From contig NW_003314286.1 of NCBI RefSeq assembly GCF_000143415.4, positions 697,766 through 761,765 on the forward strand: DNA of 64,000 bases, read 5' to 3'. Source of the stretch: Selaginella moellendorffii (lineage: Eukaryota; Plantae; Lycopodiophyta). The notes under the pieces were generated by a model, which was given only the letters and a program-made list of their open reading frames with translations, did not search any database and was not told the DNA's origin. Numbering within the stretch: the first letter of the stretch is position 1; every line of letters begins with the position of its first letter. A program made the position numbers and the translations under genes. Of this stretch, positions 1 through 64,000 are shown one piece after another.

Positions 1-499
1 TCATGACTATATAAAAGATTATATAGTGAAGCATCAACAGAAAAAAAAATCCCTGTAACATATGCATACCGAAGAGACGGCAAATAACCATCGTAATCCA
101 AATGCTGAAAGTTCACATACATCGCGATCATTCCTTTAAATGTCCAAACAAGTGTTTCCGATTTGCCAACTTACCTCATCTATCCGTCCAACACTGCCTT
201 GGTTTTTGCTAAGTTCCCTCACCAAGGTTCCTGCGTATGGTACCAGCTCTTACTTGGTCCTACTTGGTTTCAGCTACTCACTGCACAAGCAACGGAGTGT
301 TAGCCATCCATCCATGGATTCCCAAATCTCTCCCAATCTCCCTCCCTGGGTTAGACTGGACTTAAGGTTCGGCTACACTCCCCACAAGCACAAGCAACCA
401 AGCACACCAAGCTTCCAGGTTCCTAACATCCCTTGGTACCACAAGACTTGATCATAGGACCCTCTAAATACCAAGTCTTGGGTGCAACACTTGCTTCAG

Positions 500-905
500 A
501 ACGCCGGGGCGAAACACTGTGGCCTAACGGCCCGAAATGGGTTTTTTTTTCCCCCCCCCCCCCCCCCCCCCCTTTTTTTTTCCGAAAGGGAGGGTCCAAC
601 CCTTTGGGAGGGGGGGGGCTTAATGACCCCCTGGGTCCCAAAGGGGGGCCCCCCCCCATTGGGTTGGGGGCCCCCCCAGTCGTTTTCCTTTTTGGGGGGG
701 GGGGTTTTTTTGGGCCCCTCCCTGGGAGGGCCCCCCGGGCCCCACCCCCTTTTTTGTTTTTTCCCCCCAAGGGCTTTTAATTCCCATTCCCACCTTAAAT
801 TAATTTGGGAACCCCCCCGGGAGGGTTCCTTAAAAACGGGTTCCGGGCCCCCCCTATCCTTTTTATATTTTGGGAACCCACCCCCCCCCCCCCCCCCCCC
901 CCCCT
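500..905. other. Probable low-quality sequence (homopolymer-inflated read end)
   Basis: Nearly every base sits in a C, G, T or A run (long poly-C and poly-G tracts). The ORFs are Pro/Gly/Phe-rich with no recognisable motif. Confidence 0.75.
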
Positions 906-949
906 AGGAGACGCACGCTTTGGGCTTTCACCCCTTGACCCGTATTAGT

Positions 950-1230
950 ACTCAGACTCAGTCTCTGGCTCGATCTCGGACTCAATCTCGGATCCGACTT
1001 CGGATTCGGTCTCGGACTCGGTCTCGGACCCGATCTCGGACCCGATCTTGGACCCGACCTTGGACTCAACCTCGGACTCGGTCTTGGACCCGATTTCGGA
1101 TCTCAGACTCTGTCTCAAACTCAGTCTCGAACTCGGTCTCCGAGTCGGCCTCGGACTCTATTTCGGAATCTATCTCGAACTCGGTCTCCGAGTCGGTCTT
1201 GGACTCGATCTCAGACTCGGTCCCATCCGA
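950..1230. repeat. Degenerate 6/12-bp tandem repeat (TCGGACTCGATC-like)
   Basis: Visible periodicity tcggactcggtc/tcggacccgatc, which gives RSRT and SDSV repeat ORFs. Confidence 0.85.
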
Positions 1231-1299
1231 TGAACTCTTTATCATTTTGGTCATGCTTTTGGGGATCCTTTAGCCTACGACACCTCAGGGAGTTGGTTC

Positions 1300-1790
1300 C
1301 TTACAACAAACCATTCCACCAAACCGTCTAATTATGGATGATTAACACTCATGAAAGTGTGGCATATCCCCAACCGAAATGTCAAAACATAGAATGCCTC
1401 AACCATAAATGTAGAACTATTATCTGAAAGAATCCGCTCCGGAGGAAGCATCCAATAGTAATTGCAAAGGCACTAGCCAGAGCACCAATTTCCACCCAAT
1501 GAGTCAAGTAGTCAAAAGTAACAATAACATACTCATTGCTAGCAGTTGATCGTGAAAAAGGTTCTATAAGATCAAATGTTACCAACTCAAATAGATGGGA
1601 AATTGTAATTAACTTTAATTATCCTTTTGAAGTACGAGAGGGAGTATTATGAACTTAATACCAAACGCAGTTACACACATACTAGATAACATCACGTCGC
1701 ATTTTTGGCCAATAAAAAGTCTTATTCAACTTCTCAGTCATATAATAATGTTTTATATGCCCACCTAGAATAAAAGAATTATGGTGCAAA
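1300..1790 (-). mobile_element. Ty3/Gypsy integrase remnant
   Basis: Minus-strand translation gives HLHHN..GGH..FYWPKMRRDV (H2C2 region) and VTFDLIEPF..NEYVIVTFDYLTHWVE (rve core start), with stops. Confidence 0.75.
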
Positions 1791-1827
1791 TGCAATGGTC
1801 ACAAAGATTAAAATACACATTTAAAAT

Positions 1828-4800
1828 GCTCTTTGCCCAGCCTGCCGGAAGGTGTGCCCTTGTTGCGGCCGAGTTTTTCATGATTCTTCTCCACGCCGTC
1901 CTTTCTAAATTCTCTGTTTAATCTATTCTTAGATTAAGAGATAGAATGTCTTCTGCTAACGCAGCAGGAAATTCTTGGGACTCTGGGGGCTGGGAGAAAC
2001 TTCTCCAAAAGTTCACGGGACAGAATTTCTCCACTTGGAAAACAAAAGTACAGCTTATCCTTTTGGCCAAGGACTGCTGGCCTATAATGGATGGAACGAC
2101 TCAACATCCGGCTGCTGCGGATGTAACCCAACGGCTCGACTGGGACTCCAAGAATCGAAAAGCGCTCTCTGTCATCGGGTTAGGTCTTGGGGATGAATCC
2201 TTGATCTTACCAAAACAGCCCACCAGAACTGGACATCCCTTACACAAATCTTCGCTGCCAAAGCTGCCAATGCTAAGGTGGTGCTAACACAAAGGTTCTT
2301 CACGATGAGAATGCAACCTGATGACACTATGGCCACTTACATTGGAAAGTTTAAAGCGATGGTCACCGAGCTGAAGGACGCGGAAGCGGCAATCACCATT
2401 GATCAAGCTAAGGCATTCCTTCTGAGCTCTGTCTCCCCTGATCTCCAACCTTTCGCATTGATGCTCTCGGCTGTGCCTGGAAAGGACTTGGACTCGCTCT
2501 ACTCGGACCTGATCGAGGAAGAACGCAAGCAGAACGAGTGGAGACAAAAGCGCCCTCTCAGGCTGCTCGGGTGGAGCAGGCCTTGTTCATGGGAAAGCAA
2601 TCGGGTGGGAAGAAACGAGATGGCCCTGTTCGAGGACAAAAGAGCCCTTCTCCCAGCCCTGGATTTGCAACAGATAAAAAACGCAAGGGCCCATGTAATT
2701 ACTGCGGCAGAGCTGGCCACGTGGAGCGTGAATGCCGGATCAAGAAAGCCGCAGAGAAAGCTTGCACTGAAAGAAGCTCTTCTTCACGCCAACCTGACAC
2801 GATGTTGATGATGACGCTCACTGCATCTTCATCCACTGTGTCCAAAGCTGAAGTGCTCTGGATGGATTCTGGAGCCTCGATGCACCTCACACCATTGAAG
2901 AGAGCTTTTCACAAGTACTGGCCATTGGAGCAGGAGAAGCAAGTCTTTGTAGGAGACAAACGCCCCTTAACAGTGGAAGGACAAGGAACGGTCATCATAA
3001 AGTTGGAGAGTGGAGCTGAGAAGCTCGTGAACTAGGTCTACTATGTACCAGAAGCAGGACAGACAGTGTTCTCAGTTGGTGTAGCAGCAGATCAAGGCTT
3101 CTCAACACTCTTCAACGCAGACGGATGCACATCCTTGACGAGACTGGCCATCCAGTAGCTTTTGGTAGACGAGCTGAGACTCTCTACAAGCTCAATGTTC
3201 AGTTGATCCTCTCAACTCACGAGCAGGGGCATTTGCTTGCAATTTGCCCCAGCTCTTGGATTGCCAGCTCTGGCACGCTTGGCTAGGGCATGCCAATTCT
3301 CACGACATCCAACTATTTGTTAGCCACAAGCTTGCTGATGACTTTACCCTCACCGGTGCCGGCCAACTAGGAGTACGTGAGACGTGCCAACAGGGGAAGC
3401 AGCCAAGACTACCCTTTCCACGCAGAAGTCCAGAAGATGGCGCCTCAGGATTTCTTCAGCTGGTACACACGGATGTGTGCCATGTGCCAGAAGCAACTCT
3501 CAGTCACAAGCGGTACTTCGTTTCGTTCATTGCACGCTATGCGGTGGCTGTTCTCATGGCACACAAGGGAGAGGTCTACCATCACTTCCAGGTCTACAAA
3601 AGCTGGGCACAAAATGCCACTGGCTGTACCATCCAGACACTACGCTCAGATGGCGGCGGTGAGTATAGGAGCAATGAGTTTCTGGCATTTCTTGCTCAGG
3701 CTGGAATCCACCACGAGTACACCGCAGCCCACACCTCGCAGCAGAATGGGGTCAGGAGACACCGCATCGCTCATGGCGTCTTGCAGCATGCTCTAGGCGC
3801 TGCTACCACTGATGGTGACCATGAACCAGTAAGTGTGGATCCATCCTCTAGTGGGTGTTGATCTTTTCGGGATGCGTGACCGGCTACAGATCTCTGACCA
3901 AAGTTTCTCCAGCTTGAAGGAGGAGCAGGTTTGGTGTCGGACATCGAGGAGGACAGGCAGCTTCTATGGATTCACCGAGCGCCTGAACAGGACACTTATG
4001 GACTGTGTACGCTGCCTTCTCCAGCACGCTGGCATGCCCAAGGTGTTTTGGGGAGAGGCACTCAACACCTCCTGCCAGATCGCCTCCTTCGGGCGCTCCT
4101 TCAGCAACTCCTCCTGGCTCTGCATCGGCTGGATTGTCTGGCGCTGGGTGGAGATGTGGAACGTCGTCCAAAATCTCAGAAAGATCCCCCAGAGATGGTG
4201 AAGAAACAGGAGGGAGTCTCAGGGTATCTCGATAAAGATGAGCTTCATCAAACACCACATCTCGGCTCACCACCAGTTTCCTGCGCTGCCAGTTATAGAG
4301 TCGATAGGCTTTTACCTGGGTGTGATAGCCCATGAAGATGCATTTCTCGCTCTTGGGATCCAGCTTCCGCCGCTGAACATCGGGGATGTGGGCGTAGGCT
4401 ATGCAACCAAACACCCTCAAGTGACCTAATTTGGGGCGCTTCCCTGTCCATACTTGAAATGGCACCTGTCCTGTGGAACGTGTTGGCAGCCGGTTCCGGA
4501 GATACATTGCTGCCCCAGGCGGCTCTACACGGACCAGAAGCTGAGCACTGGCAGGCAGCTATGCAGGAGGAGTATGATTCTCTCCAGAAAAACAACACTT
4601 GGTCGCTGGTTGAACTTCCAGCTCGCAGAAAGCTCGTCTCATCCAAGTGGTTGTTTAAGAAAAAGTACAACGCTGATGGAAGCATTGAGCGCTACAAGGC
4701 GAGATTTGTGGCACGCGGATTTTCTCAAGTTCATGGGCTGGACTACTCGGAGACTTACAGCCCTGTGGTGAAACTCACAACCATTCATATGCTACTAATC

Positions 4801-5230
4801 TTAGCTGCAGAATTGGATCTCGAGCTCCATCAACGGGCATGGTCAAGCTATTGTGTGACAACCAGTCTGCAATAGCTTTGACCAAGAACTCCAGGTTCCA
4901 CTCTCGTACTAAACACATTGAGCTGCGCTTCCATTTTATACGAGAGCAGATCCAGAGAGGAATGATCGAGCTGGAGTTCTGCCCGACAAACTCCATGCTA
5001 GCGGACGTGCTAACAAAACCACTTCCTCGTGTTAAACATGAAGTCTTCACGAAGGCTCTTGGGCTGACTTTAGACGTTGGCCTTGAGGAGTGTGGGAGTG
5101 AACAAGACCACGTCAGCACACAGCCACGTGAGCGATCCAGACGCCGCCACGGATCGTCACGATAAACCCATACATTTAACCATGTATCAACCGTCATAAT
5201 AATAACACAACACCGTTTCATAATACAACA
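1828..5230 (+). mobile_element. Ty1/Copia LTR retrotransposon, copy 1 (5'-truncated, rearranged, non-functional)
   Basis: gag (FTGQNFSTWK), zinc knuckle CNYCGRAGHVEREC, protease WMDSGAS, integrase LRSDGGGEY, RT start, RNase H end (CDNQSAI, HSRTKHI). Frameshifts are present. 3' LTR at 5091-5230. Confidence 0.95.
5091..5230 (+). repeat. Copia 3' LTR (140 bp, TG...CA)
   Basis: Matches the LTRs at 27380-27519 and 31250-31389; followed by GCGTG. Confidence 0.95.
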
Positions 5231-5272
5231 GCGTGCTCTCGAGCTCTCAAGTTTTCCCCTCTTCTTACTGAA

Positions 5273-5450
5273 GGTGGAGTTTGGTAGTCACTACCATCAC
5301 AGCATACATCGCGGAAGCTGGCTCTTATGGCATCCAGGTTCCTTATCCTTTTCGTAATTCATTCAATGCCTTGCAGGACGTGGGTGCCTCACTCATCAAG
5401 TCCGTCAATGGATGCTTCTACAACGTCGTTGGCTTCCCAATCCACTGGTG
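5273..5450 (+). pseudogene. Maf-like (nucleotide pyrophosphatase) 3' exon fragments, duplicated copy
   Basis: Spliced translation AGSYGIQ|DVGASLIKSVNGCFYNVVGFPIH matches the Maf C-terminal motif. Confidence 0.7.
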
Positions 5451-5596
5451 AGTAGTCTCCACGCCTCCTCCCCTTGCGTAGATGTCTCATGAGCAAAATA
5501 AACTACCTAATAAAATATTATATATTATACTTAGTTAATACAATATTTTTTAATTTTTTTTGTAGCTGATATTTTCCTCTTTCTCTTCAAAATATT

Positions 5597-6259
5597 TTAG
5601 TGTAGTGTTATATCCAGAACTGGAGTGCCAGAGTGTCCCATAGACCCCTCAAACTTCCGTCCATTAGTAACGCGAGAGACAAAGTTGCTATCACCCTTAA
5701 TCGCAGAATTTGTGTAATAGAGTTCGTTGAACAAGCTGCTTGAGGGGGAAACTCTCCCATTTCGCAATTCAAAGTTCCACCAGTTGGAATATAAGTTGTA
5801 GTCAAACGGGACACTCCACATGATTGCGGCAGTTCGATTTTGGGCTGAAAGATAATATGTGATAACCCCAGCAGTGCCTCTTGCCACAGGACCAGTTGTC
5901 TTGCGAGCTCCAAAGCCGAGTGTGAATTTATCAGGAATAGCACCAGGGAGTCCATTGTCAGCTGTTCCAGAAAAGAAATACACACCTATAGCTGTGAGCT
6001 GATGGCCAGTATTGTTGGCAAACGAAATTACAATCTTGCGTTCTACTGAACCCAGCGCATTCAGGATGCTGTTGATAGCCGCAGCTCCAAGCTTCAGTCC
6101 TGCCACCACGACTGCAGTTACAGCCATTACACCTTTTTCTTCATTAGCAATAGACTTCTCTTCTTCGTGAGTGACCACAGAGCTCTCTTCTGCAGCCATT
6201 TCGTCACTGGCTTGCTCTACATCCATCTCACCCTTTCCTTGATTACACCTCCCAGCCAT
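5597..6259 (-). CDS. Actinoporin-like pore-forming protein (bryoporin-like), intact and intronless
   Basis: 220-aa ORF with the actinoporin signature MWSVPFDYNLYSNWW, an amphipathic N-helix before RKIVI, GPVARGTAGVITY, and KGD at the RGD position. Confidence 0.93.
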   Translation of the reverse strand: MAGRCNQGKGEMDVEQASDEMAAEESSVVTHEEEKSIANEEKGVMAVTAVVVAGLKLGAAAINSILNALGSVERKIVISFANNTGHQLTAIGVYFFSGTADNGLPGAIPDKFTLGFGARKTTGPVARGTAGVITYYLSAQNRTAAIMWSVPFDYNLYSNWWNFELRNGRVSPSSSLFNELYYTNSAIKGDSNFVSRVTNGRKFEGSMGHSGTPVLDITLH

Positions 6260-6384
6260 ATCACGTTACACTAGGATCTATTCTTCCTTCACACACTTCT
6301 GCACACACGTATAGAGGGAGGGAAGTAAGCAAATACTGACTTCCTCTATAAATGATCCAGATGGCTACAAAACGATGACATGTA

Positions 6385-6705
6385 CATTTGTTGCCAGCTG
6401 GTGACAAGTCAGCTGATGAGGTTCACATGGGTTCATACACACGTACGGTTGTTGCCAGCTGGTGACAAATACAGACATGTCCGCTGATGAAGCCCACATG
6501 GTCTTTGTGGATTTCGTGACACACGTACGGTTGCTGCCAGCTGGTAACAAATACAGACATGGCCTTTTGTGGTCAGCTGATGAAGCCCACATGTTCTTTG
6601 TGTGTTTCGTGACACACGTACATTTGTTGCCAGCTGGCGACAAATACAGACATGTCCATTGTGGTCAGCTGATGAAGCCGACATTTGTGGGGTTGGTGAA
6701 CATGT
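6385..6705. repeat. ~85-bp tandem repeat upstream of the actinoporin-like gene
   Basis: About 3.5-4 units of GTTGCCAGCTGGTGACAAATACAGACATG...CAGCTGATGAAGCCCACATG...GTGACACACGTAC. Confidence 0.85.
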
Positions 6706-6995
6706 AGACCAATGTCATTAGTATGGAAAGTTGCCATCAGCATGCCAACAAAATAGTTTCCATTTTAGATATGGTTTTTTAAATACAATATGATTTGTGT
6801 ACATGTTCCAACATGATTTTTTTAAGCATACTTATGAAACTGGAACAGAATATCAATATTATATGAATCTCTGAAGCCTGTTATGAAATTATAAATTAAT
6901 CTAGTTTTTAATCAGCTAAATAACATATGTCACTGTTTCATTTGCGGCATTCTACAGTTCACCCATTGTACAGGTAGAGATTGGTTATTCCCTTT

Positions 6996-7084
6996 TATAT
7001 ATACACACACATATGTATTTAAAAAACCATATGTATATATATACATACATACATATATATATATGTGTGTGTATATATATATAT
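6996..7084. repeat. (TA)n/(TG)n compound microsatellite
   Basis: Directly visible. Confidence 0.9.
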
Positions 7085-8227
7085 TGTCGCGAATGTGATT
7101 TTGGGTATCGAAAGTTACTTGTCGGCCAGTCCTTACAGATACTCTTTCCTTACTGCCACGATGGCAAGAGGTCGGTATTGCTAAGCCCATTATCAGTCTC
7201 CACTTAAGCTAGTTGAGAAATTGGTCTTTGCATGTGCACTTGACCAGATGAGCATAAGGAAGGAATTCCTAAATGTCTATTTAGTCAAGGATACTTGACT
7301 TGGTTAGAGAAATTCATTCGTTGACTTGCATTTGTTAGTGTTGGGAACCCCCGTGATATTAAGTTTGGTCCCTCAATATCGCTAGATGATAGCTTACTGT
7401 GTCTGCCAAACACCCTCGTTATCATGCCCTTTGTGTTGGTCTCATTTCGGTCCCAAATGCTAATTATGGAAAGTGTCTAAATTTGCTCATTTGGCATATC
7501 TACGGAATGTAGAGATTATCCTGAACACAATGGTGTTCGTCCCGTGTCCAAATTTACAATTTAGTGTCATTCCATATTTAGTAAGTTTTAAATTTGTCCC
7601 AGAAACTAACTCTTGGTACTAAAGGAGGCTTAGGGTGAAAGCCCAAAGCATGTGTTCCTCAAGGGGGGGGAGAGGGGGGGGGGGGGATATGAGGGGTTCC
7701 AAATGTATAATAGAGATAGTGGGTAAGTCGGGCATGGCGGACCAACCTGAGGCATAGTCTAGCTCCCGCTTGCGTGCCTGTCCTTGTTTTGCATCCGGCT
7801 TGGGTCTAAGCCCAAGTTCCATTCCATGCTAGCTAGTGGAGTACCCATATCCTTGCGTTAGGCCACTGGTATGCTGAAATAGCGCCAGACTCTATTTAGC
7901 CCCGTTTTGCGTGCTAATCCTGGCATTAGGATGCTGGTTGCTCTAGGACTGTTCCAAGTCGCTCCGAGCTCATGTCCCTTCGCTCCTTGGGCTATATGTT
8001 TGGGAGTTGCTCCGTGGTCCGATTCCGTCACTCATTGGCTCCATGCTTGGGAGTTTGGCATCGTTCCTTCGTTCAGTGGCCCAAAGCCCTAAACCTCGGG
8101 TTCTACACCACTGTCTTTTGGACACATGGCATGTGTCACGTGGCATATAGAGGGTTTAGGTTCTGCTTCGTGGTGTTGTCCTATGGTAATCACTATAGGA
8201 TAAAGGGTCAAAACCATGTGCACTACA
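7085..8227. mobile_element. Probable solo LTR inserted in a TA microsatellite
   Basis: Begins TGTCGCG and ends CACTACA (imperfect inverted TG...CA termini). Non-coding, with (TA)n on both sides. Confidence 0.55.
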
Positions 8228-8295
8228 TATATATATATATGCATGTATATACATACATACATATATATGTATGTATATATATGTGTATATATATA

Positions 8296-8342
<47 letters not shown>

Positions 8343-8460
8343 GTGTGTGTGTATATATATATATATGTATATATATATATTATACATATATATATACATA
8401 TATACATACATACATACATATATACATATATACATACATATTTACATACATATATATGTA
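8228..8460. repeat. (TA)n/(TACA)n/(TG)n compound microsatellite
   Basis: Directly visible. Confidence 0.95.
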
Positions 8461-8749
8461 AGTAGGATTGAGAGAGAGGTGTGGTTTCCCTTGCAGGAAT
8501 TAATCTTTCTTAGATCTTGTGTCTCCGTCCTTTATTTTTCTTGTATAAAATCCTTTTTGTAGCATATTTTATTTTATTTTTTTTAGGCCAATTAGAAAAG
8601 AGTCAATTACTTAATGAAAGAGCTTTTATTTTATCCCCTAAGGTTCTATAGATCCACGGTGGTAATATATTTAAATCTCATTTTATGATCATATATGATA
8701 TAAAGAGGTCAATTTAGCAAGCTTCAATATAACATGATAGAAAGCTTAT

Positions 8750-8773
8750 AAGCTTTATTTCGTTAAAGTGGGA
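8750..8773 (+). repeat. Left terminal inverted repeat (24 bp)
   Basis: Reverse complement of 22589-22612 with one mismatch; preceded by TTAT. Confidence 0.88.
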
Positions 8774-9191
8774 ATTGTCATTATCCCACTTGTAAAATAA
8801 GGTTTCCAAACCTTTATATAGTATATAAATATAACAAAATTCAACTGCATTGAGGCACATGCCATTTTATTTTAAACAAGGAAATGTTTACTCAATCACT
8901 TCTCCTCCCCTTGCCACTGCTTCACCTCTCTCTTCTCCTTGTCATCATCGTCCAATTTCTTTCCATCCTTTTAATATTGACTCAATTGCTCCGAGTCTAG
9001 GTGGAGCCCAAGTCCCCATTCAATCTTTACTTTCCCCTTATTAATAAAACAACTTCGTAGACTTCCAATAACATACTGTAACACTTCTAGTATAATGCAA
9101 ATCCTCTCAAAGAATTGTCTTTTAATATTAATACAATGGCATGGAACCCCATGCCATAATAAGTTACATTTTAAAATAAATACATGCCATC

Positions 9192-10076
9192 TTAGACTGT
9201 TATTTTTTGCCTCCAACGCCTATACAATAATCTTGGAATTTCATCACTCTCCACACTATCAGGATTTAAACCCAATAGTAATGCCATCTCTTCTCTAATA
9301 CGTCCACACTCATGTTCAGTGGTTGAAGAACCCATCCAGTTGAGCAGATTATGGAGATGCGGATAGTGCTTGGCTAGACAATATATATGCCATAAATGAT
9401 GACTGGTGTCTGTCCGATCAAATAGCTTCTGATATACCGTTCCATCTGCCATTTGGTTGATTTCTGCAGCCACCTCTTGGACTGGCCGGTTCTCTATCAC
9501 CATCGCTCCAAGCTGTTTTGCAAGGTCCCCCAGAACATACGGTTTCTTCTCCCTAGTTTCCATACTGCAAGAGATGGGGTGCACTGCATATGTGTGCATG
9601 TTCACTGCAGTTTTAATTGGCGAGTCATCGATGATGAGGATTTCACTTGACCTAGCAGTCCGGTTCATCACTACAGCCTCTGGCTTGATGAAGATGGGCT
9701 TGCTACCCCTCACATGGACCATAGTCAAGCAATCCTCCTGCGTTAGGAGAAAGTCAAATGGTAATATTACTCGCGTCTGATCGTGCATCATCTGTAGCAA
9801 CGTTAATGCATTGTGGCGCATCATGGATGTCCAAACTCCCAATTGCAAATTGAACCCAGCCCTCTGTTTTAAGTGTCGCATGGTCATTATTAGATCCCGC
9901 AGTTTCTCCCGTGTGATTAATGTGAATCTGTCTCTTTTGACCAACTTGCGACCGCAGGCTTTGGAGGGTGCAGTGACATTCGAGGACGAGCCATGCTCAT
10001 GGGAGAAAAGGACACCGTTCAGATCAAAAACGATACAGTACCTTCGCCGTGACTCTGAAATGAAATGCGTCAGCAT
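9192..10076 (-). CDS. FCP1/SCP (NIF)-like HAD phosphatase domain
   Basis: HAD motifs IVFDLNGVL, GVWTSM, FIKP and IIDDSPIK. It connects to the upstream ORF 10070-10711 across a frameshift in a T run near 10077-10082. Confidence 0.8.
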   Translation of the reverse strand: MLTHFISESRRRYCIVFDLNGVLFSHEHGSSSNVTAPSKACGRKLVKRDRFTLITREKLRDLIMTMRHLKQRAGFNLQLGVWTSMMRHNALTLLQMMHDQTRVILPFDFLLTQEDCLTMVHVRGSKPIFIKPEAVVMNRTARSSEILIIDDSPIKTAVNMHTYAVHPISCSMETREKKPYVLGDLAKQLGAMVIENRPVQEVAAEINQMADGTVYQKLFDRTDTSHHLWHIYCLAKHYPHLHNLLNWMGSSTTEHECGRIREEMALLLGLNPDSVESDEIPRLLYRRWRQKITV

Positions 10077-13000
10077 AAAAAATGGTACAAGTCAATTTTA
10101 CCATCTACAATATTAGCGAATGGTGCTCCTGATGGTCGTTCAGAGGGTTTTGGTCGAGGAAACGTGAAGGGCGAAAATACTCTCCTCTGCAATGTGGGGT
10201 CAATCGCATCCGATGGCGTGTGGGCACATGCCATTTCAGCTGTAGACTCTGGTACAACTGGCTCAACAGTGGCATGGGGTGGTTCCGATGGCGTGTGATC
10301 ACACGCCATTTCAGCTGGTGCCTCCGTTGGCAAAGTGGACATGACCGAACAGGCAGCAGGGGCAGTGTAGGGAGGTTCCAACGGCGCATAGTCAGACAAT
10401 TGGGCACACGTTGAGTCCGTTGGAAATGAGGATACGACTGGCTCGGCGGCTGGGGCGGCCTCATGCGGGTCCAATGGCGCTTGGTCACCGTCAGTTAGAT
10501 ACGTGGACAAGATTGACTCAGTGGTATGGGCAGCATCAAGTGGAGCGTGGTCAGCTTGCTTGGCGTTGATATGGATAGTAGCCTCCACCAGCTCTGATGA
10601 CTCTTGCAGGCAAGTAGAGTTCACTGGCGGATCCATATGCATGTCCAAATATCTCCCTTCGATTGAGATGGTATCCTCCCTACTAGCTACTAAAAACAAA
10701 CTCATTAGCACATTGAATCGACTATACTGTATTTACTATCAACTGCTATTGAGGAACTAGGACCGATATCACTTGGGCGCACTGCTGATTCTGAAGGATT
10801 GGACATACGTTTCGACCCTTGCTTGGCACTATCCTTCCTCGACACTAAAGGCTAGAGTTTGTATCTTAATTCAACTGAATAATCTCTACTTACCATTTGC
10901 TTTGCAACCTACATGGACAATGTTAGAAATGGTAAAAGGTTAGGAATGGATGTACTATTATTTACCTGATGGTTTGTCTTGTATGACCTTCCTCCGCTGC
11001 TCTTTGGCCACCTCAGGCTGGCCATCGTCGTCATCATCGTCGTCGTCGTTATTGTGATCGTCACCATTGTGAGGACCATCCAAGTCCTCTTCGTCCTCCT
11101 CTTCTTCGTCCTCCTCTTCTTTGTCCTCTTCTTCGTCCTTCTGCTCTTCCTGCTCATTATCTTTCTCTGGCTCCTCATCCCCCTCCTGCATTTCTTCCAT
11201 AGGCTGCTCAGGCTGGATGACTTGTTCTTCCAGGACCATCTTGGGAAAATCATCTGGCCGAGTCTCCATCTCAAAATACAAGACATCCATAGCCTGTTTT
11301 AGTGCGTGACCTAGGACCGTATCCTCACCCGACTGTCTTAACATGGTTTCTGCACGTTCTTGCACCCTTCGAAGACGACGAGATGAGAAAAACGTGGCCT
11401 TGACTTGAAAAGCATCCCTTATCCATTGTACCTCTCCATTGAGATTGGGGAAGGGGAGTCCGCCATAGGAATCTGAGTCAGGAGGTGGTGACCGCGAGGC
11501 ATTACCTATCATCTTTTTGTTGCCCTTCTTCCTTTTCGAATCAAACGCCTCTGATCCCGACGACTGTCCAACGTGCTTTCGCTTTTTATGACCACTGTCA
11601 GTTTGAGCTTGGCTGGTGCTTGGCTGTTTTGCCTTTGAAGAAGTGTCTCCTGCAAGGAATGGCATGAGACCACACGCCATTGCAAATATAATTTGTACCT
11701 CCTTTTTTCCTATTGCTTGTCTGTTTGTCCTTCTTCGACGCGCCACCAGTGCGCTTTTCAGTCCTCGTGTCTGAATATTCACAACGATCTATAATCAAAA
11801 TGGCGTGAGGCCTCACGTGACCTTACCTTGTGCAGGTTGTGAGCTCGGCCCAACATGGGTATCTTCAATAGTAGCTGTTAACGCCGTTTCAGCATCTGGG
11901 GGTGGCCACGCTTCTGTATACAGAGCTTGTGAGATAACATTTAAACTTAAAGTGCGTACTCACCAGGTTTGCAGAGAAGATACTGTTTTTCTTTGGCAAC
12001 TGTAATTATATGCTTCATTGAAGTCACCTCTTCAATGGAGTTTGTCACCGCAACACACGGGACACCCTTGAGTAGTGCGGCTCGAAAGAATAGTCCGCCG
12101 CAGTTGTACTCGACAACGCATTTGCCCTTGGAGTCGGAAGCAGGTGCTATTGCGTTGAAGACCCAGCTAAACATTTCCCATGCTGCACTTGGAGCTTTCT
12201 CTGGATTCGAAAGCTCCATAGTCGTCTTCAGTTCCTCAGGCACGGGTAAATTGACCTCCCTCAAATCAATTCGATCGGCCTTGTCGAACAAAGCTGGGAA
12301 GTCACTCCAGTCTCACTCTGCTGCAGGACCAATAACAAGGGCGAGTGTGAAGATGCGGACATTCGTCGGTATCTTCTTCTTAGCCATTATCCCATGGATC
12401 TCCTGCATCTCCTTGCCTTTCAACCGAGCCTTCACCTTGTTCAAGGCGTTCCAGAACTTGTGATAGGATTCGGAGTCGTAGATCATATAGTGGACTGAAG
12501 ATTCCACCTCCGCAAGTCCCACCATTAAGTCAATGATGGAGCTGACTTCGTCTGCATGAGTGATCTCCTCGTTTGTGAAGTCCATCACACAAAAGATGTT
12601 CTTGACCTGCTCATCTCCGCGGGAAACGATGCTCCTCCACCTTTGATCCTCATCCAAATTCACGTATACCCGGTAAGGTTCTCGATAGGCCTCTGCTGCG
12701 GGGTCGAGCTGTTTCTGAAGCCGGCGGTCGACATCCCTCTTAATGAAATTTGGATACTGATCCAACTTCTCAGCTTTACTTTTCGTGGCATCCCGCAGCA
12801 GATCGATGAACTTGGGGGCCCCCTTCACGTAATCGTCGATGTCTTCATTTGACAACTCTAGCTCTTCCATCATCTCTTGCGTGGTGTCGATGCTCACCCT
12901 CTCCACGGCCACTTGCTCGAAGATCCAATCCTTCAATAGCGCACGAGCTCTCAGAGTCGTGCACAAGTCCTCGTATGTCACAATATGGCCGGGAGTCATT

Positions 13001-14753
13001 TTGGTCTTGTTGAAGACTACCTCACCACGTAGAAGAGCATTAGCCACTGTCAGAAGGTCGTTGTCGTCTAGAGACCGCGAGAAACGCAAGGCGTTGAGCT
13101 TCAAATCATTGGGCTTCAGGCCGTCCTCCACACCCATTGAGTTTAGCAACTCCCCGTCATGGTACCTCCTCAGCACATCTACCCATTTGTCAAAAACAAC
13201 TTTTGTCGCGAGTAGAATGTTATGGATGCTGAGTGTGTCATTGACCCCCAGTGTTTTTGAGAGAAGACTCGAAAATTCCTGCAATGGAAATGGCGTGAGG
13301 CCACATGCTATGCCACATGCAACGAGGCTTACCTGCCAGGCGCTAGTTGCTAGTGCACGTCCTTGTCCTGGTTTTTGTGGCTTCTTCAGTTGAACCTAGA
13401 GCTTCCGTGTTCGTGCCAATGTCTCGTGCAGACCCGATTTGTAGCACATTTCTTGCTTGACATTTTGCGCGTGGGAGATGGATATGATAGATCGGAGGGG
13501 CGAGTTGCCTTTTATCAGGCAGACAACTCTTGTCTTGAAGACTTTCTTCACCTCCTCGCCCACCATAATATCCACAACTATCTCTTGCATCGCCAAGCTA
13601 GAATGCTGCCCGGAGACGGCATAGAACCGGATGTTCTGATCGTCCAACACCTTCCTATTGATCAAGTCTGGAAACCTCGTCTCGCCCTTCATTGTTCGGT
13701 AGTAGGGGATCACGTCTGCGATGTCAGGTGTTACTGGACTTGCCAGCATCTTCTGCTTCAGTTTCTCCACCCACTCATCAGATACTAGCCTGTGGTTGTA
13801 TTTGCTTTGGATGTCGATACGGCTCACGTCGATTGTATATACTTTGTTGGAATAGTAACAAGTACTATTATCTGCGACGATTTTTGCTGCTTCTTCTTGC
13901 TCTTTCTGCTCTTTGCGGCTCTTCTTTTTGGTGGGTGTAGTGTTCGAACCCGAGGCAATGGCATCACCGAGTAGCTTCTTTTTTGGAGCAGGAGAGTCGG
14001 ACGTCAGCTTGAGCTTGACCACCCTTTTCTGCTTCGGGGAAGTTTCCAGATCGACCCCCTTCCCCTTTGCTTCGCGAACTGGAGGCACTCTCAACGGCTC
14101 AATGTTGGAATATAGTTTTTGAACATCGCCGTAGGTGAGGTCCGTGGATTCCATGTGATCTTCATAAACCCGCAGCGTCTTTGAAATTGTGGGCCTCCTG
14201 AACAACCTCTCCCTAGCTCCCTCTAGGAATTCCTCATAGCCGCTGCCCCCCTCCAGGAAGCCGCTAGGATGTGCAAGGTGGATCTTGAAGGCGAACGCTG
14301 TCTCTACCATAAGTGCCAGTCCATATTCTTGCATGGAACTACATGGAGTGTCTGTCACTTGGATGAGGATCCCCATGCATTCTTTTCTCCCACCATCTGT
14401 GTTGTACAGCCTCAGATCCTCGCCTTCCATCCTGAAAGTCCAATTGGTGAGCTCCTCCCCCTTCTCTGCATCCACATTGACAGTGGCTGGAAGAAGAACG
14501 CAATTCCTCGCCTGTTCAGAAATGCACAACAATTAGAGCTGACAGATGAAAAGCTAGCAGCTGGAAATAACGTGAGGCCACACGCCATTCACCACTGCAT
14601 CAGATGTCTTGAGGCTGCATCCTAAGATGGCGTGAGGCTACACGCCATCTGTAACCGGACTGCACTCGAGAGCCCAATCGGTGCATGCCAATGTTGCTAC
14701 TGAATGGCATGTGGCCTCATGCCATTTTCTACTTGGCCTAAAAGACTTACCAT
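9192..14753 (-). pseudogene. Transposon accessory gene: ParB/DGQHR-like domain, helical region, degenerate amino-MTase-like segment, acidic disordered region and FCP1-like HAD phosphatase (multi-exon, disrupted)
   Basis: ATG at 14753, then GT-AG introns 14512-14750, 13279-13332, 11914-11963, 11771-11826 and 11650-11698 join the ORFs in frame. Premature stops at 13396-13398 and 12313-12315. The link to the 9.2-10.7 kb ORFs through small exons near 10.7-10.97 kb is plausible but not fully resolved. Confidence 0.7.
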
Positions 14754-17700
14754 TTGAAGCCGAATGGAGGCGTGACAATCGAGGCCGGACTCACTGGCGA
14801 ATGTGCACTGTGTGTGCAGCTGATCGTAGCAGCAAGGCTACTCTGCCACTTAACAGTTAGAGAGTGGCGCTGAAATCTCCCGGGACGCCAAGTGGGCTAC
14901 GTGTGGGTGGCGGAGTGGGCGGCGGAGTTGGCGGCGAAGTTACAAACTGGGTGTGTCTTGAAGTGGACGCCGATGCACACGAGCGTGATGCGAGCGCGAG
15001 TGTGATGCAAGCGCGAGTGGACGCCGATGCACACGAGAAACTTGTAGAGAAGGTAGATGAGCGCGAATGTGAGCATGATCGCGAGTGGGAGCACGATGCG
15101 AGCGCGAGTGTGATGCGAGCGCGAGCGCAAGTGTACGAACGCGAGTACGAAGCAAAATGCAAAACCTAACCTCACACGCGCGAAATGTCACAACGGTTGG
15201 TAATCTCGCCACGTCATCATTCCTCGGACTTGGGCGCCACCATTAATTTCTGGATTGCCGCGCGCATGCAAGCACGCAAAATCCAAAAGAAATCTGCAAC
15301 GTCATCATTCCTCGGACTGCATGCACGCGAAATCCAAAAGAAAGATCATGATTGGGATATCATTTAATACCCTCGCTATATTTATACCATGCATGATTGG
15401 ATATTCCAAAGCATCTTGTATTTCCAAAAATGGCAGATGTTCACCTAAATAAAGAAATTCTATCTGTTTCTATTTTTCTCTCAAATCAATATTACAGCGT
15501 GTGGGCTCATGCAATTTTGAACCAAAGAAACCCAAAAAACGTTGGACCCAAAATATTTTGAAAAAACCCAAAAAACCCTAAACATTTTAAACCCAAAAAT
15601 CCAGGCGTCCTGTGGCGTTATTCCTTGAATGGCGTGTGGGCGCATGCCATTTTCAGGGCCAAATGCTGAATGGAGAAAAATTCCCTTTCAGTGCAAATGC
15701 TGCAAGAGGTAGATGCCGAGCACAAAGGACTGTAACTACCTCACATGACACAGATAAACTTTTCTCTATTTGGCAAAGATAAACTTTATAGCGTGTGGGC
15801 TCATGCAATTTTGAACCCAAAAAATGCACCAAAAAATTCTCGGCATCATCTGGTGTTATCTCTTGAATGGCATGGGGCCGCATGCCATTTTCAGGGTCAC
15901 ATAGGAGTATATTCCTAGGATATTCTGACACGCGCGAGATTTTTTTGAGTTTTCTGGAGATCCAACCGTTAGATCGCAACTAGATTTTACAGAATGGTAT
16001 ACAATGTCTTTCTTGATGACCCTGCAAAGAAGCATCTCGATCGGACACCACATGAGACCACACGAGCCTTACAATGTTTCAGGGGCATTTGCCATAGATC
16101 CAACCGTTATTTTGCTCCAAGATTTTACAGTTTGGTGTGCATTGACCTTTCCATCGACACTGCAAAGGGACATCACAATCAGATGTGGGATCACAAGAAA
16201 TTAACTTCACTAACTCTGGTTTCACCAAGATCTATGTAAGGAGTTATGAAATGAAAGGACCCTCTCTATTGAAATGTGTTTATGGTCCTAGGGGCATTGT
16301 GACATATCAAAGGATTTTGCATCAAGTTCTGTATTTGCATGTTTATCAAGCTACTGAATTGCTAAACCCTAAACCCTAAACCCTAAACATGTGGCAAATG
16401 CTGCGTGAAGAAAGATGCCCTTTCTGGGCAAATGCTGTAAGAGGCAGATGCCGAGCAGATGTATCTCAGGCTAGCGAAGGGGACAAACGAAAGCTAGCTA
16501 TAAATATGACGGGATGCAAATAGATTACTAGGCTGGTCCTGCGAAAATCAAAAACCATAATTGAAAACATTGAAAATACAAAAAGAAAGGTTTATAATAT
16601 TTTTGAATTTTAAGCAACCAAAGGAATGTAAGTAGGGCATGTGTTTGTAAGTTTAAAAATGCCTCAACCACTTAAATTCCCAAGTAAATAAAGCTATTTC
16701 TATTTTTGGTACAGGTAAACTTTATAGCGTGTGGGCTCATGCAATTTTGAACCCAAAAATGCACAAAAAAATGCTCGACTAACATTATTCTTTGAATGGC
16801 GTGTGGCCTTATATTGCCATAAATGGACGTACACACACAGCATAATTATTCCTTTACACGGCGAATAATCTTGGCGCGGATCGCTGACATGGCATGGCAA
16901 AGTTCAAATCACTGACATGGCACAACTGGATCGAGGCAAGGACATGATGTGACAAAGTTCAACCTCCGACAGCAAAGTCTAGAAGCTACTCAGTTTGAAA
17001 TTTGTTAGAGGAGTCATAAGATCTAGTTTGTCAGAGGATTTGATGTGACGTTCAAGCGTGTGTTATTTTTGAATTCTCGAACTCATTCCTAGGTCTATCA
17101 TTTTTGTGCGCCGTGTTCTTGGTTCCACTGAGTGCAGTGAGCGCTGCTTGTGTAAGCGGCGTTGTGAGCTGTGGTTTATGCGTCTACGAGCGGTTGCGGC
17201 ATTGCGAGCGCCATTGCGAGCAGCAGTTTATGCGAGTGGCAGTTTGTGCGAGCGGCGCTACGAGCAGTTGCAGTGTTGCGAGCGGCGCTACAAGTAGTTG
17301 TAGTGTTGCGAGCGGCACTGTCTTTGGTGTGGCTACCGCTTCCTCTTGATATTCGGCACTTGTGCTTCCTGGTATGTTCACCATGGAATGGCTTAGGACC
17401 ACATTTAGAAATGGCATGAGGCCACATGCCATCTTGGGCCCTTGCAATTTCATGGCTAGCGTATTGTCATGTATGTTTTTACTTGCCTGCAGCTATGTGT
17501 ATATCAAGATGGCATGAGGCCTCATGCCATCTTTGGCCCCTGCTAGCCTATTGCCATATTCCTTTTGAACTGTATATATTTTTGTATGGGTGACTAGTCA
17601 CGCACACAAAAATATATATAGTTGCAGCAAGGCAAAAGGAATATAGCAACAGGCTAGCAGGGGCCAAAGATAGCGTGAGGCCTCATGCCATTAGTGGTAC

Positions 17701-17879
17701 CACTAATGGCATGAGGGCTCATGCCAATTTTGTGAATGCGAAATTTCACGTGGGTGTCAATAGCATGTTTGAATAATGGCATGTGGCCTCATGCTATTGA
17801 GGTTGTTTGGTATGTTATGATTTAGGCCATTCTCCAATCATTTTTTGTATGGTCTTAACTCCTTTTCTGCACTTTCAGA

Positions 17880-20800
17880 ATGACCTTCAGGGTTGGGGAA
17901 AAGGTTTACATTTTGAATGGTGGGAAGAGAGTTGCAAAAGGGACCCTTGTGTCTATGGATCGGAACTTTGTTATACACTGTCAAAGGCTTGGGGAAGGCA
18001 ATGCTGCTGTATCAGTAGAGACTGTCTTCGATGGGAATGTGGTCGCTATTGAACGAGGAGAGATGGTCGTCGGGGTAAATGTTGTTGTTGCCTTGAAAAA
18101 TCTTCAGAAGAAAGCAGATGTTGGGGATAGCGCAAGTGCGACACATGCAGATGTTGGGGATAGCGCAAGTGCGACGCATGTTCCCTCCGTGGATCTTAAG
18201 AACCGTGTTACATGGATTCAGGCGAAGGTGTTTCTAAACAACCCCGAGGGGGAGGTGGTAGCTGAGGGCTTAGCCACAGTTGTCGATCCAAGAGATGCGG
18301 TTGCTAATCAAGAATTGGGCTAGGATGATATTGGAGTTGCGATTTTAGAGGTTGTTGACACAGAAGAAAACAGTCAGACTATTGGAAGCATTGTGCGGTG
18401 GAAATTGAGGCACTTAGTGTTTGAGAATGTGAAGGATTCACAATCAAACACCATTATAACTGATGACAGAACATCTCTTCATGGGAAAAGAAAGTACACC
18501 TTCCTAAAGCGCAGCCAAAGGGATCTGAGCAACAAACCGAAAAGGCAGAAAATGGCGATGGAGGTTCGAATGGTCTCGACAGTTGCTTGTTGCAAGAGGA
18601 GGTGCTGTCAACATGTTGATTGGGATGCTATTGAAGAGGAGAGAGCAAGATACAAGACATTGTCCTGGAAGGCAGCTCGCAATTTTGTGTATGAGGCATT
18701 ACGGTCATCTGTTGATGCTTCAGAACATCAGGTGGGGGGCATGGTCTTCCAGAGGGGTTTGGTCTGCATGAAGGCATGGAGAATCATTTATGGAGTCCCT
18801 CGAACCACATTCTACAGAATCAAAACTGAGTTCGAGGAACAAAGGGTTCAACAGGCAGTCCATGGGAACGACGGTACGCACAAAACCAGGGGTCATGTTG
18901 TATATGGAGAGGCAATCTTCAAGAGGTTTGTCGAGACATGTAGCGAGCAACAACCACATAAAACCCTCCTCTTGGAAGATGGAACACGAGACACCCAACG
19001 AGTTCTCCCTTCCATGTATACCAAGGGGGCCATATTGGAATATGTGAATCGGGAACTCCAAAGTAATGGCTACAGGAAGCTGAGCCAATCTAGATTTAGT
19101 AGATTGTGGAGCAACAGGTTCAGGGATGTGAGTATAGGAAAGTACTCCAGCTTTTCAAAGTGTGACGAGTGCACTGCTATCAAAATGGCTTTGTCGAAGA
19201 ATTCTTGCAGCGCTCAAGAGCGAGAGACGTTGGTTAGAAGGCGACTCGACCACAACATCGAGCAGAGAAGCTGCAGGACTGCATATTATCATAACAGGAT
19301 TCTCTCCATGGAGAGACCTGACTCTTACCTCTGCATCATCCACAACAAAATGGACCAGAAAAAGATGTGCTTACCTCGACTCAATCCTGCCCCCAAGGCA
19401 ATCTCTTCATCTATGCAGTTGCCTGTGTCTCTGTTTGGCATAATCGCTCATGGGTATGGTGCCCAGAACTATGGGAACTTCTTTGTACCTCTATGGGGTG
19501 GCGGGGGTGCAAACATGATGATTGCGTCCCTAGCAAAACACTTAAGGTCTCTGCAAAGTGCGCAGACTGAGCTGAACGGCCAACCCTTGCATAAGGCCCT
19601 TGTCGATCGAACCCCATATAGGGTTCAGCTGGAGGAGGAGCAAAGGCTTGCAGTATCGCGTGGGGCCCCATGCCATCCCAGTGAATATGTTGGCCGTCAG
19701 ATTGTAGGGTTATCACGTGAGGCCTCATGCCATTCCGACGAGGCTGGTCGCCCGGTGAATGCACAGCCTCATCCAAACGAAGCAGAATCTCAAGGAAGTT
19801 CTTGCGGCTGATGTGGCCTTCCACCCCATCTTCTGCTCCAAACAGACAATGCTGGCAGTGAGAACAAAAACATGTACGTCTTCGCGTACTTGGCGATGCT
19901 TGTTGCCAAAGGCATATTTGAAATGGTTACACTTGGCTTTCTCATGGTTGGGCACACTCATGAAGACGTCGATGCCATGTTCAGTCACCTGGCAAAGTCC
20001 CTCCGGCGATCCAATGTCCTCACCCTCCCACAACTCTACGATGAATTCCAAAATTGCATCAAAGGCACTGTTGAAGCTGCACTTCTGACAGAGGTTCCAG
20101 ACTTTAAGGGGTTTGTAAGAGGCTACATCAGGGACGGATCCGAAACGCTGATTGGCCACTCCAAGCCTCTTCAGTTTCATTTCAGCATGTGTGACGGTGC
20201 TCCAGTGATGAGGTACAAGATGAGAGAATGGGACACAGTGTGGCTGCCAGTGGACGGCATTGAACTCTTCAAGAGAGATCCCATAACTGGGGAACCTATG
20301 ATTCCTCAGGGTTCCCCACGGCCGATGCACCCGGATGGACTCAAAGACCAGGAAAGTATAGTGGCCGGGATTAGACAGCATATTGCCTTCTGCAAGAGGG
20401 GGTTGGTGTTTGGTGGAGAATCTTATTTTCAGAGGTGCAAGCCTTTGCTCGAATATTGGGAGAAGATTATATCTGCTATCCAAAATGGGCCGGTTGTATA
20501 TGAAGAATTGGAAGAGTCCTTTTGGCCAGAACCCAGAGCACCAGATAGTAGCGGAACAATGTCCTCTGGAAATGCAGTGACAGATAACGATGTTGAGGAT
20601 CACTATTGTGGGCCGAGGAACAAGAAGCCGGATTCAGCATTCAATCCAGTACAGGTCTGCAAAGGAATGGTCGTGCTTGTCAGACCCAGTAATAAAAAAC
20701 AAATGATATGGGTAGGGCGCTGCATCACTGATGCAGAGGAGAATGCAGAAACTAACTCCTTCAATGTAACTGTGGAGTGGTTCAAGCCAAGTTCCGGATA

Positions 20801-20981
20801 TACGAAGGATTGCCTAGAAAAGAGATGGGTGCTGAATCCAAGGGATCCCAGCATGAGCATATCGGTGGATAATGTTGTGCATGGTTGGATGCAGAAGCAG
20901 AGTGCCACCATCACCTTGCCAGACCATGCAAGAGATGTAGCAAGAGCATTCATAACCCGGGTTCAAGGTGAGATTCATTAA
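17880..20981 (+). pseudogene. DDE transposase (Sola-like / DUF7869-type), two in-frame stops
   Basis: ORFs 17880-18323, 18393-19811 and 19872-20981 share one frame. Motifs: two N-terminal VAxG..LG..V.V repeats (Tnp1/En/Spm-type domain), CCKRRCC, CMKAWRIIYGV, FSKCDEC, IIHNKMDQ, LLLQTDNAGSENKN and FLMVGHTHEDVDAMFS. A splice acceptor ends at 17878. Confidence 0.87.
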
Positions 20982-21694
20982 TATTCCTTTACTAAGTTTC
21001 TAATGTATTTTATTTCAAGGTGAACAATCCGAATCTGAATCAGAGGAGGCGTGATGGCATGTGGCCTTACGCCATTCCTAGGTGAGATGATACAAATAAC
21101 AAGTATAAATTCTTAGTTGTTCTAGCAAATCTTACTTAAAGTTTAAGGTGAACAAGCCGAATATGAATTCATTGGATTGTTATAACAAATTGCGAGGTGA
21201 TGGCATGAGGCGATACGCCATTTGAGAGTGGTAGCCATTCCTATATGAGGTGAGTGAAATATTTATTAGAAATACCTCATTCAATTGTGCACTTCTAAGT
21301 CTTGGTCCACTCAGTACTGTTTGCATGTTTTTATTTTAATTTTTTCTCTAAAATGTTATTTAGCATGTGGCTTCATGCCATTGCTCTCCACAATCATGCA
21401 TTGAATTTTTCTATCCTTGCATAATACTTCTCCATATATATAGCATGTGCGCACATGTGATATGGTTCATTAGGCCTGATATAGTGTGTGAGGTAAAACA
21501 AAGATGATGTGACATATGCATTTACCAATCACACGTGCATAAATCTAATAATATGGCGTGTGGCCCATATTAATGGCACATAAGCCCATATTGTGGGCTT
21601 ACGTGCTTTATGTACCATCATTCCCTTGCAGCGTGTGTGTTGGTTTCCTTTTATAACACAACGAACTCCATATTTTAGGGTGAAGAGCGTTCTC

Positions 21695-21952
21695 ATGGCA
21701 AGCACAAAATCTGTAAGTGAGGCAGAAAAGGAGACGGAGAAGGAGATAGGTGAAGATGTAGAATATATAAGTCTTCCAAACTCCCTGTACTATACTCCAG
21801 GTGATCATTTTTCTGAACAAACGGCAACATTAACAACTATCGAGAACACCCCAGTAACGTCAGAGACAATAATCCAAAGCAAAACAACTGACCCGGAGAA
21901 GGATGATAGTACCGCTGAGAGTACCAAAAAGGAGGTGTCCACTAGCACTTAG
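21695..21952 (+). CDS. Possible small acidic, Thr-rich ORF inside the transposon
   Basis: 85-aa ORF MASTKSVSEAEKETEKEIGEDVEY..., preceded by an acceptor-like TTTTAG and bracketed by palindrome copies. No recognisable domain. Confidence 0.3.
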   Translation: MASTKSVSEAEKETEKEIGEDVEYISLPNSLYYTPGDHFSEQTATLTTIENTPVTSETIIQSKTTDPEKDDSTAESTKKEVSTST

Positions 21953-22588
21953 GCTTATAATGGCGTGTGCCCTCATGCCATTTACTTGATCACCAAATAC
22001 CTTTTTCCCTTTGCACTAGTATATCTTAATACCGGTCTGAGAAATAGAATGGCATGTGTCCTCAGGCCTTTTACTAAATCACCTTTGAAAGAAATGCAAG
22101 CCTCTATGTCGTAAAAAAAAGGTACTAGAGAAATTCCTTAATAATATGAATGTTATTTAGTTTCATGAAAATACACTAAGGGTCAAATGAGTTAAATGAC
22201 TTCTCCAGACTAGCAATGCCTCTTGCTACACCTTCACAATTAGATTCGTTAGAAAAAGATAACATTGAATAATATCTAAATGTTCTCACCATTAAGTTAT
22301 ATGTCTAGCTAATAGGAATGACGTTCATCTTGGAAAGCTCACCACACGCTCAATGAACAAACAAATAGTGTGTGCGCGCATGCCATCGCTCTTCTTTAGC
22401 TTCAAATTCGGCTTGTTTACCTTGACAATGAGATTTATTATACAACCAGATGGACACAGTCTGGACATAAAGTCACCACGCTAGTCATCATGCCCCAGAT
22501 ATGTCTAGCCCCTGGACAAAAAACATATAATTTCACGTCATTTTCAAATACTTGAAAATTTGTACCTAGTCCCATTTTACTGAATAAA

Positions 22589-22612
22589 TCCCACTTTAAC
22601 GAAATAGAGCTT
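22589..22612 (-). repeat. Right terminal inverted repeat (24 bp)
   Basis: Pairs with 8750-8773; followed by TTAT. Confidence 0.88.
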
Positions 22613-23399
22613 TTATTAAGGTCTATTAAAATAGTTTTTTGATGCATGGTTTCTATGGTCTTAAGTAAGCAATACCAATAATGGTTGGATTTGGGCAATT
22701 TAAACTTTTCCCCAATGAAGCCATTTCCATTTTTGGATTGTTATTTACTGCTTCATCATCTCCCTCAACACTATTATTTTCTCAACTTTCTTTTAATTTT
22801 AAAATATTTTAAAAAGGAATCTCTAAGATTCCTTAAAGATTCTAGTGCCTTGATTAGGGTGTGTCAGATTTTTTGCCATGAGCTGGGATTGCCATGAGCT
22901 TGGGCATTGATGGCAGGGGAACTGACAGCAGTCATTGCTAAAGTAGGCTCCCTAGGGTTAGATCATGTTGGGGATTCGGTGGAGGAAGGAGGAGCAACTG
23001 ATTTTGGGGAAGGAGGAGTTGTAAGGTTTGATGAGAAGATAGTGCGGGTTTGGGGCAGTGGCATCCAGTGCAGAGGTGCTGCACGTGAAGTGAGGAGCAA
23101 TTGTGGTGGAGGAGCATCCGAGGTTGAAGGACAGGCACCAGGCCCAGTTGTCACTCAAGGAGGCAGGCTGCCTCGGGGTCAAGGCTGTGGAGATGCTGAG
23201 CTTGTAGATCTTGGCCTCAATCAAGATGAACCCGAAGCTAAAGCATGAGGAACTGTAGCACAAGGAGCTGGAGCCTCTCCCCCCATGGTTTCTAGAACTT
23301 GATTGTTCTCCAAATTCTCTTCTATGACAACCAACGAGGTAAAGCTTCATCCCGAGTTTAGCTCATAGTTTGTAGGAGAGTGGTTTCGGGTTTAAGGTG

Positions 23400-24312
23400 G
23401 CGAAGCAGGTAACTTGGAGCAAAAGCAATCACCAGGACAGCAGTACATGCAACTATGGTTTCATAACTTGGAGGAGCAGGACGACATTGCCATTGAACAG
23501 AAGGCAGAAGAAAGAGGAGGGTGATGACGACGAGGAAGGGGAGGTGAGTGTTCATATTGCAAAGAAAGTGAGGAAGAAACGCAAGAAAAATTGGGGGGAT
23601 GATGAGACGGCTTCCCTCATTGACTTCAAATGGGAAGATCACCTTGGAAAGATTGGGGCAGTGCGGGTAGCAAGGAGACGATGTTGACAATAACTGTTCG
23701 TTGGAAGAGAATTGTGAAAAAGATGTAGGTTGCTGGCATGCAGCAGGACTGGAAGGCTTGCCGGACTCACTGGAACAACCTTTGCAATGACTATAAGTGC
23801 ATTTGCGATCTCCAAAGGAAAATTGGGACCCTAATTACTTCAGCTTGAGCCACAAGGATGCAAAGTGGCTTATGTCAGTGAAGCTGAACTTGAAGGTGTT
23901 CCTAGTCAAGTACTTCAACATACTAGATGAATTCTTGGTGAAGAAGGCATCGAATTCTCCAACATTTTTTGCTGATTCAGATGCTCTAGAGGAGGAAGCT
24001 CACAAGGAGGATCCCACAGATGGTGTTGATCCTCCTGGAGATGCTACACAGGTGCCAGAGAGTTCAGGGAAGTGAAAGAACCTGAAAAAGGCCAAGAAAA
24101 GCATGAACACTTTGCTCGGTGAAGGGAATGCCCTCGCTGCTACTTAAAATGAGCAGAATTTAGTGTGGCAAAAAGAAAGCATTATTTGCATGAAGAAGAA
24201 TAGCCTGGCTGAGAAAGAGAAGGCTGCAATTGCAACAATTTTAGCTAGAGCCATCTCCAACCTTGCAAGCTCCATCTCCAACTTCTTGAATGGGGCTACA
24301 TCCAAGAGTTAG
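23400..24312 (+). mobile_element. PIF/Harbinger Myb/SANT (trihelix-like) ORF, decayed
   Basis: KKNWGDDETASLI..RWKRI..WKACRTHWNNLCNDYK with stops and frameshifts; adjacent to a Harbinger transposase. Confidence 0.75.
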
Positions 24313-24589
24313 CCGTCTTGTTTTCGGGATTTTAGGGGGATGTTAATTATTAATATTAAAATAAACTATGTTTAGGCTATGATATTCTAGATTTCTTCTA
24401 ACCATTTTTTTTCTTTTAGGATCTTGTTCTTCTACAAGTTTTGTTTCTCATCATGAAGGCTTTTTGATCCATTATCGATGACAAGACTTTAGTGGCACAA
24501 ATCCTTCTGGACAAGGAGGAGGACAAAGACAAGCTTCGTCAAACAGTCTTGTCCAAGCGACTTGACACCAATCTCTAGTGAGTGAAGCC

Positions 24590-25700
24590 GTAGTATATAA
24601 CAGCATGGAGCAAATTCTTCATAGAGTTGTATGACCTCGGTTGATGGAAGTGGAAGTTAAGGATGGAGAAGATGACATTTCTTTGGGCTTTGTGGCATTC
24701 TGGAGGCTGAAAGCTGCAAGCAAGATACAAAGTTTAGGAGAGCAGTGCTAATGGATGTTCATTTAGGGGTCACCTTGTACAAGTTCTTCAAGAACACTAA
24801 CTACTCAAACCTATCTAACAAGTTTGGGATTGGGGAAGCCATTGCACATGACATTGTGGTGCAAACAATTGCTGCAATTGTCAAGTGCCTTGGATACAAG
24901 ATTCAATTCCTAGAGACAGCAATGGAGGTTAGAGCTATGGTGGTAGAGTTTTAACAAATCACCAAAACCGTCTCCCTAATGTGGCTAGGGCAATTGACTA
25001 TACATATTTCAAGATTATCCGACCAATTGGCCCAGATGGTGAGGGCTACTTTGATCAAAAGCAATGGTACTTGGTGATCTTGTAGGGGGTTTGCGATGCT
25101 CAGAAAAGGTTCTTGAGTACCTATGTAGGTTGGTTAGGTAATTACTTTTAATTTTTTCCTTCTATGTTTATTTTTTTTCCCAAGGAGTGTTCATGACATG
25201 AGGGTTTTTTGGAACTCTAGGCTATGCCACAAGATCCAAGCAAGAGAATTACTAACAGTTCCTCGGGAGTTTGCTTTTGATGAGTGGATTGAGCCGTACT
25301 TGGTGGGCGACAAAAGTTACTAGCTGCAATAGCATTTGATGATCCCTCACTTAGGTAAGCTGATTGTTTTGTTTTTTTTTTTTTTCAATTATTCATTTGA
25401 AACAAGTTCCCGATTGACAGTGATTGAGGCGGAGTACAACCAACAACACTATCTAGCCTGGATTGTTATTGAACAACTATTTAGACTTTTGAAAATGAAA
25501 TTTAAATGCTTGGATCAAAAACAAAGGATCAAGCTGAAATATCTACCATACATCATCAAATGTTGTTGCATCTTGCACAACTTCTTGATTAATGTTGGTG
25601 AGACAAACATCAATGCCAAGATCAAGGCGTAAAAGAAATACATTCAAGCCTTGAAGGAAGTAGAGATTTTCAAATATTACAAGGATCTTGTCAAATGTGC
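24590..25700 (+). mobile_element. PIF/Harbinger (DDE_Tnp_4, HARBI1-like) transposase, decayed
   Basis: LPNVARAID, GVCDAQKRFL, SVHDMRVF, YLVGDKSY, IEQLFRLLKMKFKCL and CCILHNF, with many stops. Confidence 0.88.
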
Positions 25701-26067
25701 AAATGCAATGGTCACAAAAATTAAAATACACATTTTAAAATATTTTTATATAACTTGCAAATGCAAATAGCTCTATTCATTCATTCATATACTGTTTTAA
25801 GTGGCCCACACCCACTATATTGAAAATCTCACACATTGATTTTGAGTTTTCCATAGATGCCCGATTACAATACTCCCATGGCGAGATCTCACATAATCAG
25901 AAACCTTGACGTTGCTCGCCATGGGAGTTCATGTAAGACGATTGGACCTGACAAGGTTTTGCAAAACCACTACATTTCTTTCTTAAACTTCTTTTTGTTT
26001 CTTCAGGGTATTAGATCAAGTAGTGTCAATGGTTGCGAGGTCTCAACAACAGTGGCATGGATCTACC

Positions 26068-26177
26068 CTTAATTGCAGAAAACTAGAGATCGTTGTACAA
26101 GCTCCATGAGGGGGAAACTCTCCCATTTAGCAATTTCAAAGTTCCACCAGTTGGAATATAAGTTGTAGTCAAACGGG
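26068..26177 (-). pseudogene. Actinoporin-like gene fragment
   Basis: Encodes PFDYNLYSNWWNFE and, after a frameshift, NGRVSPSWSLYNDL; diverged from 5597-6259. Confidence 0.85.
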
Positions 26178-27379
26178 AGCGCCGGCCAGCCAGCGGCGCC
26201 ACCAATAATGGCGCCAGGGGCTTGGAGCAGCATGGCGGGGCTATGCCCAGGGCGACACCAAGGCGGCGGCGGAGCATGAAACAAGTAATCCAGATAGTGA
26301 TTGGATCCGATCACTGCGAACTGTGTTTAAGGAGAATCCTGTATGTAGCGCATTCCCGACGAGATTTTCTATGGGAATTGAGCGAGCTGGGGAAAAATGC
26401 AAAGGGGGAAGAGCCCAGCCGGGAAGCAGAAGCTGACGCGGCATTGTATCTTTCGTCTACACAAAAACGTTTGAGCAAAACCAAAAAAAAAATCTTTTTG
26501 CCATGGCCACCCTTTCATCTCATCTAGAGTTTTGAGAGAGCTTCTTGCACCGAGACGGGGTGGAGCGAGAAGCCGCCTCGTCTCGTCTTTCTCTAGATAT
26601 TTAGTGGCAGGCAAATTTCAGAGCTCTGTCGGTGCTGGATTCTTCTCCCGGAGCATTCCACTCCCGACGAGAGACAAAACCTGCAAACGCACTGATTACT
26701 TTTGACACAGGTAAATGATCCATGCCACTATTGAGGCACAACGGTTGACACTTGGAGAAAACCCTGAAGAAACAAAAAAGAAGTTCATAATTGCTGCCGA
26801 TGGCGACTCCGGGAATCCGGCATATGCCACTGCTGATGTGAGAAAATATTTTTGTAGCGCTTTGCTTACAAGCACTGTGACAGATTATGCTGCGGAGACT
26901 GCCACTCACAAAGCCATTGAAGTTTCTAGGAGATTGATACAAGTAAGAACAGAAAAGCGTCAGGGTTCTAATTGAGTTCTTTCGTTTTTCAGCTCGAGAG
27001 CCAGAGGAACGTGGATTTAATCGGTGGAGCTGACACAGTCGTGGGGCTTCACGTAAGAAATGTCTTTTCTTTTTCTCATCCCTGGCGTGAGACGCTGTGT
27101 AGGGAATGACTGTGGAGAAGCCTCGCAATGAGAAAGACGCCTGTTGAGCGGTACGTCTATCGTTTTGCAACTCACACAAAAAAGGAGTTTCCACAAGCCG
27201 ACAACACAAAGTTTACACAGGAGTTGTGATTCTCCTGCCGCATGCCACAGGTTCTCTAGATTTGCTTCCCTATCTCTGTCGGGCCCTCGTTTCAATCCAG
27301 GTTTCTAGATCCCGCTCTCGGACAGGCACCATTGTTACGATCATTCTACGAGGAGACTGCTGTAAAATAAGTTAGCGTG

Positions 27380-30300
27380 TGTGGGAGTGAACAAGACCAC
27401 GTCAGCACACAGCCACGTGAGCGATCCAGACGCCGCCACGGATCGTCACGATAAACCCATACATTTAACCATGTATTAACCGTCATAATAATAACACAAC
27501 ACCGTTTCATAATACAACATGGTATCGGAGCAGCGAACGATCTAATGGCAAGAGGACAGTGGCAGATGAAGAATCAAAGGGGCCAGGAACCTTTGGCTCA
27601 GGAGCGCGCGAGGGCTTTGGCAGTGCTGGCGCGGGTGGAGCGGAAGATCCAGGAGCGAAAGCGCCAACAAGCTCTTTGCCCAGCCTGCCGGAAGGTGTGC
27701 CCTTGTTGCGGCCGAGTTTTTCACGATTCTTCTCCGCGCCGTCCTTTCTAAATTCTCTGTTTAATCTATTCTTAGATTAATAGATAGAATGTCTTCTGCT
27801 AACGCAGCAGGAAATTCTTGGGACTCTGGGGGCTGGGAGAAACTTCTGCAAAAGTTCACGGGACAGAATTTCTCGACTTGGAAAACAAAAGTACAGCTTA
27901 TCCTTTTGGCCAAGGACTGCTGGCCTATAGTGGATGGAACGACTCAACGTCCGGCTGCTGCGGATGTAACCCAAGGGCTCGACTGGGACTCCAAGAATCG
28001 AAAAGCGCTCTCTGTCATCGGGTTAGGTCTTGGGGATGAATCCTTGATCTTACCAAAACAGCCCACCAGAACTGGACATCCCTTACACAAATCTTCGCTG
28101 CCAAAGCTGCCAATGCTAAGGTGGTGCTAACACAAAGGTTCTTCACGATGAGAATGCAACCTGATGACACTATGGCCACTTACATTGGAAAGTTTAAAGC
28201 GATGGTCACCGAGCTGAAGGACGCGGAAGCGGCAATCACCATTGATCAAGCTAAGGCATTCCTTCTGAGCTCTGTCTCCCCTGATCTCCAACCTTTCGCA
28301 TCGATGCTCTCGGCTGTGCCTGGAAAGGACTTGGACTCGCTCTACTTGGACCTGATCGAGGAAGAACGCAAGCAGAACGAGCGGAGACAAAAGGCGCCCT
28401 CTCAGGCTGCTCGGGTGGAGCAGGCCTTGTTCATGGGAAAGCAATCGGGTGGGAAGATGGCCCTGTTCGAGGACAAAAGAGCCCTTCTCCCAGCCCTGGA
28501 TTTGCAACAGATAAAAAACGCAAGGGCCCATGTAACTACTTGGCCACGTGGAGCGTGAATGCCGGATCAAGAAAGCCGCAGAGAAAGCTCGCACTGAAAG
28601 AAGCTCTTCTTCACGCCAACCTGACACGATGTTGATGATGACGCTCACTGCATCTTCATCCACTGTGTCCGAAGCCGAAGTGCTCTGGATGGATTCTGGA
28701 GCCTTGATGCACCTCACACCATTGAAGAGAGCTTTTCACAAGTACTGGCCACTGGAGCAGGAGAAGCAAGTCTTTGTAGGAGACAAATGCCCCTTAACAG
28801 TGGAAGGACAAGGAAGGACAAGGAACGGTCATCATAAAGTTGGAGAGTGGAGCTGAGAAGCTCGTGAACTAGGTCTACTACGTAGGACAGACAGTGTTCT
28901 CAGTTGGTGTAGTAGCAGATCAAGGCTTCTCAACACTCTTCAACGCAGACGGATGCACATCTTTGACGAGACTGGCCATCCAGTAGCTTTTGGTAGACGA
29001 GCTGAGACTCTCTACAAGCTCAATGTTCAGTTGATCCTCTCAACTCACGAGCAGGGGCATTTGTTTGCAATTTGCCCCAGCTCTTGGACTGCCAACTCTC
29101 TCCAGCTCTAGCACGCTTGGCTAGGGCATGCCAATTCTCACGACATCCAGCTACTTGTTAGCCACAAGCTTGCTGATGACTTTACCCTCACCGGTGCCAG
29201 CCAACTAGGAGTACGTGAAACGTGCCAACTGGGGAAGCAGCCAAGACTACCCTTTCCACGCAGAAGTCCAGAAGATGGCGCCTCAGGATTTCTTCAGCTG
29301 GTACACACGGATGTGTGCCATGTGCCAGAAGCAACTCTCAGTCACAAGCGGTACTTCGTTTCGTTCATTGACGACTACTCACGCTATGCGGTGGCTGTTC
29401 CCATGGCACACAAGGGAGAGGTCTACCATCACTTCCAGGTCTACAAAAGCTGGGCAGAAAATGCCACTGGCTGTACCATCCAGACACTACGCTCAGATGG
29501 CGGCGGTGAGTATAGGAGCAATGAGTTTCTGGCATTTCTTGCTCAGGCTGGAATCCACCACGAGTACACCGCAGCCCACACCTCGCAGCAGAATGGGGTC
29601 AGGAGACACCGCATCGCTCATGGCGTCTTGCAGCATGCTCTAGGCGCTGCTACCTGGTGACCATGAACCAGTAAGTGTGGATCCATCCTCTAGTGGGTGT
29701 TGATCTTTTCGGGATGAGTGACCGGCTACAGATCTCTGACCAAAGTTTCTCCAGCTTGAAGGAGGAGCAGGTTTGGTGTCGGACATCGAGGAGGACAGGC
29801 AGCTTCTATGGATTCACCGAGCGCCTGAACAGGACACTTATGGACTGTGTACGCTGCCTCGCTGGCATGCCCAAGGTGTTTTGGGGAGAGGCACTCAACA
29901 CCTCCTGCCAGATCGCCTCCTTCGGGCGCTCCTTCAGCAACTCCTCCTGGCTCTGCATCGGCTACTAATCTCAGCTGCAGAATTGGATCTCGAGCTCCAT
30001 CAACTTGACGTTTGTACTGCGTTCCTTAATGGCGACATCGATGAAGAGGTGTATGTGGCTCAGCCTCCTGGTTTTATCCAGCCTGGAGAAGAACACCTCG
30101 TTTGCAAGCTTAACAAAGCTCTCTACGGACTCAAGCAGTCGCCACGCCAATGGTACACGAAAATAGATTCTTTTCTAATTTCCCTTGGTTTCGTGCGCAG
30201 TGCTGCTGATTGTAACCTCTACATATATTTTGACGCTGGGCTATTTGTTCCTTGCGCTATATGTGGACGATGCTATTCTCGTGGCAAATCAGCTACGTTT

Positions 30301-31389
30301 GATCCACAAATTTAAAACGTACCTTGGCGCTAAATTTGCCATGAAAGACCTCGGTGAGTTGCATTTCTGCCTCGGTATCCAGGTGACGCGCAACAGGGAA
30401 CGAGGCACTCTGGAGCTAAGCCAGGCAAAATATGTTTCCGACGTGCTCCAGAGGTATGGCCTTGCTCGTGTTAATCCGGTTGCTACTCCCATGGAAACAG
30501 GCACGAAATTATCTGCTGAGAGTGGAGAGTACTTTGATCAATCTCCCGAGGAGGAGAAAGCATCTAGAGCAGTCTATCGCTCTATGGTCGGCAGCCTGAT
30601 CTACCTGGTAATCTCCACTCGGCCTGACCTTGCATATGCTGTGGGAACAGTGGCGAAGTACCTGGACCGTCCCTCCACAGCACACTGGCAGGCTTTGAAA
30701 CGTATTATGAGGTACGTGGCAGGGACTAACCAGCTAACTTTAAAGTACTCCAGAGGCCAAAGCGGCAACAAGCTGGCTGGTTACTCTGATGCTGATTGGG
30801 CCGGGGATCCAGACAACAGGAAGTCAACCACAGGCTACGTTTTCCTGCTAAATGGAAATGTCGCAAGCTGGTGCAGCAAACGACAGGCTATTACAGCGAT
30901 GTCGAGTACCGAGGCTGAGTACATAGCTGCAGCAGCTGCAACCAAGGAAGCAGCGTGGCTGAAGGGACTTCTCCAGGATCTACAAATCAACACGGGCGTG
31001 GTCAAGCTATTGTGTGACAACCAGTCTGCAATAGCTTTGACCAAGAACTCCAGGTTCCACTCTCGTACTAAACACATTGACCTGCGCTTCCATTTTATAC
31101 GAGAGCAGATCCAGAGAGGAATGATCGAGCTGGAGTTCTGCCCGACAAACTCCATGCTAGCGGACGTGCTAACAAAACCACTTCCTCGTGTTAAACATGA
31201 AGTCTTCACGAAGGCTCCTGGGCTGACTTTAGACGTTGGCCTTGAGGAGTGTGGGAGTGAACAAGACCACGTCAGCACACAGCCACGTGAGCGATCCAGA
31301 CGCCGCCACGGATCGTCACGATAAACCCATACATTTAACCATGTATCAACCGTCATAATAATAACACAACACCGTTTCATAATACAACA
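27380..31389 (+). mobile_element. Ty1/Copia LTR retrotransposon, copy 2 (both LTRs present, internally deleted)
   Basis: 140-bp LTRs at 27380-27519 and 31250-31389 (1 mismatch), 5-bp TSD GCGTG, PBS TGGTATCGGAGC. gag-PR-INT-RT (LYVDD)-RNase H (YSDADWA) with frameshifts. Confidence 0.97.
27520..27531 (+). promoter_or_regulatory. Primer binding site (tRNA-iMet type)
   Basis: TGGTATCGGAGC directly after the 5' LTR; one mismatch to the canonical TGGTATCAGAGC. Confidence 0.9.
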
Positions 31390-31755
31390 GCGTGCTCTCG
31401 AGCTCTCAAGTTTTCCCCTCTTCTTACTGAAGGTGGAGTTTGGTAGTCACTACCATCACAGCATACATTGCGAAAGCTGGCTCTTATGGCATCCAGGTTC
31501 CTTATCCTTTTCGTAATTCATTCAATGCCTTGCAGGACGTGGGTGCCTCACTCGTCAAGTCCGTCAATGGATGCTTCTACAACGTCGTTGGCTTCCCAAT
31601 CCACTGGTGAGTAGTCTCCACGCCTCCTCCCCTTGCGTAGATGTCTCATGAGCAAAATAAACTACCTAATAAAATATTATATATTATACTTAGTTAATAC
31701 AATATTTTTTAATTTTTTTTGTAGCTGATATTTTCCTCTTTCTCTTCAAAATATT

Positions 31756-32090
31756 TTAGTGTAGTGTTATATCCAGAACTGGAGTGCCAGAGTGTCCCAT
31801 AGACCCCTAAAACTTCCGTCCATTAGTAACGCGAGAGACAAAGTTGCTATCACCCTTAATTGCAGAATTTGTGTAATAGAGATTGTTGAACAAGCTGCTT
31901 GAGGGGGAAACTCTCCCATTTCGCAATTCAAAGTTCCACCAGTTGGAATATAAGTTGTAGTCAAATGGGACACTCCACATGATTGCCGCAGTTCAATTTT
32001 GGGCTGAAAGATAATATGTGATAACCCCAGCAGTGCCTCTTGCCACAGGACCAATTGTCTTGTGAGCTCCAAAGCCGAGTGTGAATTTAT
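31756..32090 (-). pseudogene. Actinoporin-like gene, truncated duplicate (3' half only)
   Basis: Near-identical to 5597-5931, with a GAG>TAG stop near 31808. Homology ends abruptly at 32090. Confidence 0.92.
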
Positions 32091-34567
32091 TAGCGAAGTA
32101 AGAGGTTTCAGAAACGAACACCAAATTATATCATCAACTCAAATGGCCTTTGATGAAGACAATGCAATTGCTAAAAGGCATCATTACAATCGTCAGTATG
32201 TCCAAATGCACATTTGAAGGCGTCCAGGAGAACACTTCAATCCCCACAAGTGGTTGCACTCAAACCATTGTACCACTATAGTGTTATCCCTTGGAAACAT
32301 GTGGGAAACTCAGGCAACTGTTGAGCATCATCCCAAGAATGATATGTGACAATCACTATAAAGTGATCCAATTAATGGTATACATTATCCCCAGAATTCC
32401 CACGAAAGAACTCCGACCGAATACAAGGATTGGCATCAAGAGCAGGAGAAGTTAAACCATATCCCGTAAATGCCACTATCAACTAAATTTAGTTGTTTAA
32501 TTGTTAGCACATAGCATCAAGTAATTGTACCAATTGCTGCTCCAAAATCAAAGAAGGAGATTATTGATCCGCCATGAAGATGAATGAAATAGAAAGAGTA
32601 AAAGGAGAGAAATGACAAAAAGCTAGAAAGAAAGGGAGATCTAGATAATGTAAAAAGCTAGATCGAAACCAAACTCTTGAAAAAAAAGAATAAAAGAAAG
32701 GAAATGGAAAAAACTAAATCTAAACAATGCAAAAGTTAAATTCCAAATCCAAACACTCTTTAGGGACAATCAAAAGGTGCCCCTCACCTCCAATAATGTG
32801 AGTGTTTAAAATAAAGAAAGGGAATACAGAAAATGTGCATATTAATTAGCCTAAAAGCCTTTAGGATCAAATGGTCTAGATTGAATAGCTACCAAAATCC
32901 CATTGTGTTAATATTAGTATACGGCATTGTAGCTGTACATTTGGACCTCACAATATTATATTTTTAAAAGGATGTTTAAAATAAGATAAAAGCTTCTCTT
33001 TACATTAATAATAGAAACCTTAAAAACTTATGAACATGGACAAATGGTTTTAGTTATCACTCTACTTGGTAATGCAACATTTAGTACAAATGGAACAACA
33101 ATACATTCAATATTTTCATTTTGATCAGAAGGAGAGAGAGAGAGAGAGAATTTTAGCAAATGAAATATTAGATAATATATACAAAACAAATTTAATGTTT
33201 AATAATAGTTGATACAAGATATAATTAAAAGATGTGGGATTTTTATTTGAGATGGTAATATAAGGGGAAAAATTAATACCTATTTAAAATAGTCTAGAAC
33301 TTTTAGAACTGCTTTAATAAGAACCATCTCGACTACTTAGCAAAACACACAATTTTTTACAATCAAGAAGAAGAGAATTGTCAAAAGTTTTAGGCTTTTT
33401 CTTTTTAATTTTTTTTATATTTTCTAGTTTGCAAGTTAATCTTTAAAAAAGAAAGCTTACCCTTTTCAATAACAAAACATCTCTTCTTTTTTCTAGTTGA
33501 AAGAGAAAGTTAAAATTCAAATTTATGACTTAAACACCATAACACTTGCATAATGGCCAACAAAAGAGGTTGTTAAGAGTCTAGTCAAGTAATTTGCATT
33601 TTTTACTCTGAGCAATTGTGTCCACTTTCACACTCAACTTACTAGTTATTCATTCTAGTGTTATTAATATAATGAGCCATTGAGCAAGAGCAATACCATG
33701 ATAATTAAATTTTAGCTTGGTGAGTTTATTTATGAGCCTGGATGAAATTTTTACACCATTGTATCACCAAGCTCTCAATTTTCACTATGATATAAATGAT
33801 ACACACTAAAGATAAGGAGGAAAATCTTTTAGCACAGTATTTTACTTAAAATCTTATGGCATTCAGTTGGCTATTGCTCTTAACAATCTCAAAAATCAAG
33901 TTTTTATTTATACAGGTTAGTAAAATAAATTGCAACCATTAAAAATTGAAACCTTGGAATCTAAACCGTTGAAACAACAAAAAAAAGAGAATATACCAAC
34001 TAAAATAGATTTAAAATTCAATAGTCACTTGCAAATAAACTTCCATAGTTATGAGCTTGCTCACTCCCCAAGAATCCTCACTTCCTTAAATCAAACTTAA
34101 ATTTCCAATTATTTGATAATCACAGTCACATTCACATTACCCAAAGCTTATTGACCTCCCAGAATGAAAAAAAACTCTTTAGAACAAACATAGTCTAATT
34201 AAAAATCTTATTGTTGATTCTGTGTTACTTACTCTTTAACAATGCTCCTTTCAAGTTGCCATAAACATGCAACTCGATCTTTGAAACATGTGGTAAACAG
34301 TTAGATTAGATTATCAAACCTAGTTACTTTTCTTAAGATATTCCCATGTATCTTTGTCTTGAGTAAGAACTCATTGTGATTTTTGTGCGAACTCTAAGTT
34401 TCATATGCCAAGCATACTTCCATTCCTTAATTAATTAAAAGGAATTTGACAGTTCACAGATCAACTTATTTCAACAGTTTGTGCACTAATCTCAACGGAG
34501 TGGAAGTCCCCTGCCACTGGGTCTTGGTGCCAGTTGTTTGTGTCATCTGTTTAAAAAACCAAACCGT

Positions 34568-35893
34568 TTAAAACTGGTCGCAAATTGAAGTGTCACCTTC
34601 AATCTTCTGTAGAGACCGATACTGAAGTCGTACGCTTTCATTGTTATCGAGAGTTTTCACAAGATACCTGCAAGGCACAGACACCTCTATTCACATGCCT
34701 AAGCAAAAGAGACACTAACCATCCATTTAAGCACTGTGTCGTAATAATCGCTTGCTTGCCAACAAACCTCTCTGGGGTTCTCTTATTTCCCTGAAAAACA
34801 CGGAGTGATATACTACGGAAAACAAAACAAGTACCAAACCTTGATCAAGACTTTGTCACTAACAACATAAGGAAACTGGACGCCCTTCGGACGTCCGGCA
34901 TCCACGGATTGATCGCCATCCTGTAGAAGAAGCGTCAAATGCCAGCTACAAACTCCATAAAAAAGCCTTACAGGATCTTTACCGGATCTCTTCTCCGCTT
35001 CGCTGCTGTTCCTTTGGGCACGACCCCAGACTTCGGAAAACCTCTGTCATGCCTGAAAGCCAGCACAGCCGCTCGCAATGCTGCACACAGAAAAACCTTG
35101 AAAGAAAATCACGAGAGAGTTGTTTTGCATCTTATACCCAAGTTTATGGATCCATCTGCAATACGAGTAGGCACTTGGCAAATCTGGCACAAGCTCTGCG
35201 AAGGGAAAGAACTAACTCAAGCCTGAAAATAGATAAGCCTACTCACAGTTTCTTGTATCTTTTGAATACCCCCGGATCCAAACGTGTGACCGCAGGGAAA
35301 TATAACGGCATCGTCCATTAGCTCGCCCCTGGAGGATCACTAGAAGGTATGACACCAAGAAAGAAAAATCAAACACCATACAAAACTTACGAGAATGGAT
35401 CCGAAAGTATTTGCTTGAGCGATTGCTCGGCGGTTTGCAGGATCTCGTTCTGGTGGTGTCCTCGAATGCAGCTCCCACCGGTGAGCAGCGACGTGTAGTA
35501 ATTGTTTAGAGCGTCACCTCCATCTTTGGTGGAGGCACCATTGTTGCTGATCCCAGCCGCATTGGCGGCCGGCGTGGACTGGCTAACACTAGCGCTACCG
35601 TGAGAGAAAGAATTCAAAAAGAGGAAAGAATTGGCACCGGCAGCGGCAGCCGACCCCGCCGTGCCCGATATTTCTTTCGATCTCTCCATTTTCTGCGAGC
35701 TAATGGCGGCTAACCTTGCCTGGAGCTGGGGCATGCGCCGGTGATTGCTGCTACCGGTGGCGGCGGATTCGTAAGCTGCGGCGGCCGCGGCAACGGCGGC
35801 GCCACGCCTGGGGTGCTGATCGACCAGCTCCTCCTCCTCCTCCTCATAATCATCGGATCCATCAGACGCCCCGCCGCTCTCGCCTACGCTCAT
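34568..35893 (-). CDS. PUB62: U-box domain protein, PUB62/63-like (multi-exon)
   Basis: LKQILSDPFS|GELMDDAVIFPCGHTFG, ALRAAV, and the C-terminal GVQFPYVVSDKVLIK|GNKRTPERFVGKQAIITTQCLNGW|YLVKTLDNNESVRLQYRSL. Confidence 0.88.
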
Positions 35894-37867
35894 GCTTCCC
35901 TCTTGCGCTCGCAAACCCTAAGTTTACATCTCTCCACACGCATGGGGCGCCTCGCCATTCCGCTTTCATGCCGCATCTGGATATTCCATTCCGGAAGAGC
36001 CACTTTAATACCCCTTTTCTCCCGTTTTCCAGACCTTGTTGGTCAAACATGGATCATAGTATATGCTAGGATATTCATATTTGCTTAATTTTCATTTAAA
36101 CATGTTTATAATTTTAGTTTAAACCAACTAAGTTACTTTCTTTTTCTGTCTAGCCCTAAAAGTTTTCCGGGTTTAAATACTTTCAAACCCTAAAACTCCT
36201 GGCAAGATTTGCAAGGGCCTTGCATTTGTCCACACAAGACCAGCTGTGACCGCCCTGGAACGGCATTTAAGACTGTCTTCTCATCATCTGCGCTTTGGTG
36301 TGCTTGGCTTGGCTTCCTCGCTTGAATGAAAACAAGAAAACCAACCCCAGAAGAGGCGACTTCAAAGAATAGGGAGTGGGAGTTCGGCCATTAAACGCAC
36401 ATCTCTTTCCTCCATCCCTTCGCGCGGTCTCTTTCCTCAATTTGATCCATCCCTCTCTCAAAATCAGTGATTTCTACTTGCTTTTCTTTTTGTTCTTCGT
36501 AGTTTCTTGGCTGGCGGATTCCATGGAAGTGCCCACCAGATGGACGGCCCAGATGTCCAGAATCCAATTGACTTTGTTTTGTTTCTTGTTCGATAGTGTT
36601 TGACGGATAGTATCACGTGAGACCGTCGGAGACAAACGAGAGAGATTCATGACCTTCAGATAAGCATCAATCGAATTATATAGATATCTCTCTCTCTCTC
36701 GCTTTACTTTTTTCTTTCTGGAAAGAACAGTGTTGTCAACGCGTTTAGCTTTTTTCTTTGGAGGCTTGCGTGAGCAAAGTCTTGCCTTGCGGAATGGGGC
36801 GATTTGATTGATTGTGATTTTGGAGTGGTGATCCACTAGAAAGATCCTAAGAGCAGCACACACACTTCTCGCTCGTCTCTTCGACTACTTAAAAGTTGAC
36901 CGTGGAAGAGAAGAATCTGCGAAGCCACACTAAAACGCACAGTGCCAGTGGCCTCCATCATTCTGGGAGGATTCCCTGGAGATTAGTCATAATCCTCGTC
37001 ATTGCTTTGACAGCCATTTGGATCCAAAGCTTGGATTCTAAGATTATTGTGGATGCTCTCCCCCAAAGTTTATAAGCAAGTGCTTCTATGCAACCTTCCC
37101 ACTCACAAGCTATAGTGAAAAAGCGAATAATTCAAAGAGACCACCAATGAATCATGGTCTCCCTGCCGGCCATTCCCGGCCGGAAGGGCGCCGTAAAAAT
37201 TCCGGACCAGAATGCTGGTGAGAAAACTACGTGGGGGTAAATTTCCCAGTAAAGCTCCCAAAGGAGAATAAAAATTAAGTAAAGGGAAATTTTACAGCGC
37301 TCTTCATTGTAGTGAACGAGGAAGAGAAGAGAGCGAGGGACGAGAGGCTAGGTCAAGGCGCGATAGCGAGTGCTTGCGCGAGCAAGGAGAGCGCGCGCGA
37401 GGCAGCAGGGGCAAGGAAGCGGCGGGGCTATGGCTGGCCGCTAGCGGCGCCACGAGGAACGAGTAAGCATTTCCATGGATCTAGTGCCCCGGGGGCGGCG
37501 CCCGTCGTCTTCGCGCCATCGGCATCGGCATCCACATTCCAGGGCGGAATTCCATGCTCCAGATCCCGCTTGGGTCCGCCGGCATTGGGCTTCGATCGCA
37601 GCGCTGCCCGCGGCAAGCAATCGGGCGTGACGATGTAGAACAGGGTTAGAACTCCGGGTTATTCGTGATCACTCTTCCTCTTCCTTTCTTTTCCTCCTCC
37701 CTTCTCGAAGATGCTACATAGTGGTGGTTCTTGGGCATCCTCTCAACATGTTGCTTCGATCTAGAAGGCCGGCCGTGTGGATCGACTGCTACCAGCTTCT
37801 TTGGCATTGGCAGGAGATTGTAAACTCTTGGAGGCGCTGCTACTACTATGCGATTCTGCTAATAAGC

Positions 37868-40517
37868 ATGGGAGCTCTTTGCTCGAAGGGGATAGGAATA
37901 TCATCGAGGCGGCGCTCCTCGTCGCTGGCCAGGGATCTCAATGCCCGCCAGCGCTCGCGAGAACAGGTGGTTTCTTACGTTGCCGACTCCGGGGAGCTCC
38001 GGATGGAGAGCAGCGACCTGGAAGAGGCTGACTCCTTGGAGAAGATGAAGCTGGGCTATAAGTTGGCGCAGGAACGGACGCTGGAGAGCACGAATTCTTT
38101 CGAGAGGATGAAGCTGTCGAGAGTGCTGTCCAGCAAAGCGAAGTCTGCCCGAACGAAGACGACGACGGTGGCCAAGAAGGGAGCTGCAAAGGTACGTTTT
38201 GTCTCGAATTGTTGCTTCTCTAAGAGAACATAAATCCAGGTGTCTGAAGTGGGACTGCTTTTGGGAAGAGCTGGAACTGCAAGCCTGGGAAAAGCCGTGG
38301 AGGCGCTTGACACTGTAGGGAGTAGCCTAACGACGATAGGCAGTGGTTTTGGAGGTGGTGTTGCTCCAAAGGGCAGCAAGATTGGAATTCTAGCGTTTGA
38401 AGTTGCCAACACCATCGTTCGAGGCTTCAGCTTGATGCACTCTTTGTCCGACGAAGACGTGAAAGTCCTCAAGGAAGAGATACTGCCTTCGGAAGGCGTG
38501 CAAAGGCTGATCTCCAGGGACATGGACGAGTTGTGGAGGATTGCAGCAGCGGATAAAAGGTACAAAAGAACCTCTATATTCTCTTGCTTTGCTAAAGTTT
38601 TGAGAAGCTTTCGTTGTTTGCAGGAACGATTTGAAGGTGTTTACGAGAGAGGTGGTACGTTTCGGTAACCACTGCCGTGATCCTAGATGGCATCAGCTTT
38701 GCCGAATTTTTGACAAGTATGTGTGTGAGTGCACAGAACGTTCCAAGTTTACGTTTTTTTTTTTTCCTCCTCTTTCTTAAGGCTGGGATCAGAAGTAACT
38801 ATACCCCGCCAATCGAAAGAGATTGCAGAAGCTGAGATGGAACATCTCATGATTATGGCACAACAAACAGCCGTGAGTGGTCTCCGCCTTTTCCTTTGTT
38901 TTCAGTTCCTTACACGAAAGCTTCTCTCAGGAACTTTATCACGAGTTGCATGCTCTAGACAGGTTTCATAATGATCTCAAGCGCAAGCTGCAGCAAGAGG
39001 AAGAGATGTACAGCAATTCTCAAAGAGGTACCACGCCATTCTTTTGTGTTAAAAAGAAGCTCCATTCAAGCCCGTGTGTTTCTTATCAGGAGAGAGCATT
39101 GCCATGCTCAAAGGCGATTTAAAAGCCCAGCAGAAACACGTAAAAAGTCTAAAGAAGAGATCTTTATGGTCAAAGATTCTCGAGGAGGTACGTAAGCTCT
39201 TGTGTCAAGTCTAAAGTGCTTACAAAATCGTCCAGGTAATGGAGAAGCTCGTGGACGTTGTTTATTTTCTACACCAACGGATTCATGACGTGTTTGGACC
39301 GGCTGGTTAGTTTTTCGCACTTTCTTTCGAAGAAACACGACTTTGTTGCCCTTTTTTTTATTTGACAGACGAAGATGCAAAGGTTTACGTCAAGGAAGGA
39401 ATATGTAGGCTTGGTCCTTCGGGCTTGGCACTACACTATGCCAACATCATCAATCAGATTGACAATCTGGTACGAGCAGATCCAAGATTTTTATTCTTAG
39501 CATTTTTTATTATGTGTAGGTGTCTCGTCCGAATTCTGTTCCTCCCAACACAAGGGACACATTGTACCAGGGATTGCCACCGAGCATTAAGGCAGCATTA
39601 AGGAGTAGACTCCAAATGCCTCGGAAAAACGAAGAGGTGCCTTTTTTTTTTCTCGTACTTTTCTTCACTCATGCTCCTCATCTGTGCTGTGATTTACAGA
39701 TGACTATTCCGCAAATAAAAGCTGAGATGGAAAAGATTTTGGACTGGCTGGCACCTGTGGCTCTGAACACCACAAGGTTAATTCATATGGTCAAGCTCGT
39801 GTGAACGCTAACCAGCCTCCTCTTTTTTATCAATCTCTAGAGCTCATCACGGATTTGGATGGGTTGGCGAATGGGCAAATTCTGGGTGAGTATTTCGTTG
39901 TTAGTTTCTTCTTCGTTTCTCAACTGTTCTTCATCTTCAGGTCCGTTCTAGATCGAAGACTCCCAGGACACACAGAACTGATACGCCTCCAAACACTCCA
40001 CCACGCCGAGCAATCGACGGCGGAGTTCTACATCCTGGAGCTCATTGTGTGGCTCAACGTCCTGGTGAGCTGCGCAAGGAACAGCATCAACGGACACAGG
40101 TCGCCTTTCAAGTCGCCAAACAGGTCCCCGGCGACGAAGAAATCTGACGAGGAGGCTTCCAAAGCAGCAGAAGAAGCTAACGCAATAGAATCAGCATCGA
40201 GAAAGTGTGGCCTCTCGCAGGAAGACCAGGAGATGCTCAAGGACGTTGTCCAAGCCAAGCGGCGAACGCCAGGAATCAGCAAGAGCCAAGAGTTCGACGC
40301 GACGAGCAGCAAGCCCAAGCTCTCCAAGAGGCTGAGCTTGAGCAACCGGCTAAGCAAGAGCAACAGCCACTCGCCTAGCGCGGCTCCCACGGCACAGTCG
40401 AGCTCTCCCAGGTACGCCAAGCGCCACCACCAGAGCGCCGCTCCTCCGCCGCTCGACCTCGACATCGATCGGATCAACGAGATCGACACTAGCAGCAGCA
40501 AGAGGAGTGGGAGCTGA
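37868..40517 (+). CDS. DUF3475/DUF668 protein (PSK SIMULATOR-like), multi-exon
   Basis: MGALCSK acylation-type N-terminus; KIGILAFEVANTI, LGPSGLALHYANII, RDTLYQGLP and LIRLQTLHHA; many short GT-AG introns. Confidence 0.92.
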
Positions 40518-40749
40518 AAAACTCTGGACAAAGCTCTACTGGAAAGTTTGGCGCAAGAGCAAAGTTTCCAACCGGGTTTATATGTGTTGTGTTTGCTAGA
40601 AACTAAATGAAAGAACCCTAGCTCTCGAGAAGAATGTGGCGCGTCCGCGAGGTCCAAAAAACGTTTCCCAGTGACAATGCTCAAAGGTATTTGCTCGCTA
40701 TCAATCCCACATTCTTGCCAGACTTTCTTTCCATGGCAGCTCGCCTGCA

Positions 40750-41982
40750 ATGGACGCATCCATCTGGGCGAATCTCTCGCTCGATTTCCAGCTCAAGCTT
40801 CTCGATCACTTGCCTCTCCGGGCTCTCTTTCGCGCCAAGATCGTCTCCAAATCCTGGCGCCAGGCCGTGCTCTCACTCTGGGAGACAAAGTTTTACTACG
40901 TCCACGGCAACAAGATCGCCAGCCCCGGGGAGAAGTGCTGGAGCCCTCTTCCGCTGGATTACCTTCCAAACTACCTGGAAGAGCTCCCCCGGGCCGATGT
41001 GTGGCCGGCAGCATCGATGGGCTTGCTCCTGGTGGAAACCAGGCAAGCGCTGATCGTCACCAATCCCCTCACTCGCCGCTGGACTCGACTTCCACGCCTG
41101 CTCTGTGACCCGGGCTCGTACACTTGTATCATCAGCTTTCAGGCGTTCCCAGGCTCGAGCTTCCGGGTGGTCTGTGCCGCGTCCGAGTGCCTTCACGTCT
41201 ACACCACCTTGCAGCTCCTCGTGTACCATCATCGCTGTGGTGCGGCGGTAGCAGCGCCCTGGGAGGGGCGGGAAGTGGACATTGGAGATGGCCAGGTGCT
41301 CGCATCCAATCCAGAGCTTGGGCTATGCAGCGATGGAAGCAACGTTTTCTTCGTCACCTGGACGAGGTTGGCATCCGCCACGGAGGAGTTCTCGCTCAAG
41401 TCTGTCAACTTCGTTGGTCGTGGCTCAGCGGCGAGGACTGTGGCGAGATGGAAGACCCTGCCCCCGGGATTCATTGTCCTTGACAAGTTCGTCTACCTCC
41501 CAGTTGTCTGTGGTGGACGAATCCTCCTCCCGTGCATGCAAACGGGCAGCGGTGGCGATGGAGTGATGGTAACCCCGGCTTTGCTGCTCCTGGACGAGAG
41601 ACTGGAGCAGTGGCAGCCCTTTGTGGCAATGCCGCTGGATGATCTGGGGCTGGTTCCTCGGGAGCTCGTTCCAAGGATGACGTCGGTGTGGTGTATTCGC
41701 GCGCGAGCCTGCGAGGAGGAGGTGGTCCTCAGTCTTCTCGGGCTTGATTTCCAGTGCGTCTACAGGATCTCGAGCCGGACATGGTCGCCACTGCCGCTGG
41801 AGGGGGGGAGCGTCTGCATTGGCACTATACCCTTCAAGTTCTCGTTGCTCGGCACAGTCCCAGGTTTTGTGCGCTCCGTTTCATTTCTTCTCGTCAGGAA
41901 CCATTTTGTTTTTCTTTGCAGGTGTCTCGCTGAGGCTAAGATTTGCTGCTCACTAGCAAACTACGATATACTAGCATTGTAG
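40750..41982 (+). CDS. F-box protein
   Basis: N-terminal F-box IWANLSLDFQLKLLDHLPLRALFRAKIVSKSW and GLLL..IVTNPLTRRW. A short 3' intron near 41865-41921 is likely, so the end is uncertain. Confidence 0.85.
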   Translation: MDASIWANLSLDFQLKLLDHLPLRALFRAKIVSKSWRQAVLSLWETKFYYVHGNKIASPGEKCWSPLPLDYLPNYLEELPRADVWPAASMGLLLVETRQALIVTNPLTRRWTRLPRLLCDPGSYTCIISFQAFPGSSFRVVCAASECLHVYTTLQLLVYHHRCGAAVAAPWEGREVDIGDGQVLASNPELGLCSDGSNVFFVTWTRLASATEEFSLKSVNFVGRGSAARTVARWKTLPPGFIVLDKFVYLPVVCGGRILLPCMQTGSGGDGVMVTPALLLLDERLEQWQPFVAMPLDDLGLVPRELVPRMTSVWCIRARACEEEVVLSLLGLDFQCVYRISSRTWSPLPLEGGSVCIGTIPFKFSLLGTVPGFVRSVSFLLVRNHFVFLCRCLAEAKICCSLANYDILAL

Positions 41983-42654
41983 AGATGTTCAGCTCCTTCA
42001 CGTAAGTTTCATTTCCTGAAACGGAAACAGTGAGACTCTTTTGGTCGATAGATGGATGATACACGGTTTCCAAAGCTTTATCTTTTCCACCCTTTGAACA
42101 CAGTCTTTTATTCATTGCTCTTCGTGCATATATGACTGCTCATCTGTTTTTCATGAACCGGACTCTCTTACAAATGCTGTGTGACGATAATTGCAAGCCA
42201 TGCAGTCTGTACAGCCTTTTTCACTTATATAAGTGGGATGGAACCAGGCGAAGCTAGACATCCTGTGGAGCTCATCTCTTGGAGCTCCAGCAGTCATAGC
42301 CACGGAAAGTAACCCCCTGGGTGGTGGACCAAGCTGAGATCTGGAACCTCGATGGCTGTCACCTGGTGAGATCCATCCATTTCCTTGATAGAGACAATAA
42401 ACCATCTGCGCCTTTTCTTGCACTCGCTCGCTCTCCTTGTCGTTGTAAACATCCTTGCCAAACTTCTCATCGCAGCATGGAGACAAGTGCTTGTAGCCAG
42501 CAGCAGCTATCCTGTGAAGAAGGTAAGTGGCAGCCGAGAAGCAGTAAATCAGGATCAATGGATATGGCGATTGGTAAGCCTCAAGGTTCAAATGAGAATG
42601 TTTTGATTCTCGCTTCTATCCAGTTCTTGTCCGAAACCAGCCTCCTCTTTCTGT

Positions 42655-43012
42655 AGAGCTCATCACGGAATTGATACGCCTCCACGCCGAGCAATCGACC
42701 ACGGAGTTCTACAACCTGGAGCTCATTGTGTGGCTCAACGTCCTAGCGCAAGAAACAGCATCAACGGACAGACGAAGAAATCTGATGAGAAGGCTTCCAA
42801 AGCAGCAGCAGCAGCAACTAACGCAGTAGAATCAGCATCGACCAAGCCAAGCGGAGGACGTCAGGAATCAGCAAGAGCCAAGAGTTTGACGCGACGAAGC
42901 TCTCCCCGGCTAAGCAAGAGCAATAGCGCGGCTCCAAGGCACAGTCGAGCTCTCCCAGAAACGCCAAGCCTCGCCACTTGAGCGCCGCTCCTCCACTGCT
43001 GGACCTCGACAT
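42655..43012 (+). pseudogene. Degenerate duplicate of the last exons of the DUF668 gene
   Basis: Colinear with 39840-40465 but has many internal deletions. Confidence 0.8.
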
Positions 43013-43225
43013 CGAGAGAGCGATTTGTTTGCGCAGGTGGAATATGCTGGCATCCAACGGCTGGGATCTCCTGATAAATCCTAGCTCTGCGAGGAGAATG
43101 GAGCGCGCAATGTGGGATCGCTGTGATCGCTGCCGTCGCGATCCCACATTATCGATCCCAGCGATCACAGCGATTATCGATCCCACATTCTTCCCGGATT
43201 TTCTTTCCATCACAGCTCTCCTCCA

Positions 43226-44277
43226 ATGGACGCATCCATCTGGGCGAATCTCCCGCGCCATCTCCAGCTCGAGCTTCTCTCTTCGACTGGATTACCTTCC
43301 AAACTTCCCGGAAGAGCTCCTGGACGTGTGGGCGGCGTCGTCGACGGGCTTGCTCCTAGTGGAGACCACGCGAGCGCAGCTCATCGTCACCAATCCCCTC
43401 ACTCGCCGCTGGGCTCGACTGCCACCGCTGGACTCGTCCGATAGATATTGCGCTTCTATCGCCAGTTTCCAGGCGTTCCCAGACTCGAGCTTGCGGGTGG
43501 TCTATGCCTCGAGTATGTCGTTCGCCTTGAACGACTTGAAACTCCATGTCTACGATCATCGCTGTGGTACGGAAGTAGCGGCGGCCTGGGAGAGCTGGGA
43601 AGTGGACATTGGAGCTGGCAACGTTCCCCAAGCTCGGGTTTTGCAGCGACGAAAGCAACGTTTTTTTCATCACCAGGACGAGTTCAGCGGAGGAGGACTA
43701 CTCGCTCAAGTCTGTCACCTTCCTTGATCGGGGCTCGGGGGTGAGGATTCTGGCGCGATGGAAGAGCCTACCGCCGGGATTCTCTGTCAGTGAGAAGCCC
43801 ACCTTCTTCCCAACCGAGATGCATCCCCTACCGGTTATCTGCGGTCGACGAATCCTCCTCCCGTGCCTGCAAAAGAGCATCTGTGGTGGCGATGGAGGAA
43901 TGTTGACCCCGGCTTTGCTGCGCCTGGACGAGCGGCTGGAGCAGTGGCAGCCCTTTGCAGCAGTGCCGCTGGATGTGATTCCCCGGGAGATCGTTCGAAG
44001 GATGGCGTGGGAGGAGTGTATTCGTGCGGTGGCCTGCGAGGACGACGAGGTAGTCCTCGGTCTCCTCGACGTTGGTTTCCAGTGCGTCTACAGGATCTCG
44101 AGCCAGACTTGGTCGCCACTGCCGCTGCCGGACTCCAAGCAGAGGTCCATCGGCACTGTGCCGTTCAAGTTCTCGTTGCTCGGCGGAGTGCCAGGTTTTT
44201 GTGCGCCATCCTTTCCATTTCTTCTTGTCATTAACCGTTTTTCTGTGCAGGTGACTCGGCCGAGGCTGCGGAAGTAA
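43226..44277 (+). pseudogene. F-box paralog, frameshifted
   Basis: MDASIWANLPRHLQLELL is followed by a deletion; the remaining coding sequence is split over three frames and is homologous to 40750-41982. Confidence 0.85.
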
Positions 44278-46228
44278 GGCTTGTGTAAGGTAAAGATCGA
44301 TAGTTTACTGTTTCTTCGGGAACCGCTACTTCAGAGAACTCTGAGCGTAGAATTACAAGGAATAGAAAAAGATCGCTTGCTCGAAGTCCAAGCCCCAGTG
44401 TTGAGCCCCTGTTTCTTTTCTTCGTTCTTCCGTTCGCGTGGATCACTGGCTGACTCGTCCATCCCGCTCTCCAGGTTCTCTGCTACGTCGTGGTGGCGGA
44501 ATTCAGGCTCTGATTAGAGGATCTAAACTCCGAGACCTTCGGAGTGTTCAAGGTTTGTGGTGACGAGCTTGCCGCTGATGGTGGAACCTCTGGCAAGCCA
44601 CTACCTAGACTCGAGCTCGAATGGATCCAAGCTGGGTATCATCAGGGGTTAATTACTGATCGATCAAGGTCGTGAACAGAGCCGGTGGCGATCGCGGCGC
44701 TCCAATCAGCTTTGGGATTGGAAGCGTGTTTGCAAACTATGGACATACATTTTGCAAGAGAAACTCGATAATTACTATTGATCAATGGCAATTGAACAAG
44801 ACCTTGTAGTACGTAAGGTCACTTTTACAAACCTCAAAGTTCTTTTGATAGTTTCCAAAGCCTTGCTACTTTTTCTTCACGAGAATTAAATCAACCGCTT
44901 CCCCTCCCTCGACATCGATCGGATCAACAAGATTGACACTAGTAGTTTACTGTTTCCTCGGGAGCCGCTACTTCAGAGAACTAGGAGAGTAGCATTACGG
45001 GGAATAGAAAAGGATTGTTGGCGTGGACTCGTGTCTCCACAGAGCTTGAGTTCGTTCGCGTGGATCACTGGCTGACTCGTCCATCCCGCGCTGGAGCTCC
45101 AGATTCTCTGCTATGTCGCAGTGGCGGAATTCAGGGCCTTGGATTAATCGACTAATGGAAGAAGATCTAAACCCCAAGACGTTCTTGGTGTTCATCTTTT
45201 GCAAGCTCATGTAACCTGTGCCAATCTGTAGAGCTCATGACGGGTTTGGCGTCCTGCGAGAGGCCACAGTTTCCCGACACTGAAAAGAAGAAACTGACGA
45301 CGAAATGCTCAGCGGAGAACGCAATCAGAAAGTTGATCCCTCTAATGGCGGCCAACTTGTTTGTGATGGACGAATCGCATGCAAACGAGCGGCGGCGATG
45401 GAGGAGTGATGACTCCGGCTTTGCTCTTCCTGGTCGAGAGGCTGGAGCTATGGCAGCCCTTTGTGGCACTTGGTTCCTCGGAAGATTGTTCCAAGGATTG
45501 CAATCGAGCTGGATGTTAGTGCGTGGGCCTCCTGACTCTCCTCGAGCTTGACTTCCAGTATCTCCAGCTGGACATGGTCGCCACTGCCGCTGCTGGAATC
45601 CGAGCCGAGCAGTGGGAGCCCAGCTGCCCTTCAAGTTCACGTTGGTGCCAGGTTTGTGTATTTCTTTTCTTCGTGTGAGGAATCACTTCCTTTTTTGTGT
45701 TTTTCTTTCCAGGTATCTCGGTCAAGGCTGCTACAAAAGTAAGATATGCTGTTCTCTAGCAAAAACTACGATCTACTAGCAGTAGTGTGGAGAACTCCAT
45801 CGCGTAAGTTTTCATATCATGCGAGAGACTCTTTCCAAAACCAAGCGCTACCTCCAAAGAATTCCCCCCGACTCGCACGTCCAGTCAAGCTTCCTCCAAA
45901 GCTTGAGACTCAGTCACCCGATCGAGCCTCAATTTGCTCTTCCCTGATTCGTCTTTGTAAAGAGTCTCTATCTTTGTTTTCTAAGGGAAGATTTCGTACA
46001 GAAAAGAGAGAATCTCCATCCATGGATTGATTCTGGGGGATCAATCCGTACCGCCATCTGGTGCTGGATTGTGGGTCTCATTTCTTTATTGCTATAGCAA
46101 GCGGCTCTGTTCCCTAAACCCATTCCTAACCCTAAAACAGCGCACAAGCAAAGCTGAAGATGCTTTACTGGAACCGTAATACTTGAACAAGTGGATTTCC
46201 TGCCATAGCCATAGCGCAGTTCTAAGTG

Positions 46229-47755
46229 ATGGCAAGTGTTGAAGAGGTCAGGAACAGCTACAACTTTGCACAGGCTGGACTAAGCACTTTGGCTGCTGCA
46301 GCGAGTGTAGCGTTATGCCTGGCGAGGGGAAGGCTGGATTCAGAGATGGGCTTGGCAGATTTGTTCGGTACAACAAGGTTGAGGGTTCAGAACAATCACG
46401 GAGCTCTGATTTCCCATGTGGGCGACAATGGCACCATTGTAGGAGTAAACGTGCACGGACAGAATCCTAACACTGTGCATTGGGTTGCACATAACACTTG
46501 GGTTCTTGGCAGCTGTTGCGTTCTGGTCCCGCTTTGGAGCAAGTATGAAGCAAATTCAGCTGATGGCTGCACTTGTTGGCACATTCCAAGCATTACTTCC
46601 AAAGGCACTGGGAGAGATCCTACCCCTATCGTCAATGGAGCAGCAGCTGTTGCATCAGATCCACAATGTTCCTACATGCCCTCCTACCAGTGTGACGTTC
46701 ATGGAAAGGGAATGATGCGGGATCTGCACGCCAGAGTAATACGAGACACTTTAGGAGGCTTGGCTTTGAATTCTATGATGATGGAAGGGCCGAGCCAGCT
46801 CTACCAATGGATGCTCGACGAAGACCAGCAGTGCACGTACTTGTTTGGGGTTGACAAGCTTGGTGCTAGTGCTCTTGCCAGAATGGTAGCGGAGAGCTTG
46901 GCCACGTTGGATTCCAGCCAGAAAGGAAGAACATCAGATTTGGTGGACTGGAGCCTGGGCAAGGTGCAACTCTCTGACAAACCCCTCCAATGGTTTGGGA
47001 ACGCGGCAACTGTGGTTTTGGTAGCCATGACAGAGTTGACCTTGATATTGCTCTTGTCGTTAGTGTTTGGGTTGGATCCTTTCGTGTCATGCCTGGGAGC
47101 TAGAAGAGGAGTCAGATCACTTCGGCTGGGCAGCAACGGTGTCACACAGTTTGCGGACTTATGGCTTTGGAAGGTCCAGGGCCGAGAAATCCACGATGTT
47201 AACGGCCAGAAAAGCTCCATACTGGTGGTGAGGCCGAGACGAGACCTGAAGCTCTACTATGTGGATTGCGCGTTTAAGATCGCCGGTTTGCTCATAGCAG
47301 CAGCATTTTGGATGCTCACAGTGTTTGGGATAGTCCATCCTTTAGGTCTGAAGAGGGATTCTGCATGGGGAAGTGTAGGAATATGGACAGCTTATGTAGT
47401 GCTGGTGGGGAATGTAGTAGGAGTAGTGTCTTCAGGATTGCCATTGCGGTTGAAAGATCAGAGCCGTGATCCTGGGTATGTAATGCTGGGTTATAGCTTA
47501 ATGCAGTGCCTGGTAGAACTTGTGGTGACTAGTTTGAGGCTTGTGCCGAGGCTGGGTGATTCCAAGTGGTTGGTGAGGTGTTGGTATATAGTGTTGGAGA
47601 TTGGCATTTGGGTTGAGTGGTGTGCAGCCAAGAGGAGCTTGTGTACTGGGCCTCAGTCATCAGCACCTATTGCATGGGAGCTCACTGTGCTTCAAGCTGG
47701 AGCTCTCGCTAGAGCTGCATTCCTTGCTGCAGTTAGTAGCAAATGGACCAACTAA
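46229..47755 (+). CDS. Unknown intronless multi-pass membrane protein, copy A
   Basis: ~508-aa open frame with several hydrophobic segments; frame conserved with the paralog at 52322. Confidence 0.8.
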   Translation: MASVEEVRNSYNFAQAGLSTLAAAASVALCLARGRLDSEMGLADLFGTTRLRVQNNHGALISHVGDNGTIVGVNVHGQNPNTVHWVAHNTWVLGSCCVLVPLWSKYEANSADGCTCWHIPSITSKGTGRDPTPIVNGAAAVASDPQCSYMPSYQCDVHGKGMMRDLHARVIRDTLGGLALNSMMMEGPSQLYQWMLDEDQQCTYLFGVDKLGASALARMVAESLATLDSSQKGRTSDLVDWSLGKVQLSDKPLQWFGNAATVVLVAMTELTLILLLSLVFGLDPFVSCLGARRGVRSLRLGSNGVTQFADLWLWKVQGREIHDVNGQKSSILVVRPRRDLKLYYVDCAFKIAGLLIAAAFWMLTVFGIVHPLGLKRDSAWGSVGIWTAYVVLVGNVVGVVSSGLPLRLKDQSRDPGYVMLGYSLMQCLVELVVTSLRLVPRLGDSKWLVRCWYIVLEIGIWVEWCAAKRSLCTGPQSSAPIAWELTVLQAGALARAAFLAAVSSKWTN

Positions 47756-49029
47756 ACTCAATTATTCCATCAAATAATAGAAATAAATAAACAGCATGTA
47801 TAATATGTTAATGTTAATGTTTGAAAATTACTTTACTTTAATTAGAACATGTTTTACATTCTGTATTTTTGGTTTACTTAAGCAAACTTATAGGATGGTA
47901 ATGAATATACCTAAAATATTCTTGGATATTCTAGGATATTTTACCATCTAAAGGTTGTTATTTATTTAGATTAATCTTGTATTTATAATTTATAAATTTA
48001 ATGGTGCAATAAGATTAATTGTGTGTTTATAAATTACAAACATGCTTATAATTATAAACTTTATTTGATCAATTGGATTAATAAGTAATAATAAAATTAC
48101 CATTAAGAAAACCAAGAGTTACTACATGCAACATGTAGCAATTTTTTAATTATTGGTCTGCTTAATAGAATATATCTAGAATATGGTTGGATATTCTAAA
48201 ATATTCTACCATTTAACAATTGTATTGTTTATAATCTATAAACATTCCTAAACTCTTCTTAGTATAACACTAAAAAAACTATTCAAATTTTAGATGTCAT
48301 AAGTATTTTATAATTTAATTCCTAATACATTTGCAGTGTGTTTTTTTCTCTTATTGCTATGGGTGATTTCATGCAGCTTTGAAGATGCCTCCAACAAGCT
48401 CACTCACTTGAAACTTTACATTCGTGAGAAGGTATTGTATGGCAGGAGATATCTTCTTAACCCTCAAACTCTCTGCAGCCAAACGATGCTAAGAGTCCTT
48501 GGACGTCACCTGGTAGCAATAAACCAAGTTAGAAACAATTCTGCGGGTAACCAACCTTTTCTTGCACTCGCTCTCCCTGTTGTAAACATCCTCACCAAAT
48601 ACTTCTCATCGTCATCCAAGCTGAAGCGTGACTCCGCTCCTCAGCTGCTACAATCTTCCTCCGTCCTTCATCGCTGTAAAAAAAGAGGAAGGAATAGTAA
48701 TAGAAAGATCGTTTGCGTGGACTCGCGCGTCCAAGTCAAAGCCCAGCGTTTATGTCATGTTTTCCTCCAAAACTCGAGGTTCGGTCACTGTCCATCGATC
48801 AAGCCTCAATTTGCTCTTCCCAACGACTCCTCTTTGAAAAGACTCTCCCTCCTCCACTAATCTTTGTTTTCTAGCCCACTGCCCACTCGCATAATAGGGA
48901 GGAAGATCTAAGCTCCATCCATGGATATACGTTCCATGTCGATTGATTGATTCTGGTGCTTCTGGATCGTGGCTCTCGGCTCAATTCTCCAGGGAGAGGC
49001 GACCCTCGATCGATTCACTGGTCCAAAAA

Positions 49030-49766
49030 TGATTTTCTTGATGCTTCCCAGGGACAAGAGCAATCCATTGGAGCCAGTGGAGAATGTGGCGGCCGGGGTC
49101 GACCATAGCATCGTGATTGATCTCAAGGGGGCTCTGCTCAAATCCCTGAGCTAGTTTCAATACTTCATGCTCGTCGCGATCGAGGCCGAGAGCCCCCTAC
49201 GAGCGCTCGTCCTCTTTTTCATTCTTCCCTTCGCGTGGATCACTGGCTGCCTCGTCCATCCCGCGCTGGAGCTCCAGATTCTCTGCTTCAGGGCCTCGGC
49301 GGTGGAATCCGTGGGGCGGGCAGTTCTCGCGAAGTTTTTCCTCGAGGATCTAAACCCCGAGACCTTCCGGGTGTTCAAGGCTTGCGGGATGAGAATGGTG
49401 GTGACGAGCTTGCCAGCGCTGATGGTGGAGCCTCTGGCGAGCCACTACCTTGGCGCGAGCGCGATTGGATCCAAGCTGGGCATCACAAGCAGGTTACTGC
49501 ACTGGATTGATCAAGATGGTCGTTTGCAGCGAGAACAAAGCTCAGCTAGCTCAAAAACACTTCGGTGGGGATCGCGCTCCAATCAGCATTGGGATTGGAA
49601 GCGGTAGCGGCACCGATTTCCTGGGCGTTTGCAAGGTATGGATGGCCACTCGATCGATCCATTGAATTCTCTGATCTTTCTTCTCCCTCTCATAGAAATG
49701 CCTGGATGCTCGATCCAATCCCTCGCCCCCCTGCGCGACGGTGCCCAAGAAGGACTACATCAAGCC
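49030..49766 (+). pseudogene. GPAT truncated duplicate
   Basis: Copy of 54973-55730 with a TGG>TAG stop near 49152 and deletions; truncated at the duplication junction. Confidence 0.9.
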
Positions 49767-52321
49767 TACACTGTGCCGTTAAAGTTCTCGTTGCTCGGCG
49801 GAGTGCCAGGTTTTTGTGCGCCATTCTTTCCATTTCTTCTTGTCATTAACCGTTCTTCTGTGCAGGTGTCTCCGCCGAGGCTGCGGAAGTAAGGCTTGTG
49901 TAAGGTAAAGATCGATAGTTTACTGTTTCTTCGGGAACCGCCACTTCAGAGAACTCTGAGCGTAGAATTACAAGGAATAGAAAAAGATCGCTTGCTCGAA
50001 GTCCAAGCCCCAGTGTTGAGCCCCTGTTTCTTTTCTTCGTTCTTCCGTTCGCGTGGATCACTGGCTGACTCGTCCATCCCGCTCGCTACGTCGTGGTGGC
50101 GGAATTCAGGCTCTGATTAGAGGATCTAAACTCCGAGACCTTCGGAGTGTTCAAGGTTTGTGCTGATGAGCTTGCCGCTGATGGTGGAACCTCTGGCAAG
50201 CCACTACCTAGACTCGAGCTCGAATGGATCCAAGCTGGGTATCATCAGGGGTTAATTACTGGATCGATCAAGGTGGTGAACAGAGCCGGTGGCGATCGCG
50301 GCGCTCCAATCAGCTTTGGGATTGGAAGCGCGTTTGCAAACTATGGACATACATTTTGCAAGAGAAGCTCGATAATTACTATTGATCAATGGCAATTGAA
50401 CAAGACCTTGTAGTACGTAAGTTCACTTTTACAAACCTCAAAGTTCTTTTGATCGATAGAACCGCTTCCCCTCCCTCGACATCGATCGGATCAACAAGAT
50501 TGACACTAGTAGTTTACTGTTTCCTCGGGAGCCGCTACTTCAGAGAACTAGGAGAGTAGCATTACGGGGAATAGAAAAGGATTGTTGGCGTGGACTCGTG
50601 TCTCCACAGAGCTTGAGCACCTCCTCCTTTCGTTTGGGATCACTGGCTGACTCGTCCATCCCGCGCTGCAGCTCCAGATTCTCTGCTATGTCGCAGTGGC
50701 GGAATTCAGGGCCTTGGATTAATAATGGAAGAAGATCTAAACCCCAAGACGTTCTTGGTGTTCAACTTTTGCAAGCTCACGTAACCTGTACCAATCTGTG
50801 GCGTCCTGCGAGAGGCCACAGTTTCCCGACACTGGTCTGCTGCGTTAGCTATTCCTTGCGCAGCTCACCAGGACGTTGAGCCACACAAAGAGCTCGGAAT
50901 CATCGATTAGTCGGCGTGGTGGAGACGTATCAAATTTGTGTGTCCTGGGAGTCGTTGATCTAGAACGGACCAGGTCTGGAGTAGAATTCTTCAATTACTC
51001 AACTATTCTAGAGTAGTTGAGAAACGAAAAGAAGAAACTGACGACGAAATGCTCAGCGGAGAACGCAATCAGAAAGTTGATCCCTCTAATGGCGGCAAAA
51101 TCGAGAGCCCGTGGAGCCCTTTGGCGCTGCCAACTTCCCGAAAGAGCTCCCTCGACGTGTGGGTAGCTGGTCGCTCAGCTGATCGTCACCAATCCCCTTA
51201 CTCGCTGCTGAACTCGACTTAATGGGCCACAAGATCACGCGCTCCGGGTGGTCTATGGCTCCACTGACGGAGTTATCAACTTGAAGCTCCACGATCCTCG
51301 CTAGCGGCGGGTGGGGAGTGGACATTGGAGCTGGCCAGTTGCTCGGCGATGGAAGCAAGTCCTTTTCATCACCAGGACTCGCTCAACTTCCTTGGTCGTG
51401 GCTCGATGGTGAGGATTCTAGAGGCTGCTGCCGAGTCAGCCCAGGTCACTTGCCACCCATTCGACACGCGCGGTTGTTTGTGATGGACGAATCGCATGCA
51501 AACGAGCGGCGGCGATGGAGGAGTGACGACTCCGGCTTTGCTCTTCCTGGTCGAGAGGCTGGAGCTATGGCAGCCCTTTGTGGCACTTGGTTCCTCGGAA
51601 GATTGTTCCAAGGATTGCAATCGAGCTGGATGTTAGTGCGTGGGCCTCCTGACTCTCCTCGAGCTTGACTTCCAGTATCTCTAGCCGGACATGGTCGCCA
51701 CTACCGCTGCTGGAATCCGAGCCGAGCAGTGGGAGCCCAGCTGCCCTTCAAGTTCACGTTGGTGCCAGGTTTGTGTATTTCTTTTCTTCGTGTGAGGAAC
51801 CACTTCCTTTTTTGTGTTTTTCTTTGCAGGTATCTCGGTCGGGGCTGCTACAAAAGTAAGATATGCTGTTCGCTAGCAAAAACTACGATCTACTAGTAGT
51901 AGTGTGGAGAACTCCATCACGTAAGTTTTCACATCATGCGAGAGACTCTTTCCAAAACCAAGCGCTACCTCCAAAGAATTCCCCCCGACTCGCACGTCCA
52001 GTCAAGTTTCCTCCAAAGCTTGAGGCTCAGTCACCCGATCGAGCCTCAATTTGCTCTTCCCTGATTCGTCTTTGTAAAGAGTCTCTATCTTTGTTTTCTA
52101 AGGGAAGATCTCGTACAGAAAAAGAGAGAATCTCCATCCATGGATGCGTTACAGTAGATTGATTCTGGATCCGTACCGCCATCTGGTGCTGGATTATGGG
52201 TCTCATTTCTTTATAGCAAGCAACGAATTAAGCAAAGCTGAAGATGCTGTACTGGAACCGTAATACTTGAGCAAGTGGATTTCCTAGCCTCTTAGCCATA
52301 GCCATAGCGCAGTTCTAAGTG

Positions 52322-53863
52322 ATGGCAAGTGTTGAAGAGGTCAGGAACAGCTACAACTTTGTACAGGCTGGACTAAGCACTTTGGCTGCTGCAGCGAGTG
52401 TAGCGTTATGCCTGGCGAGGGGAAGGCTGGATTCAGAGATGGGCTTGGCAGATTTGTTCGGTACAACAAGGTTGAGGGCTCAGAACAATCACGGAGCTCT
52501 GATTTCCCATGTGGGCGACAATGGCACCATTGTAGGAGTAAACGTCCATGGACAGAATCCTAACACTGTGCATTGGGTTGCACATAACACTTGGGTTCTT
52601 GGCAGCTGTTGCGTTCTGGTCCCGCTTTGGAGTAAGTATGAAGCAAATTCAGCTGATGGCTGCACTTGTTGGCACATTCCGAGCATTACTTTCAAAGGCA
52701 CTGGGAGAGACCCTACCCCTATCGTCAATGGAGCAGCAGCTGTTGCATCAGATCCACAATGCTGCAAGATTCCCTCCTACCAGTGTGATGTTCATGGAAA
52801 GGGAACGATGCAGGATCTGCACGCCAGAGTAATCCGAGACACTTCAGGAGGCTTGGCTTTGAATTCTATGATGCTGGAAGGGCCGAGCCAGCTCTACCAA
52901 TGGATGCTCGAAGAAGACCAGCAGTGCACGTACTTGTTTGGGGTTGACAAGCTTGGTGCTAGTGCTCTTGCCAGAATGGTAGCGGAGAGCTTGGCCACGT
53001 TGGATTCCAGCCAGAAAGGAAGAACATCAGATTTAGTGGACTGGAGCCTGGGCAAGGTCCAACTCTCCGACAAACCTAACCTCCAATGGTTTGGGAATGC
53101 GGCAACTGTGGTCTTGGTAGCCATGACAGAGTTGACCTTGATATTGCTCTTGTCTTTAGTGTTCGGGTTGGATCCTTTTGTATCATGCCTGGGAGCTAGA
53201 AGAGGAATCAGATCACTTCGGCTGGGCAGCAACGGTGTTACACAGTTCGCGGACTTATGGCTTTGGAAGGTCCAGGGCCGAGAAATCGACGATGTTGACG
53301 GCCGGAAAACCTCCATACTTGTGGTGAGGCCGAGACGAGACCTGAAGCTCTACCATGTGGATTGCACGTTTAAGATCGTCGGTTTGCTCATAGCAGCAGC
53401 CTTCTGGATGCTCACAGTGTTTGGGATAGTCCATCCTTTTGGTCTGAAGAGAGATTCTGCATGGGGAAGTGTAGGAATATGGGCAGCTTATGTAGTGCTG
53501 GTGGGGAATGTAGTAGGAATAGTGTCTTCAGGATTGCCATTGAGGTTGGAGAGCTCATTACCAGGTCAGAGCCGTGATCCTGGGTACGGGATGCTGGGTT
53601 ATAGCTTAATGCAGTGCCTGGTAGAACTTGCGGTGACTAGTTTGAGGCTTGTGCCGAGGCTGGGTGATTCCAAGTGGTTGGTGAGGTGTTGGTATATAGT
53701 GTTGGAGATTGGCATTTGGGTTGAGTGGTGTGCAGCCAAGAGGAGCTTGTGTACTGGGCCTCAGTCATCAGCACCTATTGCATGGGAGCTCACTGTGCTT
53801 CAAGCTGGAGCTCTGGCTAGAGCTGCAATCCTTGCTGCAGTTAGTGGCAAATGGACCAACTAA
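52322..53863 (+). CDS. Unknown intronless multi-pass membrane protein, copy B
   Basis: ~513 aa; differs from copy A only by substitutions and in-frame indels. Confidence 0.8.
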   Translation: MASVEEVRNSYNFVQAGLSTLAAAASVALCLARGRLDSEMGLADLFGTTRLRAQNNHGALISHVGDNGTIVGVNVHGQNPNTVHWVAHNTWVLGSCCVLVPLWSKYEANSADGCTCWHIPSITFKGTGRDPTPIVNGAAAVASDPQCCKIPSYQCDVHGKGTMQDLHARVIRDTSGGLALNSMMLEGPSQLYQWMLEEDQQCTYLFGVDKLGASALARMVAESLATLDSSQKGRTSDLVDWSLGKVQLSDKPNLQWFGNAATVVLVAMTELTLILLLSLVFGLDPFVSCLGARRGIRSLRLGSNGVTQFADLWLWKVQGREIDDVDGRKTSILVVRPRRDLKLYHVDCTFKIVGLLIAAAFWMLTVFGIVHPFGLKRDSAWGSVGIWAAYVVLVGNVVGIVSSGLPLRLESSLPGQSRDPGYGMLGYSLMQCLVELAVTSLRLVPRLGDSKWLVRCWYIVLEIGIWVEWCAAKRSLCTGPQSSAPIAWELTVLQAGALARAAILAAVSGKWTN

Positions 53864-54972
53864 ACTCAATTATTCCTAGAACTAAACATAATCAAATAAC
53901 ATAAATAAATAGAAAGCATGTATAATGTACTTTACTTTAATTGGAATATGTTTTTAATCAAAGTAAAATTTTCTGTATTTAGTGGAGTGGATACACCTAG
54001 AATATATATGGATATTCTAGGAACCTTCTAACGGTTATTCATTTAAATCAATTTTGTATTTTTAATTTATAAACAAACACTTTCTAGCATATTCTTTTTT
54101 ATTCTACCATCTAATGGTTGATTTGCAAAAAGATTAATCTTGTGTTTATAAATTATAAATTTTTATTTGATCAATTGGATTAATAAGTAAGAATAACACT
54201 ACTATTAATGTTGCTAACCCGTCATAAGTACTTTACAATTTAATTCCTTTTCCATAATTTTTAATACAGTCTTCTAAGGTTGCATCAGTTGCTATTTTTT
54301 TCTCTTATTGCTAAATAAGTTGGGGCGAATTCTTGCCGCTTTGAAGCTCCATGCCTCACTTGAAGCTTTACATTCACTTGTATCATGAGAGGTATTGTAT
54401 GGCGGGAAACGTCGCAACCAAACGATGATAGGACTCCTTGGACGTCACTTGGTAGAGACAATAAACCAAGTTAGAAATAATTCCGCGGGTGACCAACCTT
54501 TTCTTGCACTCGCTCTCCTCGTTGTAAACATCCTCGCCAAATACTTCTCATCGCCGTCCAAGCTGAAGCCTGACTCCGCTCCTCGGCTGCTACAATCTCC
54601 TTTTGTCGCTGTAAAAAAAGAGGAAGGAGTAATAATAATAGAAAGATCGTTTGCGTGGACTCGCGCGTCCAAGTCAAAACCCAGCGTTTATGTCATGGTT
54701 TCCTCCAAAACTCGAGGTTCGGTCACCGTCCATCGATCGAGCCTCAATTTGCTCTTCCCAACGACTCCACTGATCTTTGTTTTCTAGCCCACTGCCCACT
54801 CGCATAATAGGGAGCCATAGGGAGGAAGATCTAAGCTCCATCCATGGATGCGTTCCAGGTTGATTGATTGATTCTTGGATCAATCGGTACTGCCGTGGTG
54901 GGTTTCTGCTCCTGGATCGTGGCTCTCGGCTCAATCCTCCAGGGAGAGGCGATCCTCGATCGTGGTCGAAAT

Positions 54973-56589
54973 ATGATTTTCTTGACGCTTCCCAGGGACA
55001 AGAGCAATCCATTGGAGCCAGTGGAGAATGCGGCGGCCGGCGACGACGATAGCATCGTGATCGATCTCGAGGGGGCTCTGCTCAAATCCCCGAGCTGGTT
55101 TCAATACTTCATGCTCGTCGCGATCGAGGCCGGGAGCCCCCTACGAGCGCTCCTCCTCTTTTTCATTCTTCCCTTCGCGTGGATCACTGGCTGCCTCGTC
55201 CATCCCGCGCTGGAGCTCCAGATTCTCTGCTTCGTGGCGGTGGCCGGATTGAGGGCCTCGGCGGTGGAATCCGTGGGGCGGGCAGTTCTCGCGAAGTTTT
55301 TCCTCGAGGATCTAAACCCCGAGACCTTTCGGGTGTTCAAGGCTTGCGGGAAGAGAATGGTGGTGACGAGCTTGCCAGCGCTGATGGTGGAGCCTCTGGC
55401 GAGCCACTACCTTGACGCGAGCGCGATTGGATCCAAGCTGGGCATCACAAGCAGGGGTTACTGCACTGGATTGATCAAGATGGTCGTTTGCAGCGAGAAC
55501 AAAGCTCAGCTAGCTCAAAAACACTTCGGTGGCGATCGCGCTCCAATCAGCATTGGGATTGGAAGCGGTAGCGGCACCGATTTCCTGGGCGTTTGCAAGG
55601 TATGGATGGCCACACGATCGATCCATTGAATTCTCTGATCTTTCTTCTCCCTCTCATAGAAATGCCTGGATGCTCGATCCAATCCCTCGCCCCCCTGCGC
55701 GACGGTGCCCAAGAAGGACTACATCAAGCCGCTCGTCTTCCACGACGGCCGCCTCATCAAATCGCCCACGCCGCTCCACTGCCTGGCCATCGGGCTCTGG
55801 ATCCCTCTCGCGCTCCCGCTCGCCATCATACGCGTCGTCGTCGGCCTCGCCCTGCCCAGCCGCCTCGCCCTCCCCGCCGAGGCCCTCCTCGGCATCTCCA
55901 TCCGCGTCGCGGGCTGCATACCGCCGGGCGCCGCCGGGTCAACGGACGAGACCGAGCCAACGCGCCCCGCGGCACACCGCGGCGTGCTCTTCGTCTGCAC
56001 GCACCGGTCGCTGCTGGACCCGGTCTTCATCTCCTACGCCCGGATGCGCCACGTCAAGACGGTCACGTACTCGGTCAGCCCCGTGTCGGAGGTGCTGTCC
56101 CCGATACGCACCGCACGGCTCACCCGGTGCCGCGAGCACGACGCGCGGACCATGGCGCGGCTGCTGGACACGGGCGACCTGGCGGTGTGCCCCGAGGGCA
56201 CCACTTGCCGCGAGCCATTCCTGCTGCGATTCAGCGCCCTGTTCGCGGAGCTCACGGACCGGATCGTCCCGGTCGGGGTCACGAGCAGCCTGACGATGTT
56301 CCATGCCACTACCGCGCGCGGCTGGAAGGCGCTAGATCCACTCTTCTTCTTCATGAATCCCAGGCCGGGATACGAGGTCCGGTTCCTGGCGCCACTGGCA
56401 GCGGAGGAGACGTGTGTGGGCGGTGGCAGGCCCAGCCACGAGGTGGCCAACCGCGTCCAGAGGATGCTGGGCGAGTCGCTGGGCTACCAGTGCACGAATC
56501 TCACGAGGAGGGACAAGTACCGGATGTTGGTAGGGAACGATGGCATCGTCGGAGGAGGAGGAGGGAGGCCTTGTCCGTTTAGGAAGTGA
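54973..56589 (+). CDS. GPAT: Land-plant sn-2 glycerol-3-phosphate acyltransferase (cutin/suberin-type), 2 exons
   Basis: [46 protein letters not shown] and FFFMNPRP. Intron 55600-55659 keeps the frame. Confidence 0.93.
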
Positions 56590-56749
56590 TGTCCATGATC
56601 TTCCATACAATACACTCTTCTTTCATTGTTTCTAAAATGGTCAATGTGTGAGTCAACAGTTGGTCAAAAGCTCAAACGCGTCAAGCATTACTAAAGTCAC
56701 CTAAACACTGTTTTAGGAGGCTTTGAAGGGGGCGGAGGAGCGAGTGGCG

Positions 56750-58000
56750 CAAGTTGGCTGCCATGAATGATCCTCTGCCTCCCCGGCCCGCAGATGGATC
56801 ATCCGTTTGCAATCATTCTCAGCAAGCGGATCATCCGTTTGTGATCATTCTCAGCAAGCCCCCCGCAGCTGACATCGTCAGGAAACACCGCGTCGCTCAT
56901 GGCGTCTTGCAGCATGCTCTAGCGCAGGCGCTGCTACCACTGATGGTGACCATGAACCAGTAAGTGTGGATCCATCCTCTAGTGGGTGTTGATCTTTTCG
57001 GGATGAGTGACCGGCTACAGATCGCTGACCAAAGTTTCTCCAGCGTGAAGTAGGAGCAGGCTTGGTGTCGGACATCGAGGAGGACAGGCAGCTTCTATGG
57101 ATTCAGCTGGTTTCTGGGTCAAGGTGCTCGATACTTGCGTGTAAAAGAAGATTGCAGATGCATGGGTGGTTGACTGCCAATGTGATTGGCACAGTCACTT
57201 AGATCTTACTAACTTGGTGCAGCCTCTGGCCGGGAATGGGATATGGCAAGCCATGAAGACTGCTATTAGGGAAGGATTGATCAACGTTGAGAAAGGTCGG
57301 ATCTACGTGATGCAGCTGCTGGCATCATGCGTGGGATTTCCAATAACTCCTTCAAAGGTTTGGCTTCAAACTTCTCTCGTTTAGATTAAATTCTTGTTTC
57401 AAAAAGAGTGTATAGTTCAAGTGGTTTGCAAAGTTTAAGATGCAGCGATGATGTGTCTGGTAGATTAATATTAATCCAGGATTATAATAATTGTCAAGAT
57501 TGCAGACTTTGGTCTAGCGAAAATAGATTTTTGTGATAGGAAGAATAGATCTGATGGCTGAAGTGCTGATTTATGACATGATCCTAGGTGGACTTCATTA
57601 ATCCAAGTGTAGGCTAGAGGTGTGTCTCTTGATCATGTCTATTTGGCTATGATGATATATTCAAGCGATCCTTGAGTTATCTCTGTCCCTTGTAGCTTCC
57701 GCATGTCTCTTCATGGTATCAGGGCCTTGAGGGCTGCAGATCTTGGGATGATGGTGCTGAGGCTAGTGAGGTGAGCCACCAGACATGCTTGAGCTGGAAC
57801 TCTTGGCTATATGGCTTTAGAAGTTAATGACACGGGCTCCACAGGCTACTTGAGAAAAGCCGATGTTTACAGCCGTGTTTTTACAGGAAGTGCTGGTTAT
57901 GAAATCCCTCTAGTGTGCTCAATCTCTCTGAGAAATCTCATACAAAAATGCTGGAGTCTATGGCCGGCCTTGCATCCATTGTTTGATGCCATTTCAGTGA
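56750..58000 (+). pseudogene. Protein kinase remnant
   Basis: Scattered IVKIADFGLAK, AGTLGYMALEV, KADVYS and LRNLIQKCW fragments with stops. Confidence 0.7.
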
Positions 58001-58324
58001 CTTGAGGATTCAAGTTCAGGCCTGGAGCAGCTTGGATGAAGAGGACTCAATCACAGCGTTTACATCACGCCTGTCTCAAGGTTTTCAACTCCAAGTGAAT
58101 CTTGGGATTGTTAGTTTTGAACAAGCACTTGTTACTTCATTTCTACTTCTATGTTTAATAATACTTGAAGATTTAAAAGTTCACGCTTTGTTAATAACAA
58201 CATACTATGATTTTGACTTTTTCGTTTATTAAAAGGTTGTTGTTTGTTTTAATCCTTATGATTAAAGTCAGTTAAGAATATTCATGCCATTCAGCTGACA
58301 ATAACCGACACCCACAAAGAAAGA

Positions 58325-59122
58325 GTGGCGATGGTTGCGACCACCACCACCAACAACAACAAATGGCACACCACAGTTGCAGTGTACCCCCGCTGCATTC
58401 GCGTCGCCTTGATGAGCACCCATGACGCACAAGAATTCAAAAACAAGCTCTATCAAGAACTTTGTGAAGCTGACCAAGTTTGCAAGAAAAATGGAGAAGT
58501 TTGGCTGGGAGATGTCTGCCTTGGCTCACTCCCGATCCTTGCTCCTAATGGATATCATCTCATCCTCATCCGAAGAACTAGCAGTTTGGTCGTTTGCCAC
58601 AGCTTGGAAACTGGCAAGAGAGAGCCTCAAATTGATCCAGCAGACATCACCAACATGCTAGTTGACATGTTCTTCTCAAACTTTCAGGCTACTATTTGGT
58701 ACTGGGCTGTAGAGATCTTATGCAAGTTGAGTGGTTTTTCCAAGGGAAAGATTCAAGTGAATTGGAAACAAGCTCTCTTTGGACAGGGACTTGAGGGAGA
58801 GGAATGGGAAAGTCACCACACTGTTTATGTGTGGAATTTGTTAAGGAGGACCATCTTAACAGAGATATGGTGGCTCTACAATCACTCTTTGGTGGAAGAT
58901 ACCAGCAAAGTGAGTGCGAGGTACCTTGTCCAGCAAATATGGCTAAGCTTGAGGCTTTATATACTGCTTGAGTGGAGCCAAGTCGTCAAGGAAAAGGATG
59001 AAACGCTGGCTAGAACTTTTGAAAAGAGGTGGCTTACCAATGGGTTTGCTGGGATGAGGACGAGAAACTGGGTACTGTGGATGTGGCAGGAGCCACTCTT
59101 GATTTCCAGGCTCAGCTTTTGA
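58325..59122 (+). mobile_element. ORF resembling the C-terminal region of a LINE ORF2
   Basis: Trp-rich VWNLLRRTILTEIWWLYN pattern, like the W-IW--RN motif after zf-RVT. No RT core seen. Confidence 0.4.
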
Positions 59123-60117
59123 GCATGGAAATCTCATCTTATTCAATGAATAAATCAATCAAGCTAAAAAACTTCTTTGAGTTAGCTTCAAAGTATGCAA
59201 AGAAACTAGTTCCTTTTCTTCAGTCTTGGAGACATTATGAACGTGAACAGCATTGCCAACAAGTAGCTTGTGTCGACCAGAGTGTAGAAATCTTTCCATT
59301 TTTCCAGACGCTTGGATCGATGCCAAAAATGAGCCTTTGAGGCGTATCTGATTCCAAATAGACCTTGTGGAATGCAATGAGTTGCTTGAGAGGAGCGCCC
59401 TCCACTGGTGGAGGAGCCGAGAAGATCAGCAGCGAGTGGCTTCTAGACCTAGGCCCGAGATTGTTTACTTCCAGAACAAAATGCTGTTTGCAAGTTTCCA
59501 TTGGTAAATGAAAGCATGTCTCAGGAGTTTCCTCTATTACTCCTGAAGGAGCCTAGAAAATGAGTAAGTTAAGTAGGACAATCCATGGCCAAAATTGTAG
59601 AGTGGTGTGGTGTAGAATCGATAGCTTCTCCCTGGATATCCTGATGGAGTTTTGGATTCAATCCATGTAAGTTCTAAGTTTGCAAAGAAGGAAAGAAAGA
59701 GAAGGAATACCTAGATTGCAAGCTCCAAAAAAGACATGAGAACTTCTGGACTGACTAGGATACATGATCCAAATAACACTTGAGATCTGTGGATTGTCCT
59801 TGAAAGCCAAGATATTAACAGGTCCACAGACATGATCATGAGAACAACAGGACAAGTGATGGCATTTGCAACACTGGAGACAAATTGAAACTGCATTCCA
59901 GAAGAAGCAAGCTTGCTCTATTGAAAGTCTCCCTCTCCTAGGACTGGTCGAGGCTGACCATCAAAACCACAGCATCCGCCTTGGTTGCCACCTCAACCAT
60001 GGACGTTACCAGGTCACCTCAACTGCATGCTGGATAAGTTCGTTGGTCACAAACGACTTATAAAAATAGATTTCACCTAGCTAGACAAAGATTTCTAGAA
60101 CTTGACACCCTCTCCAA

Positions 60118-60390
60118 TCAAGTAGAAGAGTGTGCAGTTGAATGACACCGCCCTTTGTAGCAGCCGGAGCAAGACCGCCAAACTGGACTCCCGGGAGCTT
60201 CTTGACACCAGTGATAACTAAGAACTCCCAGCCGGGGAATGACCATCGCGTCCACTTTCTCGTCCAGAGTGAGCCTCGAAACGAAGTCTTGGATGCGAAC
60301 ATCAATGCTGAGCTTGGTATCCAAGGCTGGCATAGAAAACGGCCAGGATTATGCAGAGTCATCTCAGCAACAAGCGTTCCAAAGTGGACT
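60118..60390 (-). pseudogene. Beta-xylosidase (GH3, BXL-like) N-terminal fragment
   Basis: DTKLSIDVRIQDFVSRLTLDEKV..IPRLGVLSYHWCQEA, frameshifted and truncated. Confidence 0.8.
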
Positions 60391-60510
60391 AGATGATACT
60401 CCTAGCAGACCTTTGTAAATACGCAATGAAGTCAAGATTTTGTTGTGCAATCTTTTGATTGATGAAATCGTGGCGCTGTAAAATATAGAAAACAGCCTCC
60501 AGACTGTGAT

Positions 60511-61518
60511 CTATCTGGCTCGGCGGCGCTTCATTTGCGAGCAGTCCGGGCAGTACCACTTGCCTTTAGGCCGCTCGCGAACTCCTGCGCACTCAAAGTG
60601 AAACCACTCGATTTTACACTGCGTGGAAAGAAACAATGAAAACTTAGTCCATGAACAAGTGCTTGGTCGATTGAAACTTACGTCCGGGTTGTCACAAGCG
60701 ATCATCTCTCCGTATGAGACTTGGTTACAGAGGCAATACGTTGGCTCGTTTGGATCGACAGGTATGTCGAGATCTGTGCTGGGATTTTGTCTATCGTCCT
60801 CCCTGCACGAACTAGTGAGCCGAAAAATAGCTTGGAAGGAACACTTCTTTACCCTGTAGCTCCAACATCCGCTTGTTGTTCGTCTCCTCCTTGCAAATCC
60901 TTTGCTGGTGTTTTTACAATCCCCAAATTATGTCACAAAACGAGACCACGTCACGCGTTATACCTTGCTCACAGTCTTCCTTGTACTTTTTGAGATACTT
61001 GTCAAGCCGCTGGATGTAATTGTCGACCTTGACACACAGCAGCTTTCTAAATGCGAGAAAGAAAGGAAGAAAGCTATAAGCCGATAGAGAGCGTACCATG
61101 TCATACGTTGAAAGAGCGAGTGCTACTTTCTCGTTTGCGACATCCACACAGGTCTTGTGCACCGAGGCAATGCTGCTTGCGTATTTGTTCGCCACAGCTT
61201 CCGCTGCGGCTCCTCCAGCTTTTAAAACTTGCTTGACATCTTCCAGGCCGTGAGCACAGCATCCATGCATTTGTCTTTGAAGCTCTACGAGAAAATCACG
61301 TAAGGAAGAGAAGATTCTAACAAGTGGAAAGAATTACCATTTTGTTGCTCATCGAGCTGCCGAATAAGCGAATAGTTTTGTTGGAGCTCCGCTGGTAGCG
61401 ATGCTGTGCCTAAAGAACGCAGCGATGCTACGTAAGCGCGAGAAAAAGGAAAGACAATGAGAAAAAAACTTTGATACTTACTTCCTATAAAATCTTCGAG
61501 GAAGGAAATGCCGGTCAT
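60511..61518 (-). CDS. ING1: PHD finger protein ING1-like (multi-exon)
   Basis: [24 protein letters not shown]; [25 protein letters not shown]|[21 protein letters not shown]. Confidence 0.93.
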
Positions 61519-61717
61519 GACCTCTACAGTGATCCTCAAGGCTACACAAGAAAAAATCCGCCTCAAACCACATCTAGCAAGCTCGGACCAACGCACCGCC
61601 ACCAGATCGACGCTTACAAGCTAGAATTTCTTGCCTGATCGACCGATCGAGCCCCAGGATCTATGCCTTGTGTTGCCCACAGTGAACTTTGCCCTAACCC
61701 TAACCCCAGGGGTTAGG

Positions 61718-63351
61718 ATGGGTTTTAAGCTCCTTTCCCTCCCATCTCGCTCGCGATGGCGATGGCGGCGATGCTACTCCACCAAGTTTGTCCCGCTCCT
61801 CCGGCACCAGGCCGAGAAGATCATCGACAGCGCCGAGCCGCCGGTGAGTCGATTCCAGGATTCCGCGCTCCTGGGAGAGGCCGCTCGGCTCGCGAGTCTC
61901 GATCCATCGGAGATGAAGCTCGTCAGGCCGCTCAAGCTCGTCTACATTCCTTCCGAGGAGGTGCCAGTGCTCTACAATGCGGGGCCTAGGGACGCCGTCG
62001 GCCGCGTGTGGGGTGATAGCATGCTGGAAATTCTCAAGAGCCTGGGAAGCGAGAAGAAAGACGTGCTATGGCAGGTATTTTGATCGTTCTTTTGCTCGCG
62101 GTTCTAGATTTCTTGTGAGTTCTTGTGCTTGGTTGGATCTTTGCTGTGCATTTTCTTCGACCATCGTCCTTTTTTTGTCATAGATGGATCATCCACATTA
62201 ATTTATCCATTAGATGCTTCAGTTTTTCCTATGCTTCTCTATTCATGCTCTTCATCTTGTCCTCCCTTTCACTGTGGCAGCGTCAGTGTGGACAAAGGCA
62301 TGCATCATCGCCGCCCAGGATTTCATCCATTAGTTTATGTTCTTAGTGATTCACTCTTGTCCTCCATTAGTTTACGTTCTTGGTGATTCACAAGATATTT
62401 TGTTTCTCTTACGCTCAGGAAACTCATAAGTTTTTATCTTGCCAGCAATGCGATGATTCCATGCTGAGCGCGCTGGAGCTCATTGGCTCGATATCACACA
62501 TCGAGCCTGGCACCAGAGTGGTGAGTAATGAAGACAGGTCGCGGCAGTTCGTGATAGTGGACCTCAAACAGAAGGAGGAAATGTGTCGCAAGCTCGAACT
62601 GCTTCCTACGGACAGGCTCGTCACGGGTCTCGCGCTGTGTACCGTGCCTCGCAGGGCTCTCGAGCTGGGTGCGTTTGAGCCAGTCAAGACCAGCGGCGAT
62701 CAGGTGGAGCTCAAGATCAACGAGACGAAGCTTATCCTCCAGAGCGTAGAGAGGCACGTCCGGCTGAGGGAGCTCGGTCTCCAGGACTGGCTGAATCTCA
62801 AAGCTTGCGCTGGAACACTGGTGGTGAGGCACTGCGCGGTCGTAGACTTGAGCTGGCTGGGTGCCACCAGCAACGTTGGCTTGTTCTGGCCGGTTCGCGA
62901 CTCAAAGTTCCTCAGCCTGGTACAGAGACTCCTACGCGATATCAGTATCCGGACTCGTGGTTTCTGCGCACAGTGGGGTCCTTTCCAAGCCTCCAACATC
63001 CGTGAAGTGAGAATCGTCCCCCTGGAAGACATCACAGAGCTAGAGCGCGTAAAGTTTGTGGAGCCGAGGTGGTTGTCAAGCAGGGAGATTGTTCCGCGTC
63101 GCTCCAGCTTGCCAGCCGCGGCCGGCAAGAGAACTCTAAGGATTCGGGAGCCCATAGTTGGTCCAGGATACCGGCCCCGACCGAGATACTGGTATCGTCT
63201 ACTCCAGGTGAAGCCACAGGACATGAAAGACTCGGATGGCGGACACCATGGATTCCGTGAGGTCCCGATACATATGGCAAACAGGAAGAAGCTCAACAGG
63301 ACGCAGCGGATAAAGTTCGGGTTGATCAAGCCAAGAAAGAAGGGACAGTAA
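61718..63351 (+). CDS. Unknown protein, probably organelle-targeted, 2 exons (61718-62073, 62419-63351)
   Basis: Arg/Ser/Leu-rich N-terminus (MGFKLLSLPSRSRWRWRRCYST), CAG|GT donor near 62074, long second exon. No family recognised. Confidence 0.6.
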
Positions 63352-64000
63352 AAAGCATGGTTTTGGGAGAGCTCAGCCGGCACGAAGTTTGGTCTGGTGG
63401 TAATTAACTGCGGTCTACTTTGGAGAATGCTCATCAGGTGACGTACCAACGAATTAAATGGCTCCACCATACAACGCCGTTTGCGGTGAAAAGGGAGCCG
63501 ATGTGTGAGCCGAGACGGTGAAGAGAGGAGAGGAGCGAAGCCACTTCTACTGTCACTCCACTGCTCCGAGTTCCTGCTCCGCCTGTACAACACCGGGTTT
63601 GGTTCTCTTCCCTCCACTCACTCCTTATGCGTTAGATTTCTTACTCTCTTGTCTCTTTCTATCGCTCTCTCGATCTCACTTGCTTTCTCGGTCACTTGTG
63701 TTCTTAGAGTGTGCGGCATTTGGCTGTTTCGCGGAATGGGTCCGAGCACTTAGCTTCTGGAATGTGAGGGACCGGTCGTGAAATCGGGAGAGCAACTTGG
63801 GCGTTACAAGTCGATCGAGGAGCTTTCGCTTTTCCAATCTACATTCTGGTATTTCACTGCTTTCACTCTTTATGTGAATTCCTTTACTGTTTGCGGCCTT
63901 GCTCGTGCTTGCTTGCAGGTAGAAAAGCTATGGTTGTTGCAATGCGGGAGTTCGACATGGAGCACCCGTATGACGTGATCGACAATTGCTCGGCCGACAA

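Follow-up and report, generated by a model that had tools for sequence, protein, structure and literature searches.

Several bacterial systems, such as ParB/parS, Noc/NBS and KorB/OB, have many dispersed palindromic sites on their own replicon. ParB-methylase accessory genes have already been published for algal transposons and, as far as the accessible text of these reports goes, it has been proposed that the respective elements bind or modify themselves, with no defined target site being named (PMC12477816; bioRxiv 10.1101/2025.02.11.637652). The element Sola1-1_Ec32 of Ectocarpus carries a gene for a ParB-like protein with an N4C/N6A methyltransferase on the strand opposite to that of its transposase, and both self-binding and self-modification have been proposed for it (PMC12477816). 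In red-algal Plavaka elements (EnSpm), the ParB-like PAG3 and inverted repeats occur in one element, and PAG2 includes a PF01555 methylase; according to the available parts of that study, inverted repeats are bound by ParB-family proteins, and self-recognition by PAG3 is an untested proposal (bioRxiv 10.1101/2025.02.11.637652). Lastly, the VANC protein encoded by VANDAL elements of Arabidopsis binds family-specific motifs that lie within introns, between genes and in the non-coding DNA of the termini (PMC5735166).

The DNA analysed here, a stretch of 64,000 nt from a land plant (the window), contains a transposon that can be compared with each of these systems within the accessible parts of their descriptions. 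Like Sola1-1_Ec32, it is a giant Sola-type element with a ParB-like, possibly methyltransferase-like gene on the opposite strand. However, Sola1-1_Ec32 is a brown-algal Sola1 element of 21.5 kb, whereas the present element has a length of 13,863 bp and a DUF7869 transposase; its methyltransferase-like part has no recognisable catalytic motif and is followed by a NIF phosphatase, unlike that of Sola1-1_Ec32. Moreover, the accessible text on Sola1-1_Ec32 makes no mention of palindromic sites (PMC12477816), of which there are 28 here. The Plavaka elements share with the present one the combination of a ParB-like accessory protein and inverted repeats, but their repeats form tandem arrays adjoining PAG3, whereas the 28 sites described below are single and distributed over introns, the promoter, the UTRs and two linkers in coding sequence. 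PAG3 is furthermore a fusion of ParB to a 2OG oxygenase in an EnSpm element, and the present element belongs to another superfamily. With VANDAL elements it shares family-specific motifs along the whole element in non-coding DNA (24 of the 28 sites lie outside predicted coding DNA, and relatives have other motifs). The VANC motifs, in contrast, are words of 8-9 nt in tandem repeats of Mutator-like elements and are not mentioned as palindromic in the accessible text (PMC5735166). No VANC-type Pfam domain was found among the scanned ORFs of the element, the transposase of which is DUF7869 and not Mutator-like. Literature searches for ParB, methyltransferase and transposon in Selaginella, and for the name DUF7869, returned no publication.

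The transposon extends from 8750 to 22612, as delimited by its TIR pair, read joints and depth. The left TIR of 27 bp (8750..8776, + strand) is identical at 25 of 27 positions to the right TIR (22586..22612, − strand), and the TSD TTAT is present at both ends (8746..8749 and 22613..22616, + strand). An empty-site joint from 8746 to 22615 was present in reads of run X1 (one insertion only), loose read ends were found at 8750 in run X4, and the read depth of the element interior was far higher than that of the right flank. The element is a decayed copy of a high-copy cut-and-paste family. Sola3 elements are characterised by a TTAA TSD and GAG...CTC ends, whereas this decayed copy has TTAT and AAG...CTT. 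DUF7869 is presumably tied to Sola3 through motifs, and the element probably belongs to the Sola superfamily, subgroup Sola3, an assignment set by features. The accessible description of this superfamily includes a DDD-type core, a 4-bp TSD and short TIRs, as observed here, with TIR lengths of 11-1124 bp and an element size range that covers the present element (PMC10741241).

The transposase gene (17880..20981, + strand; 1033 codons) matches Pfam PF25273 with an E-value of 2.9e-41. It contains two in-frame stops, both of which are read through in a sibling that is 96% identical (P0001). Thirty-two homologues were found, and the alignment built with them (A1) revealed a layout of weakly matching N-terminal Transposase_23-like barrels, a Cys cluster, two HTH-like segments recognised by eye, and a D-D-D core. 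The alignment shows almost no variation in the motifs HDKMDQ, QxDN and GHTHEDxD, the acidic residues of which may represent the catalytic DDD. The first D of the core is replaced by N in this copy and retained in the sibling.

On the opposite (−) strand, homologues, an AlphaFold model, and Foldseek, VIA and Atlas structure matches point to the main part of an accessory gene (11947..14754), which has two in-frame stops and a predicted exon model. The encoded protein consists of an N-terminal region, a ParB/Srx-fold domain (about 13400-13870), a helical region and a methyltransferase-like C-terminal part (about 11965-12700). Further exons with acidic and Pro/Ala-rich low-complexity stretches are predicted from ORFs and GT-AG signals at 10105..11908 (− strand) and probably link this main part to the NIF domain. 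The latter is encoded by an ORF for a NIF/FCP1-like HAD phosphatase (9192..10091, − strand; PF03031 with an E-value of 1e-5 and an Atlas feature score of 0.95 to NIF clusters), which may belong to the accessory gene as its C-terminal domain or constitute a third gene.

The assignment of the ParB/Srx-fold domain (− strand) comes from structure matches of the predicted model. These included PadC (Z 10.2, rmsd 3.0, 99 aligned), KorB (Z 9.1) and pNOB8 ParB (Z 8.4), as well as a serine kinase (Z 8.3) and sulfiredoxin (Z 7.8), which have the same fold; Foldseek matched Noc with an E-value of 3e-4. It should be noted that the best AlphaFold model had a moderate pLDDT of 68, with values of 37-53 for the other four. 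Helices are predicted for the stretch that follows the ParB domain, but the single-sequence model of the 634-aa accessory part had an unusable pLDDT of 32. Pfam and NCBIfam profiles gave no match to a ParB domain in the accessory protein, and phrog_1033 was matched with an E-value of only 0.27. Sequence comparison of the protein with PDB, phage and NCBIfam entries gave no meaningful match, and scans of viral contigs, in which the NIF ORF and the alignment of the ParB domain served as queries, found no relative. Word-based homologue searches returned nothing, and a full HMMER search returned 9 matches; the named homologues come from Selaginella and Calypogeia. One of the 9, P0069, was dropped before alignment, as it represents a low-complexity match with RTX repeats. 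In bacterial ParB proteins the CTP-binding motif is GxxR. In the 12 aligned accessory sequences this motif invariably reads SGQHS, the arginine being absent from all of them. Like bacterial ParB, Noc and KorB, the accessory protein has an N-terminal domain of predicted ParB/Srx fold, after which comes a predicted helical region. It differs from the ParB/parS systems in the replacement of GxxR, in its location in a eukaryotic transposon and in having no ParA partner (no Pfam match to a ParA ATPase among the scanned ORFs of the element). A domain that would read DNA was not recognised in this protein.

The methyltransferase-like part (− strand) was recognised through the homologue P0063. Of the 10 Atlas rows for its structure, 8 were alignments to N6_N4_Mtase clusters, and the clusters of 3 rows bear ParB_N. 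The TM-scores to these methyltransferase (PF01555) clusters were 0.36-0.41 by query, with 1 of the 10 rows meeting the naming bar. Remnants of methyltransferase motifs are present in P0077 and P0082; no DPPY-type catalytic motif was seen in this part, and Pfam gave no match to a methyltransferase domain in the accessory proteins. The model of P0063 suggests that the C-terminal part is a degenerate N4/N6-methyltransferase-like domain.

The original prediction described about 28 dispersed copies of a 22-bp palindrome, of near-constant length and dyad symmetry, with mostly unrelated flanks and restricted to the element, and our analysis bears this out. With a PWM, 28 copies reached at least 12 bits, spread along the whole element from 9136 to 22365-22386, with a weak 29th copy at 8844; 27 copies match ATGGCRTGNGGCCNCAYGCCAT with at most 4 mismatches. 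Within the 64,000-nt window, for which the restriction was judged, there were no PWM matches of at least 8 bits outside 8750-22620, that is, in the other ~50 kb. By comparison, the mean number of matches of at least 12 bits was 0.065 (maximum 2) when the element was shuffled 200 times with a third-order Markov model, and 100 dinucleotide shuffles of the window contained no match with at most 3 mismatches, as compared to 25 observed. The spacer between the arms is fixed at 6 nt: among spacers of 0 to 20 nt, 29 arm pairs were found at 6 nt, 13 at 11 nt (mostly 6-nt-spacer sites that match again when the register is shifted) and no more than 4 at any other spacing. The mean identity of the flanks is 31%, and 22 flank families can be distinguished among the 28 copies, including 4 that stem from local duplications. 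Changes between the arms are not compensatory (236 symmetric pairs versus a permutation mean of 234 +/- 4.5). Such independent variation of the arms, at a spacing that does not change, speaks against a hairpin and is what would be expected of sites for a dimeric protein, which the original proposal left unnamed. No convincing helical phasing was found among 16 short spacings (R 0.34). The half-site is absent from the TIRs, and the palindromes are therefore not copies of an end motif.

Predicted coding DNA makes up 57% of the element, yet holds 4 of the 28 sites (p 5e-6); if all long ORFs are counted as coding, this number is 6 of 28 (p 7e-5). The first copy, detected by both mismatch search and PWM, lies 3' of the NIF ORF (9136..9157). 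The copies at 10213 and 10288 are located inside a predicted low-complexity coding exon (10213..10309), whereas those at 11659 and 11800 (11659..11821) fall in short introns predicted at 11650-11698 and 11771-11826. Another copy (13290..13311) occupies a 54-nt intron (13279-13332) with GTAAG...TTGCAG signals; support for this intron comes from a gap in the homologue P0063, which lacks 16 of the 18 residues that the stretch would encode, and P0066 lacks a part of them. The copies at 14567, 14627 and 14704 (14567..14725) fall in a predicted first intron (14512-14750), which is spanned unspliced by a contig of the presumed RNA run X20, a run that contained no splice joints. Between the divergent genes there are copies at 15494, 15629, 15788, 15867 and 16724 (15494..16745), stemming partly from local duplications. 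A predicted 5'-UTR intron of the transposase gene (17372-17878) contains those at 17411, 17509, 17670, 17706 and 17776 (17411..17797); here, 17509-17691 is an inverted duplication of 183 bp with a copy at each end. Two further copies, at 19655 and 19712 (19655..19733), lie in frame in a variable insertion of the transposase core in alignment A1, where the residues that they encode are also present in the sibling P0001 and the length varies among homologues. The remaining copies, at 21054, 21200, 21360, 21440, 21960, 22049 and 22365 (21054..22386), are located 3' of the transposase gene and subterminally.

The view that the outer arms are better conserved than the centre holds roughly. However, the conservation is position-specific, because T7 is retained in all 56 half-sites, C5 in 55, G8 in 54, G10 in 52 and the outer-arm G3 in only 39. 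The variation between CGTG and CATG had been attributed to CpG decay. CG has changed to CA in 33 of the 56 half-sites and to TG in 1 (binomial p 4e-9), and this asymmetry leads us to reject neutral CpG decay.

The best explanation, in which we place moderate confidence, is that the 28 palindromes are family-specific sites for a dimer encoded by the element, most likely the ParB-fold accessory protein, and that they serve self-recognition or protection from silencing. The binder would be this methyltransferase-like accessory protein rather than the transposase, and it would read the half-site as ATGGCRTG, the R:Y pair allowing one strand to carry C, 5mC or T; binding would thereby tolerate CpG methylation. 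The different palindromes carried by related DUF7869 loci would fit this reading. New sites may originate from point changes or from local duplications of short stretches, and selection among the copies that transpose may maintain them, mainly at places where no coding sequence is lost; the outcome may be anti-silencing or control of the divergent promoter. The present element offers both a candidate for the protein and, at 22 bp, a sharply defined site whose pattern of tolerance can be read, and this makes the idea of self-recognition directly testable by a single binding experiment. The host family of this site is apparently very abundant, it occurs in a land plant, and its relatives offer several further sites. 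If correct, VANC and TnpA would be joined in transposon anti-silencing by a protein whose fold is of bacterial origin, and orthogonal pairs of protein and site with a tolerance for DNA methylation might become available.

A possible, though doubtful, alternative is that the transposase itself, through its tandem HTH-like region or as a spliced derivative, binds the sites and thereby pairs, organises or activates the element. A DUF7869 transposase with HTH-like segments of its own is common to all these elements, and six of nine close-relative groups carry their own palindromes, which are 16-32 bp long and unrelated. The palindromes of L066 (a tandem array) and L035 (within a tandem repeat) were left out of this count of dispersed palindromes. 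The palindrome of the window itself had only 5-mismatch chance matches, in 3 of 80 related loci, and no homologue of the accessory protein was found in these 80 loci with shallow profiles on mostly short contigs. This search reached 8.5 kb upstream of the palindrome array in L017 and 5.8 kb downstream in L009, and palindromes can therefore apparently occur without the accessory gene. Often, as in L001, L002-5 and L017, they cluster immediately upstream of the gene for the transposase, and L002-L005 have one palindrome in common as well as a similar second HTH-like helix, SQP(T/S)FSRL. However, mere relatedness could account for this helix match, and in L010, which has the same helix, no motif of this kind was seen in the 0.9 kb upstream. 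Some transposases act as sequence-specific activators, as exemplified by Arabidopsis AtMu1 and Spm TnpA, but in the accessible description these bind at element termini (bioRxiv 10.64898/2026.08.24.746577), whereas the present sites occur throughout the element and are missing from the TIRs.

Returning to the accessory protein as the binder, a more far-reaching version, which we consider quite unlikely, is a parS-like nuclear system with one protein-site pair per family. A nucleotide-gated clamp of ParB fold would load at the 28 palindromes irrespective of CpG methylation, spread over the 14-kb element and bring in methyltransferase-like and CTD-phosphatase-like domains that protect or activate the element's own copies. 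It is slightly less probable still that the element gathered the sites of a host dimeric transcription factor for tissue expression. The enrichment of sites in the promoter region and introns would suit this view, and transposons often bear host factor sites, according to the accessible text of one report (bioRxiv 10.64898/2026.08.24.746577); however, no copies lie near host genes in 50 kb, and unrelated palindromes in related families are unexpected for one conserved factor. Most improbable, and largely refuted, is the view that the palindromes are RNA or ssDNA hairpins, cruciforms or neutral by-products of local inverted or direct duplication, because, although such duplications explain some copies and 17505-17735 has a very stable predicted fold (z -16), the motif is conserved in 22 independent flank contexts while the flanks are not, the arms show no compensatory variation, and the CpG outcome is asymmetric.

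Among copies of the family, about 300 places vary, and the 39 with the best support were used for a test of distance to the sites. Two of these 39 private mutations lie within 25 bp of a site, as compared to 5.8 expected, a depletion that is not significant (p 0.06). At 14567, 14627 and 14704, the variants with CATG or mismatches agree with the majority of the family in three of the 4 runs (X1, X3 and X20). Lastly, six contigs of run X1 with loose ends contain an extra palindrome just before 11491 that is absent from this copy, which points to site turnover.

The palindromic feature is real. Scanning the window with a symmetrised position weight matrix identified 28 palindromes of at least 12 bits, all within 9136 to 22386, in good agreement with the original prediction of about 28 dispersed copies over this span. 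At a tolerance of at most 4 mismatches to the consensus 27 copies were found, and the matrix also revealed a weak additional copy at 8844. None reached 8 bits in the ~50 kb of the window beyond the element, which confirms, for the window, the predicted restriction to the element. Markov shuffles gave a mean of 0.065 matches as compared to the 28 real ones, and with up to 3 mismatches allowed, dinucleotide shuffles gave 0 where the real sequence has 25. The palindromes are grouped in 11 loose clusters with gaps of at most 1.9 kb, and their flanks fall into 22 families, consistent with the earlier view that these are mostly unrelated.

The consensus over the 56 half-sites is ATGGCRTGWGG. Best kept are T7 (56/56), C5 (55/56), T2 and G8 (54/56 each), followed by A1 (53/56) and G4 and G10 (52/56 each), and least kept are G3 (39/56) and G11 (40/56). 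Left and right arms formed 236 symmetric pairs, versus 234 ± 4.5 for randomly paired halves, and the spacer between the arms is invariant. Since the arms are no more alike than random halves and the spacer is constant, a protein dimer fits, as had been proposed, and a hairpin does not. The CGTG/CATG variation had been attributed to CpG decay, but this attribution cannot be upheld: neutral decay of methylated CpG predicts equal numbers of TG and CA, whereas TG was present in 1 half-site and CA in 33 (p = 4e-9). It should be noted that the half-sites were picked by similarity to the consensus; a TG half would nonetheless clear the threshold. Between 14540 and 14750 our copy has the sequence that most of the family shows in X1, X3 and X20, public sequencing runs with contigs from other element copies, which indicates that the palindrome variants in this stretch are family-wide; run X2 deviates there at a few places, with no substitutions within sites. 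C or T may be allowed on one strand at the CpG position of the half-site, in which case 5mC would also be tolerated.

The element is bounded by 27-bp terminal inverted repeats (8750-8776 and 22586-22612; 25/27 identical) and flanked at each end by TTAT, a 4-bp target site duplication. One X1 contig represents the empty site, connecting 8746 directly to 22615, and in run X4 the matching of other copies ends at 8750. Contig depth within the element was hundreds of times that of the last flank bin; as contig depth gives no copy number, this is taken to mean only that the element is highly repeated. Where our copy differs from others, it is mainly by T versus C and A versus G (in X1, at 198 of 297 places), the pattern expected of a methylated, decaying copy, and each main gene contains two in-frame stops. 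At 14650 and 14661, both in CTG context, X2 has mostly C and X1 and X3, from the same sample, have T, which may reflect platform errors where CHG sites are methylated.

The transposase gene encodes a DUF7869 protein (17880-20981, plus strand; 32 homologues), in which the motifs HDKMDQ, QxDN and GHTHEDxD are almost invariant across the alignment. This transposase is probably of the Sola3 type, although the characteristic end motifs of Sola3 are absent from the element's ends. The DUF7869 protein, the target site duplication and the short terminal repeats fit the Sola description in the available part of PMC10741241. The minus-strand accessory gene had no Pfam or NCBIfam matches, and its protein gave 9 HMMER matches among 1.84 billion proteins, of which 8 were retained. 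Named homologues of the element's proteins come from Physcomitrium, Riccia, Selaginella and Calypogeia; together with the GPAT and F-box genes nearby, they suggest a land-plant host, probably one without seeds. The predicted second domain of the accessory protein, modelled from a 12-sequence alignment (pLDDT 68), matched the ParB-family structures PadC (Z 10.2), KorB (9.1) and pNOB8 ParB (8.4) best, followed at lower rank by a serine kinase (8.3) and sulfiredoxin (7.8); comparison with Noc gave an E of 3e-4. Judged by the homologue P0063, for which 8 of 10 listed structure matches fell on PF01555 (TM 0.36-0.41 by query), the C-terminal part appears to resemble N4/N6 methyltransferases; it contains no DPPY-type motif and may therefore be inactive. 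A NIF phosphatase ORF (9192-10091, minus strand) is the last of this unit and is predicted from splice signals to be fused to the accessory gene. Its nearest Atlas clusters are mostly Nucleocytoviricota, which does not in itself point to transfer, and no relative turned up when viral contigs were scanned.

Predicted coding DNA makes up 57% of the element, yet holds only 4 of the 28 sites, all within low-complexity or length-variable linkers. One site-bearing intron is backed by a corresponding gap in P0063, whereas an X20 contig runs unspliced across the first predicted intron, which counts against the gene model. Within the transposase gene's predicted 5'-UTR intron, two palindromes cap an inverted duplication of 183 bp, which is accompanied by a second one of 68 bp (17505-17735; folding energy -150 kcal/mol, z -16). 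Small RNAs directed against the element could arise from this region. GC-rich short tandem repeats lie just upstream of each divergent gene (14981-15125 and 17215-17316), and the divergent promoter carries 3.9 units of the plant-telomere-like CTAAACC (16362-16388).

In one metagenome scan, 80 of 100 loci with related transposases were retained. The element's own motif was found in none of these 80, and in 6 (L001, L007, L055, L056, L066 and L078) a de novo scan detected a different palindrome with at least 4 flank-independent copies, as compared to at most 3 in five shuffles per locus and in four stretches of the window used as controls. L055 and L056 represent a single family, and the L066 palindrome forms a tandem array. 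Inspection by eye, without a formal null, added a GCTCAAAC-N4-GTTTGAGC palindrome in L002-L005, a 23-bp palindrome pair in L015, and, for the L017 family, a palindrome of 28-32 bp that lies within a degenerate ~73-bp array preceding the transposase. With these additions, repeated palindromes occur in 6 of the 9 groups into which the 19 closest loci fall by DNA similarity; the other 3 have at most 0.9 kb of upstream sequence. The 19-bp palindrome of L007 (558-4493; six copies) has an asymmetric centre and uniform orientation, and three copies lie within the transposase reading frame. In L024 (7622-15571) and L043 (1878-9890) the DUF7869 transposase shares a long open frame with SET, and in L043 also with PHD and PhyH-type 2OG-oxygenase domains, which is reminiscent of the chromatin-modifying genes that algal Plavaka elements carry as cargo.

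Most likely, the palindromes serve as a self-recognition code: an element-encoded dimer would bind them along the entire element, and copies retaining them would transpose better. It is quite probable that the element encodes the binder, and the chances are about even that this is the ParB-fold accessory protein. The latter is favoured by the known use of inverted repeats in the ParB family and by terminal repeats that lack a half-site; the main contrary result is that no accessory-protein homologue was detected in any of the 80 related loci. Binding by the transposase, the main rival, seems rather unlikely. By analogy, binding of the palindromes by an element-encoded dimer might act downstream through anti-silencing, promoter control or element compaction.

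Self-recognition by ParB-like transposon proteins has already been proposed, and the present element is another form of that idea. According to the available text of PMC12477816, Ectocarpus Sola1-1_Ec32 has an opposite-strand gene with ParB-like and N4C/N6A methyltransferase parts, an arrangement similar to the predicted one of our accessory gene. Red-algal Plavaka elements encode the ParB-like PAG3, with tandem inverted repeats adjoining, as described in the accessible part of bioRxiv 10.1101/2025.02.11.637652. For both, self-binding is proposed without test in these portions of the two papers. Tested analogues, in the parts available, are VANC (PMC5735166) and the TnpA and AtMu1 transposases (bioRxiv 10.64898/2026.08.24.746577), and ParB-HTH methylase fusions are reported from chlorophytes and chytrids in the accessible text of PMC4738411. 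In the literature outside subscription journals and bioRxiv supplements, we found no paper naming DUF7869 and nothing connecting ParB, methyltransferase, transposon and Selaginella.

Elsewhere in the window, two near-identical copia-type LTR retroelements (about 1800-5230 and 27380-31390) share 97-99% identity over matched blocks; near 56900-57150 there is a third piece, which has diverged further. An intact actinoporin-family ORF (5597-6265, minus strand; PF06369, E 1e-42) adjoins a copia element. To the right of the transposon, a decayed Harbinger-like element with Myb/SANT-like and DDE_Tnp_4-like remnants was recognized by eye (about 22850-25900); two ORFs in this stretch had no matches in a Pfam scan. 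Lastly, tandem duplications of ~6 kb occupy 40600-56600; they include F-box/beta-propeller genes as well as a GPAT gene of RAM2-like type.
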